A stretch of 64,000 nucleotides of DNA from an uncultured delta proteobacterium. GTDB taxonomy: Bacteria > Myxococcota_A > Polyangia > Polyangiales > Houyiibacteriaceae. The position numbers were made by a program, and so were the translations under genes. The notes under the pieces were generated by a model that made no database searches, had not been told where the DNA came from, and saw only the letters and a program-made list of their open reading frames with translations. Positions 1 through 64,000 of this stretch are shown piece after piece. Location of the stretch: NCBI GenBank assembly GCA_963699755.1, contig CAVOVB010000001.1, forward strand, positions 1,408,001 to 1,472,000, given 5' to 3'. Numbering within the stretch: position 1 is the stretch's first letter; the number at the start of each line of letters is the position of its first letter.

Positions 1-1
1 C

Positions 2-532
2 GATCGCTTGGCGATGACCTACAACCGCCTCGACTTCAACTACTCGCTCTACTCCTACGAGCGCTTCTGGCAGCGAGAGAACCCGACCGAGCTTGTGCCG
101 ATCGTGCCATTCCTGGGCACCGGCCTGGGCCTCGACGAAGTCCTCTCGCTCGATCGTGCGGCCGTCTACAGCCTCTGGTGGGACGATACGGCGCTCCTTC
201 TCGACCAGTACGATTCGAAAAGCAATCTCGGCTACTACCTTCCCTTCTACCGTACGACCAACAGCAGCCACTGCGTGACGATCCCGGGCTTCGAGGAGTT
301 CAGCTTGGCGGAGGCGGTGACTCTCTTCGCGACTGACTTCGGCACCCTCGCCTGGGCAGGCACCGAGATCGGCGACATGAACCTCTACGACTACGTGGAG
401 CACCTGCTCAACGACGAGGAGCCTCTCGAGAGCCATTTCGAAGAGACCCCCGAGGGTCGATACCGAACCTGTACGCCTGCGGAGTTTGATCCGGTAGCCT
501 GCGAGGCCGCGGTCAATAATCCGCCGGAATGA
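2..532 (+). CDS. Hypothetical protein, C-terminal part (5' end outside window); possibly a pectinacetylesterase-like hydrolase
   Basis: Frame is open from the window edge, with strong C/G-ending codon bias and a stop at 530-532. The 'NSSHCVTI' His-Cys motif is only weakly suggestive of family. Confidence 0.6.
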   Translation, partial: DRLAMTYNRLDFNYSLYSYERFWQRENPTELVPIVPFLGTGLGLDEVLSLDRAAVYSLWWDDTALLLDQYDSKSNLGYYLPFYRTTNSSHCVTIPGFEEFSLAEAVTLFATDFGTLAWAGTEIGDMNLYDYVEHLLNDEEPLESHFEETPEGRYRTCTPAEFDPVACEAAVNNPPE

Positions 533-535
533 ACC

Positions 536-568
536 TGGAATTGAAGGGAACCGTTCCCTTCAATTCCA
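536..568. terminator. Perfect 16-bp inverted repeat between convergent genes; probable bidirectional terminator hairpin
   Basis: TGGAATTGAAGGGAAC (536-551), C, GTTCCCTTCAATTCCA (553-568); overlaps the stop codon of the minus-strand epimerase. Confidence 0.6.
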
Positions 569-1471
569 CCTGAAGCCTTCCATCGTTTGCTTCGCGCTGT
601 AGCGGGGTTCGAAGCCCGTGGCTGCTACGAAGGCCCTGTTGTCGATGACGATGGGGTATTTCACATGAGCGATTGCGTCGTCAGGAAGGTAGGGGAAACC
701 GAAGCGGCCGAGGACGCTCGAGTAAAGCGGCTCGGGGATCGGCACCGCTCGCTTGCCGGTCGCTTCGCAGACGATGGACAAAGGGACCGGTGGAGGGCCG
801 GCGACGTTGAAGACACCTCGGAGCTGCCTCTCGACCGCCAAGGTGATTGCTTCTTCGGCGTCCCATTCGTGCATGAGTTGGTAGAGCGGATCGAAGCCTA
901 ACACCATGGGCACGCGGCTCTTCGAAAGGAAGCCGGCGAGGGTGCCGCCTCGGCTCGGACCAAGGAAGTAGCAAAGCCTCAGGACGGCCGTGTTGAGCTC
1001 GGGCCATCGCCAGAGCGCGCTTCCGGCGTACAGGTCTGCGGCCACCAGGTCGGCGAGCTCCTTGAAGGCCGCACCTGCAAGCGGAGGTTCATCCTCCGTA
1101 TGATACAGGGGCGAATCCGGGGTCGCACCGTAGACCGTGTGGCGGCCGACGAAGACCGCCTGCTTGACGCCGTACTCATGGCAGTATTCGAAGAGCTTTC
1201 GGGTGCCGCCGAGGTTGATCCGGTAGCGCTCCTCGGTGTCCGTCGTGAAATGGGTGACCGTGGCCATGTGAATGAGCGCGTCCGGTCGTGAGATTCGGAA
1301 CACGTCTTCGGCGGGGCGCTTGCGAATATCGGCTTGGTGCATTTCGACGCCCTCGGGCACGTCGGGCCAGGGACGCCGGTCGATGCCGATGACTTGGTGT
1401 CCGCGGCGGGTCAGGCGGTACGCAACGCCGCGCGCCAAGGTGCCGCTGATGCCCGTGATCAATATCTTCAT
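560..1471 (-). CDS. NAD-dependent epimerase/dehydratase (extended SDR family)
   Basis: N-terminal Rossmann motif [13 protein letters not shown], 'INLGGT', 'VYG', 'GVFNVAG'; start overlaps the upstream stop (ATGA). Confidence 0.85.
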
Positions 1472-2316
1472 CGCCTGTGCTCCTGGTCGGGGTCCGGCAT
1501 GCGCTCGAACATGAACGCCCGCGGCCGTGCGTCGAGCCCCGTGCTAACCAGCCGTTCCATCGCCTGACGAACATCTTCGACGTATTGCTTAATGACGTCG
1601 TCAGGCTCCGAGCCATCTCCTTGGAAGTGCATCGGGGGCCCATAGTAGATCTGGCAAGCCACGGGCAGGGGGAAGAAAATGAGCTGCGGTGCCACCGGCA
1701 CAAATGGACCATTGACTAGCTTCGCGAGCCACTTGATGTGGAAAAGCTGAGGGAACGACTCTTCGCCTCCGATGAATGCGCAGGGGATGATGGGCGTGCC
1801 GGTCTTGAGCGCGAGCCGCATGAAGCCGGTCCCGAAGCGCACGAGCTTGTATCGGTCCTTGTAGAGCTTGCCGGCCCCGCGCGCGCCTTCGGGGAAGACG
1901 AGCACCAGGCGCTCGTCATTCAGCAGCTGCTCGCCGTGCTCGGGCAAGCCGGTGAGATGTCCGAGCTTTCGCAATGCCGGTCGTGCGAACGGTGAGCGCG
2001 TCAGGAAGTACTCCGCCATGCCTTGGCCGAGCCGCGGGGCCTCGTCGTTGAGTATCAGCGAGGTGAGAATCATCGCCGCGTCCGCCCCTAGGCCACCAGA
2101 GTGATTGGAGACGATGAGGGCTCGACCGGTGGCTGGAACGTTCTCGAGACCGAAGGCCGTCACTTTGAGGTAGTGGCGGTAGATGTAAGCCATCGGTGAG
2201 TAGGCGCGAATTAGCGCCTTCCGCGAGAGTCCAAAGCGATCGAACCCGTAGTCGTCGAATTCGATCGGGAGGCGGTCTACGTTCCGCCTGACTTGTGGAT
2301 CATCTAGAAGTGACAT
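1468..2316 (-). CDS. Lysophospholipid/glycerol acyltransferase (PlsC-like)
   Basis: 'NHSG...D' and 'VFPEG' motifs; start placed at ATG 2316 (track uses TTG 2337). Confidence 0.85.
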
Positions 2317-2392
2317 AGTGCGAGCGTCCGGGGGCAATTAGCGAGTGGTGAAATAGCTCAACTTGGCGCCCGAAGCGACCAGCTCGGAATCA

Positions 2393-2656
2393 CTACGGGG
2401 TGGTCTTCCAGAGCGGGCGCTTGAAGCACCAGAGCGTCTCGTTCTTCTTGCCCGCCGAGGTGACGAGCTCCCAGCCCTGCTCGCCCATCTTGTTGGCGCG
2501 CTCCGTGACCTGGGCGACGCCTTCAGCCTCGAAGCACTGGTACTGCCACTGGGCCTTCTTGGGTGGGTTATCGGCCGCAGCCGGATTGGCCCCCGAGATG
2601 AAGGCGCCCGCGATGAACGCTCCAACTAGGCACACTGCAACGATGATGGTTCGCAT
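2393..2656 (-). CDS. Small exported protein, DUF4177-like
   Basis: AAGGAGG RBS 7 nt before ATG 2656; signal peptide; 'WQYQC...ANKMGEQGWELV...FKRP' pattern. Confidence 0.7.
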   Translation of the reverse strand: MRTIIVAVCLVGAFIAGAFISGANPAAADNPPKKAQWQYQCFEAEGVAQVTERANKMGEQGWELVTSAGKKNETLWCFKRPLWKTTP

Positions 2657-2714
2657 ATCCAAACCTCCTTAGGGCTTGGCTTATAACATGAGGGCTGCTG
2701 TCGGGACTGCGTTT

Positions 2715-3587
2715 TCAGCCGAGTATGTCCGTCACTCGGTGTACGTCGTCGGGGTCGGCGGTCGTGGGGACGAGCAGGACGTCATCGGCACCTGCATCGT
2801 TGGCTTGCTGAACGGCGTCCCTGAGTGCCTGGGGGCCGGTGGCTATGCAGATCTGCTTGACGTTCTCGCGTGCAACCGGCGCCATGAAGTTCAGATAGCG
2901 ATCCAAGTAGGCGTCGAGCTGCTCGCGGGCGTTCGGTCCGAGTGCGTACCAGAAGCCGGTGCCGAGCCACGGCGCAGGACGGTCTCGCTCTTTCCACGCG
3001 CGTCGCGCCGCTTCGAATTGGAGATTCATTTCGGCGGCCGATGGCCCGAAGCTGAATCCACAGAGGCCGTCAGCCCATTTCGAGGCGGCTTGGATCGACT
3101 CGACCATGAGTGAGCCCGCAAGAAGCTTGGGTCCGCCTTCTTGAACGGGGGCGGGGCCGACTGGGAGCGCGCCCTCGACGACCGGTTCGCCACGCCAGAC
3201 GCTGCGCATGGTTTCGACGCTGCGCGCGAGCCGGCTGAGCCGGTGTCCGAGCGGGGCATCGACCGATTGGTAGTCCTGCTCGCGCCCGCCCACGCCGAGT
3301 CCAGCAACAAAGCGGCCGCCTGACAATACGTCGATGGTGGCGAGCTGTTTGGCTAGCATGACCGGGTGGTGAAGCATTGGGACGAAGACACCGCTCACGA
3401 TTTTTACTCGCTCCGTCAGGGCGGCGGCGGCGGAGAGCGCGGCTGTCATGTCCGGGTTGTAAAAGGAGATGCGCTCGCCTGCTGCCAGGCTTGCGAAGAA
3501 GCCTGCATCGATGCGCTCGCACCATTTGAGGAAGGCGTCTCTGTCGAGGCCCGGTGCCATCACCGGAAGGTTCATGCCGATTTCCAT
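2715..3587 (-). CDS. LLM-class (luciferase-like) flavin-dependent oxidoreductase
   Basis: '[13 protein letters not shown]', '[27 protein letters not shown]' family signature; GAGGAG RBS. Confidence 0.9.
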
Positions 3588-3655
3588 GTGCTCCTCTCGT
3601 CGGTGTCGGGGGCTCGTTGCATCTCCCCAAAATGGCGTCTAGGACTGGGACCACC

Positions 3656-4705
3656 ATGCGCAATCCCAAGGACTTCTTCAAACCCATGGCCATCGGCGCA
3701 CCGGAACCCCCACGGGAAATCCCGTTCCGGCCGTCGCGGATGATCCACTTTTTCGACCCCAGCAATCCGAAGATGGCTGCCAAAGCGCCGAGCATCGCTG
3801 CCAAGTGCGATGTGCTTCTCGGGAACCTCGAGGACGCCATCTCGGCTGACAAGAAGACCGAGGCGCGCGAGGGCTTCATCGAGATCGCCAAGGAGAACGA
3901 CTTCGGCGACTGCCAGCTCTGGACCCGCGTCAACAGTCTCGACAGCCCCTGGTTCCTCGATGACATGTGGCAGATCGTCCAGGAAGTCGGCGACAAGGTC
4001 GATGTGATCATGGTGCCCAAGGTCGAGGGGCCCTGGGACATCCACTATGTCGATCGTTTGCTCGCCCAGCTCGAGGCGCGCGCCGGTGTGAGGAAGCCGA
4101 TTCTGGTTCACGCGATTCTCGAGACGGCCCTCGGGGTCGCGAACGTGGAGGAGATCTCCGGCGCCAGCCCGCGCATGCAGGGCTTGAGCCTCGGTCCTGC
4201 CGACCTGGCGGCATCGCGCCGAATGAAGACCACACGCGTGGGCGGGGGGCATCCTGGTTACCTAGTTCGTCAGGATCCAAATGCCGACGACCCCGAAGCC
4301 CCACGCGCAACCGCACAGCAGGATCTGTGGCACTACACGATCGCGCGCATGGTCGATGCCTGCGTCGCGAACGGCATCTTCGCATACTACGGGCCGTTCG
4401 GAGACATCCGCGACGTGGTCGCTTGCGAAGATCAGTTCCGGAACGCCTTCCTGCTCGGCTGCGTGGGCGCCTGGTCGCTTCACCCGGTACAGATCGAGAT
4501 CGCCAAAAAGGTGTTTAGCCCGCCGGTCGACGAGGTTCTCTGGGCCAAGAAGGTCATCGAAGAGATGGGCGATGGCACCGGCGCCGTGATGATCGACGGC
4601 AAGATGCAAGACGATGCGACCGTCAAGCAGTGCAAAGTGATGGTGGAGCTCGCGAGGATGCTCGCCGAAAAGGATGCCGACCTGAAGGCGGCCTACCAGT
4701 TCTGA
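3656..4705 (+). CDS. mcl: Malyl-CoA/beta-methylmalyl-CoA/citramalyl-CoA lyase, Chloroflexus type (CitE superfamily)
   Basis: '[12 protein letters not shown]', 'GNLEDAI', '[10 protein letters not shown]', '[20 protein letters not shown]', '[14 protein letters not shown]', '[10 protein letters not shown]' match my recollection of Chloroflexus Mcl; start at ATG 3656. Confidence 0.85.
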
Positions 4706-4716
4706 GAGGTGTCACG

Positions 4717-5583
4717 ATGAGCACGAAGCATCGCCCCCGACGAAGTGTCTTGTACATGCCCGGCGCCAACGCCCGAGCTTTGGACAAGGCTCGCAACCTC
4801 CCGGCCGACTCTTTGATTCTCGATCTCGAGGATGCCGTATCGCCTGACATGAAGGCAAAGGCCCGCGATCAGGTCATCCGAGCGGTCGAGGCCGGCGGCT
4901 ATGGCAAACGCGAAGTCATGATCCGCACCAACGGTTTGAACACGCCTTGGGGCTACGACGATCTGGTCGCCGTCGCCAAGGTTGGCCCCGACGCCGTACT
5001 GCTTCCGAAAGTCGAGAGCGCCGAAACCGTGCGGCAGGCCGAGGCGGTCTTGCAGTCTCACGGCGCATCTCCCGACCTGGCGATCTGGTGCATGATGGAA
5101 ACCCCCCGCGCGATGTTGCATGCCGAGGAGATCGCAGATGCGAGCCCACGCCTCGGCGGCCTGGTGATGGGCACTTCGGACCTCGCCAAAGATCTTCAGG
5201 CGCAGCACACCGCGATGCGCCTCCCCCTCATCACGGCCTTGGGCCTTTGCCTGCTTGCCGCACGTGCGGCGCGGCTCGTGATTCTCGACGGGGTTTTTCT
5301 GGACTTGAACGACCAGGAAGGGTTCATCGACTCCTGCCGTCAGGGGGCGGAGCTCGGCTTTGATGGCAAGACGCTCATTCACCCAAAGCAGCTAGAGGCG
5401 GCCAACGAAGTGTTTGCGCCTTCCGAAGAGGAGCTCAGGCTGTCCCGGCGGATCATTGACACCTATGCCGAAGCCGAAGCGCAGGGCAAGGGCGTCGTCG
5501 TCGTGGATGGCAAGCTCATCGAGAAGCTGCACGTCGACCATGCCAAGCGCGTGGTCGCGCTTGCCGAGGCGATTGCGGGTTAG
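4717..5583 (+). CDS. CitE-family CoA ester lyase, similar to (3S)-malyl-CoA thioesterase Mcl2
   Basis: 'RSVLYMPG', 'ILDLEDAV', 'MMETP', 'LGLCLLAARA', 'GFDGKTLIHP', 'VDGKLIEKLH'; GAGG RBS before ATG 4717. Confidence 0.85.
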   Translation: MSTKHRPRRSVLYMPGANARALDKARNLPADSLILDLEDAVSPDMKAKARDQVIRAVEAGGYGKREVMIRTNGLNTPWGYDDLVAVAKVGPDAVLLPKVESAETVRQAEAVLQSHGASPDLAIWCMMETPRAMLHAEEIADASPRLGGLVMGTSDLAKDLQAQHTAMRLPLITALGLCLLAARAARLVILDGVFLDLNDQEGFIDSCRQGAELGFDGKTLIHPKQLEAANEVFAPSEEELRLSRRIIDTYAEAEAQGKGVVVVDGKLIEKLHVDHAKRVVALAEAIAG

Positions 5584-5681
5584 GCTCGCCGCGGCGCTCC
5601 ACATTGAAACTCGTTTTCATCGGGGGCCTCACCACAGGCTTGCGCAACGCAGACCAGAAGCGCTAGTCTCGCCCATCCATC

Positions 5682-6875
5682 ATGCGCTTTTACGAATTCG
5701 AAGCGAAGCAACTTCTCGAAAAGCACCGGATTCCACTGGTTGAGAGCAGAGTTGTGAAGACAGCCGATGAAGCAGCGAACGCTGCCTCGGAACTCGGTGG
5801 CCCCGTCATCTTGAAGGCCCAGGCTATCGCGCCCGGTCTCGCCGCGACATCGATGAGAGAGGTTTCCGATGCGGCCAGTGCAAAGGCAGCGGCAACCGAG
5901 CTCCTCGGAATCGATGACGGCGGGCGCAAACCCAAAGGCATTCTGGTCGAGGCCAGGCCAGCGGGCGAAGCTGTGTACAGTTTGAGCTTCACCTACGATG
6001 GGACCATGAAGCGTCCCGTGGTGGCGGCCGCCGACATGGCCGGCAAGATCGATGATCTCGGCGACAGTCACCCGGACCGCATCGTCCGCCGGCACTTCTC
6101 TGCGCTCTATCCGTTCTCCGACTACATTGGCAAAGAGCTCGCCAGGTCGCTCGGCCTCGGAGGCAACGATCTCAACCGAATGACACGCATCGTCGCGGGG
6201 CTCGCCCGACTGTTTCTCAAATACGACTTGGCGGATCTGGACATCACCTCGCTGGTGAAGCTCGGGGACGGGAGCTTCATCGTCCGTGACGTGGAGGCGG
6301 ATCTGGAGATCGAAGCCCGTCACCGGCAAAGACCGATGCTCGACGAGCTCGGCTTTGCGAAAGAAGACCTTCGGCAGGTCCGCGAGCCCACTGCGTTCGA
6401 GCTTGAGGGCGCGAAGATCGACGAGGAGGACGTCCGAGGCATCATCAGCCCGATCGCCGAGTTTGACGGCAACATCGGCCTGGTCATTGGTGCCGGCGGC
6501 GGCTCGCTGACCTTGACCGATGCGGTGCGCAAGCACGGCGGTCGCCCCGCCAACTACGCGGCGATCGGAGGCAACCCCAGCGTCGACAAGGCTCGCAGGC
6601 TCACCAAGCTGGTGCTGAGCAAGCCAGGAGTCGACAAGATTGCGGTGATGTCCAACGTCGTGTCCAACACACGTGCTGACCTCGTCGCGCGCGGAGTCAT
6701 CAAGGGCATCATCGAATTGGGGTTCGAGCCGGCAGAGAAGATCCTGATCTTTCGTGTTCCGGGCGCCTGGGAGGCCGACGCGGCCAAGATCCTGCAGAAG
6801 TACGGGATCGAGTACTGCGATCGCACGGTGTCGATCAGCGAAGCGGCGAGACGCGCCGTCGAGAAAGTCGGGTAG
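5682..6875 (+). CDS. ADP-forming acyl-CoA ligase beta subunit (SucC-like, divergent)
   Basis: 'MRFYEFEAKQLL', 'GGPVILKAQ', 'DGNIGLV', 'PANY..IGGNP'; paired with a SucD-like gene. Confidence 0.8.
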   Translation: MRFYEFEAKQLLEKHRIPLVESRVVKTADEAANAASELGGPVILKAQAIAPGLAATSMREVSDAASAKAAATELLGIDDGGRKPKGILVEARPAGEAVYSLSFTYDGTMKRPVVAAADMAGKIDDLGDSHPDRIVRRHFSALYPFSDYIGKELARSLGLGGNDLNRMTRIVAGLARLFLKYDLADLDITSLVKLGDGSFIVRDVEADLEIEARHRQRPMLDELGFAKEDLRQVREPTAFELEGAKIDEEDVRGIISPIAEFDGNIGLVIGAGGGSLTLTDAVRKHGGRPANYAAIGGNPSVDKARRLTKLVLSKPGVDKIAVMSNVVSNTRADLVARGVIKGIIELGFEPAEKILIFRVPGAWEADAAKILQKYGIEYCDRTVSISEAARRAVEKVG

Positions 6876-6886
6876 AGGGATAAGCC

Positions 6887-7786
6887 ATGGCCGTTATCGT
6901 TCATGCAGACTTTCAATTCATCGTCCAAGGAATCACCGGGCGTGAGGCATTGAACTTTACGAGGGAGTGCTTGCAGTACGGCTCGAAGATCATCGGCGGC
7001 GTCACACCCGGCAAGGGTGGGCGGGAGGTATACGGCGTTCCGGTTTACGACACGGTGCGCGAGATCACCGAGAAGCAACGAGTCGATGGGACCGTCATCA
7101 CGGTTCCGCTCGCCTTTGCGCCGGACGCTGCATACGAAGCGATCGATGCCGGGATCAAAGAGGTGATCATCATCACCGAGGGGATCCCGCGAAAAGACGC
7201 CTCCGCAGTCGTCGAGTTCGCGGAGCTCCGCGGCGCTCGGATCATCGGCCCAAACTGCCTCGGGATCATCGTGCCCGACGTCTGTCGTTTTGGAAGCCTC
7301 GGTGGCCCGGCTGTGGACTGCCGCAAGGCCTTCAAGCCTGGGGTCGTCGGCGTGATGTCGCGTTCCGGCGGCATGACCACCGAGATCTGCAACGCGCTGA
7401 CCCTCTCTGGGCTCGGGGTGAGCACGGCCATCTCGATCGGAGGCGACCCGGTGATCGGCTCGACTTATGCCGACCTGATTCCACTCTTCGAGGCCGACGA
7501 GGATACCAAGGCCGTCGTGGTCTACTCCGAGCCCGGCGGCACGGCCGAAGCCGAGCTGGCGCGTTGGACCCAGGAACACAGTAGCCGCCTTCCAATCGTG
7601 GCATTCGTGGCGGGACGATTCATGGACGAAATGCCAGGGATGAGCTTCGGCCACGCTGGAACGGTCGTGAACAAAAAGGTCGACTCCCCGGCCGACAAGA
7701 TGCGCCGCATGCGAGAAGCAGGAATCTCGGTGGCGGAAGAGATCGGCGACATTCCGGACCTCGTCCGAGAGCGTATTGGGAACTGA
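6887..7786 (+). CDS. ADP-forming acyl-CoA ligase alpha subunit (SucD-like)
   Basis: 'QGITG', 'GGVTPGKGG', 'ITEGIP', 'IGPNCLG', 'SRSGG', 'IGGDP', phospho-His loop 'FGHAG'. Confidence 0.9.
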
Positions 7787-7804
7787 GCAACAGAGGGACT
7801 GATC

Positions 7805-8026
7805 ATGGCCATGTTCATACGCGTAGATGTCGACAACAGCATCGTCGAGAAAACATCCGGCCTGGCCGACAAGCTCGTCGAAGTGTGCCCCGTCAAAATC
7901 TTCAAGCGCGGTTCCGGGCCGAACAGCGTCGAGGTCGTAGAAGCCAACGTAGACGAATGCACCCTCTGCGACCTATGCATGCAAGCCTCCCCCAAAGGGG
8001 TCCGCGTCGTAAAGCTCTACGAATAG
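7805..8026 (+). CDS. Ferredoxin, probably single [4Fe-4S] cluster
   Basis: 'VCP' plus 'CTLCDLC'; the second Cys-Pro is replaced by Ser-Pro; GAGGG RBS. Confidence 0.85.
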
Positions 8027-8280
8027 GGCACACGCTCCGACCGTGGAGTGGATCGGCGGGTCGGTACCTCTGCGTCCCCTTCATTTGCAGATCGTCGAGC
8101 AATGCGTCTACCACTCGCTTGAGCCCATGGCAGTCACCAGCCTGCTTCGACGCGCTCCTTATTGCGGTACCGAAGCGTCGTTTCCATGCAATTTGGGGTC
8201 TCCCGTCGCCGTGGGCTTGCACAAGCTCACTTTCGCGGTATCCGGCGCGTGGCAAATCGACGGATCGAACGAGCAGTAGA

Positions 8281-10368
8281 ATGAAAGATCTCAGTAAGTA
8301 CCGAAACATCGGCATCTTCGCGCATGTGGATGCCGGCAAGACGACGACCACGGAGCGCATCCTCAAGCTCACCGGTAAGATCCACAAGATCGGCGAGGTG
8401 CATGACGGCGCCGCAACCACCGATTTCATGGAGCAGGAGCAGGAGCGCGGCATTACGATTCAGTCCGCCGCAACGACTTGCTTCTGGAATGACCACCAGC
8501 TGAACATCATCGACACGCCGGGACACGTCGATTTCACGATCGAGGTCTATCGTTCACTCAAGGTGCTCGATGGCGGCATAGGCGTCTTCTGCGGCTCGGG
8601 CGGTGTCGAGCCTCAGTCCGAGACCAACTGGCGCTATGCGAACGACTCCAAGGTCGCGCGCCTGATTTTCGTCAACAAGCTCGACCGCTTGGGCGCAGAC
8701 TTTTACCGCGTCGTCGATCAAATCAAGAACGTCCTCGGCGCCAAGCCGCTGGTCATGGTGCTTCCCATCGGAACCGAAGGCGACTTCACCGGCGTCGTCG
8801 ATCTGCTCACCCGCAAGGCATATGTATGGGATGATTCAGGTCAGCCGGAGAGCTTCGAAGTTCAGGAAGTCCCCGAGGACATGAAGGAGCTGGTGGAGAA
8901 ATACCGCTTTGAGCTCATCGAAACCGCCGTCGAGCAAGACGACGAGGCGATGGAGCAGTATCTCGAGGGCAGTGAGCCCGACCTGAAGACGATCAAGAGG
9001 TGCATCCGAATAGGCACACGCGACCTCGAGTTCTTTCCCACGTATTGCGGTTCCGCATTCAAGAACAAGGGCATCCAGCAGGTGCTCGACGCGGTCGTCG
9101 ACTACTTGCCCGATCCGACTGAAGTTCCGCCTCAGCCCGAGATTGATCTCGAAGGGAACGAGACCGGAGAGTTCGCAATCGTCGACGCGAGCAAGCCTGT
9201 TCGCGCGCTTGCATTCAAGATCATGGAGGACCGCTTCGGCGCGCTTACCTTCACTCGCGTCTACTCGGGCACGATCAACAAGGGCGACACCCTGGTCAAC
9301 ACCTTCACCGGCAAGAGCGAGCGAATCGGCCGCATGGTCGAGATGCACGCCGATGACCGAACGATCGTGGATTCGGCGCAGGCCGGCGACATCGTCGCCC
9401 TGGTAGGCCTGAAGGACGTGCGCACCGGCCATACGCTCGCCGACCCGAAGAATCCGGCCACCCTCGAGCCGATGGTGTTCCCCGATCCCGTGATTTCGCT
9501 CGCAGTCAGCACCAAGGACAAGGCCAACAGCGAAAAGCTCAGCACGGCGCTGGGCAAGATGGTTGCCGAGGACCCGTCCTTCCATGTGGAGGTCGATCAG
9601 GAGTCTGGCGAGACCATTCTCAAGGGCATGGGTGAGCTTCATCTGGACATCAAGGTCGACATTCTTCGCCGTAGCCACGGGGTTGCTGTCGACGTTGGCG
9701 CGCCGCAGGTTGCCTACCGCGAGACCGTCACCAAGGCCATCACGGATAGCTACACCCACAAGAAGCAGACCGGCGGCTCCGGCCAGTTCGCGAAGATCGA
9801 ATACGGCATCGAGCCAGCCGAGCCGGGCGAAGGGTTCGTCTTCGAGTCCAACATCGTCGGCGGCAAGATCCCCAAGGAGTTCATTCCGGCCGTCGAGAAA
9901 GGCTTCAAGGTCATGATGGCGGAAGGGCCCCTGTGCGGGTTCCCCCTGCTCGACTGCAAAGTCACGCTCAACGACGGCGCGTTCCACGCGGTCGACTCCT
10001 CGCAGATGGCATTCGAGACGGCGGCAAGGGCGGCCTTCCGCCAGAGCATGCCCAAGGCCGGGCCGCAGCTCCTCGAGCCGATCATGAAAGTCGACGTCTT
10101 CGTTCCCGACGCGAACGTCGGTGATGTCATCGGCGATCTCAACCGCCGCCGCGGCATGGTCAACGCGCAGGAAAAGGGTCACACCAACGTTCGCATCAAG
10201 GCGGACGTGCCGCTGAGCGAGATGTTCGGCTACATCGGTGACCTTCGCTCCGCCACTTCAGGTCGCGGGCAGTTCTCGATGGAATTCAAGAACTACGCGC
10301 CCGTTCCGCGAAACATCCTCGAGAAGGTCCAGGCCGAGGTCGTCGAGCGCAACGCCAAGAAGAAGTAG
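8281..10368 (+). CDS. fusA: Elongation factor G (stand-alone copy)
   Basis: '[16 protein letters not shown]', 'ERGITI', 'DTPGHVDF', 'NKLD', 'GMGELHL', '[10 protein letters not shown]', 'HAVDSS'; start at ATG 8281. Confidence 0.97.
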
Positions 10369-10475
10369 CAAGGGCTCCACGTCAACCAGCTACCGAACCG
10401 AGGCCGCGGCCGCGCTCGCATCGGGCTCGCGGGTAGCGCCACACGCGCTCCGGCACCATATACCCAGAGCTTCTC

Positions 10476-11321
10476 ATGCCACGTTTGATCCCAGTTTTTG
10501 CACTTTGCCTCTTGGCCTGTGCTTCCTGCAGGAAGAAGGCCGACACCGCCGTAAAGGAGACTGCCATGACCAAGAGCGCGAGCGCGCCCGACATCCGAGG
10601 CGAAGAAGTTTCCTATCAAGCAGGCGGCACTACGCTCAAAGGCTACATCGCCTGGGATGCGAGCAGGCCTCAACCTCTGCCTGGAGTCATCGTCGTGCAC
10701 GAGTGGTGGGGGCACAACGAGTATGTCCGGCGACGCGCGCGCATGCTAGCCGCGGAAGGCTATGTCGCGCTGGCCCTCGACATGTACGGCGACGGGAAGA
10801 ACACTCAGCATCCCGAGGACGCGCAAAACTTCGTGATGGAAGCGGTCAGCAACGCGGAGGTCGCCAAGGCGCGCTTCTTGGCTGCAACCGATCTGTTGAA
10901 GAAGCAGGATGCGACCGATCCATCCAAGATCGCCGCGATCGGCTATTGCTTCGGCGGAGCGGTCGTCTTGCAGATGGCCCGTCTCGGGGCAGACCTCGAT
11001 GGGGTTGCGAGCTTTCATGGAACCTTGTCGCCTCAGGGCCCTCCGGCTCAGCGAGGCCTTTTCAAGGCCAAGGTCTTGGTGCTCCATGGTGCCGACGACG
11101 CGCTGGTTCCTCCAGAGCAGGTTGCCGCATTTAAGAAGGAAATGGACGCGGCCGGCGTGGACTACCGGTTCATCGAGTATCCAGGGGCCCAGCACGCTTT
11201 CACGAACCCGGAGGCGACCGAGCGGGGGGCGAAGCTCAAGATGCCCCTGGCGTACGACGAAGCGGCAGACACGCAGAGCTGGGCGGAGCTTCAGAAGTTC
11301 CTTCGAGGGTTGTTCAGCTAG
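10476..11321 (+). CDS. Dienelactone hydrolase family protein with lipoprotein-like signal
   Basis: 'HEWWG', 'GYCFGG' nucleophile, 'HGADD', 'AQHAF'; N-terminal 'LCLLACASC'. Confidence 0.9.
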   Translation: MPRLIPVFALCLLACASCRKKADTAVKETAMTKSASAPDIRGEEVSYQAGGTTLKGYIAWDASRPQPLPGVIVVHEWWGHNEYVRRRARMLAAEGYVALALDMYGDGKNTQHPEDAQNFVMEAVSNAEVAKARFLAATDLLKKQDATDPSKIAAIGYCFGGAVVLQMARLGADLDGVASFHGTLSPQGPPAQRGLFKAKVLVLHGADDALVPPEQVAAFKKEMDAAGVDYRFIEYPGAQHAFTNPEATERGAKLKMPLAYDEAADTQSWAELQKFLRGLFS

Positions 11322-11328
11322 CCCGTGC

Positions 11329-12912
11329 TCACGTGAGCTCGCGCCTCATTACCTTACCTGTCGCATTGCGCGGCAGCGCGTCGATGAACACGACGTCGCG
11401 GGGAACTTTGAAGCTCGCCAGGCCCTCCTTCACGTAGGCCTTCACCGCGTCCTCGTCGAGTCTGGCGCTCGGCTTTAGGACGACGAAGGCCTTGAGACGT
11501 TGACCCCACTCCGGATCGCTGACACCGATGACGGCCGCTTCTTCCACGTCGCCGTGGCCGGCGATAAGGTCTTCGATTTCGCGCGGAAATAGGTTTTCGC
11601 CGCCCGAGATGATCATCTCGTCGTCGCGACCGTCGACGAAGAGACGGCCGTTCTCGTCGAAGTGCCCGACGTCACCGCTGCTAACCATCGAGCCCCGCCG
11701 TTCTTTGTCATCACCGCTGGTGTAGCCCTCGAAGGAGATCGAGTTGGCGACGAAGATGCGCCCGGTTTGGCCGATGGGCAGCGGTTCGCCCTGTTCGTCG
11801 AGGATCTTCACCACGGTGCCCAATGGAGGTGTTCCAGCGGTTCCAGGAGCGGCACGCATGTCTTGTGGCGAAGCGACCGTTGCCATGGCGACCTCGGTCG
11901 AGCCGTAGAAGTTGTAGAGGTTGTCTCCAAAGGTATCCATCCACTCGCTTGCCACGTGATCAGGGAGGGCCGAACCGCTCGCCGCCGTGATCCGTAGCGA
12001 GCTCAGGTCGTACTTGCGCTTCACCTCGTCGGGCAGGGCGAGCATGCGTTGCATCATGATCGGAACGACAGCGAGCGAGGTGCACTTGTGCTCGGCGACC
12101 GCACGTAGGGTCGCTTCCGGATCAAAACGTCGAGTCATGACGTAGGTCGTTCCTAGAACCATTCCAAGCTGAAACTGTCCGAGACCCCAAGAATGAAAGA
12201 GCGGAGCCGCGATCATGGTTCGCTCGCCGCTCCGCAGGGGAAGCGCGGAAAGCATCGAGGCGATCGGCATCATGCCTTTTGGAGAGCCACGCTTCGCACC
12301 CTTGGGCGTTCCGGTCGTTCCCGACGTGAGCATGGTGAAGCGCGACTCGATGCTCGGTGGCTCGACGTCGCGGTCTGCGTGGTTCACGATCAGGTCTTCG
12401 ATGCTCTGGTCGTCACCCGATCCGTACACGACGAACCTTGGCATCTCCCGAAGGCCTTCGAGCAAGCCGGTAAACTCCTCGTCGTAGAGTAGAGCGCTGA
12501 CCTTCTCACGCTTCGCGACCTCGGTAAGCTGCGGGGCAGCGAACATGGTGTTCAGCAAGACCATGTTCGCACCGACCTTCGAGCAGGCGAGTATCGCCTC
12601 GACAAAGCCCCGATGATTGCGGCACATGAGGCCGACCACATCGCCCGCGGACACGCCGGCCTCTCGAAGCCCGCGCGCGAGCGCATTGGACCGCCGATTC
12701 ACCTCGTCGAAGGTGGCCGGGCCATCGTCATCGATGACCGCGACCGTATCGGGCTGACGGATCGCGAGCGCGATGAAGCCCATCGCAGGCGAACGTCCCC
12801 AGCCCTTTGCGGCTCTCACGATGCGTATCGTCTTGTCGGGTCGGATCGGTTTGAGTACACCTGCACGATAGAGCACGCGCAGGACTTCGAGCTTCTCGGC
12901 GAGATTTCCCAC
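11329..12912 (-). CDS. AMP-forming acyl-CoA synthetase (FadD-like)
   Basis: 'TSGTTGTPKG', 'YGSTE', 'SGDVG', 'GRDDEMIISGGEN', 'PRNATGK'. Confidence 0.92.
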   Translation of the reverse strand: MGNLAEKLEVLRVLYRAGVLKPIRPDKTIRIVRAAKGWGRSPAMGFIALAIRQPDTVAVIDDDGPATFDEVNRRSNALARGLREAGVSAGDVVGLMCRNHRGFVEAILACSKVGANMVLLNTMFAAPQLTEVAKREKVSALLYDEEFTGLLEGLREMPRFVVYGSGDDQSIEDLIVNHADRDVEPPSIESRFTMLTSGTTGTPKGAKRGSPKGMMPIASMLSALPLRSGERTMIAAPLFHSWGLGQFQLGMVLGTTYVMTRRFDPEATLRAVAEHKCTSLAVVPIMMQRMLALPDEVKRKYDLSSLRITAASGSALPDHVASEWMDTFGDNLYNFYGSTEVAMATVASPQDMRAAPGTAGTPPLGTVVKILDEQGEPLPIGQTGRIFVANSISFEGYTSGDDKERRGSMVSSGDVGHFDENGRLFVDGRDDEMIISGGENLFPREIEDLIAGHGDVEEAAVIGVSDPEWGQRLKAFVVLKPSARLDEDAVKAYVKEGLASFKVPRDVVFIDALPRNATGKVMRRELT

Positions 12913-12994
12913 GCGGCGAGATTAGCGCCTTGCCGCTCTGGTGTCAGGGGGGTGCTGGCGCGACCGCGCTCGGCGGTCTACTTGGATCACGGAC

Positions 12995-14215
12995 ATGCAA
13001 GAGACTCAGACATCGGTGGACGAGAGGCTGGAGATCCCGGCAATGGCCTCATCGCGCGGTCGAGTAGGCGCGCTCATCGCCGGCCTCGTCATGGTGGGAG
13101 CTGCGATGGGGATCTACTTCTTGACCCGTGGTCCAGACGCGAGTCCCTACCGGGCCACCGAGGTCACCAGGGCCTCGATCGTGAACGAGATTCGGGTGAC
13201 CGCAAGCATTGTCCTGACCGACCAAGTGGAGGTGCCCGCGCCCGTCGAGGGACAGCTCGTCGAGGTGGCCGTTCAATCGGGAGACCAGGTGGAGGAGGGT
13301 CAGCTTCTCGCGCGGCTCGACAAGGTGTCCGCCGAGGTTGCCTACCTCATCGCCCAGGCAGACTCGCAGGTCGCGCGCGCGCGCGTCTCCGAGGCGGAGG
13401 CTTCGGCGGAGCGCGCGAGCCGATCACTCGAGCGCACCAATCGGCTCGCCGACAAGGGGCTGGCGAGTGCGAGCGACCTGGAAGCGACGCGTTCCGAAAT
13501 GACCAAAGCGCGGGCGTCTCTCAAGGCGGCCCGAGCTGAGCACTTGGCGGCCCTCGAGCGTGTTTCTCTGCGAGGGCGCGAGCGAGACCAGACCGAGATC
13601 GTCGCTCCGCGCGCAGGACTCGTGCTCGAGGCCCCGTCTCATACCGGCATGGTCGTTGGGCCACGGACACGACTCTTCCGAATCGGTGCTCCGCTCGACC
13701 AGGTGAACGTCGAGGCGCCAATAGGCGAGGCCGACATCGGCGATATGTCGCTCGGCCTCAGCGCCAAGTTCGAGGTGCCCACGTATCCGGGCCGTATCTT
13801 CGAAGCCACCGTGAAGCACATCAGTCCCGACCCCAAGACCGAGCATGGGGCAATCTTCTACATGGTGAAGCTCGCCGCGAACAATCCAGATCACGCGCTC
13901 CTACCTGGCATGACCGCGCAACTCAGGATCAAGGTCGCCCAGGTCGACGATGTGCTGGCGGTGCGCGAGGCGACCCTTCGATTTACGCCTGAGGGCGCCC
14001 CTGAAGCGCCCCCCCGCAGTCGCGTCTGGCGGATCCGCGGGACGGAGCTGGAGGAGGTCCCGGTCGAGGTCGGTTTGTCCGACGGGGCACTCACCGAAGT
14101 CCGCCCGAGCAACCCCGACGACCTTCAAATCGCCGACTCGATCGCAATCGGGCTCGCGTTGGACGGTGACAGTGGCGCCGCGGCTCCTTCCTTGTCGCTC
14201 AAGGGACATCGATGA
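12995..14215 (+). CDS. Efflux periplasmic adaptor / membrane fusion protein (MacA-like)
   Basis: Single TM segment, lipoyl-like 'GDQVEEGQLLARLD', coiled coil, 'LLPGMTA', 'VEVGLSDG'; start ATG 12995 assumed. Confidence 0.88.
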   Translation: MQETQTSVDERLEIPAMASSRGRVGALIAGLVMVGAAMGIYFLTRGPDASPYRATEVTRASIVNEIRVTASIVLTDQVEVPAPVEGQLVEVAVQSGDQVEEGQLLARLDKVSAEVAYLIAQADSQVARARVSEAEASAERASRSLERTNRLADKGLASASDLEATRSEMTKARASLKAARAEHLAALERVSLRGRERDQTEIVAPRAGLVLEAPSHTGMVVGPRTRLFRIGAPLDQVNVEAPIGEADIGDMSLGLSAKFEVPTYPGRIFEATVKHISPDPKTEHGAIFYMVKLAANNPDHALLPGMTAQLRIKVAQVDDVLAVREATLRFTPEGAPEAPPRSRVWRIRGTELEEVPVEVGLSDGALTEVRPSNPDDLQIADSIAIGLALDGDSGAAAPSLSLKGHR

Positions 14216-14913
14216 CTGCTACGTCGATCGTCGAGGCTCGAGGCATTCGAAAGGTGTTTCCGAACATGACGGCGCCCGTGCTCGACGGGGTGAGCCTGCG
14301 CGTCGATCGGGGAGAAATCGTCGCGCTCATGGGGCCGTCGGGCTCGGGGAAGTCGACCTTGATGAACATCCTCGGCTGCCTCGACGGTCCGTCGGACGGT
14401 TCGTATTCGCTTGGGGGCAAGGACGTTTCCACCTTGAGCTCGCGGGAACGCGCCTGGGTACGACTTCACTACATCGGTTTCATCTTTCAATCGTTTTACC
14501 TGATCGCAGACCACACCGTCCTCGAGAACGTGACGCTCCCGCTCTACTACGCTGGCGTGGATCGGCACCAGCGCGAGGCGCGCGCCGTCGAGCTCATCGA
14601 GCGGGTCGGCTTGGGTCATCGATTAAGCCACAGGCCGGCGCAGCTTTCGGGCGGTGAGAAGCAGCGCGTGGCGATTGCCCGCGCCGTTTCGGGTCAGCCT
14701 CGCCTCCTCCTTGCCGATGAGCCCACTGGCGCCCTCGATACGAAGACCGGCAACGAGGTCATGGAGCTGCTTCTAGAGATCCACGAGGCCAGAGCCCTGA
14801 CCTTGATCATCGTGACGCACGACCCGGAGATTGCGCAGTATTGCCACCGTCAGATCTATCTGCGGGACGGAAAGATCGTCCCCGAGGGAGGTCGGCATGC
14901 CGCGGACGCGTAG
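14212..14913 (+). CDS. ABC transporter ATP-binding protein (MacB/LolD-like)
   Basis: Walker A GPSGSGKS, signature LSGGEKQRVAIARA, 'LLADEPTGALD', 'VTHD'. Confidence 0.95.
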   Translation: MTATSIVEARGIRKVFPNMTAPVLDGVSLRVDRGEIVALMGPSGSGKSTLMNILGCLDGPSDGSYSLGGKDVSTLSSRERAWVRLHYIGFIFQSFYLIADHTVLENVTLPLYYAGVDRHQREARAVELIERVGLGHRLSHRPAQLSGGEKQRVAIARAVSGQPRLLLADEPTGALDTKTGNEVMELLLEIHEARALTLIIVTHDPEIAQYCHRQIYLRDGKIVPEGGRHAADA

Positions 14914-16111
14914 TGAGGTCGTCGGACGTGCGGTCCGCACTGCGATCCGGAATCCCGGCCGCACGTTGCTCACGATGCTGGGGCTCGCAATTGGCGTCGG
15001 TGCATTCCTCGCCATGGTGAGCTTCGGAAGCGGAGCACGCAGCTCGGTGATGGAGCAGTTTGAAATCCTGGGAACCCGGGTCGTCTACATCTGGACGAAC
15101 ATGGGGCGTCGCGACTTCGGAGGAGCTGCGAGGCCGCTGACCGATGCCGATGTCGACGCGTTGCTGCGTGACTCGATGACGATCGAGAGGGTGGTTCCGC
15201 GCATCACCGAGGTGCAGAACGTGAAGTCGGTCTACCGAACGTCTCCCATCAACGTCACCGGAACGAAGCCGGACTTCGTCCACATTCGCGAGTGGCCGAT
15301 GCTGATGGGAGGGATGTTCGACGAGACCGACGTCGTGCAGCGGGCGAAAGTCGCCGTCATTGGCACCACCGTTGCGCGCGAGCTCTTCGGCCGCCGCGAC
15401 CCGGTGGGGCAGACCATCACGATTGGGGCCAACCTTCCGTGCCGAATCATCGGCGTTCTGGTTTCGAAGGGCGAACAAACCACCGGCGAAGACATGGACG
15501 AGATCGTCTTGATCCCGGCGACAACCTACCAAGCATTTCTCGGCACGCCCATCGGCTACCACGAGCTCATGGTGCAGGTCCGAGACCTCAGTCTCATCGA
15601 GACGGCCATGCTCGAAGCAGTGCCGATCATGCGACGCTCGCATCGTCTGGCCGATATCGAGGAAGACGACTTCAGGATGGCGAGCCCTGCGCAAGCTGCG
15701 CAGCTCGCACGCTTCGTTTCGACGGTTCTCACCGGCCTACTGGTCGGTATCGCCGCCGTGTCGTTGCTCGTCGGTGGAATCGGCGTGATGAACATCCAGT
15801 TGGTTTCGGTCGCCGAACGGACTCAAGAAATCGGCATTCGATCCGCGATCGGCGCCTCGCCGAGACAGATTTTGATGCAGTTTCTCGCTGAAGCCGTGGT
15901 CTTGTCGTTCACCGGTTCATTGGCAGGCGTGGCGCTAGGTTGGCTCGCGTCCACCATGGTCGGTCGGGCCATGACCTGGTCGGGCAATCTTTCGCTCCTG
16001 ATGATGATGGCTGCGGCTCTTTTCGGAACCAGTGTCGGCGTAGCTTTCGGGTATCTTCCGGCGCGACGCGCAGCGCAGCTCGAGCCCATCGAAGCGCTAC
16101 GCCATGAATGA
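14897..16111 (+). CDS. ABC transporter permease (MacB/FtsX family)
   Basis: 'RTLLTMLGLAIGV', 'SLLVGGIGVMNI..VSV.ERT.EIGIR.AIGA', 'PARRAA.L.PIEALR.E'; GGAGG RBS before ATG 14897. Confidence 0.93.
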   Translation: MPRTRSEVVGRAVRTAIRNPGRTLLTMLGLAIGVGAFLAMVSFGSGARSSVMEQFEILGTRVVYIWTNMGRRDFGGAARPLTDADVDALLRDSMTIERVVPRITEVQNVKSVYRTSPINVTGTKPDFVHIREWPMLMGGMFDETDVVQRAKVAVIGTTVARELFGRRDPVGQTITIGANLPCRIIGVLVSKGEQTTGEDMDEIVLIPATTYQAFLGTPIGYHELMVQVRDLSLIETAMLEAVPIMRRSHRLADIEEDDFRMASPAQAAQLARFVSTVLTGLLVGIAAVSLLVGGIGVMNIQLVSVAERTQEIGIRSAIGASPRQILMQFLAEAVVLSFTGSLAGVALGWLASTMVGRAMTWSGNLSLLMMMAAALFGTSVGVAFGYLPARRAAQLEPIEALRHE

Positions 16112-17427
16112 GGTGGAACATGAATATGGTCTGCGAAAGGAAGGGCGGAGGGGTGGCCGTGCTGGTCGTGCTCGCCGCGATGCTCGCGCCGACAGCGGTA
16201 TCGGCTGAAGTCGTCACACTGCAGAAGCTAGAGACGCTCTCGCTTCAGAACCAAGCGCATTGGGAGGCCGTCGAAGCGGGCGCGGTGCGGGCGGACGCGG
16301 AGGTCGACGCGGCTCGAGCGGGGAAGATGCCCACATTCTGGATGAACATCATGGGCGTCGCGGCACCTGGCTCTTACATCGAGCGTGTCCAAACCGTGGA
16401 CGGGCGCGTGGTCAACGTCCAGGCGTCCCCCACGGTTACGGAGAGCACAGCGTTTCGGCCAAACATTCGGTACGAGGGGACGATCGACATGCGCGCACCC
16501 ATTTATGACAGTCAGACCCGGGCCTCGATCAAGGCGGCAGAAGCGTATCGAGCCGCTGCGGAGGCCAACTCTGGCGCGTCTCGCGAGACTGTGCTCAGCA
16601 TGGTGCGCGCCGCCTATCTCGATTGGTTGGCGACCGAGCTGACACAGGACTTGGCGCTAGGCTCCGCAGAGGAGGCCAAGGCGCAGCGCGAACGCATCGA
16701 AGAACGGGTCTCGGACGGGGATCGCGCGCCTTCCGAGCTCGAAACTGCGCGCTACGAAGAGCTCCAGGCAGAGCTCGTTGCGGCGGATGCCAGGGCGAGA
16801 GCCGTCGCCGCCAAGCGGCTCTTGGAATCTGCGGTCGGAAGCGAGCTCTCCCCGGACGCAGAGCCGGACAGCTCGCTTCTGAGCATGGACTCCAGCGAGC
16901 TCGACTCGGATAGGGGTTGGGAGGCGGAAGCGCTCGAACGGCAACGCGACGCGGCGCTTCAAGAGGCGCGGATGCATCGCAAGGGTCGAGCCCCGGTCCT
17001 CGCCATCATTGGCCAAACCGGTCTGGCCGGCGTCAACGAGCGGGTGTTCCCGATGTATCGACTCGGTCTCAATCTTGCGGTGCCCCTCTGGGACGGAGGC
17101 AAGGCGGTCGCTCTGGCGCGCGCTGCCGACGCCCAAGGCAGCGAGTTTGGCGCGCGTGCCCGCGAAGCGCGCCTGGCCCGAAACGACGCGCTGCAACAGG
17201 CCCTCCTCGATCGGGAGCACAGCGAAGAGCAACTCGATCTCGCCGATCGCCTCGTCGCCGTTTCGGAGATTCGCGTGGAGCAAGCACAGACGAGCTACGA
17301 GCTCGGCGCAGGGGATGTCGAGACTGTCGCCGACGCGCGCGTCGCGCTCCGGGATGCCCAATCCCGCCGCGTTCAAATCCAAGTCGCCCGCGCCGATGCC
17401 ATTCTGCGGCTGGGCGGCAAAAACTGA
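16108..17427 (+). CDS. TolC-family outer membrane efflux protein
   Basis: Signal peptide, two repeated helical units with 'PIYD'/'PLWDGG' strands; last gene of the MFP-ABC operon. Confidence 0.8.
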   Translation: MRWNMNMVCERKGGGVAVLVVLAAMLAPTAVSAEVVTLQKLETLSLQNQAHWEAVEAGAVRADAEVDAARAGKMPTFWMNIMGVAAPGSYIERVQTVDGRVVNVQASPTVTESTAFRPNIRYEGTIDMRAPIYDSQTRASIKAAEAYRAAAEANSGASRETVLSMVRAAYLDWLATELTQDLALGSAEEAKAQRERIEERVSDGDRAPSELETARYEELQAELVAADARARAVAAKRLLESAVGSELSPDAEPDSSLLSMDSSELDSDRGWEAEALERQRDAALQEARMHRKGRAPVLAIIGQTGLAGVNERVFPMYRLGLNLAVPLWDGGKAVALARAADAQGSEFGARAREARLARNDALQQALLDREHSEEQLDLADRLVAVSEIRVEQAQTSYELGAGDVETVADARVALRDAQSRRVQIQVARADAILRLGGKN

Positions 17428-17428
17428 G

Positions 17429-19498
17429 CTAGAAACGAAAGACGTACTCGACCCAGAGCCAGTGCTCAGGGTTGGGCACGCGCGCTTGCGTCGACTCACG
17501 CTCATCTACAAACACGCGGAAGTCGTAGCGAAACCGCAATACGTCGCGGTCGCGCAAGTCGAGCGCGACGTCTAAATGCGCCCACAGCCGTTGGGGAAGG
17601 CGATGATTGTCCCAGACGTCGTCGAAGTCGTAGCGTACACGGAGGGCGATGCGCAGCCGGTCGAGCGGGCGGGTCGTGACGTTCAGGATTGCAGCCATGT
17701 CCTGCTGAAGCCGGTGGCCCCCGAGCTTCCCCTTCCAGCGGTACCGAAACTGCCCCGACAAGCCGACTCGGCCTTGTGGCGCATAGGCGAGCTGCGTCGC
17801 CGCCACGAACCGCTGGCCAGCACCATTTCGATACTCGCCCCAGGTTGCCCAGGTCCATGACGAGCTGATTCGCCAATCCGTACGCGCGAAGACGAGCGCG
17901 TTGAGCAGACGGGAAGAGAGCTGACGCCATCCATCGATGAGCGCGCGGAGCCCAACGTGGCGTCCAAGCCGAGCTGTTGCGCGAAGTCGAACCCCGGCCT
18001 CGTCCGTCGCCCGCAATCCGCCTAGCTCGTCCGGAGCCGAGACGGATCGCGCATAGGGATTCGCGAAACGCGAAGTGTAGTATCGCAGCGAAGCGTCGAG
18101 CTCGCTATTGGGCAGCGTGGTCACGCTTCGAAGCACGGCGCCGTATCCGCCTCTACCGGCAGGCTGAGCATCGAAGCTCCGCGCCACCTCGACGAAGAAG
18201 TCTTGCGAACCGAAGCCGAACGCTGCGTCTAGCCCCAGAGCTCCGAAAGGCCCACCGAACGGCCTGCGCGAAAAATCTTGGAAACCGAGCTCGGCGCCTC
18301 GGACGAGCCACCTCGGCACCGAGCCATAGCCGGTGATGCCGAGATGAGCCCGGTCCCTCCAGAAATAGCTCATGTTCGCGCCTGCAAGCCCCTCGGCGAA
18401 CATCGCCGGCAGGGTGGCGAACCTGGCTGTGCTCGCGGGTGCCCTTTGGTCGACTGTTCTCACGTAGACTCGCGGCGACACGCAGCCCGGGTCGGCATCT
18501 CGGCGAGGGTCGGCACAAGTAGCCGCATCGACGAGCTCGATCTGCGGAATGCGGTGGACTTGATACGAGCCCCATGCGTAGGCCTGCAGCCATCCTTTCC
18601 CAAGACGAAGCTCCTTCAATCCTATGGCGATGCCTGCAAGGCGATTCGTCCATGCGAAGTCGGGCGTGACCCTCGACTGCGGACCGGCCGAGCAGGGCGA
18701 TTGTGCAAGCTCTCCGGCCGCGCGTCTACATCGGAGCGCAAGCTCGTTGTCCCATCGAAGCTCGTAGTCACCGAACGAACCGTTCGGCGCCACCTGGTCG
18801 GTCACATCAAACGTCAGCCGTTGCCCGAAACCAATGCGATAGGTTCCTGCCACGATCTCCCAGTCGTCGTCCTTCCATTCGACATAAAGCTTGGGAACCT
18901 CGAACCGTACTCCTTCGGGCGCGGCGCTAAGCGCATTTCGATTCGGATCCCAGCGAACCCGACGCAAGCCGTTTCGCGTCAAGGCCCCGGCTATGCCGAT
19001 GTCCAAGTTGCCCAGCGTCCGGACCCGCGCCTGGAGCGCGGACGCGGGTGGTAGTCGGTCGTATCGGCCCGTCCATCGTCCTTGGAGCCGCAGCGAGCCC
19101 AGGGTTCGTGACCTTCCGCGCTCCGGATCGCGGAAGACGACGAATGCGCGAAGGGAACGCGCCAAGTTCGACTCCAGCACGCCGGCCTCGATCAACTCGT
19201 CCAAGCCGTGAATCGTCCCAGCCGCGTTGCGATAGGCGAGGAGCTCGTCGACCTGCGCGTAGTCCAGGTTTGGAAGTAGATACAAACTCTCCCGTCCGGC
19301 CCGATTGAGGTCGACGCGAGTCTGATGAAGGAGCAGGAGTGCGTTGAAGGACTGCTCCGAGATTTGCTCGGTGGCGAGGAGGTCGTACAGGTCTTCCTCG
19401 GTTTCGACGTCGATGAAGATTTCGTACTCGGCCGCAGATGCCGTGCGAGCGGAGAGCAGAAGAAGGAAGCCGAAGAACAGGGCGTGCCTCAGGAGCAC
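17429..19498 (-). CDS. Helix-hairpin-helix (ComEA-like) domain protein with predicted C-terminal outer-membrane beta-barrel
   Basis: Signal peptide ending ASA; 'RVDLNRAGRESLYLLPNL..AQVDELLAYR...GTIHGLDEL' HhH pattern; amphipathic strands; C-terminus 'WLWVEYVFRF' ending in Phe. Confidence 0.75.
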   Translation of the reverse strand: MLLRHALFFGFLLLLSARTASAAEYEIFIDVETEEDLYDLLATEQISEQSFNALLLLHQTRVDLNRAGRESLYLLPNLDYAQVDELLAYRNAAGTIHGLDELIEAGVLESNLARSLRAFVVFRDPERGRSRTLGSLRLQGRWTGRYDRLPPASALQARVRTLGNLDIGIAGALTRNGLRRVRWDPNRNALSAAPEGVRFEVPKLYVEWKDDDWEIVAGTYRIGFGQRLTFDVTDQVAPNGSFGDYELRWDNELALRCRRAAGELAQSPCSAGPQSRVTPDFAWTNRLAGIAIGLKELRLGKGWLQAYAWGSYQVHRIPQIELVDAATCADPRRDADPGCVSPRVYVRTVDQRAPASTARFATLPAMFAEGLAGANMSYFWRDRAHLGITGYGSVPRWLVRGAELGFQDFSRRPFGGPFGALGLDAAFGFGSQDFFVEVARSFDAQPAGRGGYGAVLRSVTTLPNSELDASLRYYTSRFANPYARSVSAPDELGGLRATDEAGVRLRATARLGRHVGLRALIDGWRQLSSRLLNALVFARTDWRISSSWTWATWGEYRNGAGQRFVAATQLAYAPQGRVGLSGQFRYRWKGKLGGHRLQQDMAAILNVTTRPLDRLRIALRVRYDFDDVWDNHRLPQRLWAHLDVALDLRDRDVLRFRYDFRVFVDERESTQARVPNPEHWLWVEYVFRF

Positions 19499-21114
19499 AA
19501 GGGATTCGCGGCGCCGGGCGTACCCAAGTCACCCTCTCCGTAGGCCTCCGTGGCATCACAGCGATTACCCAGCTCGTCGATCTGAGTTGCCACACCAGCG
19601 CTGGAGCGCTCGTAGCTCACCGAGTCGAGGACTTGCTCACCGACATGCAAGCGGATCGTCTCATCGCCGTTGTTCAGAGCCAGAGACAGCTCGGCATCTA
19701 CAGCAGGTAGCCCCCCATTTTCCAGGGGATTGGCGTTTCGCGCAAAGACGACGTGAGCCCCTGCCGCGACTTCCAGACAATCCTCGCGCTCGAGTGCGGC
19801 CGTGCTGGAGCTGCGATCGGAGAGCACGAGCCCGTTGAGGTCGACGGCGCTGTCGAAGCGAACCTCGACCCACTCGCCGTCGCGGTTCCCGACCTCGCGC
19901 GGGTTTGCCATCCACTCGCTGATCGAAGCCTCGCCCGGAACCGGACTGAGGATCGCCCGAGGCTCTCCCTCGTCGAGGCACATGCCTGGACCGAGGAGGA
20001 TCGGACAACTAGGGTTGGCGTCGCCGGGGGTCCCGAAGTTGCCGTTGATGTACTCGTCGTGCGGCAAGGCGAGGCAGACCTCGTCATTCGGGTCGAGCTG
20101 CCAGGCCACGCCTTCGACCGTGCTCTCATAGCTCACCTGGTCGAGGACGATGTCGCCCGCAGCTGCCACGATGCTCCGCGAACCGGAGTTGCCCAGGCTG
20201 AATCCTAGCTCCGCGTCGACGCGGGGAGCCGCCGTCGGACTCGCTCCGAAGACGACCCGTGCGCCCGCGCCGACCGGAAAACAGGTTTCCTCTTCGAAGA
20301 CCGTGAGCAAGGCATCGGGCGCCGGCCCGAGTTGAAAGCCGTTTAGGTCAGCTTCGGCACGGAAGAGAACCTCGACCCACTCGAAATCCGCATCTGCACC
20401 CTGGGGATCGGCCATCCATTCGCGGAGCTGCACCTCGCCTGGCTCTGGGAGTTGGATTGCCCGGCGGGTTCCGGATTCGAGGCATCCACCCGGCGGCTCC
20501 TCTACCACACAAGGGCTGTTCGGCGCGCCAGGGGTCCCGAAATTGCCTGGAAAAACCTCGTCGACCCCCTCCGGGGTCGTGCACCAGTGCTTCGCCTCGT
20601 CGTTGAGCTCGTGGTCCGGAGCGAACCTCCCGTCGAGCTCGAGCGCACGGCCGTCTGTGGTCCGAGCGTAGCCCACCTGATCGATGAGCACCTGGCCGCA
20701 GAGAAGGGCAACCCTTGCATCCGAGTTTCGAAGGCTGCCGAGCGTGCTTCCGTAACTGTAGTCGACGTGCGGCGGCATCGAGTCTGGCGCTGCATTTCCA
20801 ACGACCAAGTAGTCGCCGGCCGCGATCGAGAGGTCGAAGAAACGATGGGTGGTGGCGCCGGTCCCAGCCGAGCGGCTCGAGCTCAGTGTGAGACCGTCGA
20901 GCGAAAGCGGGACCTCGCTTGCGTTGAAGAGCTCGATGTACTCACCATCGCCGTCGCTCCCGTCGGGGTTGGCATGCAGCTCTGTGATGACGACGTCACC
21001 AGGCGCTAGGTCATCATCACAGGCGCCCGTGGCAGCGAGCTCCTCCCGCATGCAACTTCCGAGCACCAAGAGCAGGCAAACGAGCCCGCGCGCGCAATTC
21101 CAATCACCCGCCAT
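19489..21114 (-). CDS. Lipoprotein with three lamin-tail domains
   Basis: Lipobox LGSC; three repeats such as 'GDVVITELHANP...EYIELFN' ending GTPGAPN / GTPGDAN / GTPGAAN; GGGAGG RBS. Confidence 0.85.
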   Translation of the reverse strand: MAGDWNCARGLVCLLLVLGSCMREELAATGACDDDLAPGDVVITELHANPDGSDGDGEYIELFNASEVPLSLDGLTLSSSRSAGTGATTHRFFDLSIAAGDYLVVGNAAPDSMPPHVDYSYGSTLGSLRNSDARVALLCGQVLIDQVGYARTTDGRALELDGRFAPDHELNDEAKHWCTTPEGVDEVFPGNFGTPGAPNSPCVVEEPPGGCLESGTRRAIQLPEPGEVQLREWMADPQGADADFEWVEVLFRAEADLNGFQLGPAPDALLTVFEEETCFPVGAGARVVFGASPTAAPRVDAELGFSLGNSGSRSIVAAAGDIVLDQVSYESTVEGVAWQLDPNDEVCLALPHDEYINGNFGTPGDANPSCPILLGPGMCLDEGEPRAILSPVPGEASISEWMANPREVGNRDGEWVEVRFDSAVDLNGLVLSDRSSSTAALEREDCLEVAAGAHVVFARNANPLENGGLPAVDAELSLALNNGDETIRLHVGEQVLDSVSYERSSAGVATQIDELGNRCDATEAYGEGDLGTPGAANPLCS

Positions 21115-21180
21115 ATCGACCTCCCACCGTTGTGGTTTCGGGCGTTATCGGACGGCGGTTTGGTCGGTTTCGTCCGAGGC

Positions 21181-22293
21181 TCAGGGCAGGGAGGGAAGCG
21201 CAACCTGATCAGGCTCGGTGACGACGATTTGAAGCGTCCGGTAGTTGCCCTTCTCGTAGCGCTCCACCGTCCCTCGAACGGTCACAGGCTCTCGTCTGAA
21301 GCGTTCGATCCCGCTTTCGCGAAACACGTCGCGATCGAAGAAGATGACGGGAAAGCTCTTGTTGGGCGCGGTCTCCAAAGAGACGCGAACCAGGCCGCCG
21401 AAGTGCTGGATTCGGTCCACGGTGGAAAAGACCGTGACCTTCTTTCCTAGATTCTGTTCGAGTCGGTCCTGCACATCCCATTGCGTCAACAGGATGAAAT
21501 CTTCTCGGCGATTTGCTTCGTGCTCAAACGCACGAATGAAATCGGCGCGCGCGTCCCACCAGGCTTTGCGTTCGTCGTAGTCGCCATAGCCCTGGGCACT
21601 CGGATTCCAGATTCCGCGTTGCGCCTCTCGAGCGTCGGCTTCCGCGTGCGCGAGTTGATTGTGAAATCGGCGCGAGTATCCGTATTTCGTGAAGTACGGG
21701 CTCATCCCGGCGCGCACGCACTCGACGTTGTAGCTCGTCCAGCGACCGTTCTTCTTCACGAACGCGTACGCGAGGAGGCGTCCGTAGTTTCCCCGGATCT
21801 CCTTCGGGTCATCGCGTTCCAGGCGAACTTCGTCCGCACCTTTGAAAAAATTCTCCGCAAACTTAGAGGCCTCTTCCCCCATCGGCGTTCCAGCCTTCAC
21901 GGGCCGCGCCGCGTCGCCACGCTTTGTTCTCAGGTATTGTTTGAAATCTTTGGAGGCCGCTGCCCGGTCGGTCTTGCTGTGAAATCTCTCCTCGGTGTCG
22001 AGCGAAAGCAATCGAACGGAACCGTCGATCCCTTCGACCCGGATGGTGTCCCCGTCGATGACTGGATCGTCTGCCAGCCGGTACTCTCCGATCAGCAGAC
22101 CCTCTTGGTCCGATCCGCTTCGATCCCTTTCGCGTGGTCGCTCGGCAGCTCCGCTATGCGCCTCCGTGGCGTCGACCTGCTGCACTGGCGTCTCGACCGT
22201 AGCACCTCGGTCGCAACCCACGCTCCCGACGGAGATACACGCACTCGACAGCCAGATGCTCACCCACCTTCGCATCAGCCGTAACCTATTCAA
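21181..22293 (-). CDS. Thermonuclease (SNase-like) lipoprotein with C-terminal OB-fold
   Basis: 'VIDGDTIRV', 'VRLLSLDTEE', 'YGRLLAY', 'AEADAREAQRGIW'; C-terminal 'VTVRGTVERY...LQIVV'; start could be 22275. Confidence 0.88.
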   Translation of the reverse strand: MNRLRLMRRWVSIWLSSACISVGSVGCDRGATVETPVQQVDATEAHSGAAERPRERDRSGSDQEGLLIGEYRLADDPVIDGDTIRVEGIDGSVRLLSLDTEERFHSKTDRAAASKDFKQYLRTKRGDAARPVKAGTPMGEEASKFAENFFKGADEVRLERDDPKEIRGNYGRLLAYAFVKKNGRWTSYNVECVRAGMSPYFTKYGYSRRFHNQLAHAEADAREAQRGIWNPSAQGYGDYDERKAWWDARADFIRAFEHEANRREDFILLTQWDVQDRLEQNLGKKVTVFSTVDRIQHFGGLVRVSLETAPNKSFPVIFFDRDVFRESGIERFRREPVTVRGTVERYEKGNYRTLQIVVTEPDQVALPSLP

Positions 22294-22363
22294 TTTGGCC
22301 GCTGCCCGCTAGCGCCTAGAGAGGTCGGTCATCACGACCAGCGCGAATCTGGAGCTGAGGCAG

Positions 22364-23845
22364 CTATTTGTCCTCCGGCGACTCTACCCTGGCCAATCGA
22401 CGCGCTAGCCCCTTCTTGAAATCGAGCTCCATCTGTCGGCCGATCTGAATTCGCTGGGCTTGCGGTGAGCCCGCGCCGTGCAGTGACTCAGTGAGGTAGC
22501 CGACCGCGTTGCGGCCCATGGTCATGTTTTCGATCAAGCGCAGGATGCGGATGCGGGCTTCGGTTGGGACATCGGCTCGGCCTTTGAGGTACTTGTCGAG
22601 AAGCGCGCCGATCTCCGGGTGCTTCAGCTCTTTCTCCGATGGCGCGGTGCTGACCAGGCCACCTGCCAAGTCCTGCGCCAGCCTTCCGATTTCGAAAGGC
22701 ATCCTGGTGACGTGGTGCTTGCAGACGTTGGCGAGCATGTCGTCGTTCAAGTAGCAGCCTGACTTGGTGGGCCGTCCCTGGTATGACGACGCAATGCCCG
22801 CCGCGTACATCGTCTCGTTGAGATGAGTCATCTGCACGAGCTTGTCTTTGATGTGCGAGGCCTTGTCTATGCCGTTGTATTCCGCGATTTGCGCGGCTGC
22901 ACCAATCAGGACGTCGCCGACCCCCGTTTTGCAGACATAGCTGCGGCGGTGGTAGCAGGTGAATCGTTCGACCAGCATGGACGCAAACTCGTACTCGCCG
23001 CTCATGAAGACATGATCCCAGGGGACGAAGACCTCGTCGAGCACGACCATGGCCTCTTGGCCAGAGAAGTCCGCGTTGCCGACGTCGATTGAGCCCGCTT
23101 CCATGCTGCGGGTGTCGCAGGATTGTCGTCCGTAGATGTAGGTGATGCCAGGTGCATCCACGGGGAAGGCGGCCACCACTGCGTAATCTTTGTCGGCGAT
23201 CCCTAGGCGCATGGTCGGCATGGCGATGATCCAATGCGAGTTGATACAACCGGTCTGGTGGGCCTTGGCGCCCTTGAGCCAAAGGCCTTCGTCGTTGCGC
23301 TTGGTAATGTGTACGAAGAGATCGGGATCAATCTGTTGGTGCGGGGCTTTGCTCCGGTCTCCCTTGACGTCGGTCATCGCGCCGCCGACGACGTAGTTTC
23401 GCTCCTGCATCGTCGTCAAGAATGCCTTGAGGCGCTCGTGGTATGGCGTGCCGTGCTTCTCGTCGATTTCGTAGGTGACAGAATAGAGAGAATTGAAAGC
23501 GTCCATGCCGACGCAGCGCTGAAAGCATGTGCCGGTGTTCTGGCCGAGCTTGCGCTGCATGACGTTTTGGGCGACCAAATCTTCGGCACTTCGTGCAACG
23601 TGAAGGAATCGGTTGACGCGTTTGCCCGTCAGGGACGAGTCTGTTGTAGCGATCGCGGGCTCACGAAGTGCAAGCTCGTAGGTTTCGGCTACTGCGTTGA
23701 TCGAGGGCCGGATCATCGGATGATCGACCGGCTCGTCGACTAGCTCTCCGAAGAGAAAGACCCTCAGATTCCGGCCGCGAAGGCTGTCGATGTACTCGTC
23801 GCCCGTTTCGATTCGTTTCGGGTTCTCGCGGTCGCCGTCAGGCAT
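22364..23845 (-). CDS. abfD: 4-hydroxybutyryl-CoA dehydratase / vinylacetyl-CoA isomerase family
   Basis: Fe-S ligand motifs 'TGTCFQRC' and 'YHRRSYVCK'; 'AMTDVKGDRS', 'GAKAHQTG', 'ESLHGAGSPQAQ'; GGAGG RBS. Confidence 0.88.
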   Translation of the reverse strand: MPDGDRENPKRIETGDEYIDSLRGRNLRVFLFGELVDEPVDHPMIRPSINAVAETYELALREPAIATTDSSLTGKRVNRFLHVARSAEDLVAQNVMQRKLGQNTGTCFQRCVGMDAFNSLYSVTYEIDEKHGTPYHERLKAFLTTMQERNYVVGGAMTDVKGDRSKAPHQQIDPDLFVHITKRNDEGLWLKGAKAHQTGCINSHWIIAMPTMRLGIADKDYAVVAAFPVDAPGITYIYGRQSCDTRSMEAGSIDVGNADFSGQEAMVVLDEVFVPWDHVFMSGEYEFASMLVERFTCYHRRSYVCKTGVGDVLIGAAAQIAEYNGIDKASHIKDKLVQMTHLNETMYAAGIASSYQGRPTKSGCYLNDDMLANVCKHHVTRMPFEIGRLAQDLAGGLVSTAPSEKELKHPEIGALLDKYLKGRADVPTEARIRILRLIENMTMGRNAVGYLTESLHGAGSPQAQRIQIGRQMELDFKKGLARRLARVESPEDK

Positions 23846-23879
23846 CGTCCCTCCAAGCTGGGCTACTCTACCATGGGGC

Positions 23880-24749
23880 TCAAAGGGGGGCGCCCAGCAG
23901 CTCGGTCGAGGTTTCCTCCACGAAAAACCGGCCTTTGTCGTTCCGGGCGATTCGTCCGAGGGCGACCTCGTGGTCGTGCGTGAAGAAAAGACGTCCGCGC
24001 TGTTCGATCAAACGCGTTAGCAAGTCCCTCTTTTCATCGATCAGCTGCTCCGGATACCGGTCGTAGCCCATGGTGATCGGCAAATGCACCCAGGCACGCC
24101 CTGGGACGAGGTCCGCCACAAACACCACGGGACCATCGTCGCCCGGGATCTCGGTCAGCATGAGTCCGGGAGTATGCCCTTCGGAAAGCCAGAGCTTGTA
24201 GTCCGCGCCGAGGGTTTCGGAACGGGATCCTTTCACGACTTCGAGCCGCCCGCTCTCCTCGAGCAGAAGGGGAAGCTCAGGAATGAACGAAGCCCGGTCT
24301 CGAGCGTGTGGATGCTTGGCGCGCTGCCAGGCCTCCGCGCTGACCACGAATGTAGCCTTGGGAAATAGGAGGCGCATCGGCTCTTCCGGCTCATAGGCGT
24401 TGAGCAAACCCCCGGCGTGGTCGAAATGAAGGTGTGACAGGACGACGCAGTCGATGTCCTCGTGCGCGAACCCAGCTCGTGTCAGATTGTCGAGCAGGAC
24501 GTGGCGCTCCTCTTGGATGCCAAAGCGGTCGCGGAGCTGAGGTGGGAAGAAGGCACCGACCCCGGTCTCGAACAGGATGTGCCGACCGCCGTCTTCGATC
24601 AGCAATGCCCTGCACGCGAGCGGAATGCGATTTCGTTCGTCCGGTTCGACCCATTTGTGCCATAACGCGCGAGGAGCGTTTCCAAACATGGCGCCGCCGT
24701 CGAGGCGCTGTGAATTGCCTAGAATCGACCATGCGTTGCGTTTCCCCAT
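23880..24749 (-). CDS. MBL-fold metallo-hydrolase
   Basis: 'LDGGAMFG..P', '[10 protein letters not shown]', 'GHTPG', 'MGYD', 'FTHD'. Confidence 0.92.
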
Positions 24750-24785
24750 GGGCGAAGCCTAGCAGGGCAGGATGCGCGTTTGAAG

Positions 24786-25211
24786 TCAGCGCCTGACGAC
24801 GTACACGTTGCACGCTGCGTGTCGGACCACGCGCTCGGCGACGCTGCCGATGAGCCAGCGCTCCATGCCGCCTCGTCCATGAGAGCCCAGCACGATCAGA
24901 TCGACTCCATGGTTCTCTGCGTAATCGCAGATGGCCCTTGCTGGGGCATGGTCTGCAATCACGGCGACCTCGACCGGAACATCGGATAGAAACTGGTCTC
25001 GTAGCGCGGCCAGCTCGGCTGCGCGCGCAGCGTCGTCGGTCTTGGACACGGGCTCGAGCACGGCTTGCGGAGGAATGAAGGCTCGCGGGTCCGAGATGTG
25101 GATCAAAGTGACCTTGCTGCCGTTTGCTCTAGCGTATTCCCCAACCTCATCGAGCGCCCTCGTCGAGTGTTCCGAGAAGTCGATGCATGCGAGGATATGC
25201 TTTGCCGCCAT
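24786..25211 (-). CDS. Universal stress protein (UspA family)
   Basis: 'ILACIDFSEHS', 'DLIVLGSHGRGG...IGSVAERVVRHA.C.V'. Confidence 0.95.
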   Translation of the reverse strand: MAAKHILACIDFSEHSTRALDEVGEYARANGSKVTLIHISDPRAFIPPQAVLEPVSKTDDAARAAELAALRDQFLSDVPVEVAVIADHAPARAICDYAENHGVDLIVLGSHGRGGMERWLIGSVAERVVRHAACNVYVVRR

Positions 25212-25236
25212 GCGCGAAACCTATCATCTTTCCCAA

Positions 25237-25533
25237 ATGGGGGGCATCTGGAGAGCTCGGCTGGCGCTGATGGCGGCTTGTTTCGTCGTTCTTGCCCTGG
25301 GATGCAGCAAAGCGGCCGATACGGAGGGGACCACGGCGGCGGGCCGGAGCAGTGAGGGTGAGCCGCGTAGCTCCCGCCCTTCGAGGTCCGAGATCGCCTG
25401 CCACCTGCACTCCTGCGCGCCCCCGTTTTATTGCAACCGGGGCAAGGGCGTCTGCGAGCGGTTGCCCTGCATCGAGAGCCGGGACTGCCCATACGGTTAC
25501 AAGTGCGATCTTTCGAAGAACGTCTGCCAGTGA
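25237..25533 (+). CDS. Small Cys-rich lipoprotein
   Basis: Lipobox LALGC, low-complexity linker, then 8 Cys in two four-Cys modules; start 25237 or 25270. Confidence 0.7.
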   Translation: MGGIWRARLALMAACFVVLALGCSKAADTEGTTAAGRSSEGEPRSSRPSRSEIACHLHSCAPPFYCNRGKGVCERLPCIESRDCPYGYKCDLSKNVCQ

Positions 25534-25548
25534 AGCCGTTCATCCGGT

Positions 25549-25682
25549 GTAAGCACCGCTCAGATGTCGGTCCAAAGACAAGTAATCACTGGTAACATTG
25601 GAGCTCGCACGCATGGCTGGCGATTGGAGTCAGAAGTTAGCAGCGCTTACTTCCAATTCGCCGCGAAGTAAGCGACGATAAC
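25549..25682. promoter_or_regulatory. Four imperfect palindromes (consensus GTAAGC-N3-GCTTAC); probable TetR operators
   Basis: GTAAGCACCGCTCAG 25549, GTAATCACTGGTAAC 25582, GTTAGCAGCGCTTAC 25636, GTAAGCGACGATAAC 25668; directly upstream of a TetR gene. Confidence 0.7.
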
Positions 25683-25703
25683 ATCTTCTGGTAGGCTCGC
25701 CCG

Positions 25704-26309
25704 ATGAGCGCGGAACAGCAATCCTACCACCACGGAGGTCTGAGAGAGGCCCTCCTCGAGACCGCCTTCGGTCTCGTCGACGCCGGGGGCGCCCAGGCGA
25801 TCAGCATGCGCGCCCTCGCGCGGGCGGCTGGCGTTTCGTCGGCCGCGCCTTTCCGGCATTTCGCCGGCAAGCAGCAGCTTTTGGACGCAATTGCCGAGAG
25901 AGCAGCCGCAGCGCTCCAAAGCAGGCTCGATGACGCGACCGATGACCGCGACGACGCCCTCACTCAGTTTCGGGCGATGACGGTGGCTTACGTTCGTTTT
26001 GCAACCGAGCACCCACGGCTTTTCGAGCTGATTCAGCGGACGCCCTCGCTTTGCGGTGCTTTCATGGGTGGACTCGAGGATGAGCGCAGACTGAAGTTGA
26101 TCGCGCTCATCTGCGAGGGCCAGAATGCCGGACTCATCCCCGATGCGGATCCGGAGCTCATCGCCCTGACGAGCGAGGCCCTCACTCACGGTCTTGCCCG
26201 GATGATGGTGGACCGCCATCCCAGAGTTCGAAACCTGAGCTCTGAAGACGCCCGCAAGCTCGCCCTGGCCGCGACCCAGCTCCTCCAAAGCGGCATCGGG
26301 CTTTCGTAG
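25704..26309 (+). CDS. TetR/AcrR family regulator (WHG-type C-terminus)
   Basis: 'SYHHGGLREALLE', HTH 'SMRALARAAGVSSAAPFRHF', 'AYVRFATEHP.LF', 'THGLA'. Confidence 0.93.
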   Translation: MSAEQQSYHHGGLREALLETAFGLVDAGGAQAISMRALARAAGVSSAAPFRHFAGKQQLLDAIAERAAAALQSRLDDATDDRDDALTQFRAMTVAYVRFATEHPRLFELIQRTPSLCGAFMGGLEDERRLKLIALICEGQNAGLIPDADPELIALTSEALTHGLARMMVDRHPRVRNLSSEDARKLALAATQLLQSGIGLS

Positions 26310-26408
26310 CCGAACGCGACTTCTCCTTACAGCGCGGCTAGAACGCAAGCGTCTCCTTCTGGAGGCGGAATCCGATTCGGAAGAGGAAGGTTCGGGGAGG
26401 GCTCGCGG

Positions 26409-26822
26409 CTATCTGTCTCGCGGGTTGGTTCGATGGAGTGCTGTTCGGCTTCCAGCTGGATTCGAACTGGCGTGTCCGGAGCCGTGCATGGCCGCCGTGA
26501 CCCGGATCCCTCTGTCTGAGTCGAGGATCGACAGGAGCAGGGCTCGTCGGTCTGTGTAGCCCGAGCGCTGATCGTGCGTTTCGTCAGTGCCTGCGTCGGG
26601 CGTGCCATGAATCTCGGCGGACTCGGAATGCCGATGCTCGCTCGGGTCGTGCTGATGCACATCGGCGTGAACCCAATCGCCGTGCTCGGCGCAGCGGCTG
26701 TGCTCGACCAGAGGCAGGGGACCGCCACTTGAACCGTGGAGAACGAGCGCGAGCAAGCCGGAAAGGACGCAACCATCTAGAATCATTGCAGATCCACGGA
26801 TTAATTCCATTGCAGGGGGCAT
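26409..26822 (-). CDS. His-rich hypothetical protein (possibly degenerate)
   Basis: Hydrophobic N-terminus then 'VEHSRCAEHGDWVH...HQH...HRH'; fills an otherwise empty gap; start and 3' end uncertain. Confidence 0.4.
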   Translation of the reverse strand: MPPAMELIRGSAMILDGCVLSGLLALVLHGSSGGPLPLVEHSRCAEHGDWVHADVHQHDPSEHRHSESAEIHGTPDAGTDETHDQRSGYTDRRALLLSILDSDRGIRVTAAMHGSGHASSNPAGSRTALHRTNPRDR

Positions 26823-26962
26823 CGTGAAAGCTCAAGTATGGCCGAAGCCCCGTGGAGATTGGTCTGCCTACGATGTGTGCTGGAGCGGCTCACCCTGCGG
26901 GGCTACACCCTCCTCCTGTCCTGCACGCTACTATCTAATCGGCTTTGAAGGCCCACCCTCTG

Positions 26963-28492
26963 ATGTCGCGAGACGATCCCACCGAAGTAACACGCCAACA
27001 CGTGTTCAAGCAGAAGGGCCTCTCCAACAAGGAGGAGCAGGCGCGCATCGTCGTGCTCGCCGGCAAGCTTGCGGGCGACAAGTATGCCATCGGAAAAGAG
27101 CTGACGCTCGGCCGCGGGGACAAAGCCGACGTCCAGATGGACGACACGCTCGTTTCGCGTGTCCACGTGCGCATCTTCCAGCACGAGAACGGATCCTATT
27201 TGATCGAAGACCTCGACAGTCGCAACGGCACGCAGGTCAACGGGATGTCGGTGAGTCGGCGGGTGCTCACGTACGGCGACAGAATCCAGATCGGCAGCTC
27301 CTTGCTTCTGTTTGCGCATCACGATCCCATGGAAGAACAGGTCGCGCAGCGGCGCAAGCTCGAGGCAATCGGGCGACTCGGAACGGGAGTGGCACACGAC
27401 TTCAATAATCTTCTTGGTGCCGTGAGGTCGAGCATCGATTTCTTGAACGGCCTTCCCGCGGAAACCAAGGTCAGCGACCCGGACGTGCGCGAAGCATTCG
27501 ACGACATCCGTTCGGCTGCGTCGGCCGCGACCGAGATGACCAGCCGCTTGCTTGGTTTCGCCCGCGAAGTCGAGCGAAGTCATACCGAAGTCGACCTCTC
27601 AGAGCTATGCCACCATGTCGTGCAGCTTGCGCGTCACACCTTTCACCGAAGCATTGCGATCGAGGCCCGGATCGATCGAGGCCTCAAGGTCAGTGGCGAT
27701 CGTGGTCAGCTCCATCAGCTCCTCATGAACCTGCTGATCAACGCCCGCGATGCGATGCCCAACGGGGGGAAGCTCAAGCTCACTGCCAAGAAGGCCGATC
27801 CAATCGACCTCGAGAAGGCGCCCCTCAACCCCTTGGTTGCGCATGCGATCATCACCGTGGAGGACACCGGCATCGGAATGGACGATGCAACGCGAGAGCG
27901 CGCGTTCGATCCCTTCTTCACGACGAAGGGCGACCAGGTTGGTGCAGGCCTGGGTCTCGCCGCGGTGTACGAGATTGCGAAATCGCACAACGGCCACATC
28001 ACTCTGCACAGTGTGCCGAACCGGGGCAGCGAGTGTCAGGTTGTCTTCCCACTCACGAGCGAGCGGACCGTAGTGCCCACGGAGCCGAGTCTTCCGGCGA
28101 TCAAGCTACCGCGGACTCAGCTTCTGATCCTGCTGGTCGACGATGAAGACGTAGTCCGGCGAAGCGCGGGTCGTGTGGTCCGCCAGAGCGGCCACCGCGT
28201 GATCTTCGCACGCGGCGGCGACGAGGCGCTGCGGATCTACAATGAGACACAGCCGCGGCCCGACCTGGTCTTGATGGACCTCAACATGCCTGGGATGACG
28301 GGCGATCTGGCTTTCAGGAAGCTGAAGGAAGTCGATCCCGAGGCGCCGGTGGTATTCGTCTCGGGCTACTGGGACCGCGACCTCGAGCGCGAGCTTCGCG
28401 GCATGGGGGCGCTCGGCTTCGTTCAAAAACCCTACGAAGCTGCTACGCTCCGGGACGCCATCGTTCAGGCGATGACCTCCCAGACTTCATGA
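26963..28492 (+). CDS. Hybrid sensor histidine kinase: FHA - HisKA - HATPase - receiver
   Basis: FHA 'LGRG...VSRVH...SRNGT'; H-box AHDFNN; 'NLLINARDAM', 'DTGIGM', 'FFTTK', 'GLGL'; receiver 'VDDE','MDLNMP','KP'; start 26945 or 26963. Confidence 0.92.
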   Translation: MSRDDPTEVTRQHVFKQKGLSNKEEQARIVVLAGKLAGDKYAIGKELTLGRGDKADVQMDDTLVSRVHVRIFQHENGSYLIEDLDSRNGTQVNGMSVSRRVLTYGDRIQIGSSLLLFAHHDPMEEQVAQRRKLEAIGRLGTGVAHDFNNLLGAVRSSIDFLNGLPAETKVSDPDVREAFDDIRSAASAATEMTSRLLGFAREVERSHTEVDLSELCHHVVQLARHTFHRSIAIEARIDRGLKVSGDRGQLHQLLMNLLINARDAMPNGGKLKLTAKKADPIDLEKAPLNPLVAHAIITVEDTGIGMDDATRERAFDPFFTTKGDQVGAGLGLAAVYEIAKSHNGHITLHSVPNRGSECQVVFPLTSERTVVPTEPSLPAIKLPRTQLLILLVDDEDVVRRSAGRVVRQSGHRVIFARGGDEALRIYNETQPRPDLVLMDLNMPGMTGDLAFRKLKEVDPEAPVVFVSGYWDRDLERELRGMGALGFVQKPYEAATLRDAIVQAMTSQTS

Positions 28493-29607
28493 TCAAGTAC
28501 ATCGGCTCGAAACGGGTACTCGTACCGCACATCGTGCGCGCCGTTTCGGCGTTTCCCGAATCGGGACGCGTGCTCGACTTGTTTTCCGGCACCTCACGGG
28601 TAGCGCGTGGGCTCAAGCAAACGGGCCGTTACGTGATCGCGAACGACCACTTGGCATACGCGTCGACGCTCGCCCTTTGTTATGTGCAGGCCGACGCCGA
28701 TCGCTGGCACGACGAAGCGCGGCAACTGGTCACGCAGCTTTCGCAAGTCAAACCAGAAGCTGGCTACTTCACCAAAGCGTTCTGCGAGGATGCCCGGTAT
28801 TTCCAACCCAAGAACGGCGCACGCATCGACGCCATTCGCGAAGAGATCGTCAGTCGCAACTTGCCCAGCGAGCTAGAGGCGATCGCCCTGGTGTCGCTCA
28901 TGGAAGCTGCCGATCGCGTCGATTCCACGACGGGTGTGCAAATGGCCTACTTGAAACAGTGGGCCTCGCGGGCGTCCAACGATCTCGAGCTTCGGATTCC
29001 GGCGATTCTCCCAGGTCCTGGCGAAGCTCTACAGCTCGATGCGGTCGAGGCGGCGTCGCGGGTCCAGGCGGACATCGCCTATGTCGACCCGCCGTACAAC
29101 CAGCACAGCTATATGGGCAACTATCACATTTGGGAAAGCCTGGTGCGCTGGGACAAGCCCGACACGTACGGGATCGCGAACAAGCGCGTGCACTGCAAGG
29201 AATACAAAAGCGACTTCAACTCCAAGCGTCGCATCCGACAGGGGCTAGAAGCGGTTTTCGAAGCAGTGCGCTGCAAGCACCTCCTCGTCTCATTCAACAA
29301 CGAAGGGCACGTTGACCCTGAAGAGATGATCGAGCTCCTGTCCAAACGAGGGCATGTCGGCGTCGTCGCCGTCGACTTCAAACGATACGTAGGGGCGCAG
29401 ATCGGTATCCACAATCCGAACGGCGAGAAAGTCGGCCGTGTAAGCCACTTACGAAACAAGGAGTACCTCTTCGTCGTGAGCACTCTCCGAAACACGGTTG
29501 ATTCGGTGGTCGAGGCCATCGAGTCGAGCATCGAAAGTGCGGCGCTTGCGTCGCGACCGCAGAAGCGCAAAAGGAAGGGTCATGAATCTGAACGACGTGT
29601 TGAGTGA
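28489..29607 (+). CDS. DNA adenine (N6) methyltransferase, D12/Dam-like class
   Basis: 'KYIGSK', motif I 'DLFSGT', 'IAND', catalytic 'YVDPPY'; ATGA overlap with the kinase stop. Confidence 0.9.
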   Translation: MIKYIGSKRVLVPHIVRAVSAFPESGRVLDLFSGTSRVARGLKQTGRYVIANDHLAYASTLALCYVQADADRWHDEARQLVTQLSQVKPEAGYFTKAFCEDARYFQPKNGARIDAIREEIVSRNLPSELEAIALVSLMEAADRVDSTTGVQMAYLKQWASRASNDLELRIPAILPGPGEALQLDAVEAASRVQADIAYVDPPYNQHSYMGNYHIWESLVRWDKPDTYGIANKRVHCKEYKSDFNSKRRIRQGLEAVFEAVRCKHLLVSFNNEGHVDPEEMIELLSKRGHVGVVAVDFKRYVGAQIGIHNPNGEKVGRVSHLRNKEYLFVVSTLRNTVDSVVEAIESSIESAALASRPQKRKRKGHESERRVE

Positions 29608-30016
29608 CGACGCCCAGCGGGCGTCGATCGTAGAGGATGTGTGCCGCTTGGTGGACGACGAGGTCGCGAAGCAAAAGGGTATCAGCGGGGTCGCGGTCAA
29701 AGCGGGCTACAAGTTGGTCCAAGGCGTGAGGCCTGGGTTCGTGCGCAGGGTCGTGGAATCATTGCTTCCAGAGTTTGCGGCGGCGCTCGAGCCGATTCGG
29801 GAGCAAGCCGAATCGCAGGGGCAATCGGTCGGAAGCTACTTCAGCGCGCACACACAGGAAGTCGCCGAGGCTCTCCTCGCTGTCACCGACGGCCGAGCTC
29901 AAAGCTCCGACCACAGCTCAGTCAAGGGTGCGTATGGCAAGCTCCGCGGCTCGGCCCGCAAGAACGTCGAAAGAGCCGTCCCCGGCCTGGGCGAAATCGT
30001 CGAGAAATACACCTGA
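29582..30016 (+). CDS. Conserved hypothetical protein (DUF6918-like)
   Basis: 'LVDDEVAKQKGISGVAVKAGYKLV...PGF...LLPEF...LLAVTDGRA...Y.KLR..A...V..A.P'; GGAAGG before ATG 29582. Confidence 0.7.
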   Translation: MNLNDVLSDDAQRASIVEDVCRLVDDEVAKQKGISGVAVKAGYKLVQGVRPGFVRRVVESLLPEFAAALEPIREQAESQGQSVGSYFSAHTQEVAEALLAVTDGRAQSSDHSSVKGAYGKLRGSARKNVERAVPGLGEIVEKYT

Positions 30017-30469
30017 ATGCAGTACTTCGAAGATATTCAGGTTGGGGATACCAGGGAGTCGCGCGAGGACTACGAGCTAACCGCGGAAGAGATCGTGAGC
30101 TTCTGCTCGAAGTGGGATCCGCTTCCTTTTCATGTCGACGAGGAGGCCGCGGCGGCGACCCCCGTCGGGAGGCTCTTCACTTCCGCGATTCACTCGGTGG
30201 CGATCGCGATTCGTCTCGGACATCAGATGCAGACCGAGCCAGCGGCGACCGTCATGGGGCTCGGCTGGGACGAGGTTCGCTTTGATACGCCGGCATGCGT
30301 GGGCGATCGCCTTCGACTTCGCGGAGAGATCATCGAGACGCGCGTATCGGAGAGCAAGCCGGGCCTCGGGATCATTCGAAGCCTGTTGACGCTCAGCAAC
30401 CAGCGAGGCGAAACCGTGATCAGGCTCAAAGCCGCGGCGCTGATTCGGCAACGGCCTCAGCAGACCTAG
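30017..30469 (+). CDS. MaoC-like (hot-dog fold) dehydratase
   Basis: 'YFEDIQVG', 'WDPLPFHVDEEAA', 'GLGWDEVRF..P...GD.L', 'NQRGE'. Confidence 0.9.
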   Translation: MQYFEDIQVGDTRESREDYELTAEEIVSFCSKWDPLPFHVDEEAAAATPVGRLFTSAIHSVAIAIRLGHQMQTEPAATVMGLGWDEVRFDTPACVGDRLRLRGEIIETRVSESKPGLGIIRSLLTLSNQRGETVIRLKAAALIRQRPQQT

Positions 30470-31289
30470 CCTTCGCGAGCATCTCGGCCACAGCATCTCG
30501 ACTCCGGTCGCGCAGCTCGGTGACCGCTTCGGGTTCTTCGAGCTCGGGGTTCGGGTAGAGTGGCTTGCCGATATGCACGGTGACCAGGCGATCCTCGGGG
30601 TCTTTGCTAGCTCCCGTGTCGACCTCGTCCCGTGACATCAGTGCAAACGTCCCGCTGATCGCGACCGGCACCACCGGCTTCCCGGCCAAGACCGCGGCCT
30701 GAAACGCGCCGGTCTTGAACGACTTGAGCTTGCCATCCGCGGTACGGGTCCCCTCGGGAAAGACTAGGAGCGGCTTTTCGCCCCGGAGCACGCTCTCGAA
30801 TGCCTCGGTGACGGCGGCGGCCGCGTCTTTGCCTTTGTTGCGGTCTACCGGCACGTGTCCGGCCAGCCTCAGGTGCCAGCCGAGAAACGGAATGTTCATC
30901 ACCGAGCGCTTGGCGGCCCATTTGAAATCGCCCGGAAGCGAGGCCCCGAGCACGAGGATATCGACTAGGCTCTCGTGGTTGCTCACGTAGACGAAGCCGC
31001 CGTCGGGAACGTTCTTCTGGCCTGTCGCTTCGATGTAAATACGAAGGCCCTTGGCGCAAGACTGGCTCCACTTCTTCGCCGCCCAGGTCGAAGCCGCGCC
31101 CCCGCTGATCGGTCCCGCGGTGATCGATACGATGACCCAGCCGACGGTGCGGGCTCCAAACGGAACCCACTGCTGCACCCAGCGCCCGCGCTGGCTCCAA
31201 CCCATTTCACCGCCTTTGCGGAAGATCCCCCACTCGGTGCGCGCCCATTCCACTGTGTCCCTGAGCCCCATTCTGAGCCTGTTTACCAC
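30426..31289 (-). CDS. 1-acyl-sn-glycerol-3-phosphate acyltransferase (PlsC-like)
   Basis: 'NHESLVD', 'PVDR', 'FPEGTR', 'FKTGAF', 'VPVAI'. Confidence 0.9.
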   Translation of the reverse strand: MVNRLRMGLRDTVEWARTEWGIFRKGGEMGWSQRGRWVQQWVPFGARTVGWVIVSITAGPISGGAASTWAAKKWSQSCAKGLRIYIEATGQKNVPDGGFVYVSNHESLVDILVLGASLPGDFKWAAKRSVMNIPFLGWHLRLAGHVPVDRNKGKDAAAAVTEAFESVLRGEKPLLVFPEGTRTADGKLKSFKTGAFQAAVLAGKPVVPVAISGTFALMSRDEVDTGASKDPEDRLVTVHIGKPLYPNPELEEPEAVTELRDRSRDAVAEMLAKARSAEAVAESAPRL

Positions 31290-31324
31290 TCCCCTCGGAC
31301 CATTGAAAGCAACCCGCGCCGCGT

Positions 31325-32488
31325 TCAGGTCATCGTTTGAACCGGACTCGGCGGAACATCGGAAAGATCGAGCGTTTCGGGAAGAGGCCGATACGGAAAC
31401 TGGAAATTCACGGATTTGGCATAGCTATAGAGCGGTGGTCCGTACGAAGTGAAGGGTGTTGGCGCGGAACCCAAAGCCCTCACCGCGCGGCGGTTGTCAT
31501 AGACCATGTCGGCCGCAACGTAGGGGATGAACACACTGAGCAGTGCTCCGATGCGTCGGAGAGGCCCGAGCCTCGAAACCCTGGCGAGCGCGTCCATCGT
31601 GCGTGCGAAGGGTACGGCAAGCCCACCCGCGAAACTTGGCGTCCGTTTTCCGAGTGAAACCGAAAACGCTTCTGCGATTTCTCCAATCGACCGCGCTTCG
31701 CTGCCCGAGCTGAGGTGGTAGGTCTCGTGTTCGAGGTCCTCGCGTAGGTGCAGCTCGGCGATGCCGTGGCCTACCCAGTCGGCGTTCACGACGTCGAGAC
31801 GAATGTCGCGATCGAGTGGCAAGATTGGCAGGTCGGTCAGTGCGCAGAGTGCCCGTACCATATCAAACTGCGTCGTCTCCGGGAAACGCGAGTCCCCGAT
31901 GACGCTGCTAGGGCGAAGAACCAGGCAAGGCACGTCTGGCAAGAGCTCTCGCACCATGTGCTCGCAGAATTTCTTGGTCCGCGTGTACGGATTGAAATCA
32001 GGCTGGCTCCAATCGAGCGGCTCCTCTTCCATCACGCTTGCCCCGGGCCGATTGCCCGCAACCGCAACCGTCGACACGAAGGTGAAGCGTCGCAGGGGAT
32101 GGTCCTCTTGAATGGCGCGCGCGAGCTTGATCATCGAGAGTGTGCCGCGAAGATTGTGGTTTGTGCACGCTCGCTCCGAACGGAAGTTGAGGGCCGCCGC
32201 ATCATGGAGTACCGACTCGGCGTTCGAGATGAGCCAGTCGTAGTCTGCCGTCGAGATTCCCAGGTTGGGGGCGGCAAGATCGCCGCTGATGAAGCAGATG
32301 CGATCCAGATGTCGATGGAATTCGTCCGCGTTCATGTGCAGCTGAAGGGACTGCCAAAGCCGCTCGACGCCGGCGTCGCAGTCGGGCGCGCGCACCAGCA
32401 GGGCGAGCTCATGGTCGCTATGGCGAAGGAGCCATTCGGTGATGTAAGAGCCGATGTAGCCCGTCGATCCGGTCATCAGAATCGCCAT
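31325..32488 (-). CDS. SDR / fatty acyl-CoA (thioester) reductase-like protein
   Basis: 'TGSTGYIG', 'GDLAAPNLGI', 'NLRGT', 'VSTVAVAG', 'YTRTK', 'RPS.V.GD'. Confidence 0.85.
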   Translation of the reverse strand: MAILMTGSTGYIGSYITEWLLRHSDHELALLVRAPDCDAGVERLWQSLQLHMNADEFHRHLDRICFISGDLAAPNLGISTADYDWLISNAESVLHDAAALNFRSERACTNHNLRGTLSMIKLARAIQEDHPLRRFTFVSTVAVAGNRPGASVMEEEPLDWSQPDFNPYTRTKKFCEHMVRELLPDVPCLVLRPSSVIGDSRFPETTQFDMVRALCALTDLPILPLDRDIRLDVVNADWVGHGIAELHLREDLEHETYHLSSGSEARSIGEIAEAFSVSLGKRTPSFAGGLAVPFARTMDALARVSRLGPLRRIGALLSVFIPYVAADMVYDNRRAVRALGSAPTPFTSYGPPLYSYAKSVNFQFPYRPLPETLDLSDVPPSPVQTMT

Positions 32489-32494
32489 CGACGC

Positions 32495-33322
32495 TCAGCG
32501 TTGTGGGCTTTGAGGGGAAGTCAAGAGTGAGAGCAGATCGTCGGGGGCGTCGACATGGACCCAGTGACCGGCGCCCTCGACTAAGTACTCAGAAACCTGT
32601 GGATTTCGCGCGGCGATTCGTTCGAGCCGTGCCCGATCGTCGAGCGAGAACGCCATGGACCGACCGCCGATGACGAGACCAAGCGTGCAGCCCTTTGGCG
32701 GCGCTTCGACCAAGTCCCAGCAGTCGGTTCGCGCGTAGTCTCGAATGAGCTCGTCGATCACCGAGAGGTCCGGTCCGAACTCGCGTCCGCCATCCTCGGT
32801 TCTGCGAAGGTTCATCGCGAGCCACTGCGCGATCGCTTCCGCTTGTCCAGCCTCGACGAGCGCCGCGACGAACGCTTCGCGGGATGCCCAGCGCCGGGGC
32901 AGCCTCTTGAGCGTTCGGAGCACCTCCGCTGTCGCGCTGGCATCTTGCTCGGGCGTGTTCGCAGAGGGCGATGCGTCGATGACCCAGGCCTCGGTCGTCT
33001 GGCCCGCGCGCGAATGCAACCAGAGCAGGACGACTTTGCCGCCGAAGCTATGGCCGACGGCGCCGCCAACGGGTCGCGCGAGCGAGTGCTCGAGCTCGGC
33101 TAGATCGTCTGCCACCGCTTGCAGGCCGTGCGGTCCGGGCCGTCCGAGGGAATCCCCATGCTCACGGAGGTCGACGAGCACCGCGCCCCAGTTCGGCCTC
33201 GCCTCGACGAAACGCCGCGCGATGCCTCGCCAGTTCGAGCGGCTCCCCAGAATCCCGTGGAGAAAGAACATGAATTGAGCTGGCTCGGCCGATCTTGCCT
33301 CGATGATGCTGTGGGCGAGCAT
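32495..33322 (-). CDS. Alpha/beta-fold hydrolase (esterase)
   Basis: 'HGILGS', 'DLREHGDS', 'GHSFGG', 'AGHWVHVD'. Confidence 0.92.
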   Translation of the reverse strand: MLAHSIIEARSAEPAQFMFFLHGILGSRSNWRGIARRFVEARPNWGAVLVDLREHGDSLGRPGPHGLQAVADDLAELEHSLARPVGGAVGHSFGGKVVLLWLHSRAGQTTEAWVIDASPSANTPEQDASATAEVLRTLKRLPRRWASREAFVAALVEAGQAEAIAQWLAMNLRRTEDGGREFGPDLSVIDELIRDYARTDCWDLVEAPPKGCTLGLVIGGRSMAFSLDDRARLERIAARNPQVSEYLVEGAGHWVHVDAPDDLLSLLTSPQSPQR

Positions 33323-33357
33323 GAGCTTGGCTTACCACGAAAGCCGGCAGGACCCGA

Positions 33358-34059
33358 CTACTGGGCTGCAGTCGGCGTCGGCACGAGCGGGACGAGCTGC
33401 AGCAGCGCTTTTTCAAGCCGGTGGACCGCGCTGTCCGACAGCGGGCGCCGCCTCGCGCGCGCGGAAGCTCTGTCCAGGCCATCGAGGTAGCTTCGCATCT
33501 TTCGCCTCGCCTCATGGATGCGCCAGGCAACCGTCCCATCGGTTGTCTCGAGAACAACGGCCGCTTCTTTGTAGTTCAGGCCCTGAAGTGCCGTTAGGAC
33601 GACGGTCGTTTGGAGCAATGGGGAAAGCTGATCGAAAGCCTCGAGCAACGCGCGATACCGATCGCGAAGGTGAACTGCGCGTTCGGGGTCGCCATCTGAG
33701 TCCACTGCAACCGCTGCGAGGAGGCGCGGGTCGTCCAGTGTGACAGTCGGCCTTCGTCTCTTGTCACGCTTCACATTGAGGGCCCGATGCATGGTGATCC
33801 GGTAGATCCAGGTGAAGAACTCGCTTCGTCCCTCGAACTCCGAGAGCTTGTGGTATGCCTTGAGAAAGGCGTCCTGTGTGATGTCGTCCGCGTCGCTCGC
33901 CTGACCGGTCAGATGGAGTGCAAGCGCGTACACGCGCGGCCTGTACTTTCGCACCAGCTCATCAAACGCGGCCGAGTCGCCCCGCTTGGCTCGGTTCACG
34001 AGCTGGCTAGCTTCCGCCCCCCGCCGCGCCGCTTCCGATGCCTCCGGTTTCTGTCTCAA
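33358..34059 (-). CDS. ECF RNA polymerase sigma factor (sigma-70 family)
   Basis: 'AFDELVRKY', 'ADDITQDAF', 'FFTWIYRI', region 4 'GLNYKEAA...GTV..RIHEAR'. Confidence 0.92.
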   Translation of the reverse strand: MRQKPEASEAARRGAEASQLVNRAKRGDSAAFDELVRKYRPRVYALALHLTGQASDADDITQDAFLKAYHKLSEFEGRSEFFTWIYRITMHRALNVKRDKRRRPTVTLDDPRLLAAVAVDSDGDPERAVHLRDRYRALLEAFDQLSPLLQTTVVLTALQGLNYKEAAVVLETTDGTVAWRIHEARRKMRSYLDGLDRASARARRRPLSDSAVHRLEKALLQLVPLVPTPTAAQ

Positions 34060-34286
34060 TAGCCCCCCGTCTGTTCAGGACCCCTAAAGGCTACTCAGTT
34101 TCCTGGCCCAGACCCAAATCCATAGGCGATGATCGCTTGTGGGACAGTGTAGGATACCAGCTCTTCAACCGGCACCACCTCGCTTGAAACGCCCAAACCA
34201 AGCTGTTACATGCAACCCGCCTGCACTCTGAAGCCCCTGGAAATGGTGGGGAATTCTCTCTTTTGCACTCCCTGGTTCTCGTCTGA

Positions 34287-35363
<1,077 letters not shown>

Positions 35364-35385
35364 CGCGAGGAGCAAGAACGCGGCG

Positions 35386-36234
35386 ATGAACTACTTCCAG
35401 ACAATACGAGATGCCGCCATCTTGCTTGCCCTCCTGATCATCCCCGCCGTCTTCCTGCGCGCCAGCCTCAGAGACCCGTCCGAGCTCTCTTGGTTGGATC
35501 GAGCATTGATTCAGCTGAGCGGCCCGGTTCAATACGTTGCCGAATGGGCAGCCGACGGTGTGACGGGCGTCATCGAGGACTACGTCTACCTGCTGGATGT
35601 CAAAAGCGACAACGATCACCTCCGTGCGGAGAACGATCGGCTTCAACGAGAGATGCGAACCCTGCGTTCCAACGCGCAGCAGGTTCGGGAGCTCGAGTCG
35701 TTGCTGGGTTTGCGCGAGCGCTTGGCGACTGAGACGAGAACGGCCCGCGTCATCGCCAAAGACATCTCGCCCTCCTTCCGTGTCGTTCGGCTCGCGGTCG
35801 ATCAGGGCGAGCAAGCGGGTTTGCATGCAGGAATGCCCGTTGTCGCCAACCAAGGGCTCGTCGGTCAGATTCGACGCGTGTCGGGTCGCTTTGCCGATGT
35901 CCTGTTGACGATTGATCCGGAAAGTCGTGTCGATGTCGTTGTCGGCGAAGGTCGGGCTCGCGGGAGAATCGAAGGGCTCGGCGAGCGTGGCCGATATCGG
36001 TGCCGCATCCAATTCGACCGCAGCGATGACCAGGTTGCGGTCGGGGATGAGGTCTTCACGTCGGGCCTCGGCAAGAAATTCCCCCCGTCGATCCTCATTG
36101 GCTACATCAGCGAGATCGGCGAACAGGAGTTCGGCCTTTACCAGGAAGGCGAAGTCGCTCCGGCGGTGGATTTCACGAGACTCGACGAGGTGCTGATCCT
36201 GACGTCTGGGCCCAAGGACCCGGACGCGCTCTAG
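35386..36234 (+). CDS. mreC: Rod shape-determining protein MreC
   Basis: TM + coiled coil, 'GLVGQI', 'TSGLG..FP..I.IG', 'PAVDF'; follows mreB. Confidence 0.95.
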   Translation: MNYFQTIRDAAILLALLIIPAVFLRASLRDPSELSWLDRALIQLSGPVQYVAEWAADGVTGVIEDYVYLLDVKSDNDHLRAENDRLQREMRTLRSNAQQVRELESLLGLRERLATETRTARVIAKDISPSFRVVRLAVDQGEQAGLHAGMPVVANQGLVGQIRRVSGRFADVLLTIDPESRVDVVVGEGRARGRIEGLGERGRYRCRIQFDRSDDQVAVGDEVFTSGLGKKFPPSILIGYISEIGEQEFGLYQEGEVAPAVDFTRLDEVLILTSGPKDPDAL

Positions 36235-36235
36235 G

Positions 36236-36760
36236 GTGGGCAGCATGCAGCGCGTTCGAGGAAGCTTGATCATCGTTCTAGTCGCGTTTGCGATGCTGCT
36301 CCTGCAGTCGGTCTTTTCGACCGTGCTAGCCCCTCATCCGTTCTCGCCCTATCTGGGACTGCCTCTGGTCTACGCCTTGGCAACGGCTCCGGGCGTGCGA
36401 CCGCTTCGCGGGGCTCTGACAGCCTTTGCCATCGGCTACTCATACGACCTCTTCACAGGGAACCCGCTCGGTCTCCACACCTTCGTCTTCGTGCTCGGCT
36501 ACTTCGCCTCCTGGCTCATCGGTTACCTCCTGCCGTTTCGCGGCATCGTCTTCGAGATGGCATTCAGCTTCGTGCTGACCCTGCTTCTCGGGGGCTTGCT
36601 CGAGCTCATTCGCGGTTTCACACCAGGGGGCATCGCTCGCAGCGCTGCGACCCTGAGCGTCACGCTCTTTGCCTCGGCTTTTGCGACGGCTCTCCTCGCG
36701 CCGATCTTGTTCGCGCTGGTTCGTTCGGTCGACCCCGAATCTGAGAGAACGCCAACATGA
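36236..36760 (+). CDS. mreD: Rod shape-determining protein MreD
   Basis: Polytopic membrane protein with 'G...DLFTG.PLG' between mreC and mrdA. Confidence 0.85.
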   Translation: MGSMQRVRGSLIIVLVAFAMLLLQSVFSTVLAPHPFSPYLGLPLVYALATAPGVRPLRGALTAFAIGYSYDLFTGNPLGLHTFVFVLGYFASWLIGYLLPFRGIVFEMAFSFVLTLLLGGLLELIRGFTPGGIARSAATLSVTLFASAFATALLAPILFALVRSVDPESERTPT

Positions 36761-38619
36761 TTACGCTCTCTCAGAGAAGAGAGGTCGGGGAGTTCCGGAA
36801 GCGATATCGCTGGATGGCCCTATTCGTCGTCCTGGTGTTCGGTGGGATCATCGTTCGTGTCGCGCAAGTGCAGCTCTTTCAGCGCGACCGATGGTCAGGC
36901 ATCGCACAGCAGAACATCACCAAAACCCAGGAGCTTCCTGCCGCACGCGGAGTCATTCGAGACATCGCAGGCCGTGTCGTTGCGTCGAACAGGCCCTCCT
37001 ACGACGTCTACACGACCCCGCGATTGCTCCAGCCCGAAGACTTGGATCGCATCGGGGGCCTGATGGACCTGAACGAAGAAGACCAGGCAGCGCTGCACGC
37101 GCGAATCGACCAGCTTCCCATGAGCCGACGCAGCCAGCAGCTCGAGCTCTTCGGTGACATCGATCGCGAGCAGCTCGCCGCATTGGAAACGCATTTGGCG
37201 GAGCTCCCTGCGCTCGATATCGTCACGGTGCCTCTTCGCGACTACCCCTATGCCACGCTTGGCGCGCACTTGATTGGCTACCTGAATGAGGTCAACGCCG
37301 AGGACATTGCGCGTGCTGCCGACCCGGGGGCCTATCGGTCAGGCGATCGAATCGGACGCAGCGGGCTCGAAAAGCGCTACGAAGCCTTGCTAAAGGGGTC
37401 ACGCGGCTTTCGACGGCAGGTGGTGGACGCCAGGGGCAAGACCCTCGAAGGAACCCGGCCCGACTCGCTCGAAGTCGAGATGCTCAAAAAGCCAATACCC
37501 GGGCACGACATCCAGCTGACGATCGACATGCAGCTGATGGAGGCGTTCGACCACGCGTTTCGGCCCTATCCTTCGGGGGCAGCGGTTGTCGTCGACATCC
37601 ACACCGGAGCGGTTCGTGCGCTCTACTCGAAGCCGGCGTACGACCCAAACGTGATGAGCAGCGGGCTCAGCACGAGAGATTACGCAGCGCTCACCGCCGA
37701 CCCGTTTCGACCCTTGATCGACAAGACGATGTATGAAACCTATTTCCCAGGCTCGACCTTCAAACCCTTCACGGCCCTGGCGGCACTCGAAGATGCGGTG
37801 GTCGATCCAGCGCAGCGTGTCGAATGCCTCGGTTCGCTCAAGATCGGCCGTCAGAAGTTTCGCTGCAACAAGCGCCATGACTGGGTCGATCTCTACGAGG
37901 CGGTAGTCGAGTCCTGCAACGTGTACTTCTGGGCGCTCGCCGAAGAGGTTGGCCTCGAGCGAATCAACCGATACGCACGGGCTTTTGGATTCGCGGATAG
38001 CACCGGCATCGGCGTCAACAGCGAGGCGAAAGGATTCTTGGCTACCCGCGAATGGTACGAAGAGCATTACGGGAGATTCCGGACCGGCTACACGCTCAAC
38101 ACGGCTATCGGGCAGGGCAACACGCGCGTGACCGTCCTTCAGCTTGCTTTGGCGTACGCTGCAATAGCGAACGGTGGAAGCTTGTACGTTCCCCAGGTCG
38201 TCCAAAACGTCAGGGCGCCAGACGGCTCTCTTTCTGAGACCTTCCAGCCACGGATCAAGCGGGAGGTCGGTGTTGCTCCGCAGCATCTAGAGCTGATGCG
38301 CCGTGCGCTCATCGATGTCGTTCAGGACGAGTCCGGTACGGCATACCGGGCGCGCAACAAGGACGGGGTGTCAGTGGCTGGCAAGACCGGCACCGCTCAG
38401 GTCGTCAGCCGAAAGGGGCGGTCCGAAGAATCCTCGAGCGCCTGGTACCTCGACCGCTCGCACGGCTGGTTTGCAGGTTTCGCCCCTGCGAAGGACCCTC
38501 AGGTGGCCTTTGCCGTCCTCGTCGAGCACGGTGGATCGGGCGGCGCGAGCGCAGCGCCGATTGCCACCTCGGTCATGCAGCAGTACCTGAGTGAGCCCGA
38601 GGCCAAGGAGGCGCAGTAG
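36757..38619 (+). CDS. mrdA: Penicillin-binding protein 2
   Basis: 'RG.I.D..G', SxxK 'GSTFK', SxN 'SCNVYF', KTG 'GKTGTAQ'. Confidence 0.96.
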   Translation: MITLSQRREVGEFRKRYRWMALFVVLVFGGIIVRVAQVQLFQRDRWSGIAQQNITKTQELPAARGVIRDIAGRVVASNRPSYDVYTTPRLLQPEDLDRIGGLMDLNEEDQAALHARIDQLPMSRRSQQLELFGDIDREQLAALETHLAELPALDIVTVPLRDYPYATLGAHLIGYLNEVNAEDIARAADPGAYRSGDRIGRSGLEKRYEALLKGSRGFRRQVVDARGKTLEGTRPDSLEVEMLKKPIPGHDIQLTIDMQLMEAFDHAFRPYPSGAAVVVDIHTGAVRALYSKPAYDPNVMSSGLSTRDYAALTADPFRPLIDKTMYETYFPGSTFKPFTALAALEDAVVDPAQRVECLGSLKIGRQKFRCNKRHDWVDLYEAVVESCNVYFWALAEEVGLERINRYARAFGFADSTGIGVNSEAKGFLATREWYEEHYGRFRTGYTLNTAIGQGNTRVTVLQLALAYAAIANGGSLYVPQVVQNVRAPDGSLSETFQPRIKREVGVAPQHLELMRRALIDVVQDESGTAYRARNKDGVSVAGKTGTAQVVSRKGRSEESSSAWYLDRSHGWFAGFAPAKDPQVAFAVLVEHGGSGGASAAPIATSVMQQYLSEPEAKEAQ

Positions 38620-38622
38620 TAG

Positions 38623-39732
38623 ATGGCGATCGGCAGAACCATTCGCGACGACTTCGATTGGCCGCTCTTCATCGCGGTGTCGACCATCGCCCTGTTCGGG
38701 GTGCTCAACCTCTATAGCGCGACCGAGGGCGGCACCACCTCGGATGCCTACGTCCAGCAGCTCTACTGGCTGATTCTCGGATTCGCGGTTGCTGCGCTGA
38801 CCGTGGCCGTCGATTACCGGCACTTCGAGCGCTATGGCTGGCTGATCTACGGCGCCTGCATTCTCGCGCTGGTCCTGGTGTTCGTTCTCGGCAGAAGTGT
38901 CAGAGGCTCCACGCGCTGGATCGCGCTTGGCGGCTTTTCGTTTCAACCGAGCGAGCTCATGAAGATCGGCCTGATCATCGCGCTTGCAAAGTATCTGCAC
39001 CACGACACCAAGACCGGAGGCCGCACCCTCGTCGACTTGGTCATCCCCGGGTTGATCCTGGCGCTGCCCATGGGTCTGGTTCTCCTACAGCCCGACCTCG
39101 GGACCGCGATGGTGCTCGCGTTCATCTTCGCGAGCATCATGATGCTGACCCAGCTCAAAATGCGCTCGGTCGTCACGCTGCTCGCGACCTTCGTGGTCGC
39201 AGCTCCTGTGACTTGGTTCTACCTGTTGAAAGACTACCAAAAGGAGCGAATAACGGCTTTTTGGGACCGCTTGGGAGGGACGCAGACCGATCTCTTGGAC
39301 TCGGGTTGGCACACGCACCAGTCGCTGGTCGCGATCGGAAGCGGCGGGCTCACCGGCAAAGGCTTCACCCAGGGGACGCAGACCCGCTTTCGCTTCCTCC
39401 CCGACCAACACACCGATTTCCCTTTCCCCGTCTGGGCCGAGGAGCACGGGTTCATCGGAGCCGTGCTTCTGATCAGCCTGTACTTGTTTCTGGTTCTCTG
39501 GTCCCTGCGGATCGCATCTCAGGCCAAGGACCGTTTCGGCGCCGTGGTCGCCGTTGGCGTCGGCGCCATGATCTTTTGGCAAACCGTCGTCAATCTTGGG
39601 ATGGTCTCGGGGCTACTGCCCGTCGTCGGGATGACCCTGCCTTTGTTCTCCTACGGCGGATCGAGCTTGCTCTCGACCATGTTGGGCCTGGGTTTGCTGA
39701 TGAACGTGTCGATGCGGAGGTTTACACATTGA
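38623..39732 (+). CDS. rodA: Rod shape-determining SEDS protein RodA
   Basis: 'GSTRWI', 'QPSE..K', 'QPDLGT', 'AIGSGG..GKG', 'HTDF.F...EE.G', 'SYGGSS'. Confidence 0.96.
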   Translation: MAIGRTIRDDFDWPLFIAVSTIALFGVLNLYSATEGGTTSDAYVQQLYWLILGFAVAALTVAVDYRHFERYGWLIYGACILALVLVFVLGRSVRGSTRWIALGGFSFQPSELMKIGLIIALAKYLHHDTKTGGRTLVDLVIPGLILALPMGLVLLQPDLGTAMVLAFIFASIMMLTQLKMRSVVTLLATFVVAAPVTWFYLLKDYQKERITAFWDRLGGTQTDLLDSGWHTHQSLVAIGSGGLTGKGFTQGTQTRFRFLPDQHTDFPFPVWAEEHGFIGAVLLISLYLFLVLWSLRIASQAKDRFGAVVAVGVGAMIFWQTVVNLGMVSGLLPVVGMTLPLFSYGGSSLLSTMLGLGLLMNVSMRRFTH

Positions 39733-40553
39733 GGGAGTCCAAGAAAGTCTTGGCGGGCGTCGTGCAAATGAGCTCCACTGCCGACGTCGACGCCAACATG
39801 GACGTCGTGCACCGGCTCGTGCGCGAAGCCGCCGGTCGTGGCGCCGAGATGGTCCTCGTCCCCGAGTGCTTTTCGTACCTGGGCCCCGAGAAGGGCAAGG
39901 TCGCGATCGCTGAATCACTCGAGGACGGCGGACCGATTCTCGACCGCTGTCGAGACCTGGCAGCGGAGGCGGGCATCGACGTGGTCTACGGCGGCTTCTG
40001 GGAGAAGAGCGAAGCGCCGGGGAAGGTGCGCAACGCTTGCATCTACATGCGTTCGGACGGCTCGGTCGCCGCTGTCTATCGAAAGATCCATCTTTTCGAC
40101 GTCGACTTGCCCGATGGCACCAAGGTGCTCGAATCACAGACGGTGGAACCTGGCTCGGACTCCGTGGTGGCCGATGCGCCCTTCGGGAAGCTCGGGCTCA
40201 GCGTGTGCTACGACCTACGCTTTCCCGAGCTCTATCGCCGTCTGGTCGATCAAGGGGCGATCGCCCTCGCCATCCCGGCCGCGTTCACGCTCACCACCGG
40301 CAAAGACCACTGGCACGTCCTGCTTCGTGCGCGGGCGATCGAGCAGCAGTGCTATGTCCTGGCTGCCGCACAAACGGGACACCACTATGGCGAGAGGCAC
40401 TCCTACGGCCATGCGCTGATCGCGGACCCCTGGGGCACGATCCTCGCCGAATGCGGAGAGGGTGAAGGCGTAGCTGTCGCTCTGATCGAGCCGGCATATG
40501 TGGCAAAGGTCCGCAAGGCCCTGCCGAGCCTTCAGCACCGGCGCATTCCGTGA
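39729..40553 (+). CDS. Carbon-nitrogen hydrolase (Nit1-like amidase)
   Basis: Glu-Lys-Cys triad: 'PEC', 'YRKIHLFD', 'VCYDLRFPE'; 'LRARAIE'; TTG start overlaps the rodA stop. Confidence 0.9.
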   Translation: MRESKKVLAGVVQMSSTADVDANMDVVHRLVREAAGRGAEMVLVPECFSYLGPEKGKVAIAESLEDGGPILDRCRDLAAEAGIDVVYGGFWEKSEAPGKVRNACIYMRSDGSVAAVYRKIHLFDVDLPDGTKVLESQTVEPGSDSVVADAPFGKLGLSVCYDLRFPELYRRLVDQGAIALAIPAAFTLTTGKDHWHVLLRARAIEQQCYVLAAAQTGHHYGERHSYGHALIADPWGTILAECGEGEGVAVALIEPAYVAKVRKALPSLQHRRIP

Positions 40554-40563
40554 AAGCCCAATC

Positions 40564-41391
40564 CTAGCCTGGGAACCAGGGCATCAGTCGGCTCGTCATC
40601 CGTTGGTACTGGGCATACGCCGGATATTTTCGCGCGGAAATCTTCTCGGTTAGAGCCGTGGAGCCCTGGAACAGGAGCGAAAGAACCGCGGCGCCAGCGA
40701 TGGTCCAGTTGAGCCAGCCGGCGCCCGCTGCAATCGAAAACACGTAGTAGGTCCACCAAATGGCCTGCTCGCAGAAGAAATTCGGATGCCGCGAGTACCG
40801 AAAGAGCCCCGTCGTGATGAAATTAGCCTCCGGGGTTTCGCCCCGCGCGATGGCTGCGTACTTCGCCGTCTGGAACTTCCACTGCTGCTCATCGGCCACC
40901 GACTCCCCGATGAAGAATAGGATGAAAGCAATGGCCGCGGCGTAGTCCAGTGCGTTGAGAGGCGTTCCCGCCAATCGATAAGCGGCGTACGAGGGGAGGA
41001 CGATGAACAGGAGAAGGAAATTCTGGAAGGGTGCCAGAAAGGTCGCGTTCAGGACCTGGAACCAAGCTGGTCCGATTTTCGATTGAATCTCTTTCCAGCG
41101 ATAGTCCTCGCCTCCCGGCTTGTAACCGCCCTTGCGCGCGAAGTTATAGGTGAGGCGAATACCCCAGAGCACGGTGAGGGCGGCCATCAGATTCAGCCGG
41201 GTGTCACCGAAGCCGACATAGGCTGCGAAGTGCATCGCGAAGAGTGGGGGCGTGATCGACCAGATTCGGTCGACCCAGGAGTACTCTCTAGTGATCAGGG
41301 ACAGGAGCCAGCACAGGAGCGCCAAAGCGCCCGCAGCCCAAAGTGCGGTGGTTAGCGGATCGGTCGCCTTGTAGACATCGAGCAATTGCAT
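40564..41391 (-). CDS. DUF1295 / steroid 5-alpha-reductase-like membrane protein
   Basis: 'YSWVDRIWS', 'WGIRLT', 'EDYRW', 'E..AD.Q...F', 'GLFRYSRHPNFF.E'. Confidence 0.88.
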   Translation of the reverse strand: MQLLDVYKATDPLTTALWAAGALALLCWLLSLITREYSWVDRIWSITPPLFAMHFAAYVGFGDTRLNLMAALTVLWGIRLTYNFARKGGYKPGGEDYRWKEIQSKIGPAWFQVLNATFLAPFQNFLLLFIVLPSYAAYRLAGTPLNALDYAAAIAFILFFIGESVADEQQWKFQTAKYAAIARGETPEANFITTGLFRYSRHPNFFCEQAIWWTYYVFSIAAGAGWLNWTIAGAAVLSLLFQGSTALTEKISARKYPAYAQYQRMTSRLMPWFPG

Positions 41392-41457
41392 GTTGTCTCT
41401 TTGCTCCTGGCGCCGTTGGCGTCAATTGGTCCCGCTCCGCCGCCGCCGCGCTATCGC

Positions 41458-42966
41458 TTAGACTTCGTACAGGACGTCAAGGTAGCGTTCGAGCAGGTCG
41501 GTGACGACGCCCTGGACAGGGACGGTGCTCGCCATTCCATAGACCGGCGCCATACCTTCCTCTTCATCGGGGTGAGTCCGCACATGGGTGACCGCGGCGC
41601 GCAGGTCATCGAGGAAGCGCTTCCGAACCCCCTCTTGCGTGTGTCGGAGGGTGACCGCGATGTGCACGGCCGGAGGCTTGTGCAGGCCGTTCAGGTTCCA
41701 TTGACGCTTGGTCATGAAGTCCATGATGCTGTAGATGTTGAGCTCGTCGGACGTGAAGGCGATCACCCAGAGCGGGTCGCCGAGGACGCGGAGCTCGGCG
41801 ATTTCGCGGATGCCATCTCGGATCTCTGCGCCCGTCTCTAGAATCCGGCGGCTCGCATCGAGATAGCCGCTTTCTCCCATGGACAAGATGGCTGCCCAGC
41901 AGGCCGCGCTGAGCGCACCCGGGCGGCTCCCTGCGAACGTGGGCGAAAAGTATAGGCCGCCGGGCCAATCGGCGACGGTGTAGTACTGGTAGTGGCGAAG
42001 ATCCGGGCTGCGGTAGAGCACGACGCTCGTGCCTTTCGCCGCGTAGCCGTACTTGTGTGTGTCCGCAGACATCGAGGTGACACCGGGCAGACGGAAGTCG
42101 AAAGGTGGAACCTCATAGCCGAGCTTCTGTGCAAAGGGCAGGACGAACCCGCCGAGACAAGCGTCGGTGTGGAAACCGACTCCGCGCTTGCGAGCGAGCT
42201 CCGAAAGCTCTTCGATGGGATCGATCGCGCCGTGTGGAAACGACACGGCCGACCCCACGACACAGATGGTGTTTCCAGTGATCGCCTTCTTGGTGGCAGC
42301 GACGTCTGCGCGATAGTCGGGGCCAACCGGAACTTTGACGAGCTTGAGCCCGAAGTACTGTGCCGCCTTGTCGAAGGCTGCATGCGCGCTGCTCGGAACG
42401 AGCAGCTCTGGGGACGCGATCCCCTTCGTGTCGCGCGCCCAGTCCCGGTAGCTTCGCATCGCGAGGAGGATGCTCTCGGTACCGCCACTTGCGACCGAGC
42501 CGCAGACTTTGGCGGCCGAAGCCTGCTTGGCACCGAGCATGTTGGCCGTCATCGAGACGATTTCAGCTTCATACTTCGCGATGCTCGGCCAGAGGTCGGA
42601 GTGAAGCGGATTGGTCTGAGAAGTGATCGCATAGGCCTCGTTGAGAAAGGCGATGTGCTCTGGGTCGCCGTGGTACACCGCACCGGAGACGTAGCCATCC
42701 TTCCAGCGATCCGCTTCGCGCCGGTCGAGCTCTCGCAAGGTGGCAAGGATTTCCGTGCGGGGCTTGCCCTCAGGGGGCAAGTCGGCGTGACTCTCGACTT
42801 CGCCCTCGTACGGTTTTGCGCCTTTGCGCAGCTCTTCCATGATCGGTGCGTACTCGGCATCAAGCCTTTCCCTCACGATCGGAAAACGCTTTGCAAAGCG
42901 GTAGATGCGCCCCACCAGTGGCTCGAGTGGGCCGAGCTTGATGCTCGCCAGGTCTTTGATGTTCAT
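41458..42966 (-). CDS. Sphingosine-1-phosphate lyase-like PLP enzyme
   Basis: 'VSGAVYHG', 'NPLH.D.WP', 'SGGTESI', 'AHAAF.KA', 'HTDACLGGF', PLP-Lys 'SADTHKYG', 'WPGGLY.SPT.AGSRPG'. Confidence 0.88.
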
Positions 42967-43016
42967 CGCCCCTCCGTACCGCAGCGCCGGGCGCTCCGCT
43001 AGTCTTGGTGACGGCC

Positions 43017-44588
43017 TCAGCCGTTGAGCCGCCTGTACATCGCAGCGTTGTTCTTTTGGATTTCCAGGAAGGCCTTGAACAGCTCGTCATAAATCGCTCG
43101 GTTGCCGGCATCTGGCGTGTAGCGTTTTTCGATGGGGACCCGCGATGGGATGTCCTCGACCTCGAGCTTGCCGAGGCCGACGGCAGCGACGAATGCCGCG
43201 CCCCGGACGTTGGCCGAAAGGGGATCGGCGACCTGGTCGATGGGACGGTCCAGCACATCGGCGAAGATCTGGCACCAGAGCTCCGACTTCGCGCCGCCCC
43301 CGATGAATCGAATTCCCTCGAACGGCCTGCTGATGAACGACTCGACCCCGCGCATGAGCCAGCGGGTGTTGTAGGCGACGCCTTCCATGACCGCGCGCAC
43401 CATGTGAGCCCGCGTCGTTCTCAGCGAAACGTTCGAAAACGCAGCGCGCAGGTTGTGATCGGCGACCGGCGTGTGCTCACCGTAGAGCCAGGGTGTGAAG
43501 ATCAGCTTGTCGCTGCCGGCAGGCGCCTCCGCTGCGAGCTGATTGAGACGATCAAACACATTCGCAGGGGGGCCTCCCGGGTCGAGCACGTCATCCCTGC
43601 AAAGCACGTTGTCGCGCAGCCAAGTCATGCACGCCCCGGCCGTTTCCTGCTCGTTGCCAATGAAGTACCGACCTGGCAGCGCGGATGGAAGGGAGGCCAT
43701 GTTGTGAATGAGGTCGGTCTTCTTGAATGGCACGTGGCAGGTCAGCCAAGACGAGGTTCCCACGTAGAGGTGTCCATCGAAATCGCCGACGGCGCCGGAG
43801 CCGACCGCGGCCGCGGGCACGTCCGGCGTTCCTCCGACGACCTTGGTGTTCTCCTCGAGGCCTAGCTCGCCGGCAGCCCTCGGGGTCAGGGTTCCGATCA
43901 CGTCCACGGCTCGAGTGAGGTCGGGAAGCTTCTCCCTCGGGATCGTGGTCTGCGCGAGCAGCTTGTCGTCGTACTTGATGTCGTTGATGTCACGATTGTC
44001 GGTGACCCAATGGAGCGCTATCGAGTCGACAGTCGCCAGGAATTTTCCAGTGAGCCTCAGGTTCAGATAGTCCTTTGGCTCCATGAACTTGTATGCAGCA
44101 GCGTAGATTTCCGGGCGCTCGTGTCGAAGAAATAGGATGTGTGCCACCGGCTCCTTGCCGGCGAGGCTCGGGACGCCGCCCGTCTTGCGAAGCCAGCTTT
44201 CGAGCTTCCGCGCGCCATAGCCTTGAATGCGGATCAAACCGCCGGCGACTTCGGGCACGTACTTTGCGCCGCGCGAGTCGAGCCAGATCATCGCCCTACC
44301 GAGCGCGTTCCCGGCTTGGTCCACTGGCACGGTGCCTGCCCACTGCGAGGTTACCGCCACAGCGAGGATCCGCTCTCTCGGAACCAGCTCGCGGTCGGTG
44401 ATCCGACGCGTCGCAGCCGTGATCGCGCGCCACCAATCGTCCGGATCCTGCTCGGCGCCGCCGCCGTCGCTCAGAAACAGCTCGGTGGACTCGACCTCGG
44501 CGGCCAGCACTTCGCCTTCGGTCGTGACGAGCGCCACTTTCGGGCCGCTGGTGCCGAGGTCGATCGCGAGAATGCATTCCGGTTCCAT
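43017..44588 (-). CDS. FGGY-family carbohydrate kinase (xylulokinase-like)
   Basis: '[10 protein letters not shown]', 'EQDP..WW', 'WLDSR', 'KDYL..RLTG', 'GTSSW', 'RAVMEGVA', 'GGGAKS..W.QIFAD'; GGAGG RBS. Confidence 0.92.
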
Positions 44589-44740
44589 GGATGTCTCCTC
44601 CGCACGCCCTAGAAGTCGTATACCTCGTTCTCTAGACCGAAGTCTTTAGGCCCCAGTCCGGGGTTCAAGTCCAAAATTGGTTGGTCGTATGATCCGTACA
44701 CGCGACCCTGCTCCGTGCTGCCTAGCCCCTGTTCTTCGGC

Positions 44741-45409
44741 TCAGTAGGCATCCATTCCTTTGGGTATATGGCCCCGAGCATAGCTCTCGGCCGCGCGCTT
44801 CCGATCTCTGTGCATGCGGCCCCGCGCGATGTAGCTCGCCCAGCTCGGCACCCTTCGTATGCGATCGCCGCTGGCAAGCGCGACGACGTACGCTTTCGCG
44901 CATTTCTCGAAGAGCTCGGCATTGAACACGAGGCGGTTCGCCGTGGTGCCGAGGCAGATCCGCTGGTCTCCGTAGATCAGGACGTTCGCGCCGCCTTCAA
45001 GCGCACCGCACAGGCGAGTGGGGCGCCCCACAGCGATGGGCCTGCCGATCACGCCGATGTGTCGAGCTTGCTCATCGAAGAGGGTTGGGATCGTGGCTCC
45101 GATGTTCGAGAGCGCCGAGGACCATGGAGTCCTCCCGACTAGAATCGCGCCCGCATCGTGGCGAGATCGATAGATCGCTGCATGCAGGCCAGCCGCTTCG
45201 TTTCCCATCGTCTCGAAAGGAACCCATCGCTGTTCGTCGCTGCCCGTCAGCAAGAGAAGGCACGCCTGATGCCCGGGTATCCTCATCGACAGAGACCCGT
45301 CAGCCTCGCCGAAAAGCGCTTTGCTGCGGAGCCTCGCTTCATCCTTGCGTAAGAGCTCGGAAATTTCGTTCATCTCGTCTGTGCTCCTCGAGCGAGCTGG
45401 TAAGCTCAT
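44741..45409 (-). CDS. Class II aldolase/adducin-like protein lacking the metal-binding motifs
   Basis: 'LHAAIYRSR.DAGAI', 'FDEQARHIG', 'NAELFEKCAKAY'; HxH and NHG motifs absent; ATGA overlap with upstream gene. Confidence 0.7.
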   Translation of the reverse strand: MSLPARSRSTDEMNEISELLRKDEARLRSKALFGEADGSLSMRIPGHQACLLLLTGSDEQRWVPFETMGNEAAGLHAAIYRSRHDAGAILVGRTPWSSALSNIGATIPTLFDEQARHIGVIGRPIAVGRPTRLCGALEGGANVLIYGDQRICLGTTANRLVFNAELFEKCAKAYVVALASGDRIRRVPSWASYIARGRMHRDRKRAAESYARGHIPKGMDAY

Positions 45410-46074
45410 TTCTGAGTCTCCTCGGTTGCTTCGCCGGACACCGACCGAAGGACATCGGCTACGAGCGCGTCCACGGAGGGGCTCAGGCGCTTCGAGCTTC
45501 GTTTGGTCCGCGCCAAGAAGAAGGCTGCGCACTCGGATTCGAGGGCGGCTAGCCTGGTCATGGCCTCGCTCGCATCACTGCCCACGCAGACCACACCATG
45601 GTTGCGCATCAAGTACGCGTGGATCTCGGGCCTCACCGCTCGCGCAACCCGCATGGCCAGCAAGCCCGTCCCAGACGGCGCGTAGCCCACACAGGGGACT
45701 GTATCCCCGAGCAGAGGTCGGTGCTCAGGACCTTCAACTCTCAGAGGCTTGGCGAGGAGTGTGTATGCGCTTGCGATCGGCTGATGCGTGTGCACGCTTG
45801 CCCCACAGTCCGGACGGGCCGCGAGAACCCTAGCGTGCAGACCCGCCTCGACCGAGGCTTCGCGATCTCCTTCGACCTGCTTCCTGTCCGAGAGACGCAT
45901 GATGCAAACCTCTGCGGCAGTCATGGCGTAGTAGTCGGTTGCCGATGGTGTGACCGCGAAGCGATCCGCGTCGATGCGCAGCGCTACATTACCCCCGGTC
46001 CCAGCCAGGTAACCCCTCTCGGCCAGGTCGATGCAGATCCTCACGACCTGCTCTCTCGTCGCCTGAAACTTCAT
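45406..46074 (-). CDS. Class II aldolase/adducin family protein (FucA-like)
   Basis: 'GTGGNVA', 'TPSA', 'ASVEAGLH', 'VHTHQ', 'LMRNHG'. Confidence 0.9.
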   Translation of the reverse strand: MKFQATREQVVRICIDLAERGYLAGTGGNVALRIDADRFAVTPSATDYYAMTAAEVCIMRLSDRKQVEGDREASVEAGLHARVLAARPDCGASVHTHQPIASAYTLLAKPLRVEGPEHRPLLGDTVPCVGYAPSGTGLLAMRVARAVRPEIHAYLMRNHGVVCVGSDASEAMTRLAALESECAAFFLARTKRSSKRLSPSVDALVADVLRSVSGEATEETQK

Positions 46075-46079
46075 CGCGG

Positions 46080-46143
46080 TCGCTCCTCGCGTCCGCGTCG
46101 CCTAAACCTGAGATGCACTTACGTTTGGCGACGCTAGGAGCGA
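46080..46143 (-). promoter_or_regulatory. Stem-loop occluding the RBS of the aldolase gene
   Basis: TCGCTCCT (46080-87) / AGGAGCGA (46136-43) and GCGTCGCCtAAAC (46095-107) / GTTTGGCGACGC (46123-134) are nested inverted repeats. Confidence 0.5.
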
Positions 46144-46207
46144 TGCTTGTGTCTTGCAAGGACGAACAAGCCTTTATAGAGGCAGGCGAGCTGGATCGCT
46201 GGATTCC

Positions 46208-47218
46208 CTAGTGAGCGGCGGCTTCCACGGCCTTGAGCAGGCTCTTGCTGTAGATACCGCGCTCGGCGAGCTCTTCTCGGGCCTTCTTCGCTGCTGCGTC
46301 CCAGGCAGCCTCGTTCGCGGAGGCGTCGACTTCCGTGATGCCGCGGCCAAGGAGGGTCTGGTAGGCGCGGGCGTCGTCGCGGCCGACGATTTGGTCGAGC
46401 TTGGAAGCCGCACGCTTGGCGGTGTCGAGCAAGGTTTGCTGATCCGCCTTGCTGAGCTCGTTGAACTTCTTCTTACTGATGATCGAGCCGCCAACGATGA
46501 TGTTGAAGTTGCTCGAGCTCATGTACTTGAGCTTCGTGTACCACTGGAACGCGACTGCAGCCATGGCGGAGGCGGGCACGACCTGCAGCTTGCCTTCCTT
46601 GAGTCCGGGGAACACGCCGGACGCGCCGATTTTCACGGGAGTCGCGCCGAGGGCCTTGATATAAGCGAGCGCTACGGCGTTATCCTCGCCGGCCCAGCCG
46701 GGCTTGCCAGCGAGGTCCGCAGGCGAGCTGAACTCAGTCGAGGAGAACACCCGGTTCTTGCCGCCGTCTCCCCAGGCGAGCAGCTTGAAGCCGCCGTCTT
46801 CGATCAACTTCTGCAGCTGCGAGTCGAGCTTCTCGCGCGCCCGGTCGAGTTGCGCGTCGGTGGTGAGAAGCCCTGGAGCCGTCAGCACCTGGAGCGCGGG
46901 GGCCACCATGCTCAAGCCCGTGGTGGCGACGCCCGCCGCGTCGAGCTTGCCCGCCTTGATCCTTGATACGAGATCTCGGTCACTGCCTTCGCTGCCACCC
47001 GAAAAGACGCGAAGCTCGACTCGGCCTTCGGTGTCTTCCTGAAGCGTTCGGCTCCAGGCCTTGAGCACTTTCACGAAAGACGAGCCGGGCGGGGCCAGCG
47101 ATGCGATCCGGATTACGGTCGCCTTGCTCGTAGGTGTCTGAGAGACCGCGGAGCGCCCAGGGACAAGCAGCGCGGCGAGCGTGAGAGCGAGGATCAGGGC
47201 AAATTTGCTATGCTGCAT
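46208..47218 (-). CDS. TRAP transporter substrate-binding protein (DctP family)
   Basis: Signal peptide; 'IASLAPPGS', 'TEGRVEL', 'GGSEG.D', 'AFQWYTKLKYM'. Confidence 0.88.
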   Translation of the reverse strand: MQHSKFALILALTLAALLVPGRSAVSQTPTSKATVIRIASLAPPGSSFVKVLKAWSRTLQEDTEGRVELRVFSGGSEGSDRDLVSRIKAGKLDAAGVATTGLSMVAPALQVLTAPGLLTTDAQLDRAREKLDSQLQKLIEDGGFKLLAWGDGGKNRVFSSTEFSSPADLAGKPGWAGEDNAVALAYIKALGATPVKIGASGVFPGLKEGKLQVVPASAMAAVAFQWYTKLKYMSSSNFNIIVGGSIISKKKFNELSKADQQTLLDTAKRAASKLDQIVGRDDARAYQTLLGRGITEVDASANEAAWDAAAKKAREELAERGIYSKSLLKAVEAAAH

Positions 47219-47255
47219 ATCGACTCACCGTTGGACGGCCCCAGGCCGCAGTTGT

Positions 47256-48266
47256 TCACTTTTCGGAGGCCAGCTTGGTGACCTCGGCCAGCAGGCTCTT
47301 GCTGTACACGCGGCCCGTCAGCTGCTCCCGTGTCTCTTTGGCGACGGCGTCCCATTCGGCCTTGTGCGGGCTCAAGTCGACCACTTGGATGCCTCGTTCG
47401 ACCAGGGTCCTGTACGCCTTCTCGTCATCTCTCAGGACGATCTTGTCCATGGCGCGCGCGCCGCGCTCGGCGGTGTCGAGAAGGATCTTCTGGTCGCCTG
47501 GCGTAAGCTGATCGAAGACTTCCTTCTTGATGATCGAGCCGCCGATCAAGATGTTGAAGTTCTGCTTCGCCATGTAGTTAAGCTTGGTGTACCACTGGAT
47601 CGCGACCGCCATGATACAGGAGCTGGGCACCGTGTCGATCATCCGGGTCTGCAGGCCGCCATACACCTCGTTGGCGCCAACGCGCACGGGGTTCGCGCCG
47701 ATCACGCCCAGGAAGCCCGCGAAGACGGGGTCGTCTTTCCAGGCCCAGGGTCGGCCCGACTTGAGATCACTGGGTCGCGCGAAAGGCCTGGTCGAGAATA
47801 GACGGTTCTTGCCGCCGTCGCCCCAGGTCAGCAGCTCGAATCCGACATCCCGGAACATCCCTTCGAAGCGCTCACGAAGCTCGGTCCGGACGTGAACGAG
47901 TTGATCCATCTCGGTGATGAGCCCGGGCGCGGTCAGTACCAGGATCGGGCGCACGATCATGCCCATGCCCGTGGTGGTGATCCCCGCCGAGTCGATCTGA
48001 CCGGCGCGGATCTTCCGAATGAAGTCGCGTTCGTCGCCCTGACTGCCCCCGGTATAGAATCGGAGCTCGGCGCGACCCTCGGTTTCCTGTTTGAACGTGC
48101 GGCCCCAGGCTTTGAGGATTTTACCGAACGCCGAGCTCGAGGGGGCTAGCGATGCATACCGAATCACGATGGGTCCATCCGCCGCTGCGCTCGGGACTTT
48201 GCCGCCGGGTAAGAAGAAGCTAGCGAATGCGAGACCTGTCACCAACAAGTGCTTGCAAGTGCTCAC
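47256..48266 (-). CDS. TRAP transporter substrate-binding protein (DctP family), paralog of the adjacent gene
   Basis: 'YASLAPSSS', 'GGSQGDE', 'WGDGGKNRLFS', 'QWYTKLNYM', 'VYSKSLL'; GTG start 48266 with AGAGGA RBS. Confidence 0.88.
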   Translation of the reverse strand: MSTCKHLLVTGLAFASFFLPGGKVPSAAADGPIVIRYASLAPSSSAFGKILKAWGRTFKQETEGRAELRFYTGGSQGDERDFIRKIRAGQIDSAGITTTGMGMIVRPILVLTAPGLITEMDQLVHVRTELRERFEGMFRDVGFELLTWGDGGKNRLFSTRPFARPSDLKSGRPWAWKDDPVFAGFLGVIGANPVRVGANEVYGGLQTRMIDTVPSSCIMAVAIQWYTKLNYMAKQNFNILIGGSIIKKEVFDQLTPGDQKILLDTAERGARAMDKIVLRDDEKAYRTLVERGIQVVDLSPHKAEWDAVAKETREQLTGRVYSKSLLAEVTKLASEK

Positions 48267-48280
48267 CCTTGATCCTCTTA

Positions 48281-48898
48281 CTACAAGCCGAGGGCGGGAA
48301 CCAATCGCCGCCTCAGGAATTCCCGGAGCTCGGCTTCGGTCCGCTCGGGCTCGGGGGCTGCCAGGAGAGAGAGGATCAAACGGAGCATGAATTCCATGGC
48401 CTCCGTGCCATCGGGCTCGTCCCAGCCCGTGGCGTCGATGATCTCGCTCAACGCGACACGGGTGAACATGATCGACGCCGGTTGGGTGAAACCCTGCAAG
48501 AGGTAGGCATCGAACGTGGCGGGCTGCCACACCTGCCGGAGGACTGGGTTCTCCCGGATGGTGCGGAGGGTGAACACGGCGGCTTCAACGATTTTGTCGC
48601 TCGGCTCATCCAAGTCTCGAATGTGCGCCTGGATGTCATTTGCAAGGCGGAGCCCAGCCTGAAGCAGGGTCGAGCGGATGAGCTCCTCCCGGCCTTTGAA
48701 GTAACGATAGACCGTCGGGCGGCTCACTCCGGCTTCGAGCGCAACGTGCGCGATGCCGGTGCCTGGGATCCCGTTACGGGCGATGCAGCGAGCTGTGACT
48801 TCGAGCAGGCGCTCGCGGGCGGCCGCCGGCTCTGGAGGGTCTCCATCCCAGGCCTCGCGCTGCTTGGCACGAGGATCTCGATCCGCGTTTCGCGTCAT
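48281..48898 (-). CDS. TetR/AcrR family transcriptional regulator
   Basis: HTH 'IAHVALEAGVSRPTVYRYF'; 'E.MLRLILSLL..P'. Confidence 0.92.
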   Translation of the reverse strand: MTRNADRDPRAKQREAWDGDPPEPAAARERLLEVTARCIARNGIPGTGIAHVALEAGVSRPTVYRYFKGREELIRSTLLQAGLRLANDIQAHIRDLDEPSDKIVEAAVFTLRTIRENPVLRQVWQPATFDAYLLQGFTQPASIMFTRVALSEIIDATGWDEPDGTEAMEFMLRLILSLLAAPEPERTEAELREFLRRRLVPALGL

Positions 48899-49329
48899 TG
48901 TTCCAGTCAGGCGTCCCAGGATATCCGCCGGGGCCTCCGAGGCTAGCAGCCCCGCGAGGCTCGGGCATTGGTCATCCGCGCGACCAGCGGCCTGCGCCGA
49001 GCGCGCCTGCGCAGAAGAAGAGCCAGCCGGCCTTCGAGTGGAAGCCGCGAACCGAGAACCCCTCGGAAGTGTCTTTACATTGTATTACATGCGTATTTAG
49101 ACGTTTGCGCGCTGTCCGGTAGATCGACTACTAAGAACGAAAAAACAAAACACAGGCTCGCGTAGCAAAGCCTACAAATGTAAACACGCCGGAGCCTACC
49201 TCCCAATGCCGATGGTTCGAGGGCGCACTGTAAAGATGCTCACCTAAACTATACTTTTGCGACCTGGCTATCATTTTCTTGTTTGAAGATGATGAAAGTT
49301 TTCGTCATCATTGAAAGCAGGAGAATTCT

Positions 49330-50388
49330 ATGGCTTTTCGCTCACTGTCGGTACCGGTATGTTTTCTTGTAATTCTATGGGGTTGCGGGGAGGCTTCGAG
49401 CGGGCCCCGATCTAGTGGTGGCACCGGCGGATCAGTCGGGTCTGGGGGCTCGGGCGGATCTGGAGGCACGGGCGGCACTGGGGGTACCGGCGGTGCGGTG
49501 GGTACTGGAGGCACGGGCGGCACGGGTGGTTCGGGAGGCACGGGCGGCACCGGGGGCACGGGCGGTACCGGGGGCACGGGCGGTACCGGGGGTGGGGAGG
49601 TCTGCGTCACCAGCGGGCTGTGCTTCTCCTGTCCTAGCGAAAGCGATGCGAGCTGCGACTGCAACGTAGACGAGGTTTGCGTACCGAGCGGTTGTGAGAC
49701 CTTCGGCGGAGATCCGATCATGCAATGCATGCCCGCACCAGGCGGGGCATGCATCGACAACAACGATTGTGCTGCCGAGTACGACTGCGTCGACGTTGGA
49801 TTCGGAAAGAGTCGGTGCGTCAAGCAGACCCCGGGTTGTAACAGCGGCGCTGACTGCATCCTGGGATTCTCCTGCGAGGGTGTCCCCGGCAGCTGCGTCG
49901 ATCGACGCCTGCCCTGTGACGACTACCTCGACTGTCCGAAGGGGCACGTTTGCAAGGGCCAGCCGAACTCCCAGTTCTGTCTGAGGGTGAACCAGGGCTG
50001 CGAGAGCGACGACGATTGCGCGGATCTGCCCACTCCGTGGTGCGCTGATGTCGATGGCGATGGCACCGGTGAATGCGCTGGATCTCCGTCTCCTAACGAT
50101 GTTCCTCCAGGACCCGCTTGCGTGAACTCGAGCTGCACTGGCAGCACACCGGTTTGCGAGGTAGCCGCGATATCCAGTCTGGCGACCTGCGGCCAATACG
50201 GTTTGTGTCAGGTTAGCGGCGATTGCGCTCCTGGCTTCGAGTGCGTTGGCCTCTGGCCCGACGGTCGCAAGGAGTGCGTCGAGACGGGCGGACTCTGCGC
50301 TCACGTCTCGGATTGCCCGGAGCAGCAAGTCTGCGCTTCACCACGGGCCGGGGGTCCGCCCAGCTGCCAGCGCGGTTCTGCACCCTAG
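49330..50388 (+). CDS. Cys-rich repeat lipoprotein with Gly/Thr linker
   Basis: AGGAG RBS; lipobox LWGC; (GGT)n linker; 36 Cys in repeated four-Cys modules. Confidence 0.85.
   Translation: MAFRSLSVPVCFLVILWGCGEASSGPRSSGGTGGSVGSGGSGGSGGTGGTGGTGGAVGTGGTGGTGGSGGTGGTGGTGGTGGTGGTGGGEVCVTSGLCFSCPSESDASCDCNVDEVCVPSGCETFGGDPIMQCMPAPGGACIDNNDCAAEYDCVDVGFGKSRCVKQTPGCNSGADCILGFSCEGVPGSCVDRRLPCDDYLDCPKGHVCKGQPNSQFCLRVNQGCESDDDCADLPTPWCADVDGDGTGECAGSPSPNDVPPGPACVNSSCTGSTPVCEVAAISSLATCGQYGLCQVSGDCAPGFECVGLWPDGRKECVETGGLCAHVSDCPEQQVCASPRAGGPPSCQRGSAP
49417..49596 (+). repeat. Degenerate 9-bp tandem repeat encoding a (Gly-Gly-Thr/Ser)n linker
   Basis: Repeated GGCACGGGC/GGTACCGGG units within the lipoprotein CDS. 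Confidence 0.85.
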
Positions 50389-50396
50389 GAGGCAAC

Positions 50397-52805
50397 ATGA
50401 AGAAATCCCCCAACGCTCCCTGGTTTCTCTTGCTAGTCGCGATGGCGCTCTCCGCATGTGAGAGCGGCGGCGGCTCCGCGGTTTCCGTTCAGCAGAAGGT
50501 GGTCACTCCGCCCGGTCCCTGCGGTGATGGCGATCCAACCTGCCAAGTGGCGATGGACTTCCCGACGCAGGGCGACCTCACCATCGACAACAGCGACAAC
50601 ATCGTCTTCTCAGCATCCGACGGGGCGATCACACTGACACCCGGCAGCAACGTGGTCATCGACACCGATGGGGACGGCGTACCGAACTGGGCCGACGACT
50701 GCCCGGGACCGGGTTGGCGCACGCCTTGCGATGGTGACCCCAGCGACGACGGCATCTACGACACGGCGTACTACAACTCCGACAGCCAAAACACTCTTGC
50801 GGCCGACGTCAGCATCTCGGGCAAGATCAACTTCGCGGATGCATACATCTTGATGGACAGCACAGGCAGCATGGGAGGCGAGCAGGCGCAGCTCGTCGCC
50901 GACCTGACCGCGAGTACCTTCGGCAGTTGCCCGGGCGCAGCCGGCACGGGCCTCATCGGTGCAATGAAGTGCTCGATCGCTGACCTCTGGATGGGCGTGG
51001 GAGAGTTCAAGGAGATTCCGCTGTCTCCGCATGCGAACCCGTATAGTCAGACTCCGTTTCACCACTACCTCGACATGACCGACAACGTTGGCGACATCCT
51101 TGAGGCCGCTGCATCGCTCGTCACCCGCTCCAACAGCGACCGGCCCGAGGCTGCCACGCAGGCCCTCTACTCGGTTGTGACGGGTAAGGGTCTTGGGCCC
51201 TACGTGCCGAACCGGGGCGCCTGCCCCTCGTCGCCCGCTGGACGCTGGGGTTACCCGTGTTTCCGGCCCGGGTCTCTACCGATCATCATTCTCTTCACCG
51301 ATGCACCCATGTGGAACGGACCCCTTCCGGCCAGCGGCGTATATGCCAACCCTCCCTTCGACGGGATCCTGGGTGCTGGCGCGCTCCTGCCGCCGGTCGA
51401 GCAGCATCCAAACATGCTCTTTGCGACCGACGCCTTCTCGGCGCACGACCTGGGCGATTTGACCAACAAGTCGGTTACCGTGATGGGAACGAACGCCAGG
51501 TTCGATGACAGTGCGACGACCTGGAATTTCGGGTCGTGCCTGCGCGGCAGCTCCGGCAATTACTACGGGGACGGGTTCGATGGGTTCGTCAAGTTCTCGC
51601 TCAGCGCTCCGACCAGCGTGTCGCTCAGCGGCCAGGGTACTCACTACCCTCTGTCGAACATGGCCCTGGCGAACTCATCTGGCACGTTTCTCGGTTGCGA
51701 CAATGGGCCGGGCGGCGGTGACCGTTGGGGTCGCCTGAACAATGTCGCCCTCGGGACTGGTGACTGGTACGCGATCAACGATTCGGCGGTGTCTCCCAGC
51801 AGTAGTGCCAACGCCAACCGTGGCCCGTTCCAAATCCGAATCCAGACCACTGCTCCCGATCCCAGTTGGCTGACGACTGACCTACCCGTGCCTTGGGCCG
51901 ATGTCCAAAACGAGCTCTTGGCAGCGGGCGTGAAGATCCTGACCGTCATTAGCCCCCGGGCGAGCGACGTGACGTTGGTGACCAACGAGGCCAACGCGCT
52001 AGCGAACCTCACCGGTTCCGTCGACCAAGCTGGCAACCCATACGTCGAGTCCATCGCTGAGGACGGAACGGGGCTTTCGACCGCGCTTCTCGATGCGATT
52101 GACTCCCTGGTCGCGAACACCCGTCGCGATCTGACCATCATCGCGGAGGACAATCCCGCGACTCCGGCCGTCGATGAGAGCCGGTTCGTCACGCTGATCG
52201 AGGCCTCGAGCTGTCCAACCGTCGGAATACCCAACTGCCTCGGCGGTCAGGGCACGGACACCTGTCTCGGCTGCTTGGCGAACGCCGGAGCCGGTTTTGA
52301 GTTTCGGATCGGAAACAACTTCATACCGCCGAGCGAGTTCCCGCAGGTCTTCGAGTTCGAGCTGGTCGCGATCGCCGACGGAACGGTGGAGCTTGAGCGG
52401 ATTCCCGTCCGAATCATGGTGCCGGGCGACGGCGCCAGCTACGGCAACGGCTTCTATGAAAACAACTACGCGGCGGAGGTCGTCTGTACGATGCCTCCCG
52501 AGCGTCCGGACTGGGGGAATCTGACCTGGATCGGCTCTACGCCGTCGGACAGCACTGTGGAGTTCGAGATCTTCACGGGGAACACCCTCGCGGAGCTGGA
52601 TGCCCAGATTCCGGTTTCGATCGTCTATCCGACCGACACGACGCTTCAAAGCTATGATCTGGGGGAGACGCTCGTCGCCAACGGCCGTCCGAACTACATG
52701 CCTTTGCTTCGCGTGAAGGCGAAGCTCAACGCCTCGAGCGATAGCTATTACACGCCTATCTTCGAAGGCTGGTCGACCCAGTTCCGCTGCATCCCGTTCG
52801 ACTAG
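50397..52805 (+). CDS. Large vWA-domain lipoprotein (CglB/adhesin-like)
   Basis: AGGAGG RBS; lipobox LSAC; Ca-binding-type 'DTDGDGVP...DDCP'; MIDAS-like 'LMDSTGSM'; 'PEAATQAL'; 'GYPCFRPGSLPIIILFTDA'. Confidence 0.8.
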   Translation: MKKSPNAPWFLLLVAMALSACESGGGSAVSVQQKVVTPPGPCGDGDPTCQVAMDFPTQGDLTIDNSDNIVFSASDGAITLTPGSNVVIDTDGDGVPNWADDCPGPGWRTPCDGDPSDDGIYDTAYYNSDSQNTLAADVSISGKINFADAYILMDSTGSMGGEQAQLVADLTASTFGSCPGAAGTGLIGAMKCSIADLWMGVGEFKEIPLSPHANPYSQTPFHHYLDMTDNVGDILEAAASLVTRSNSDRPEAATQALYSVVTGKGLGPYVPNRGACPSSPAGRWGYPCFRPGSLPIIILFTDAPMWNGPLPASGVYANPPFDGILGAGALLPPVEQHPNMLFATDAFSAHDLGDLTNKSVTVMGTNARFDDSATTWNFGSCLRGSSGNYYGDGFDGFVKFSLSAPTSVSLSGQGTHYPLSNMALANSSGTFLGCDNGPGGGDRWGRLNNVALGTGDWYAINDSAVSPSSSANANRGPFQIRIQTTAPDPSWLTTDLPVPWADVQNELLAAGVKILTVISPRASDVTLVTNEANALANLTGSVDQAGNPYVESIAEDGTGLSTALLDAIDSLVANTRRDLTIIAEDNPATPAVDESRFVTLIEASSCPTVGIPNCLGGQGTDTCLGCLANAGAGFEFRIGNNFIPPSEFPQVFEFELVAIADGTVELERIPVRIMVPGDGASYGNGFYENNYAAEVVCTMPPERPDWGNLTWIGSTPSDSTVEFEIFTGNTLAELDAQIPVSIVYPTDTTLQSYDLGETLVANGRPNYMPLLRVKAKLNASSDSYYTPIFEGWSTQFRCIPFD

Positions 52806-52832
52806 GGGGAGGCAACGCGACCCGAAGGCGTC

Positions 52833-55064
52833 CTAGCGGCTGCCGCCCCGGATCAGGGTGAGCATCGGCTTGGGCGCGTAGCCTGCGAGGTAGCCGCTCT
52901 CCTCGGCTACGTAGACCCAGCCACGCTCGTCGACCCGCATCAGGTCGGGGACCAGGTCGCAGGGCAGGCTGGCGGAGAGCTTCTGCCCGTCCGCGGGGCG
53001 CACCACGTGCACCGAGGAAGCCGGCACGAAGAGCGCGCCACCTCGCAGGACGGGTTCGAGCCGGCGCGGAATTTCGTCCGCGAGCGCGTCGGCGAGGCTG
53101 GTGTTCCAGCGGAGTTTCCCCGAGCGCACGTCGAGCGCGCTGAGCTGGCCAAAGGGGGCGTTGACGATCCAGGTCTCGTCGAACGTCAGGCCGGCGCCCC
53201 CTATGCCGAGGCCCGGGTCCCTGGTTTCCCAAAGGGGCGCTCCGGTCCGCAGGCAGTGCGCGGCGAGCGTCGCCTCGTCGCCGGCGGTCGAGACCAGCGC
53301 GACATTGGCGGCGACGCAGGGGTCGGAGGTCGGAGGGCCCGGAAGCTCGCGCTTCCAGCGCGCTTGGCCACTGTAGAGATCGATTGCGAAAAGCGAGCCT
53401 TCGCGTCGGCCACGGACAGCGGCCGCGATGACCGTTTCGTGGCTGACCAGGGGCTTGAACTGAAAACAGCCGCGCTCCGCGAAACGCCAAACGTCTTCGC
53501 CGGTCGCGATGTCGAGAGCGTGGATCGCCTCTTCTCCGCAGGTCACCAAGAGCAGACGGCCGACCTTGGTCATCCGGAACTCGCCACCGCTTCGCGAAGC
53601 GAAGCGCCATCGCGGCTCGCCGGTGCGTAGGTCGATCGCGACGAGCCGGTGACTGCCTTCGCTGACCACCGCGACAGGAGGCGTGTGTTCGCCGCCCGCC
53701 ATCAGGCCCACGGGTGGACCGCCGATCCGAGGTGTGATCTGGGTCGAGCAGTAGGGCTCGCCATCTTTGACATCGCAGAGCTCAACCTCGCCATCGGCCG
53801 AGACTCGAATCAGGACCGAACCGGCCATCAAGGTCGTCGAAGCTTGCCCCGGGCGCGCCCAGAGGACCCTACCATCATCGCGTGATACAGCAACGACGTG
53901 AGTCTGAGTTGCGATCACGAGTCGATCGCCGCACATGAAGACCGAGTTCGCGTCTAGGCCCTCGAGACAGATTCGCCATCGCTCGTCGAACTGCAGGGAA
54001 GGCAGGCTGCTCGGTGCCTCGGGCTCTTCAGAATCGCCACCACGGTGCATGCGTAGACGGTCGGGGTCGAGATTGACGAAGCTATCGGCGCTTCGGCGCG
54101 CGCGGATTTCCCTGCGGAGCGCGCGGACCTCTTGACGGAGGGCGCGGACGCGGAGGTTTCGGCTCTGGCCGCGGTCCGAGGCGACCAGGCTTCGAAGCAA
54201 ATCGCTCGTGAGCTTGAGAATCGGTAGGGCGGCCTCCGCGATCGTCAGTCCAGTTGCGGTCAGGTCACCGTGTCCCTTCGACGAAAGCTCGATGCTGACC
54301 AGCTGGTGAGCCGATTTTCGCATGGCGATCTGGAACTCGCCCGCTCGCAGACGAACGTGGGTCGGGCGTGTGCTCTCCCAGGAATCGACTAGGGTTCGCA
54401 CCGCCACGACCATTCGGTGGGCAGCCAGTATGATCGGTCCTCGCACGAGCGAGAGGCGGCGGCCCCTAACGAAAGCCCAGAGGTGGCCTTCGAAGAGCAG
54501 CGCGTGCACGTCAGCCCGCGACGATCGGCTCTGAGAAGGCGATGACGAAGGATAGACCGCAGCCTCGTACCCGAAGGTGAGAGGGATGTGCTCGCCCGGC
54601 GCGTCGAGATCACCGCCACGCTGGTTCATCGGCAGTAGACTGCCCTCGGGGTCCGGCGTGATCTTGGTCGCGAGGGCACGCTCCGCTACGCGGATCGCGA
54701 TCTGCCGAGCGGTCGGGTCGAGCTCCTGACCTGCCATTTCGAGCATCGACTGCGCGCAGCGGTCCAGGAGGCGCCGCAGCGGGACGGCGCGATCGAGCTG
54801 ATAGACGACCGGTGCGTTCGAGGTGCCGTAGCAGCTGACCAGGACCGAATCTCCACGGCGAACCAGGGCGTACTCGACCGCGGCGCTCGCAAGGGGCAGG
54901 AGCACCTTGGGTTTGGATCCGATCGCCAGGGCTGCGGCCGCGGCCGTGAGCTCCGCCAATGCCGGTGTTTCTAGATCGAGCTCCCCGCCGAGGAGAAGAT
55001 GCTGAACACCGGAATCGGTTCGTTTGTTGGCGTATGAAAGCGATTCGTCCAAGTGGGCGACCAT
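52833..55064 (-). CDS. PQQ-like beta-propeller repeat protein with uncharacterised N-terminal region
   Basis: Repeats 'AIDLRTGEPRW', 'ALDIATGEDVW', 'AIDLYSGQARW', 'ALDVRSGKLRW'; no signal peptide; start 55064 (alternative 55145). Confidence 0.8.
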   Translation of the reverse strand: MVAHLDESLSYANKRTDSGVQHLLLGGELDLETPALAELTAAAAALAIGSKPKVLLPLASAAVEYALVRRGDSVLVSCYGTSNAPVVYQLDRAVPLRRLLDRCAQSMLEMAGQELDPTARQIAIRVAERALATKITPDPEGSLLPMNQRGGDLDAPGEHIPLTFGYEAAVYPSSSPSQSRSSRADVHALLFEGHLWAFVRGRRLSLVRGPIILAAHRMVVAVRTLVDSWESTRPTHVRLRAGEFQIAMRKSAHQLVSIELSSKGHGDLTATGLTIAEAALPILKLTSDLLRSLVASDRGQSRNLRVRALRQEVRALRREIRARRSADSFVNLDPDRLRMHRGGDSEEPEAPSSLPSLQFDERWRICLEGLDANSVFMCGDRLVIATQTHVVAVSRDDGRVLWARPGQASTTLMAGSVLIRVSADGEVELCDVKDGEPYCSTQITPRIGGPPVGLMAGGEHTPPVAVVSEGSHRLVAIDLRTGEPRWRFASRSGGEFRMTKVGRLLLVTCGEEAIHALDIATGEDVWRFAERGCFQFKPLVSHETVIAAAVRGRREGSLFAIDLYSGQARWKRELPGPPTSDPCVAANVALVSTAGDEATLAAHCLRTGAPLWETRDPGLGIGGAGLTFDETWIVNAPFGQLSALDVRSGKLRWNTSLADALADEIPRRLEPVLRGGALFVPASSVHVVRPADGQKLSASLPCDLVPDLMRVDERGWVYVAEESGYLAGYAPKPMLTLIRGGSR

Positions 55065-55110
55065 GTTCTCTTTGCAGCGCGAGCTGGGAAGAAGAGGGTA
55101 CTTGCTGCGT

Positions 55111-56316
55111 TCAATTCGGATCCAAAAAAAGGCGCGTTGGCCCATATGTTGACGACGGGCTCCTCCTTCGGGGAATGGGTGCGAGGGGCTCTCCCATTAA
55201 GTGGCGCATCGCCGTAGAGAACCACTCGGCGCTGTGGTGGAGTGCCAGGTAGCGTCGAGCGCCATCGCGCAATGCGTTCGCGGCACCTTCGTTGTCGAGC
55301 AGGCTCTCTGCCGCTCTGGCCAAGGCGCGAGGACTGTCGTTGGGAATGATCGAGCAGGCTCGCTGCAGCGGAAGCCCGGCGGTGGCCCGCTCCGTTGCGA
55401 TGACGGGAAGCTCGCGGGCGAAGGCGTCGAGCATCTTGATCGGTAGACCGCCCACTGTGCGCCTCGGCACCCAGGCCAAGTCGCTCGCGGCATGGGCCAG
55501 CATGCGGCTTTGCTCCGAGCCGAGGCCGCAGAACACGATCGCGTCGGCGGCTCCCAGGCGTTCGGCTACCTTTCGAACGGGGGCGGGGTCCGAAGCGGTG
55601 GCGACGAGCAATCGGGCCTTCGGGTCGCTTTGGCGCAACAAGGAGATGGCCTCGACGAGGTCCTCCCAGCCCTGGTACCGGTCCAAATTGCCGGCGTAAA
55701 GACAGACATGTGCATCTGGCACCAACCCAAGCGCCAAGCGTGCCTCATTCCGGATCACCCGCTCCGTTCCCGGAGATGATGGCCAGGGGACCGGCAGGTA
55801 TCGCACCTCGTCGCCGAGAAGGGCGGCCAGCGAAGGGGCAACTGCTGCAACGCCCGCTGCCCGGGCGCACACTTGCCTTTCTACACGGCGCCCGACCTTG
55901 CCGACCAGTCGCTTCGCGACTCCGGGCAAGTAGACCGGAAGCTCGCATTCGAGCGAGGTGTGCGCGACGTAATACACTGGAGCGACGCCGGCGCCGAGCG
56001 CCGCGAGGGCGGCTTCGATGTGGTGCGCGACGATCGCTCTGGGCTGAAGTTGGCGCGCCAGCTTGCGAATCTCCCCTACGCAACGCGCGTCCAGCGCGAC
56101 CTTGCCCCAGGAAGGCCCGGAGCGTAGCGAGCGAACATTCGGAAAGTTGGGTATGCGATGGATCTCGTAGGGCGCGTCGAGCTCGTAGGCCGCTTGCGCA
56201 TAAGCGAGCAGGTGGGTTTGCCGCCCCGCTTCTGACGATGCCTTGAGCATGGCTGCAATCGCTGCCTGTGTGCCCTGATGCGTTGGGAACGGGAGGCAGG
56301 CGACGTGAAGGATCAT
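55111..56316 (-). CDS. Glycosyltransferase family 4
   Basis: 'LHVACLPFP..QG', 'LYAGNLDRYQG', 'PR....GLPIKML.......PVI'; ATG 56316 overlaps the upstream stop. Confidence 0.85.
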   Translation of the reverse strand: MILHVACLPFPTHQGTQAAIAAMLKASSEAGRQTHLLAYAQAAYELDAPYEIHRIPNFPNVRSLRSGPSWGKVALDARCVGEIRKLARQLQPRAIVAHHIEAALAALGAGVAPVYYVAHTSLECELPVYLPGVAKRLVGKVGRRVERQVCARAAGVAAVAPSLAALLGDEVRYLPVPWPSSPGTERVIRNEARLALGLVPDAHVCLYAGNLDRYQGWEDLVEAISLLRQSDPKARLLVATASDPAPVRKVAERLGAADAIVFCGLGSEQSRMLAHAASDLAWVPRRTVGGLPIKMLDAFARELPVIATERATAGLPLQRACSIIPNDSPRALARAAESLLDNEGAANALRDGARRYLALHHSAEWFSTAMRHLMGEPLAPIPRRRSPSSTYGPTRLFLDPN

Positions 56317-58037
56317 TCGATGTACCCGAGTGCGCGGAGTCGAGATTCGACGAGACCCTCGTTCTGCGCGTTGCACGACGCGAGCGGGCCCGTTTCGGGG
56401 AGCGCGACCGTCGACACGTTCCGCTGGTCCAGCAGAGCCTCCCAGAGGACGCGCCCCATGAACGATGGCGGCACCGAGAGACCGAGCCGGCGCAGGAGGG
56501 TCGCGCTCAGGTCTGCGATCTGTGCATCGACTCGGCCTACGGCCTCCACGCTCGGCCCAGCTAGGGTCATGAACCCATGTGAGCGATGGCTGCCCGGAAG
56601 GCTTCGTCCCTTCTTGCCGAGCTTTTCGGCAGTACCGAGCTTGCGAAAGGGGCGAGTTGTTGGGGGCTGCACCGGCAAGCGGCTTTGCGTCCATGGGGCT
56701 GCGCGTATCGCATTCGGGGACTCGCTCGGCATCAGATTGTACGAGTAGCCGTCGTCGAGGTGAAGATCGACGACCAGGTCGGGCGCGCGATCCAAGTGCG
56801 GGCCATCGAAGAGCTCCTCGCGGGGGATCAAGTCTCGAAACACCAGCTCGCCGCTCCATGGATCGCGGGTGTCGAGCAAGGCCGCTCGAATTCGCAGGAT
56901 GGTTTCCTGTCTCTGCCAGGGTCGAACGATGCCGCCCGGCTCTCGCCCGGCCAGGTTGAGGTGAATACCGGGGAAGTAGTTCAACTCGTCGCTGAACGCG
57001 ACGGTGTTCGCCATGTCGATCCCACCGAATCGCACATTCGATTCCAATCGGCTTGGCAACCAGGCGTTGCCGAGGCGAAACAGGCGCTCCCGGAGACGGG
57101 GCGGAACACGCCGCAGTGCGATCTCTTTCAAGCGGGCGGCGCGAGGGCCCCGCGCTGACCGAAACCGAAGCAGAGCGTGCTCGGCCAAGAGCCGATTGAG
57201 GTACAACACTTTGTCCGACGAGCCTCCGGAACCATGGTCGCTGAGCACCGTGACCTCGGTTTGCTCGCCTCCCGCGGCCTGCATGAGCGCGCCAACGGCT
57301 TGGTCGAGCGCCTCGTAGACCCGCCCGAGCCCTCCTCCGTCCGCGGCCGAAACGCTGGCTGGACGTCTCGGCGATCGCGTGTCGTGATGTGCCCAGAGAT
57401 AGTGGGACGCGGTGTCGCTTTCGCCGAAATAGAGGGCGAAGACATCCCAGTCCTGTCGCTCGAGCAACCATCTCCCCCAGTCGGTCTTCCGTCCGACGCG
57501 GCGAACCAGCGCGTCCGGCAACCCGTCGATCCAGCCGGGCTCATCGGCATGGAACTCGTCGACATCGTCGAATGACGGCTTGCCGAACCTTTGCAGGGTG
57601 TCGTCGTAGAGGGATGGAGGCCAGATGAACGAACGGTCGGCCTCGAATGCAACCGGCGAATCCCAGCCGCTCACGAAGACTCCGTGCCGAAGCTTTTCGG
57701 GCGGCCAGGTCGCAGGAAAGCTCAAGCAGGCACAGCGTAGCCCGAGCTGATCGAGCCGCGTGAAGAGCGTCGGCACTTCACGGGCCGTGCCCGAGGTGAA
57801 CCGAACCCTATAGCCCTTGCGCGTCGTGAAATCGAAAACCCCATGACGAGCCGGGTCGACGCCCGTGAGAAAGGTCGTCCAGTTCGGCAGCGTGGCCGGG
57901 GGCTGCACCGACTCGAGCGCAGCGAACACGCCGCGGGACATCAGCGCGTGTAGATTCGGCAAGCGCTCCGCGCCAAACAGCTCGACGAGCCCGAGATCAA
58001 ACCCATCCAACCCCAACACCAGCGCCCGCGCCGCCAC
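56313..58037 (-). CDS. Alkaline phosphatase superfamily protein (nucleotide pyrophosphatase/phosphodiesterase-like)
   Basis: 'VLGLDG', 'PPATLPNWTTFLTG', 'D..SH', 'SDHG', C-terminal 'RLRALGYIE'. Confidence 0.88.
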   Translation of the reverse strand: MAARALVLGLDGFDLGLVELFGAERLPNLHALMSRGVFAALESVQPPATLPNWTTFLTGVDPARHGVFDFTTRKGYRVRFTSGTAREVPTLFTRLDQLGLRCACLSFPATWPPEKLRHGVFVSGWDSPVAFEADRSFIWPPSLYDDTLQRFGKPSFDDVDEFHADEPGWIDGLPDALVRRVGRKTDWGRWLLERQDWDVFALYFGESDTASHYLWAHHDTRSPRRPASVSAADGGGLGRVYEALDQAVGALMQAAGGEQTEVTVLSDHGSGGSSDKVLYLNRLLAEHALLRFRSARGPRAARLKEIALRRVPPRLRERLFRLGNAWLPSRLESNVRFGGIDMANTVAFSDELNYFPGIHLNLAGREPGGIVRPWQRQETILRIRAALLDTRDPWSGELVFRDLIPREELFDGPHLDRAPDLVVDLHLDDGYSYNLMPSESPNAIRAAPWTQSRLPVQPPTTRPFRKLGTAEKLGKKGRSLPGSHRSHGFMTLAGPSVEAVGRVDAQIADLSATLLRRLGLSVPPSFMGRVLWEALLDQRNVSTVALPETGPLASCNAQNEGLVESRLRALGYIE

Positions 58038-58116
58038 CCGCAGACCCTAGCGCGAGAGCCCCCCGCTGGCACTGAGCTTGTCGTTCGCACGGTCGCTGAC
58101 GCCGATGCCGACCCTG

Positions 58117-59499
58117 TCACAGCGTCCAGTCCCGACCCAGAATCCCCGGCGGCCTGGGAACGCCGAAGGCTCCCAAGATCGTTGGCGTCACGTCGTAGAT
58201 CTCCGCTCCCTCGACGCAGCCCCGCGCCGGAATGCCTCCTCCGCTCATGACGAAGATGCCCTCCCAATCGTGGTTGCAGCCGTCGAGTCCCGTGTCGTTC
58301 TCGTCGACCACGATCCGACCTGTGCCGACCGAGCCGATCGCGCGTAGCTTCAGCTCATCGAAGTAGACCATCAGGTCCGGAGGGAAGCCCCGGGCTCGCT
58401 TGTAGTATTCTTCAGGAGCTCGCACCAAGACCGGAACCCGTTCACCCTCGTCGTTTCGCACATGCTCGAGCTCTCGACGGAGCTCATCTCGAACTGCTCG
58501 AGCTCGTTCGGGCGCAACGATTCCATTGCGCTCACGCCCTGCGACGTTGAGAAAGATCCTCGCGTAGTAGCCGCCCTCGGCCCAGGCAGTCGTTTGCGAC
58601 CAATCCACGAGCGAGTGGTCGAGCGAGATCGACGCCGAGGGCCGATCTCGAAGACGTAAGTATCCCTTCTCGATCAACCAATCATTGATGCAAAACCCTC
58701 CGTGCATCGCGCGCGCTCCATGGTCGCTGACGACCATCACGGAGGTGTCGTCGTCGGCCAAAGCGCAGAGCCGTCCGATCCGGGCATCGAGGAGCTGGTA
58801 GTATTTTGGGCCAAGGTCTTTCCAAGGATTCGCGGCTTCGTGGCGCGGATGCTCCGAATCGATGTGACGCCAAAATGCGTGGTGAAAACGATCGACGCCG
58901 ATTTCGACCAGCATCATGAAGCCCGGTTCCTGATCGCACCAGATCTGCTCCGCGATATCGAAGTGTTGCTCGGTCATCGCGACGATGTCTCGGTAGATCC
59001 GGTCTAGATCGTCATCGCGGAAGTTTTCTACGTCCGCGCGGTACCGTCCGAACCGCTCGATGAGCTCGGTTTCGAGTGAACGGGGAAAACACCAGGGCGC
59101 ATCGCCTCCTGGCCACATGAAGCCCGACACCATTTGGCCATGCACCGGCGTTGGGGGCGAGGTCAACGGCACGAAAAGTGGAGCAACGCGACGGCCATGT
59201 TCGCCCAGCCAATCCCAGACACGTTTGACGCGAACATCGTTTCCGTCAACCAAACGCAAGCGAGTTTCACCTGGAACGCGATTTCGGAATCCATACAAAC
59301 CGAGCTCGCCCGCGTCGCGTCCGGAGAGCATGCAGGTCCACGCGGGCACGGTGATGGGCGGCTCCGTGCTCCGCAGCCTTCCCCATGTCCCGCGGTCCAT
59401 GAGCGCGGAGAGGTTCGGCATCGCGTCGCGATAGCGCTCAAACACCAGCTCGGGCGCAGCGCAGTCCAGACCGACCACCATCATTCGCATCTGGCTCAT
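58117..59499 (-). CDS. Alkaline phosphatase superfamily protein (nucleotide pyrophosphatase/phosphodiesterase-like)
   Basis: 'VGLDCA', 'PPITVPAW', 'DRFHH', 'SDHG', 'NHDWEG', 'DVTPTIL'; GAGGA RBS. Confidence 0.88.
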   Translation of the reverse strand: MSQMRMMVVGLDCAAPELVFERYRDAMPNLSALMDRGTWGRLRSTEPPITVPAWTCMLSGRDAGELGLYGFRNRVPGETRLRLVDGNDVRVKRVWDWLGEHGRRVAPLFVPLTSPPTPVHGQMVSGFMWPGGDAPWCFPRSLETELIERFGRYRADVENFRDDDLDRIYRDIVAMTEQHFDIAEQIWCDQEPGFMMLVEIGVDRFHHAFWRHIDSEHPRHEAANPWKDLGPKYYQLLDARIGRLCALADDDTSVMVVSDHGARAMHGGFCINDWLIEKGYLRLRDRPSASISLDHSLVDWSQTTAWAEGGYYARIFLNVAGRERNGIVAPERARAVRDELRRELEHVRNDEGERVPVLVRAPEEYYKRARGFPPDLMVYFDELKLRAIGSVGTGRIVVDENDTGLDGCNHDWEGIFVMSGGGIPARGCVEGAEIYDVTPTILGAFGVPRPPGILGRDWTL

Positions 59500-59538
59500 C
59501 AGTTCCTCAGTAGCCTCTGCGTGCGAGTGGGCCTTGGT

Positions 59539-61173
59539 TCATCGAGGGTCGACGATATCAGCCGCTTCGTAGATTGTGCGCTCGAGGTGCACTAGGTCAA
59601 AAGGCTTTTCAATTCGGAGGTTTGGAACGCTTTGAAGGAAGTCCCTGGCCCGCTGGGTGAAGGCGCCTCCGGTCATGAACACGATGCGGTCATTCACTGG
59701 CGTCGCCCGTTGCAGGGCCGCTCGATAGACGTCCATGCCCGTCATCTCCGGCATGATCAGGTCACAGAGAATCACGTCGTAGGCATGCTGCCCCATGAGC
59801 GCGACCGCCTCGCGGCCGTCGTTGGCCGTTGTGACGTCGTGTTTGACGAGCGCCTTCTGAATGAGTCGCGCGATGACTGGCTCGTCGTCGACGACTAGAA
59901 GCGACAGCTTGCCCCGCGTCGCCCGCCGGACTGCGCTCATCGACGTAGGTGGAATCGAGAGGGGACGTTTCGGGCGCGGCGCCTTTGGCAAGACGACACG
60001 GGCGACCGTCCCTTGGCCGGGATGACTTTGAATCTCGATCGTGCCTTCGAGTGAATATACGATGCGTCGGCAGATGGAGAGCCCGAGTCCGGTTCCGCGT
60101 CCTGCGGGCTTCGTCGTCACGAAGGGATCGAAGATCCTGCGCAACAGCTGTGATGAAATGCCGGGTCCCGTGTCTTGAACCTCCACGCAAATCCGATCTG
60201 ATTCGGTGCTACGCGCGCGAACCGTGATGGTGTTCCGCGTTCGATCCCCTGGCTCGATCGCCTGCGCTGCGTTGACGATCAAATTCAGGAACACTTGACC
60301 GATGCGCGTTCTCGAGCCTTGAATGTACAGGTGACCTTCTTCGTACTCACGAACGATCCTGGCCCGGTGTTGCATCTCGGGCTGCGCCATTCGGATCGCC
60401 GCATCCAGGACCTGCTTGAGCTTGACCGTCTCGACCTCGACCCCGTCTCCGCCGTGCGACGACGAGGTGATTTCATTGGAGATTAGCCGTATCCGCTCCG
60501 CGCCTTCGTAGGCTTCGCGGATGAGCTCCGCGCCTTCGGGAGACAAGGGTTCGCCGGAATCTCGAATCGCCCGCAAATGGTTCCAAACGAAAGTGAGTGG
60601 GTTCTTGATCTCGTGAATGATGCTTGCGGTGAGTGTTCCAATCGCCGACATGCGTTCCGCCAACAAGAGACGTTGCTGAAGCTCGTGCTCGGCGCTCATG
60701 TCGGTGACGAAGACAATCGCACGATCGAAGCGCCCGTTCTCGCTTTCCACGAAACGCCAGTGCACGCGGACATCTCGCGGTTCTTGCGAGCAGGTCATAA
60801 TCGCAGTCTCGAGATGGACGTCGTGCTCGTTGCGGAAGGCGGCCATCAGAATGCGCAAAAAGTCGGACTTGGACTCGGCGGTCAGCAGCTCCCGAGACCG
60901 ACGGATGCACTCCTGCGCGCTTGCCGCGCCCACGAGTGAGACCGCACCAGCGCTCACCCGATGAATCCGGACTCGCTCTAGACACTCCCCGAGCGCTTCG
61001 GGATTGTTTCGCACCAACTGCTTGAATGCGTCGGCATCTCGACAGCTCTGCGCTTCAATCCAGTCGAGCGGACCTCTGAAGTCGAGATCCCACAGAGCGC
61101 TCGGCAGGAGCTCCCAGAGGCGTTCATCGCGCTGGGCTTCTGGCTCTTTCGATGGGCGGATGAGACGAACCAT
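59539..61173 (-). CDS. Hybrid sensor histidine kinase (PAS-like - HisKA - HATPase - receiver)
   Basis: H-box 'HEIKNPL', 'NLIVNA', 'DTGPGI', 'GTGLGL'; receiver 'VDDE','CDLIMP','TGG','KP'. Confidence 0.92.
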   Translation of the reverse strand: MVRLIRPSKEPEAQRDERLWELLPSALWDLDFRGPLDWIEAQSCRDADAFKQLVRNNPEALGECLERVRIHRVSAGAVSLVGAASAQECIRRSRELLTAESKSDFLRILMAAFRNEHDVHLETAIMTCSQEPRDVRVHWRFVESENGRFDRAIVFVTDMSAEHELQQRLLLAERMSAIGTLTASIIHEIKNPLTFVWNHLRAIRDSGEPLSPEGAELIREAYEGAERIRLISNEITSSSHGGDGVEVETVKLKQVLDAAIRMAQPEMQHRARIVREYEEGHLYIQGSRTRIGQVFLNLIVNAAQAIEPGDRTRNTITVRARSTESDRICVEVQDTGPGISSQLLRRIFDPFVTTKPAGRGTGLGLSICRRIVYSLEGTIEIQSHPGQGTVARVVLPKAPRPKRPLSIPPTSMSAVRRATRGKLSLLVVDDEPVIARLIQKALVKHDVTTANDGREAVALMGQHAYDVILCDLIMPEMTGMDVYRAALQRATPVNDRIVFMTGGAFTQRARDFLQSVPNLRIEKPFDLVHLERTIYEAADIVDPR

Positions 61174-61277
61174 GAGCTTGGCGCAAGAGTCCTTCCGGGC
61201 ACAAAGACATCGAATCCTAGCGAAGAGAGGGCTCCGCGCCTAGAAGGCGCCCGCGACAGCACCGGGGCCCAATGAAT

Positions 61278-62027
61278 TCAGGCGCGATCGCGTCCAAGGG
61301 CGCTCCGCGCCTCAAGAACCAGCGCTTCGACCTCTGCCCGAGCGATCCTCGCGGCAGCCCGAGCGTCGAGGCCCGGGGGCAGGTGCTCGCCCAGACGGAC
61401 CGCGATTCGAGTTCTCGGGCGCGCAGCGATCTTGGCAATGTGTGTGCCGAACGATTCCTTGCCGTACGGAATCGCTGGCGAGTAGGCGAGCCCAACGGGA
61501 ATGATCGGCACGCCAAGCGAAGCAACCGCCGCGAAGGCGCCCGGGTGAAACTCGTGGACGGAATCCCCGGGGAAGGTTCGGCCTTCGGGAAAGGCAACGA
61601 CCGTGCGTCCTTCTTTCGCTCGCCTTCGGATCTCACGCAGCGCCAGGGCGCCACTGCGGCGGTCTTCGCGGTCGACGAAGATCGTATCGCCGTGCTTTGC
61701 CAAGCGACCGAGCAGTGGCCAATCCGCCACGTCGTGCCGACTCACCAGGACCCCTTCGAAGAGATAGAGCATCACTGCGATGTCGAGCGCGCTCTGGTGA
61801 TTGGCGACGACCAAAGCCCCGCCAAGATGCCTGCGCTGACCAACGAGCAGGAGCTCCGCGCCGAAGACGCGCAGAATCCCGTCGGTCAAACGCCTGCGGT
61901 ACCGATTTGCGAGCACCTCTCGTCCCGACTCGGGGGTCATCGCCCTGTGGGTTTCGTAGGCCAAGAGAATGCTTGCGGAGTATCCGACGAAGGCGCCAGT
62001 GCGTAAGACGGCCCGCAGTTTGCTCAT
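61278..62027 (-). CDS. Lysophospholipid acyltransferase (PlsC-like)
   Basis: 'NHQSALD', 'IFVDR', 'FPEG', 'GAF'; GGAGG RBS before ATG 62027. Confidence 0.88.
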   Translation of the reverse strand: MSKLRAVLRTGAFVGYSASILLAYETHRAMTPESGREVLANRYRRRLTDGILRVFGAELLLVGQRRHLGGALVVANHQSALDIAVMLYLFEGVLVSRHDVADWPLLGRLAKHGDTIFVDREDRRSGALALREIRRRAKEGRTVVAFPEGRTFPGDSVHEFHPGAFAAVASLGVPIIPVGLAYSPAIPYGKESFGTHIAKIAARPRTRIAVRLGEHLPPGLDARAAARIARAEVEALVLEARSALGRDRA

Positions 62028-62085
62028 TTTCCCTCCTTCCGACTTTGGACTCGCGGAGCATCGGATTTGATGGCAGTCTCGGCTC

Positions 62086-62658
62086 GTGGCGGCATCACTT
62101 GCACCGGGTTTCCTCGTGGCGGCACCGTCGATGCGGTGCCCGTTTTTCAATCATACGCTCGTGCTCCTGATCGATCACGGGGATGAAGGCTCTTTTGGCT
62201 TCGTCGTCAATCGCGTGACCGAACTCCAGATCGAAGACGTCTTCAATGAAGTTGGCGTGACGGGAGATGCGGCTGCGAAAGTGAGCGCACCGGTCATGCT
62301 CGGTGGGCCGGTTTCCCCGGAGTCGGGTTGGATCCTCTACGACGTAGAAGGCGTTCCTCAGCCCTCGACGGGTCATACGATCGCGGTGAGCCCGCGCATC
62401 GCCTGCAGCGCATCGATCGAGCTCTTGGAGCGTATCGCCCGAGGAGATGGGCCCGACACCTGTGCGATGATCCTCGGCTACTCGGGATGGGGAGCAGGAC
62501 AACTCGAGAGTGAGATGAAGCAGGGGTCCTGGATTCCGGTCGACCTCGACTACGAAATCGTCTTCGACACGCCGATTGAAAAGCGCTGGGAAGCGGCGCT
62601 CGCGACCCTTGGAATCGACCCGGCTCGCTTCGTCGACAACCAAATCGCAAGCGCCTGA
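62086..62658 (+). CDS. yqgE: YqgE/AlgH family protein
   Basis: 'LVAAPSM..PFF', 'GFVVNR', 'GGPV', 'LGYSGWGAGQLESE...GSW'. Confidence 0.92.
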   Translation: MAASLAPGFLVAAPSMRCPFFNHTLVLLIDHGDEGSFGFVVNRVTELQIEDVFNEVGVTGDAAAKVSAPVMLGGPVSPESGWILYDVEGVPQPSTGHTIAVSPRIACSASIELLERIARGDGPDTCAMILGYSGWGAGQLESEMKQGSWIPVDLDYEIVFDTPIEKRWEAALATLGIDPARFVDNQIASA

Positions 62659-62725
62659 GACAGGCTCAATCGGCGAGAGGTCGGTCGCCTTGTTTCTAGC
62701 GGGGTCAGAGGCTAACTCAACCGCG

Positions 62726-63526
62726 ATGAGGTTTTGCCTCGACAACTCGATTTGGATCGCTCTGCTTGCGCTCGCTGCCGCCTGCGGTGGTAGCTCGGCG
62801 AGCTTGAGCAAGACCGGAAAGAGCACACTCGATCCCGGTGACGACGCGCGCACCGGCTACGAGAAGGCCTTGCTAAATTTTCGTCGCGGCGACTGTCTCT
62901 CCGCCGAGCCGACATTTCAAGAAATTCGGCGGGAGTTCCCCTACAGCCGCTTCGCGGCGCTCGCGGAGCTTCGCATCGGCGATTGCCAGTTCAAGAATGA
63001 AGCCTACCCCGAAGCGATCCAGACCTTTCGCCAGTTCGTCCGGATTCGCCCGTCTCACAAGGAGATTCCGTACGCGCGATTTCGAATCGCCGAGGCTTAC
63101 TACAATCAGATCCCCGGTGGCTGGTTCATGACGCCCCCGTCGAGCGAGCGCGATCAGAGCGCCGCTCGTGATGCGCTGATCCAGCTCCGCCGGTTCGTAG
63201 TGGACTACCCGGACGACCAGCGTGTTCCCGATGCCAACGCGCTCATGGAAAAATGCATGAGCCTGCTCGCCGCCCACGAGCTCTACGTGGCGCGCTTCTA
63301 CCTCAAGCGAAAAGCCTATCGAGGTGTGATTTCGCGGCTCAAAGTCCTGCTTACCTCATACCCGGGAGCCGACGTCGCGCCGCAGGCCCTGCTCCTTCTC
63401 GGGCAGGTCTACCTCCGGACCGACGAGCTGGAGGCGGCCCGGGAAGCCTTCAGCGAAATCGTTCAGCGCTTTCCCGGAAGCGATGAGGCCAAACGTGCCC
63501 AGACCCTGCTCGGCAAGATCGGCTGA
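62726..63526 (+). CDS. bamD: Outer membrane protein assembly factor BamD
   Basis: Lipobox AAAC; TPRs; 'FPYS', 'RPSH...PYA', 'RDQ', 'HELYVARFY'; start ATG 62726. Confidence 0.9.
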   Translation: MRFCLDNSIWIALLALAAACGGSSASLSKTGKSTLDPGDDARTGYEKALLNFRRGDCLSAEPTFQEIRREFPYSRFAALAELRIGDCQFKNEAYPEAIQTFRQFVRIRPSHKEIPYARFRIAEAYYNQIPGGWFMTPPSSERDQSAARDALIQLRRFVVDYPDDQRVPDANALMEKCMSLLAAHELYVARFYLKRKAYRGVISRLKVLLTSYPGADVAPQALLLLGQVYLRTDELEAAREAFSEIVQRFPGSDEAKRAQTLLGKIG

Positions 63527-63582
63527 AGGGCCCGAACGCGGATTTCTGGCCAGCGATCAGCCCGATCGTTACCTTCGGGCCC

Positions 63583-64000
63583 ATGGCTCCTTGGGCTCAA
63601 CAGATTCTAGACGCCGCGAACAAGCACTACGATCGCGCGGAGTACCCGCTTGCTCAGCCCTACTACGAGAAGCTCGTGCAGCAGGGACTACGATATCCCG
63701 ACGTGTTCAATCGACTGGGCGTCATTTATCACCTAAACGGTCGGCTTCCCGAAGCGCGCTGGTGCTTCGAGCAGGCGCTCGAGGTCAACTCCGGCTATCT
63801 CGAGGCCGCGCTCAACCTCACGGTGACCTGTAACGAGCTTGGCGCATATGGATCGGGTGCACGCACCTTGGAACGGGCTCAGCGCCAGTCCGACTCTTCC
63901 AGCGATGCCTACCGGCGCGGTAAGGTCGCCAATCTTCACCGTGCGCTCGCCCGGGCATACCTGGATCTGGACCGCCCGGAGGACGCGATGCACGAGTTTG
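63583..64000 (+). CDS. Tetratricopeptide repeat protein (3' end outside window)
   Basis: Not in the ORF track; my translation reads MAPWAQQILDAANKHYDRAEY...YPDVFNRLGVIYH..G....A...FEQALEVNSGYLEAALNL, open to the window end. Confidence 0.8.
   Translation, partial: MAPWAQQILDAANKHYDRAEYPLAQPYYEKLVQQGLRYPDVFNRLGVIYHLNGRLPEARWCFEQALEVNSGYLEAALNLTVTCNELGAYGSGARTLERAQRQSDSSSDAYRRGKVANLHRALARAYLDLDRPEDAMHEF

Follow-up and report, generated by a model that had tools for sequence, protein, structure and literature searches.

The entry of DNA-derived material across the Gram-negative outer membrane is understood mainly for pilus/secretin systems and, as recently recognized, for the TonB-dependent ddb system of Bacteroides. 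TonB-dependent transporters (TBDT) are 22-stranded barrels whose N-terminal domain forms a plug. The Bacteroidales ddbABCDEF locus, as described in PMC12478041, is a DNA-utilization locus whose subtypes differ in their nucleases; DdbC is annotated there as TonB-dependent and DdbD as a DUF5689 protein. According to the account in PMC8459023, transformation of Riemerella anatipestifer needs a barrel plus an HhH protein (RA0C_RS04915/04920/02645), which are proposed to serve DNA entry. Among exported nucleases, ExeM carries a lamin-tail domain (LTD) fused to the nuclease (PMC6085458), and the H. pylori NucT-type PLD nuclease, NucT, is described as linked to purine salvage from DNA.

In a stretch of 64,000 nucleotides from an uncultured member of the Polyangiales (the window), an initial annotation had proposed that three adjacent genes, A, B and C, form an outer-membrane machine that binds, cuts and imports extracellular DNA. 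Such an operon of a barrel, an LTD protein and an exported nuclease, found in many myxobacteria, is undescribed. By analogy with ddbABCDEF, from which its parts differ, we consider that it may serve surface digestion of DNA and import of the fragments for nutrition, with a probability of about 0.55.

Organization of the locus

The three ORFs are co-oriented on the minus strand, with a 66 bp gap between A and B and a 10 bp overlap between B and C, and the ORF coordinates thus confirm the initial annotation (Table 1). An independent metagenome contig (L246) matches window positions 25247-17735 without gaps at 99.35% identity, indicating that the reading frames are not assembly artefacts. Neither a sigma-70-like promoter nor a convincing terminator was found at the operon. 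All 24 genomes of the genus carry it as a single copy at a stable site. The unrelated hpaB gene is equally conserved upstream (16 of 16 genus loci), and synteny within the genus was therefore not counted as evidence of linkage.

Table 1. Features of the operon in the window
Feature	Position	Strand	Description
Gene A	22293-21181	(-)	Predicted lipoprotein (SVGC, Cys27), SNase domain, likely OB fold at the C-terminus, 370 aa
SNase domain of A	21598..22062	(-)	Residues ~78-232; D80, D82, R94, D99, E102, R172
Likely OB-fold domain of A	21184..21510	(-)	Residues 262-370; weak support
Gene B	21114-19489	(-)	Predicted lipoprotein (LGSC, Cys21), three lamin-tail domains (LTD), 541 aa
Gene C	19498-17429	(-)	Signal peptide, HhH of ComEA fold (degenerate), predicted outer-membrane beta-barrel (24 strands, C-terminal Phe), 689 aa
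HhH domain of C	19139..19324	(-)	Residues 59-120; GxG hairpin and Lys replaced (LPNLDYAQVD)
Predicted barrel of C	17435..19099	(-)	Residues 134-688

The nuclease and lamin-tail lipoproteins

Gene A matches the Pfam SNase family PF00565 with an E value of 5e-12 (46.6 bits against a cut-off of 21). Residues D80, D82, R94, D99, E102 and R172 align with SNase D19, D21, R35, D40, E43 and R87, which we take to be catalytic or Ca-binding positions, and these six residues are retained in 62-63 of 63 orthologs. The catalytic motifs that had looked intact in the initial annotation are thus conserved, and A is predicted from its sequence to be a nuclease of the Staphylococcal nuclease family. Support for the OB fold annotated in the same protein is weak: PF01336 was matched by 8 of the 31 C-terminal pieces aligned, with a best E of 6e-4, whereas the piece from the window itself matches nothing in this search.

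Gene B contains three Pfam LTD stretches (E 9e-26), its structure model matches the tail domains of lamin A/C and lamin B1, and the lipobox cysteine (Cys21) is conserved at 90% or more, in agreement with its annotation as a lipoprotein of three such domains. Several observations on B count against feeding on DNA as the function of the operon. The protein is strongly acidic (-11.6 per 100 aa), LTDs are common among the surface proteins of Myxococcota, and the LTD of ExeM is described as dispensable for in vivo activity (PMC6085458). A complex prediction with residues 24-689 of C and 209-541 of B scored 0.01, which gives no answer for or against an interaction.

Gene C encodes a predicted outer-membrane barrel

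The AlphaFold model of C consists of a helical N-terminal domain and, by our count, 24 long strands; its confidence is moderate (pLDDT 70.8) and an insert at residues 222-285 has no resolved structure, both of which count against a role in DNA import. Odd strands lead into long loops, which hold the conserved motifs GFGQRLTFD and NPYARP..DE..G.RARDE, and even strands into turns of 2-5 residues. The signal peptide, the even number of amphipathic strands, the short turns on one side and the terminal aromatic residue (Phe in 139 of 168 homologs) are features of outer-membrane barrels. Every top Foldseek match listed is such a barrel, at 6-11% identity and query TM scores of 0.23-0.38, the top fold match being FimD (TM 0.36). 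FimD, TonB receptors, LptD, MtrB, AlgE and SlpA share the general barrel fold with C, and at these identities and TM scores no family assignment follows. We therefore predict from the model that C is an outer-membrane beta-barrel with no close solved relative, which bears out the barrel-like C-terminus noticed at first. No Pfam or NCBIfam transporter family was matched, TBDT families included, and the 24 strands and helical N-terminal domain of the model depart from the TonB-dependent architecture. Since C is not TBDT-like and B is an LTD protein, the two do not appear to be homologs of DdbC and DdbD.

Four charged residues of C are near-invariant (R472, R498, E437 and E500). Family medians of net charge for the two halves of the barrel are -5 and -1, that is, not net basic, and conserved K/R number 13 against 10 conserved D/E; both results count against a nucleic-acid channel. 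The idea of an arginine-rich lumen, suggested by 29 K/R versus 22 D/E in the strands of the window protein, was abandoned, as family-wide charge gives it no support. Atlas feature scores, not an alignment, give uncharacterised clusters of Bacteroidota HhH-barrels, of Spirochaetota and of DUF6029 as candidate relatives. No barrel fusion protein in the range of 1386-3955 aa was found, which is weak evidence, and no relative was found in plasmids or viral contigs.

The HhH domain of C is degenerate

As a single sequence, C matches the Pfam HHH_3 family below cut-off (E 0.003), and the family profile matches ComEA structures (8dss, E 9e-14). The ComEA-like fold of the initial annotation therefore stands, but its DNA-binding motif is degenerate: the GxG hairpin is present in 3 of 168 homologs and GxG with K/R in one of 168. 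Moreover, 134 of 162 family members have an HhH that is acidic overall (median net charge -3), in contrast to the two canonical basic ComEA proteins of the host genome (+6/+7). V. cholerae ComEA requires the GxG/basic patch, according to PMC3879209, and the DNA binding initially ascribed to the domain of C is thus not upheld. A DNA ratchet being doubtful on these grounds, the domain probably serves as a cap with a structural or protein-binding role. It is predicted to lie in the periplasm. C resembles the ComEA/type IV pilus uptake described in PMC3879209 in the HhH fold and in its inferred location on the periplasmic side of the outer membrane, but in C this domain forms one protein with a barrel, has neither the GIG hairpin nor the Lys pair, and carries an acidic charge. 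At one locus (L070), a true double-HhH ComEA is encoded directly upstream of C.

Linkage of C with LTD proteins and nucleases

Gene C was detected in 77 of 301 Myxococcota genomes. Linkage was assessed in 60 loci from 58 genomes and 24 families, none of them belonging to the genus. Of these loci, 52 have an LTD-cluster gene no more than two genes from C, and 48 have an exported nuclease no more than three genes away; both are near C in 42 of 47 untruncated loci. With at most 39 LTD matches per genome, an LTD gene would adjoin C by chance in a few percent of cases. The linkage extends to 19 of the 24 families in at least six gene orders, so that the co-occurrence of the three genes holds well beyond the genus. 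It also holds in all 46 metagenome loci that extend 3 kb or more upstream, all of them close relatives. Neither partner was found in eight of the 60 loci, including the three fetched loci of family f44, which counts against the association; three of the eight end at contig ends near the barrel gene. That three unrelated genes are kept together by ordinary synteny, as hpaB is within the genus, is hardly credible: the breadth of families, the varied gene orders and flanks, and the metagenome loci, close relatives though they are, contradict it.

The main rival, which we regard as unlikely, is that C is an exporter or anchoring platform of Slam-type or usher-like character that displays the nuclease and LTD lipoproteins, with the HhH binding cargo in the periplasm and the digestion products entering by ordinary porins. 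The degenerate, acidic HhH would suit this, as would a barrel of the size of ushers with FimD as top fold match, albeit at low TM, and a lipobox on many partners (24 of 58 LTD partners and 17 of 27 small SNase proteins, by a crude rule). However, a general exporter should have varied cargo, and the only recurring neighbours are nucleases and LTD proteins. In addition, 22 of the 58 LTD partners bear, by our rule, a MYXO-CTERM-like tail, although HMM matches are weak (7 of the 22, one above cut-off), which counts against this assignment; MYXO-CTERM is described as a tag for surface display that follows a type II secretion route in M. xanthus (PMC11980579).

The nuclease is exchangeable

The nuclease near C is a small SNase in 26 loci, a single-domain PLD in 16, a ComEC-type MBL in 10 and an SNase-OB protein in 8. 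Active-site motifs are retained (DGDT in 26/26, HxKxxxxD..GSxN in 16/16 and HxHxDH in 13/13). The PLD partners resemble NucT, Nuc and Zucchini, and the MBL partners the C-terminal domain of ComEC. On a quick tree of the C barrel, the type of nuclease tracks clades set apart by long branches, indicating that the nuclease was exchanged while the link persisted. Three unrelated nuclease folds in one slot, in several gene orders, point to a function on nucleic acid. Of the three-gene composition first proposed, barrel and LTD protein thus form a conserved core, and the SNase is one variant only. Fusions of LTD with nucleases outside this operon, as in ExeM, in an SNc+LTD model and in the LTD-PLD genes present in L060/L061, count in favour of feeding on DNA. 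Short opposite-strand matches to the small SNase HMM lie beside C in L162-L164, L168, L169 and L179. Replacement of a missing ComEC MBL domain by the operon MBL in family f27 was rejected, as an MBL gene adjoins the split comEC in all five f27 loci.

The module might instead clear or remodel extracellular DNA (biofilm matrix or prey lysate) or destroy foreign DNA, without import and with C as a scaffold. Exported nucleases such as ExeM have such roles (PMC6085458), DISARM DrmC models also hit the PLD partner, and a PADLOC SNc+LTD model hits the SNase. We consider this quite improbable, since it does not account for the conservation of so large a barrel, with its near-invariant charged residues; in PADLOC, A gives only a partial SNase-domain match and B and C match no model, so that the operon does not correspond to a known anti-phage defence system. 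Defence islands are patchy in distribution, unlike the stable site of this operon within the genus.

Pili, competence and nucleotide use in carrier genomes

PilQ scores above cut-off in the host genome and in 45 of 48 carrier genomes tested, which contradicts the initial view of a system operating without type IV pilus or secretin; the module therefore adds to pili and does not replace them. ComEC is present in 46 of the same 48. A more improbable reading still is that the module admits transforming DNA across the outer membrane and passes it to ComEC, the nuclease trimming the DNA as it enters, in the way proposed for the barrel system of Riemerella. The frequency of ComEC, the ComEA fold of the HhH, the ComEA gene at L070, the ComEC-like MBL partners and the Riemerella precedent (PMC8459023) are in its favour. 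Nevertheless, carriers already have PilQ, the host genome has its own canonical ComEA proteins, MBL-operon genomes retain their own ComEC MBL gene beside comEC, and no other recurrent competence gene appeared in the loci scanned; SNase, Nuc-type and MBL nucleases would also be expected to destroy long DNA.

As for nucleotide use, the host genome has a CNT nucleoside transporter, which counts for feeding on DNA. It also has purM and gave no match to the 5'-nucleotidase family PF02872, and no recurrent phosphate- or nucleoside-use gene cluster was found among the neighbours of C scanned; these three results count against it.

Discussion

The DNA-harvesting machine of the initial annotation is retained in part: the genes co-occur, a barrel is predicted and three nuclease folds are found, whereas DNA binding by the HhH, independence from pili and a fixed composition are not retained. 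For digestion and import of DNA as food, which we favour, A, a predicted lipoprotein nuclease, would cleave DNA or RNA outside the cell, with B likely a membrane-anchored accessory. Membrane anchoring is predicted, and A and B would presumably face the outside. Barrel C would pass short products into the periplasm as nutrients, probably passively because the model has no TonB-type plug; this inward conduction and its nutritional purpose are what we infer.

Like the ddbABCDEF locus as described, the operon joins a (here putative) outer-membrane transporter, an adjacent partner and exported nucleases. It differs in its barrel, predicted to be 24-stranded with a helical HhH at the N-terminus in place of a plug, in its partner, which belongs to the LTD proteins and not to DUF5689, and in its nucleases, which are of the SNase, PLD or MBL type. 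Riemerella, too, pairs a barrel with an HhH protein, but in PMC8459023 these are separate, the HhH lying at aa 236-301 of RS02645; the described families, a carboxypeptidase-regulatory-domain barrel and a DUF5689/DUF5017 protein, set them apart from C. Unlike the ComEA system, C coexists with a separate canonical ComEA, PilQ and ComEC in the host genome. ExeM/Xds-type nucleases resemble the operon in placing LTD, OB and nuclease modules on the cell envelope (PMC6085458); as described, these and NucT are single proteins with no dedicated barrel, whereas here the modules are split over genes tied to a barrel.

Much more tentatively, C may found a class of outer-membrane channels for nucleic acids, so far undescribed, that needs neither pili nor TonB and is fed by swappable surface nucleases; this class would extend across Myxococcota, would probably be related to the uncharacterised HhH-barrels of Bacteroidota and Spirochaetota, and would give predators and sediment dwellers a route dedicated to feeding on DNA. 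Nutrition on DNA is directly testable, since the five-gene form of the module is present in Plesiocystis pacifica SIR-1 and Enhygromyxa salina SWB007; Nannocystis is another cultured carrier. Were C an exporter of lipoproteins, a new secretion barrel would have been found all the same. If the import of fragments is true, the operon would be a third solution for outer-membrane entry of DNA-derived material, through a barrel family without a solved relative that occurs in about a quarter of the sampled Myxococcota genomes, and it would bear on the recycling of P and N from extracellular DNA and on the fate of prey DNA in predators.

Layout and distribution of the operon

The three open reading frames share one strand, with the 66-bp gap and the 10-bp overlap that the initial annotation had read from the window sequence, and an independently assembled contig is 99.35% identical, gap-free, across A, B and most of C. 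All three genes are present in 24/24 relatives of the genus, side by side on a single contig in 20 and divided by contig ends in 4. Taken alone this says little, since an hpaB-like gene is likewise upstream in 16/16 genus loci fetched; its conservation upstream of A is limited to the genus, and it may share a transcript with the operon. At the hpaB/A junction, ~1-kb gaps occur in several genus loci besides L034. The efflux operon adjoins C in only 5/16 genus loci and is therefore probably unrelated to A-B-C. Sources label close homologs Polyangiales or Myxococcales; one at 61% identity (locus L173) is labelled Myxococcales bacterium SG8_38.

Features of the window and of related loci (coordinates of each L locus are its own)
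Feature	Location	Strand	Remark
Gene A	22293-21181	-	predicted SNase lipoprotein
Gene B	21114-19489	-	predicted lamin-tail domain (LTD) lipoprotein
Gene C	19498-17429	-	N-terminal helix-hairpin-helix (HhH) and predicted barrel
Efflux operon	12941-17427	+	RND-type adaptor, ABC ATPase, permease, TolC-like; converges on C, 1-bp gap
hpaB-like flavin monooxygenase, YtnP-like metallo-beta-lactamase, USP-like gene	22364-25211	-	same orientation as A, upstream by 70 bp
Probable DNA adenine methyltransferase (by eye)	28489-29607	+	overlaps hybrid histidine kinase gene end
Zinc alcohol dehydrogenase-like ORF (by eye)	L034:4959-5981		between hpaB and A
~1000-aa protein	L060:4932-7892		directly downstream of barrel; weak LTD match, PLD domain, weak fn3 match
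~1000-aa protein	L061:4718-7777		directly downstream of barrel
Canonical double-HhH ComEA gene	L070:7381-7899		directly upstream of barrel (one genome)
N-gap	L134:~6585-6683		fuses RNA-polymerase-subunit-like ORF to LTD gene tail

Using a 110-sequence profile, we found C in 77 of 301 Myxococcota genomes, 62 of them outside the genus; with this profile it was absent from several well-sampled families (0/23, 0/26 and 0/18 genomes). Neighbourhoods were compared in 60 loci from 58 of the 62 non-genus carriers (G285, G293, G201 and G083 being left out), with genes called by our own script and then clustered. C has an LTD-cluster gene no more than two genes away in 52/60 loci (adjacent in 45) and a nuclease no more than three genes away in 48/60; when only the 47 untruncated loci are considered, the figures are 43 and 42. 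Neither partner was seen in 8/60. Of the LTD-cluster proteins scanned, 37/39 exceed the Pfam LTD cut-off. Because LTD matches number at most 39 per genome (1 in the genus), chance would place an LTD gene beside C in an estimated few percent of cases at most. Fortuitous synteny is highly improbable. Loci from kin are not independent counts; gene order nevertheless varies, from SNaseOB-LTD-C in the window to LTD-SNaseOB-LTD-SNase-C (carried by Plesiocystis pacifica SIR-1 and Enhygromyxa salina SWB007), PLD-C-LTD(-MBL), C-LTD-SNase, LTD-C-SNase, C-LTD-MBL and a divergent form. Conservation of the neighbourhood, a check proposed initially, holds as an association of C with LTD and nuclease partners, both found in 19/24 families; order and nuclease type vary. 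Among 80 metagenome loci, from close relatives, LTD and SNase genes occur in 46/46 with at least 3 kb upstream.

Genome G291 carries three barrel operons (L071, L084, L100) of two architectures, PLD-C-LTD and LTD-C-SNase. In family f44 (L072, L087, L096) the barrel stands alone, lacking both LTD and nuclease neighbours. Two of the three are divergent from a cardiolipin-synthase-like two-domain PLD; the f44 barrels may be a functionally shifted subfamily. An apparent loss of the operon at L134 was rejected, the N-gap there being a scaffolding artefact. At L064, L066, L068, L069 and L106, genes resembling TolQ/ExbB, TolR/ExbD and TonB are found no more than a few kb from the barrel, mostly on the opposite strand.

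The nuclease and lamin-tail partners

Gene A matches Pfam SNase above cut-off. Its D80, D82, R94, D99, E102 and R172 align to the thermonuclease catalytic residues D19, D21, R35, D40, E43 and R87, and each is conserved in at least 62 of the 63 orthologs, so the catalytic motifs noted earlier do appear intact. An OB fold is likely for the C-terminal domain, judging from aligned pieces of which 8/31 match PF01336 with E values no higher than 0.5, the best being 6e-4; its profile against aspartyl-tRNA synthetase gave a non-significant E of 0.37.

Elsewhere the nuclease slot is filled by small SNases (26 loci; 14/14 tested match Pfam SNase), single-domain PLD proteins (16 loci; 11/11 tested match PLDc_2), MBL proteins (10 loci; 4/5 tested give matches below cut-off to the ComEC C-terminal portion) or SNase-OB (8 loci). 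The small SNases (26/26), PLD proteins (16/16) and MBL proteins (13/13) all retain their active-site motifs. Three PLD partners tested match NucT models, and one tested matches MitoPLD/Zucchini, Nuc and NucT structures; NucT reportedly acts in purine salvage, and nuclease activity is reported for the ComEC MBL (PMC8579336). A quick IQ-TREE was built from 59 barrels, without L098 and L111. Partner type on it tracks clades separated by long branches, which we read as a swap of nucleases within a lasting link to the barrel. Since SNase is nucleic-acid specific, whereas PLD and MBL folds can also act on other phosphodiesters, nucleic acid would be the simplest substrate common to the slot.

Gene B has the three LTD stretches and the conserved lipobox Cys expected of the lipoprotein first described. 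Its predicted model (pLDDT 88.9) matches lamin tails, and the protein is strongly acidic; three genus orthologs have only two LTDs, the last being retained in all three. LTD-nuclease fusions are known (PMC6085458, PMC8289736). A Cys-hydrophobic-Arg tail (our own rule) ends 22/58 LTD partners; 7/22 of these match the MYXO-CTERM HMM, weakly on the whole, with one above cut-off, and partners lacking the tail are mostly lipoprotein-like by a crude rule. The MYXO-CTERM tag leads to surface display in M. xanthus (PMC11980579). With such tails and signals among the LTD partners, A and B may plausibly be exposed at the cell surface. That C exports or anchors the nucleases there is conceivable, if rather unlikely.

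A predicted barrel with a degenerate HhH domain

The AlphaFold model of C (29 sequences, pLDDT 70.8, pTM 0.71) has helices at 34-119, then 24 long strands by manual count, with alternating hydrophobic and polar faces; a terminal Phe is found in 139/168 family members. The matches listed by Foldseek are outer-membrane barrels without exception, with identities of 6-11% and query TM values of 0.23-0.38. The barrel-like C-terminus initially suspected agrees with this prediction of an outer-membrane barrel, one without a close solved relative. Loops of 4-68 residues follow odd strands and turns of 2-5 even ones, the usual outer-membrane pattern, by which the N-terminal domain would be periplasmic. 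Conservation is strongest in motifs of the long loops, and insert 222-285 has no settled structure in the model.

The ComEA-like HhH claim stands for the fold (family profile match to ComEA, E 9e-14) but not for the DNA-binding motif. The hairpin consensus is LP[GN]LTYxxVD; GxG occurs in 3/168 members, followed by K/R in 1/168. The domain is net acidic in 134/162 (median charge -3), against +6 and +7 for the two true ComEA of the window genome. DNA binding by V. cholerae ComEA needs a lysine pair and the GIG hairpin (PMC3879209), so a ComEA-like ratchet is doubtful. This degenerate motif is the main result against the mechanism first proposed, a surface machine binding, cutting and importing DNA.

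Its supposed independence of a type IV pilus/secretin was not borne out: the window genome has PilQ, ComEC and two ComEA, and among 48 carriers tested (phylum search plus genus set) PilQ exceeds cut-off in 45 and ComEC is present in 46. The module occurs alongside the pilus route. A role as a transformation entry is distinctly unlikely. In family f27 (L194-L198), comEC is a membrane gene plus a separate adjoining metallo-beta-lactamase gene.

Proposed function and relation to known systems

We favour, at slightly better than even odds, a foraging module: A, a predicted nuclease, would cut DNA or RNA at the cell surface, B would be an anchored accessory, and C would pass short products inward. 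Besides purM, the window genome encodes a CNT nucleoside transporter; nothing in it matches PF02872. Clearance or defence without import is unlikely.

In how it would work, the operon resembles the Bacteroides ddbABCDEF locus (PMC12478041), but it has neither DdbC nor DdbD features and so falls outside that system. Separate HhH proteins are described for Riemerella (PMC8459023) and P. gingivalis (PMC11532111), unlike the barrel-fused HhH of C. No description of barrel C or the operon was found in the open-access main texts searched. Related uncharacterised barrels in Bacteroidota (Atlas score 0.97) and Spirochaetota are suggested, as leads only. The module is real, widespread and apparently uncharacterised, built around a new barrel family, and would be functionally akin to DNA-utilisation loci.

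Follow-up and report, generated by a model that had tools for sequence, protein, structure and literature searches.

S1P lyases require a 1-phosphorylated base (PMC6148460, in the sections available), and the question raised by this locus is which enzyme would supply it. In the available parts of the literature, bacterial S1P lyases figure chiefly as enzymes of pathogens that act on host S1P; how the lyase is supplied in free-living bacteria is not addressed there. In a 64,000-nucleotide stretch of a delta proteobacterial genome (the window), a sequence-only reading had picked out eight co-oriented genes as a candidate cluster for sphingoid-base uptake and catabolism. The eight genes are real, corresponding to eight minus-strand ORFs each with a named Pfam family:

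48281..48898, minus strand: TetR-family regulator (PF00440)
47256..48266, minus strand: TRAP solute-binding protein DctP1 (PF03480, NF037995)
46208..47218, minus strand: TRAP solute-binding protein DctP2 (Pfam DctP family), ~50% identical to DctP1
45406..46074, minus strand: AldA, metal-bearing half of a class II aldolase (FucA/DrdA type)
45374..45409, minus strand: AldA/AldB junction, an ATG overlapping the AldA stop plus a short spacer, where relatives carry a 1.4-kb aminotransferase gene
44741..45373, minus strand: AldB, degenerate class II aldolase (pseudo-aldolase) lacking metal ligands and predicted to pair with AldA as a subunit
43017..44588, minus strand: FGGY-family kinase of an unnamed subfamily (PF00370 and PF02782)
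41458..42966, minus strand: S1P-lyase-family enzyme, Symbiobacterium type (Pfam PLP decarboxylase family)
40564..41391, minus strand: DUF1295 membrane protein with a possible steroid-reductase/ICMT fold (PF06966)

From spacing only, with intergenic gaps of 14, 37, 133, 32, 152, 50 and 66 bp in the order TetR to DUF1295, we infer that the cluster is co-transcribed; a promoter and terminator scan stayed at chance level (1 promoter site observed, 1.2 expected). AldB has an upstream in-frame ATG at 45409 and a Pfam score of 27.3 bits (cut-off 22.2). A carbon-nitrogen hydrolase gene with its stop at 40553 meets the end of the cluster head-on, and GC content is about the same as in the remaining window. 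As a unit the eight genes are restricted to one genus. The TetR gene is the variable member, present in some same-genus loci and missing from others (L011, L101, L109, L114). The genome under study (G000) has a completeness of 100% and a contamination of 9%.

By its sequence, the PLP enzyme is a member of the S1P-lyase family and is predicted to cleave sphingoid 1-phosphates. It scored 686.9 bits against Symbiobacterium StSPL (PDB 3MAD), the closest characterised enzyme, 409 bits against the Burkholderia and 252 bits against the Legionella S1P lyase, compared to 92.8 bits for the best decarboxylase, and its score fell below the MfnA cut-off. It carries 14 of the 14 active-site residues in Table 3 of PMC6148460; the PLP cup, PLP sandwich, Lys and Asp, substrate-phosphate residues and entry Tyr are all present, with the substrate-entry tyrosine retained as Tyr476. 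With 687 against 93 bits and every residue in place, the earlier assignment to S1P lyases rather than amino-acid decarboxylases is supported. In the parts of the literature at hand, the Symbiobacterium, Burkholderia and Legionella lyases are described as stand-alone or secreted, acting on host S1P, and no partner kinase is named. The sequence-only reading had placed a sugar-kinase-annotated gene beside Burkholderia lyase loci; PMC5234717 gave no confirmation, its main text containing neither the word kinase nor the word operon, though gene context may be shown in its supplements.

Directly upstream of the lyase gene lies that of the FGGY-family kinase, a protein annotated as "xylulokinase" in the sources (7402 of 7997 scored candidates pass E 1e-50, not all of them of this subfamily). 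It has both FGGY domains, an AF2 model with the FGGY fold (pLDDT 95.5) and, in the alignment, the catalytic residues D10, T13, D256 and T278, yet it scores under every named FGGY cut-off, with 264.5 bits against the XylB model TIGR01312 (cut-off 380.25), and is not a XylB member. Aligned with XylB M77, H78, N97 and N234, the last three of which we take to be polar sugar contacts, are W83, A84, L103 and V257. The polar sugar contacts of XylB and GlpK are missing from the kinase, and its pocket is more hydrophobic than that of either enzyme in a comparison of aligned residue positions only. PF00781, the DAGK catalytic domain, had no match in the kinase, which may work like a sphingosine kinase without belonging to the DAGK family.

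The conserved unit is the kinase-lyase pair. The two genes are adjacent in 48 of 79 kinase loci from six bacterial phyla and archaea (by record titles Myxococcota, Spirochaetota, Actinomycetota, Bacteroidota, Chloroflexota, Dormiibacterota and Thermoplasmatota), with the gene order reversed in the archaeal loci and in L037; the other 31 loci have no adjacent lyase, though 7 of them end too near to judge. In the reverse test on 301 Myxococcota genomes, all 21 lyases of at least 59% identity had a kinase within 2 kb. Related genomes are not independent samples in these counts. When all matches in the Myxococcota sample were considered, pairing was limited to 32 of the 133 lyase-like and 32 of the 64 kinase-family matches, so members of both families have other partners too. 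A second pair exists in this genome (kinase 36%, lyase 42% identical), and cultured Myxococcus also carries the pair (L022, L025, L028). Neighbours of the kinase family include a ceramidase (L026, L182, L220–L222) and SCP2 with FadL (L220, L222). Endoglycoceramidase-like genes also occur among these neighbours. EutB, for use of the ethanolamine product, was not found in this genome.

We consider the best reading, with a probability of roughly 70%, to be that the protein is a non-DAGK (FGGY) sphingoid-base kinase feeding the S1P lyase. The missing XylB contacts and the ceramidase, SCP2 and FadL neighbours support this proposal of the sequence-only reading, and because the pairing with the lyase is kept across many microbes, the kinase likely activates sphingoid backbones without a eukaryotic-type kinase. 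The kinase would likely phosphorylate C1 of sphingoid bases, after which the lyase would cleave the 1-phosphates to phosphoethanolamine and a fatty aldehyde. This resembles the eukaryotic route (SK1/2 or Lcb4/5, then SGPL1 or Dpl1) in the C1 phosphorylation, the PLP-dependent retro-aldol cleavage to phosphoethanolamine and aldehyde, and the conserved lyase residues. It differs in that the kinase is of the FGGY rather than the DAGK family (PMC6148460, in the sections available) and that the genes are clustered with those of TRAP binding proteins.

There are three other accounts of the kinase. A short or non-lipid 2-amino-1,3-diol or amino-polyol, handled by the lyase with the same chemistry, is an unlikely substrate: kinase relatives do adjoin a saccharopine-dehydrogenase-like enzyme, RuBisCO-like proteins and phosphonate-lipid genes, and class II aldolases of this class are known on small ketose phosphates, but the lyase is far nearer StSPL than any decarboxylase and keeps the entry Tyr476, and the ceramidase, SCP2, FadL and endoglycoceramidase-like neighbours indicate long chains. 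It is very unlikely that the actual sphingosine kinase belongs to the DAGK family, with the FGGY enzyme performing another step or serving only the aldolase branch. Known sphingosine kinases are of the DAGK family (PMC6148460, in the sections available), and the genome has two such kinases, one of them a DAGK/YegS gene at G000:C1:1.90 Mb with a ceramidase-like ORF 1.3 kb away and a DctP gene nearby; locus L059 likewise has a DAGK gene divergent from the FGGY kinase. However, the gene at 1.90 Mb is co-oriented with an acyltransferase, which fits glycerolipid metabolism, and the neighbour of the lyase is the FGGY gene and not a DAGK gene, also in many loci without aldolases. The chance is slimmer still that the locus serves ordinary sugar catabolism, with kinase and class II aldolase acting on a pentulose or deoxy-ketose and the lyase as a passenger, even though kinase-aldolase pairs are standard for fucose and rhamnose, the kinase is labelled "xylulokinase" and AldA/AldB adjoin a GH106 rhamnosidase-like gene in G007. 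Against it stand the scores under all named FGGY cut-offs, the lack of XylB and GlpK sugar contacts, the absence of a sugar isomerase among the scanned neighbours, and the fact that the lyase is the constant and the aldolases the dispensable part.

A further alternative, compatible with the kinase feeding the lyase, concerns the origin of the substrate: the cluster could recycle or detoxify the cell's own sphingoid bases instead of scavenging lipid from prey or detritus. Such recycling is possible, though doubtful, because a candidate serine palmitoyltransferase (SPT) is encoded in the genome, and the "prey or detrital" source of the sequence-only reading is one of two possible sources. The candidate, an alpha-oxoamine synthase at G000:C2:525200-526348, is distinct from BioF, is conserved in 55 of 61 genomes searched and scores best on the Bacteroidota SPT model; its 319.9 bits, however, are at the bioF level (318.4) and far under every SPT cut-off (640, 500, 670). 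Also speaking against own-lipid recycling, the kinase occurs in only 1 of 25 genera of the candidate-SPT sample, the operon is headed by solute-binding proteins, and FadL and ceramidase genes are present at other kinase loci.

These two solute-binding proteins are atypical. The conserved Arg of DctP proteins binds carboxylate. At this position DctP1 has Trp174 in an alignment with E. coli YiaO, DctP2 shows the same Arg-to-Trp change, and Trp was found in 12 of 12 aligned members of the scattered, expanded family to which both belong, departing from classical carboxylate DctPs. The transporter is not complete within the cluster, where DctQ/DctM and TatT genes are absent. They lie elsewhere in the genome, where there are three TatT genes as well as a TatT-DctQ-DctM module that lacks a binding protein of its own, and the two DctPs would take up substrate through a TRAP membrane module from outside the cluster. 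TatT binds long-chain fatty acids (PMC11713862), and the likeness to the TPAT lipid transporters (Tp0956/Tp0957, Es_TatT; PMC11713862) lies in these TatT genes and the module; the DctP adjoining a TatT gene in this genome keeps the Arg, whereas the expanded family does not. A reading of the DctPs as Tp0957-like stays tentative, Tp0957 ranking only 5th and 7th among their PDB matches.

The aldolase genes, to which the sequence-only reading gave no role, point to a possible second exit. AldA residues N29, S74, E76, H95, H97 and H159 match FucA N29, S71, E73, H92, H94 and H155 and are invariant in 56 of 56 aligned rows, giving it the three His, acid-base Glu and phosphate Asn/Ser of the FucA/DrdA type; its scores lie below all named NCBIfam cut-offs, and its best PDB match is 6BTD. 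AldB, listed in the sequence-only reading as a second class II aldolase-family gene, has none of the three metal histidines of that type and no catalytic Glu. It has D100 at the position of FucA Y113, and D100, E101 and the terminal Y210 are invariant in 52 of 52 rows. An AraD-like epimerase was rejected (Asp is expected at position 76, and Glu76 is present in 56/56 rows), as were pseudogenes (frames are open and dN/dS is <1). A natural AldA-AldB fusion, the one fusion type found, occurs in L204/L205, and the sequences suggest that AldA and AldB are complementary halves of one enzyme, a predicted heteromer.

In 52 of 62 AldB loci, the gene immediately upstream of AldB encodes a class III aminotransferase, and 26 of the 62 show the full order kinase-aldolase-aminotransferase-pseudoaldolase; a ceramidase is near few (1/62). 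The pair here derives from such an operon and is likely what remains of a second, predicted breakdown route. In G020, from the same genus, AldA, aminotransferase and AldB share the stop/start overlap seen at the AldA/AldB junction here, and both branches surround a single kinase. Among 36 same-genus genomes, AldA orthologues occur in 13 and the aminotransferase in only 3; four AldA loci (G006, G007, G009, G011) lie away from the kinase-lyase pair. Three queries found no aminotransferase orthologue in G000, the best matches (36–37%) being hemL-like. It is about equally probable that the branch here, its aminotransferase lost, borrows another C2-oxidising enzyme or that it is slowly decaying. 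Across the kinase tree, lyase and aminotransferase partners alternate, the starred branches forcing at least three and at least four changes.

Phytosphingosine has the D-ribo configuration. In the second branch, transamination of phytosphingosine-1-phosphate at C2 would give a 5-alkyl-D-ribulose-1-phosphate analogue, which the AldA-AldB heteromer would cleave to DHAP and pentadecanal. FucA and DrdA have 3R,4R stereochemistry (PMC6079011, in the sections available), and FucK-FucA and DrdK-DrdI-DrdA (same source) likewise join a kinase to a metal class II aldolase that yields DHAP and an aldehyde, with the Glu and three His that AldA keeps. Here, in contrast, the ketose is predicted to arise by transamination, not isomerisation, two complementary paralogues make up the aldolase and the aldehyde would be long-chain. 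We tentatively propose that kinases of this FGGY subfamily act on sphingoid bases in prokaryotes widely and form the hub from which two exits lead, one through the lyase and one through an obligate two-paralogue aldolase acting on a long-chain ribulose-1-phosphate analogue, that this genus joined both in one operon, and that lineages in which the aminotransferase was lost still use the aldolase pair, together with another C2-oxidising enzyme.

No paper on an FGGY sphingoid kinase or the aminotransferase-aldolase route was found in the open-access literature. If true, such a kinase would explain how free-living bacteria supply their lyases, many "xylulokinases" would be re-annotated, and a way in which environmental microbes turn over sphingolipids would be suggested. 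The pair in cultured Myxococcus makes the proposal directly testable, and the G020 operon ties the predicted aminotransferase-aldolase route to a characterised enzyme family through the shared kinase.

The sequence-only reading is supported in part: the lyase identity and the kinase-lyase co-occurrence are borne out, and the absence of XylB contacts fits its proposal for the kinase, but the role given to the DUF1295 protein as pathway reductase is unsupported. In eukaryotes, an enoyl reductase of the steroid 5-alpha-reductase/trans-2-enoyl-CoA reductase family acts on the enoyl chain. None of the 33 distant kinase-lyase loci has DUF1295, and same-genus genomes that lack this kinase and lyase retain it. 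Sequence and profile searches of the PDB gave no match to any solved structure. Foldseek ranked SRD5A2, sterol reductase, ICMT and PbSRD5A at the top with E of 0.2–0.6 (model pLDDT 73; the other four models 45–51); the match to SRD5A2 and PbSRD5A is weak (TM 0.42–0.45), and ICMT and sterol reductase match the fold as well as the SRD5A/TECR family. ESM Atlas neighbours of the protein carry PF02544. Of the 36 same-genus genomes, 34 have an orthologue. DUF1295 is probably a lipid gene of the genus as a whole that has joined the operon and not a required step.

All eight genes of the cluster lie co-oriented on the minus strand with intergenic gaps of 14-152 bp. The families named in the sequence-only reading were recovered for each gene: a TetR regulator, two DctP binding proteins, a metal-bearing class II aldolase half (AldA) and a degenerate pseudo-aldolase half (AldB), an FGGY kinase, an S1P-lyase-family PLP enzyme and a DUF1295 protein. 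As a set they were put together at the level of the genus: kinase and lyase form the core, a second branch survives in truncated form, and the genes for transport, regulation and the membrane protein are loosely associated. We give a probability of roughly 0.7 to the kinase-lyase pair being a known route in a new variant, with a predicted non-homologous kinase. In this route, a sphingoid base would be taken up, phosphorylated at C1 by the FGGY kinase and cleaved by the lyase, and an unlinked aldehyde dehydrogenase would oxidise the aldehyde. The proposal draws on gene identities, residues and linkage. Literature searches listed no paper on an FGGY sphingoid kinase or on the second branch, and the main text of PMC5234717 makes no mention of a kinase. 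One flank (34326-40553) holds mreBCD, a penicillin-binding protein, rodA and a carbon-nitrogen hydrolase, named from translations, with a domain scan for the hydrolase only; the other (49330-52805) encodes Gly- and Cys-rich, secreted-looking proteins.

The PLP enzyme is securely placed by sequence in the S1P-lyase family, as had been proposed. It scored 686.9 bits against the Symbiobacterium S1P lyase, compared to a far weaker 92.8 bits against the best-scoring decarboxylase, the alternative that had been raised for it, and 14/14 residues of Table 3 in PMC6148460 are conserved. Among 79 kinase loci, from the best 80 of 565 matches in a scan over 30/64 parts, a lyase adjoins the kinase in 48 and is absent despite room in 24, while 7 end too soon; by record titles, the 48 span six bacterial phyla and Thermoplasmatota. 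Across 301 Myxococcota genomes, all 21 lyases of at least 59% identity (12 same-genus, the window counted among them) sit within 2 kb of a kinase. Pairing there extended to 32/133 lyase-like and 32/64 kinase matches, counted on 55 lyase places covering every genome with a kinase match. About 100 Myxococcota lyase-like proteins of 39-50% identity have no adjoining kinase of the FGGY family studied. A kinase orthologue is present in 28 of 36 same-genus genomes, followed by the lyase in 27 of those 28. The window's genome also carries a second kinase-lyase pair (kinase 36%, lyase 42% identical).

Of the co-occurrence expected among kinase, lyase, DUF1295 and DctP, the kinase-lyase part held, but the DctP pair and DUF1295, like TetR, accompany the kinase only among close relatives in the 79 loci. 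DUF1295 was found at 0/33 distant kinase-lyase loci and at 11/17 close ones, several of the close loci ending early. It occurs in 34/36 same-genus genomes, including three (G008, G013, G034) in which neither the window-type kinase nor lyase was found, and its model bears only a weak resemblance to the folds of SRD5A, ICMT and sterol reductase. Given this distribution and weak fold match, the suggestion that DUF1295 reduces the lyase product is possible but unsupported.

The predicted structure of the kinase has an FGGY fold (pLDDT 95.5), every listed Foldseek match being an FGGY kinase, and its sequence reached none of the named FGGY profile cut-offs. Aligned with E. coli XylB and GlpK, it retains D10, T13, D256 and T278 and reads W83, A84, L103 and V257 at positions that we take to be sugar hydroxyl contacts in those enzymes; W281 aligns to GlpK F271. 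Of the 82 family rows aligned, 76 have W83 and 80 have W281, and Glu at position 84 in some aminotransferase-linked relatives indicates that the pocket varies within the family. The nearest relatives, 85-91% identical, are mostly in Polyangiales, Myxococcales or Deltaproteobacteria records, which makes a myxobacterial host the most likely one. In a FastTree phylogeny with 87 rows (35 near-duplicate locus prefixes removed from 115 kinases), 81 family members formed one branch (support 98) separate from six E. coli FGGY kinases, a separation that partly reflects their selection by similarity. Within the tree, the partner gene switches back and forth between lyase and aminotransferase.

The aminotransferase belongs to the proposed second branch. 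In 62 metagenomic AldB loci from a scan over 17/64 parts, a class III aminotransferase lies directly upstream of AldB in 52, and the order kinase-AldA-aminotransferase-AldB occurs in 26; an aldehyde dehydrogenase is present in 9, an endoglycoceramidase-like GH5 in 2 and a ceramidase in 1. Phytosphingosine-1-phosphate would be transaminated at C2 to 5-alkyl-D-ribulose-1-phosphate, whose cleavage would yield DHAP and pentadecanal. Phytosphingosine has the D-ribo configuration. FucA and DrdA are specific for 3R,4R substrates (PMC6079011), which the proposed intermediate would fit.

All 56 of 56 AldA rows retain the residues that serve FucA in metal binding, acid-base catalysis and phosphate binding; AldB has lost them but keeps Asp100 (at the FucA Tyr113 position), Glu101 and a terminal Tyr in 52/52 rows. 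FucA Tyr113 reaches into the active site from the neighbouring subunit. Single-chain relatives in L060 and L074 carry both residue sets in the same protein, and two near-identical loci (L204, L205) encode an AldA-AldB fusion of 446 residues. The simplest reading is that AldA and AldB form a predicted heteromer. In L204 and L205:3761-7597, an APH-family kinase and a GlpD-like FAD oxidoreductase precede the fusion, replacing the FGGY kinase and aminotransferase.

The aminotransferase gene is missing from the window, where its start codon persists, overlapping the AldA stop. The same-genus genome G020 has both branches around one kinase, in the order DctP-DctP-AldA-aminotransferase-AldB-TetR-MFS-DUF1571-like-kinase-lyase-DUF1295. 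AldA is present in 13/36 same-genus genomes and the aminotransferase in 3/36; the aldolase trees (AldB in a quick version) need three changes, at least two of them forced. Window branches are longer than those of G020 (0.29 vs 0.05 for AldA). Among aminotransferase-free same-genus pairs with dS <1, dN/dS was 0.14-0.27 for AldA, 0.22-0.43 for AldB and 0.04-0.08 for the kinase, ratios indicating that selection on window-type AldA/AldB persists but is looser than on the kinase. In L103:7214-13740 (genome G011), AldA-AldB follow a DctP, a sterol methyltransferase and an FAD oxidoreductase, distant from the kinase-lyase pair.

Several findings counted against the proposed reading: members of both families often occur unpaired, the genome also encodes DAGK-family kinases, and a search of the window's genome found no EutB. 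A candidate SPT, conserved in 55/61 genomes, counts against it too, as the pathway may act on lipid made by the cell itself. This candidate (L240, G000:C2:525200-526348 in the window's genome) is conserved across the order and falls under every SPT cut-off. On the uptake side, about 10 more DctP paralogues are dispersed through the genome, and some of them occur in duplicate on different contigs of an assembly with 9% contamination. All 12 aligned family members have Trp where YiaO has an Arg, presumably its carboxylate-binding residue, which suggests a non-carboxylate, hydrophobic ligand for the window DctPs. A TatT-DctQ-DctM module at G000:C1:1504170-1507329 has no binding protein of its own. 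TatT proteins bind fatty acids, according to PMC11713862, but Tp0957 did not rank first among the PDB matches of the window DctPs. Scattered orphan Arg-less DctPs of the expanded family lie near lipid and steroid genes, and L121:7787-13036 and L123 hold a DctP, an acyltransferase, a DAGK kinase and a ceramidase-like ORF. Contigs C1 and C7 carry similar blocks (also L125/L132 and L133/L134), which suggests that the assembly mixes strains.

The second pair (L080:9627-12610; G000:C1:261.6-264.6 kb) is highly divergent and widespread within the genus, with an aldehyde dehydrogenase 3.6 kb off and a convergent EEP-family gene. Elsewhere, an inositol-monophosphatase-family gene sits between kinase and lyase (L237:6721-7536, L238:7001-7819), and Thermoplasmata loci (L031, L034-L036, L039) carry a phosphoesterase, lyase, kinase and MFS gene, with lyase/kinase order reversed. 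L032, from a record titled Comamonas, shares flanking genes with Myxococcus loci and may be mislabelled. Kinase, aminotransferase and a RuBisCO-like protein occur together in L049, L053, L058, L060 and L061; two of these loci, L049 and L061, also have a kinase-lyase pair 1-3 kb from this group. Three Myxococcota genomes of one genus share the order aldolase-aminotransferase-SCP2-kinase-TetR-ceramidase-FadL (Pfam checked in two). A third recurring partner directly upstream of the kinase, a saccharopine-dehydrogenase-like enzyme (L071, L076-L079, L223-L226, L228-L230), could oxidise a C2 amine. Kinase relatives of 38-42% identity in L233-L236 lie near PEP mutase, TPP decarboxylase, class V aminotransferase and CDP-alcohol transferase genes, a set that is likely a phosphonolipid cluster.
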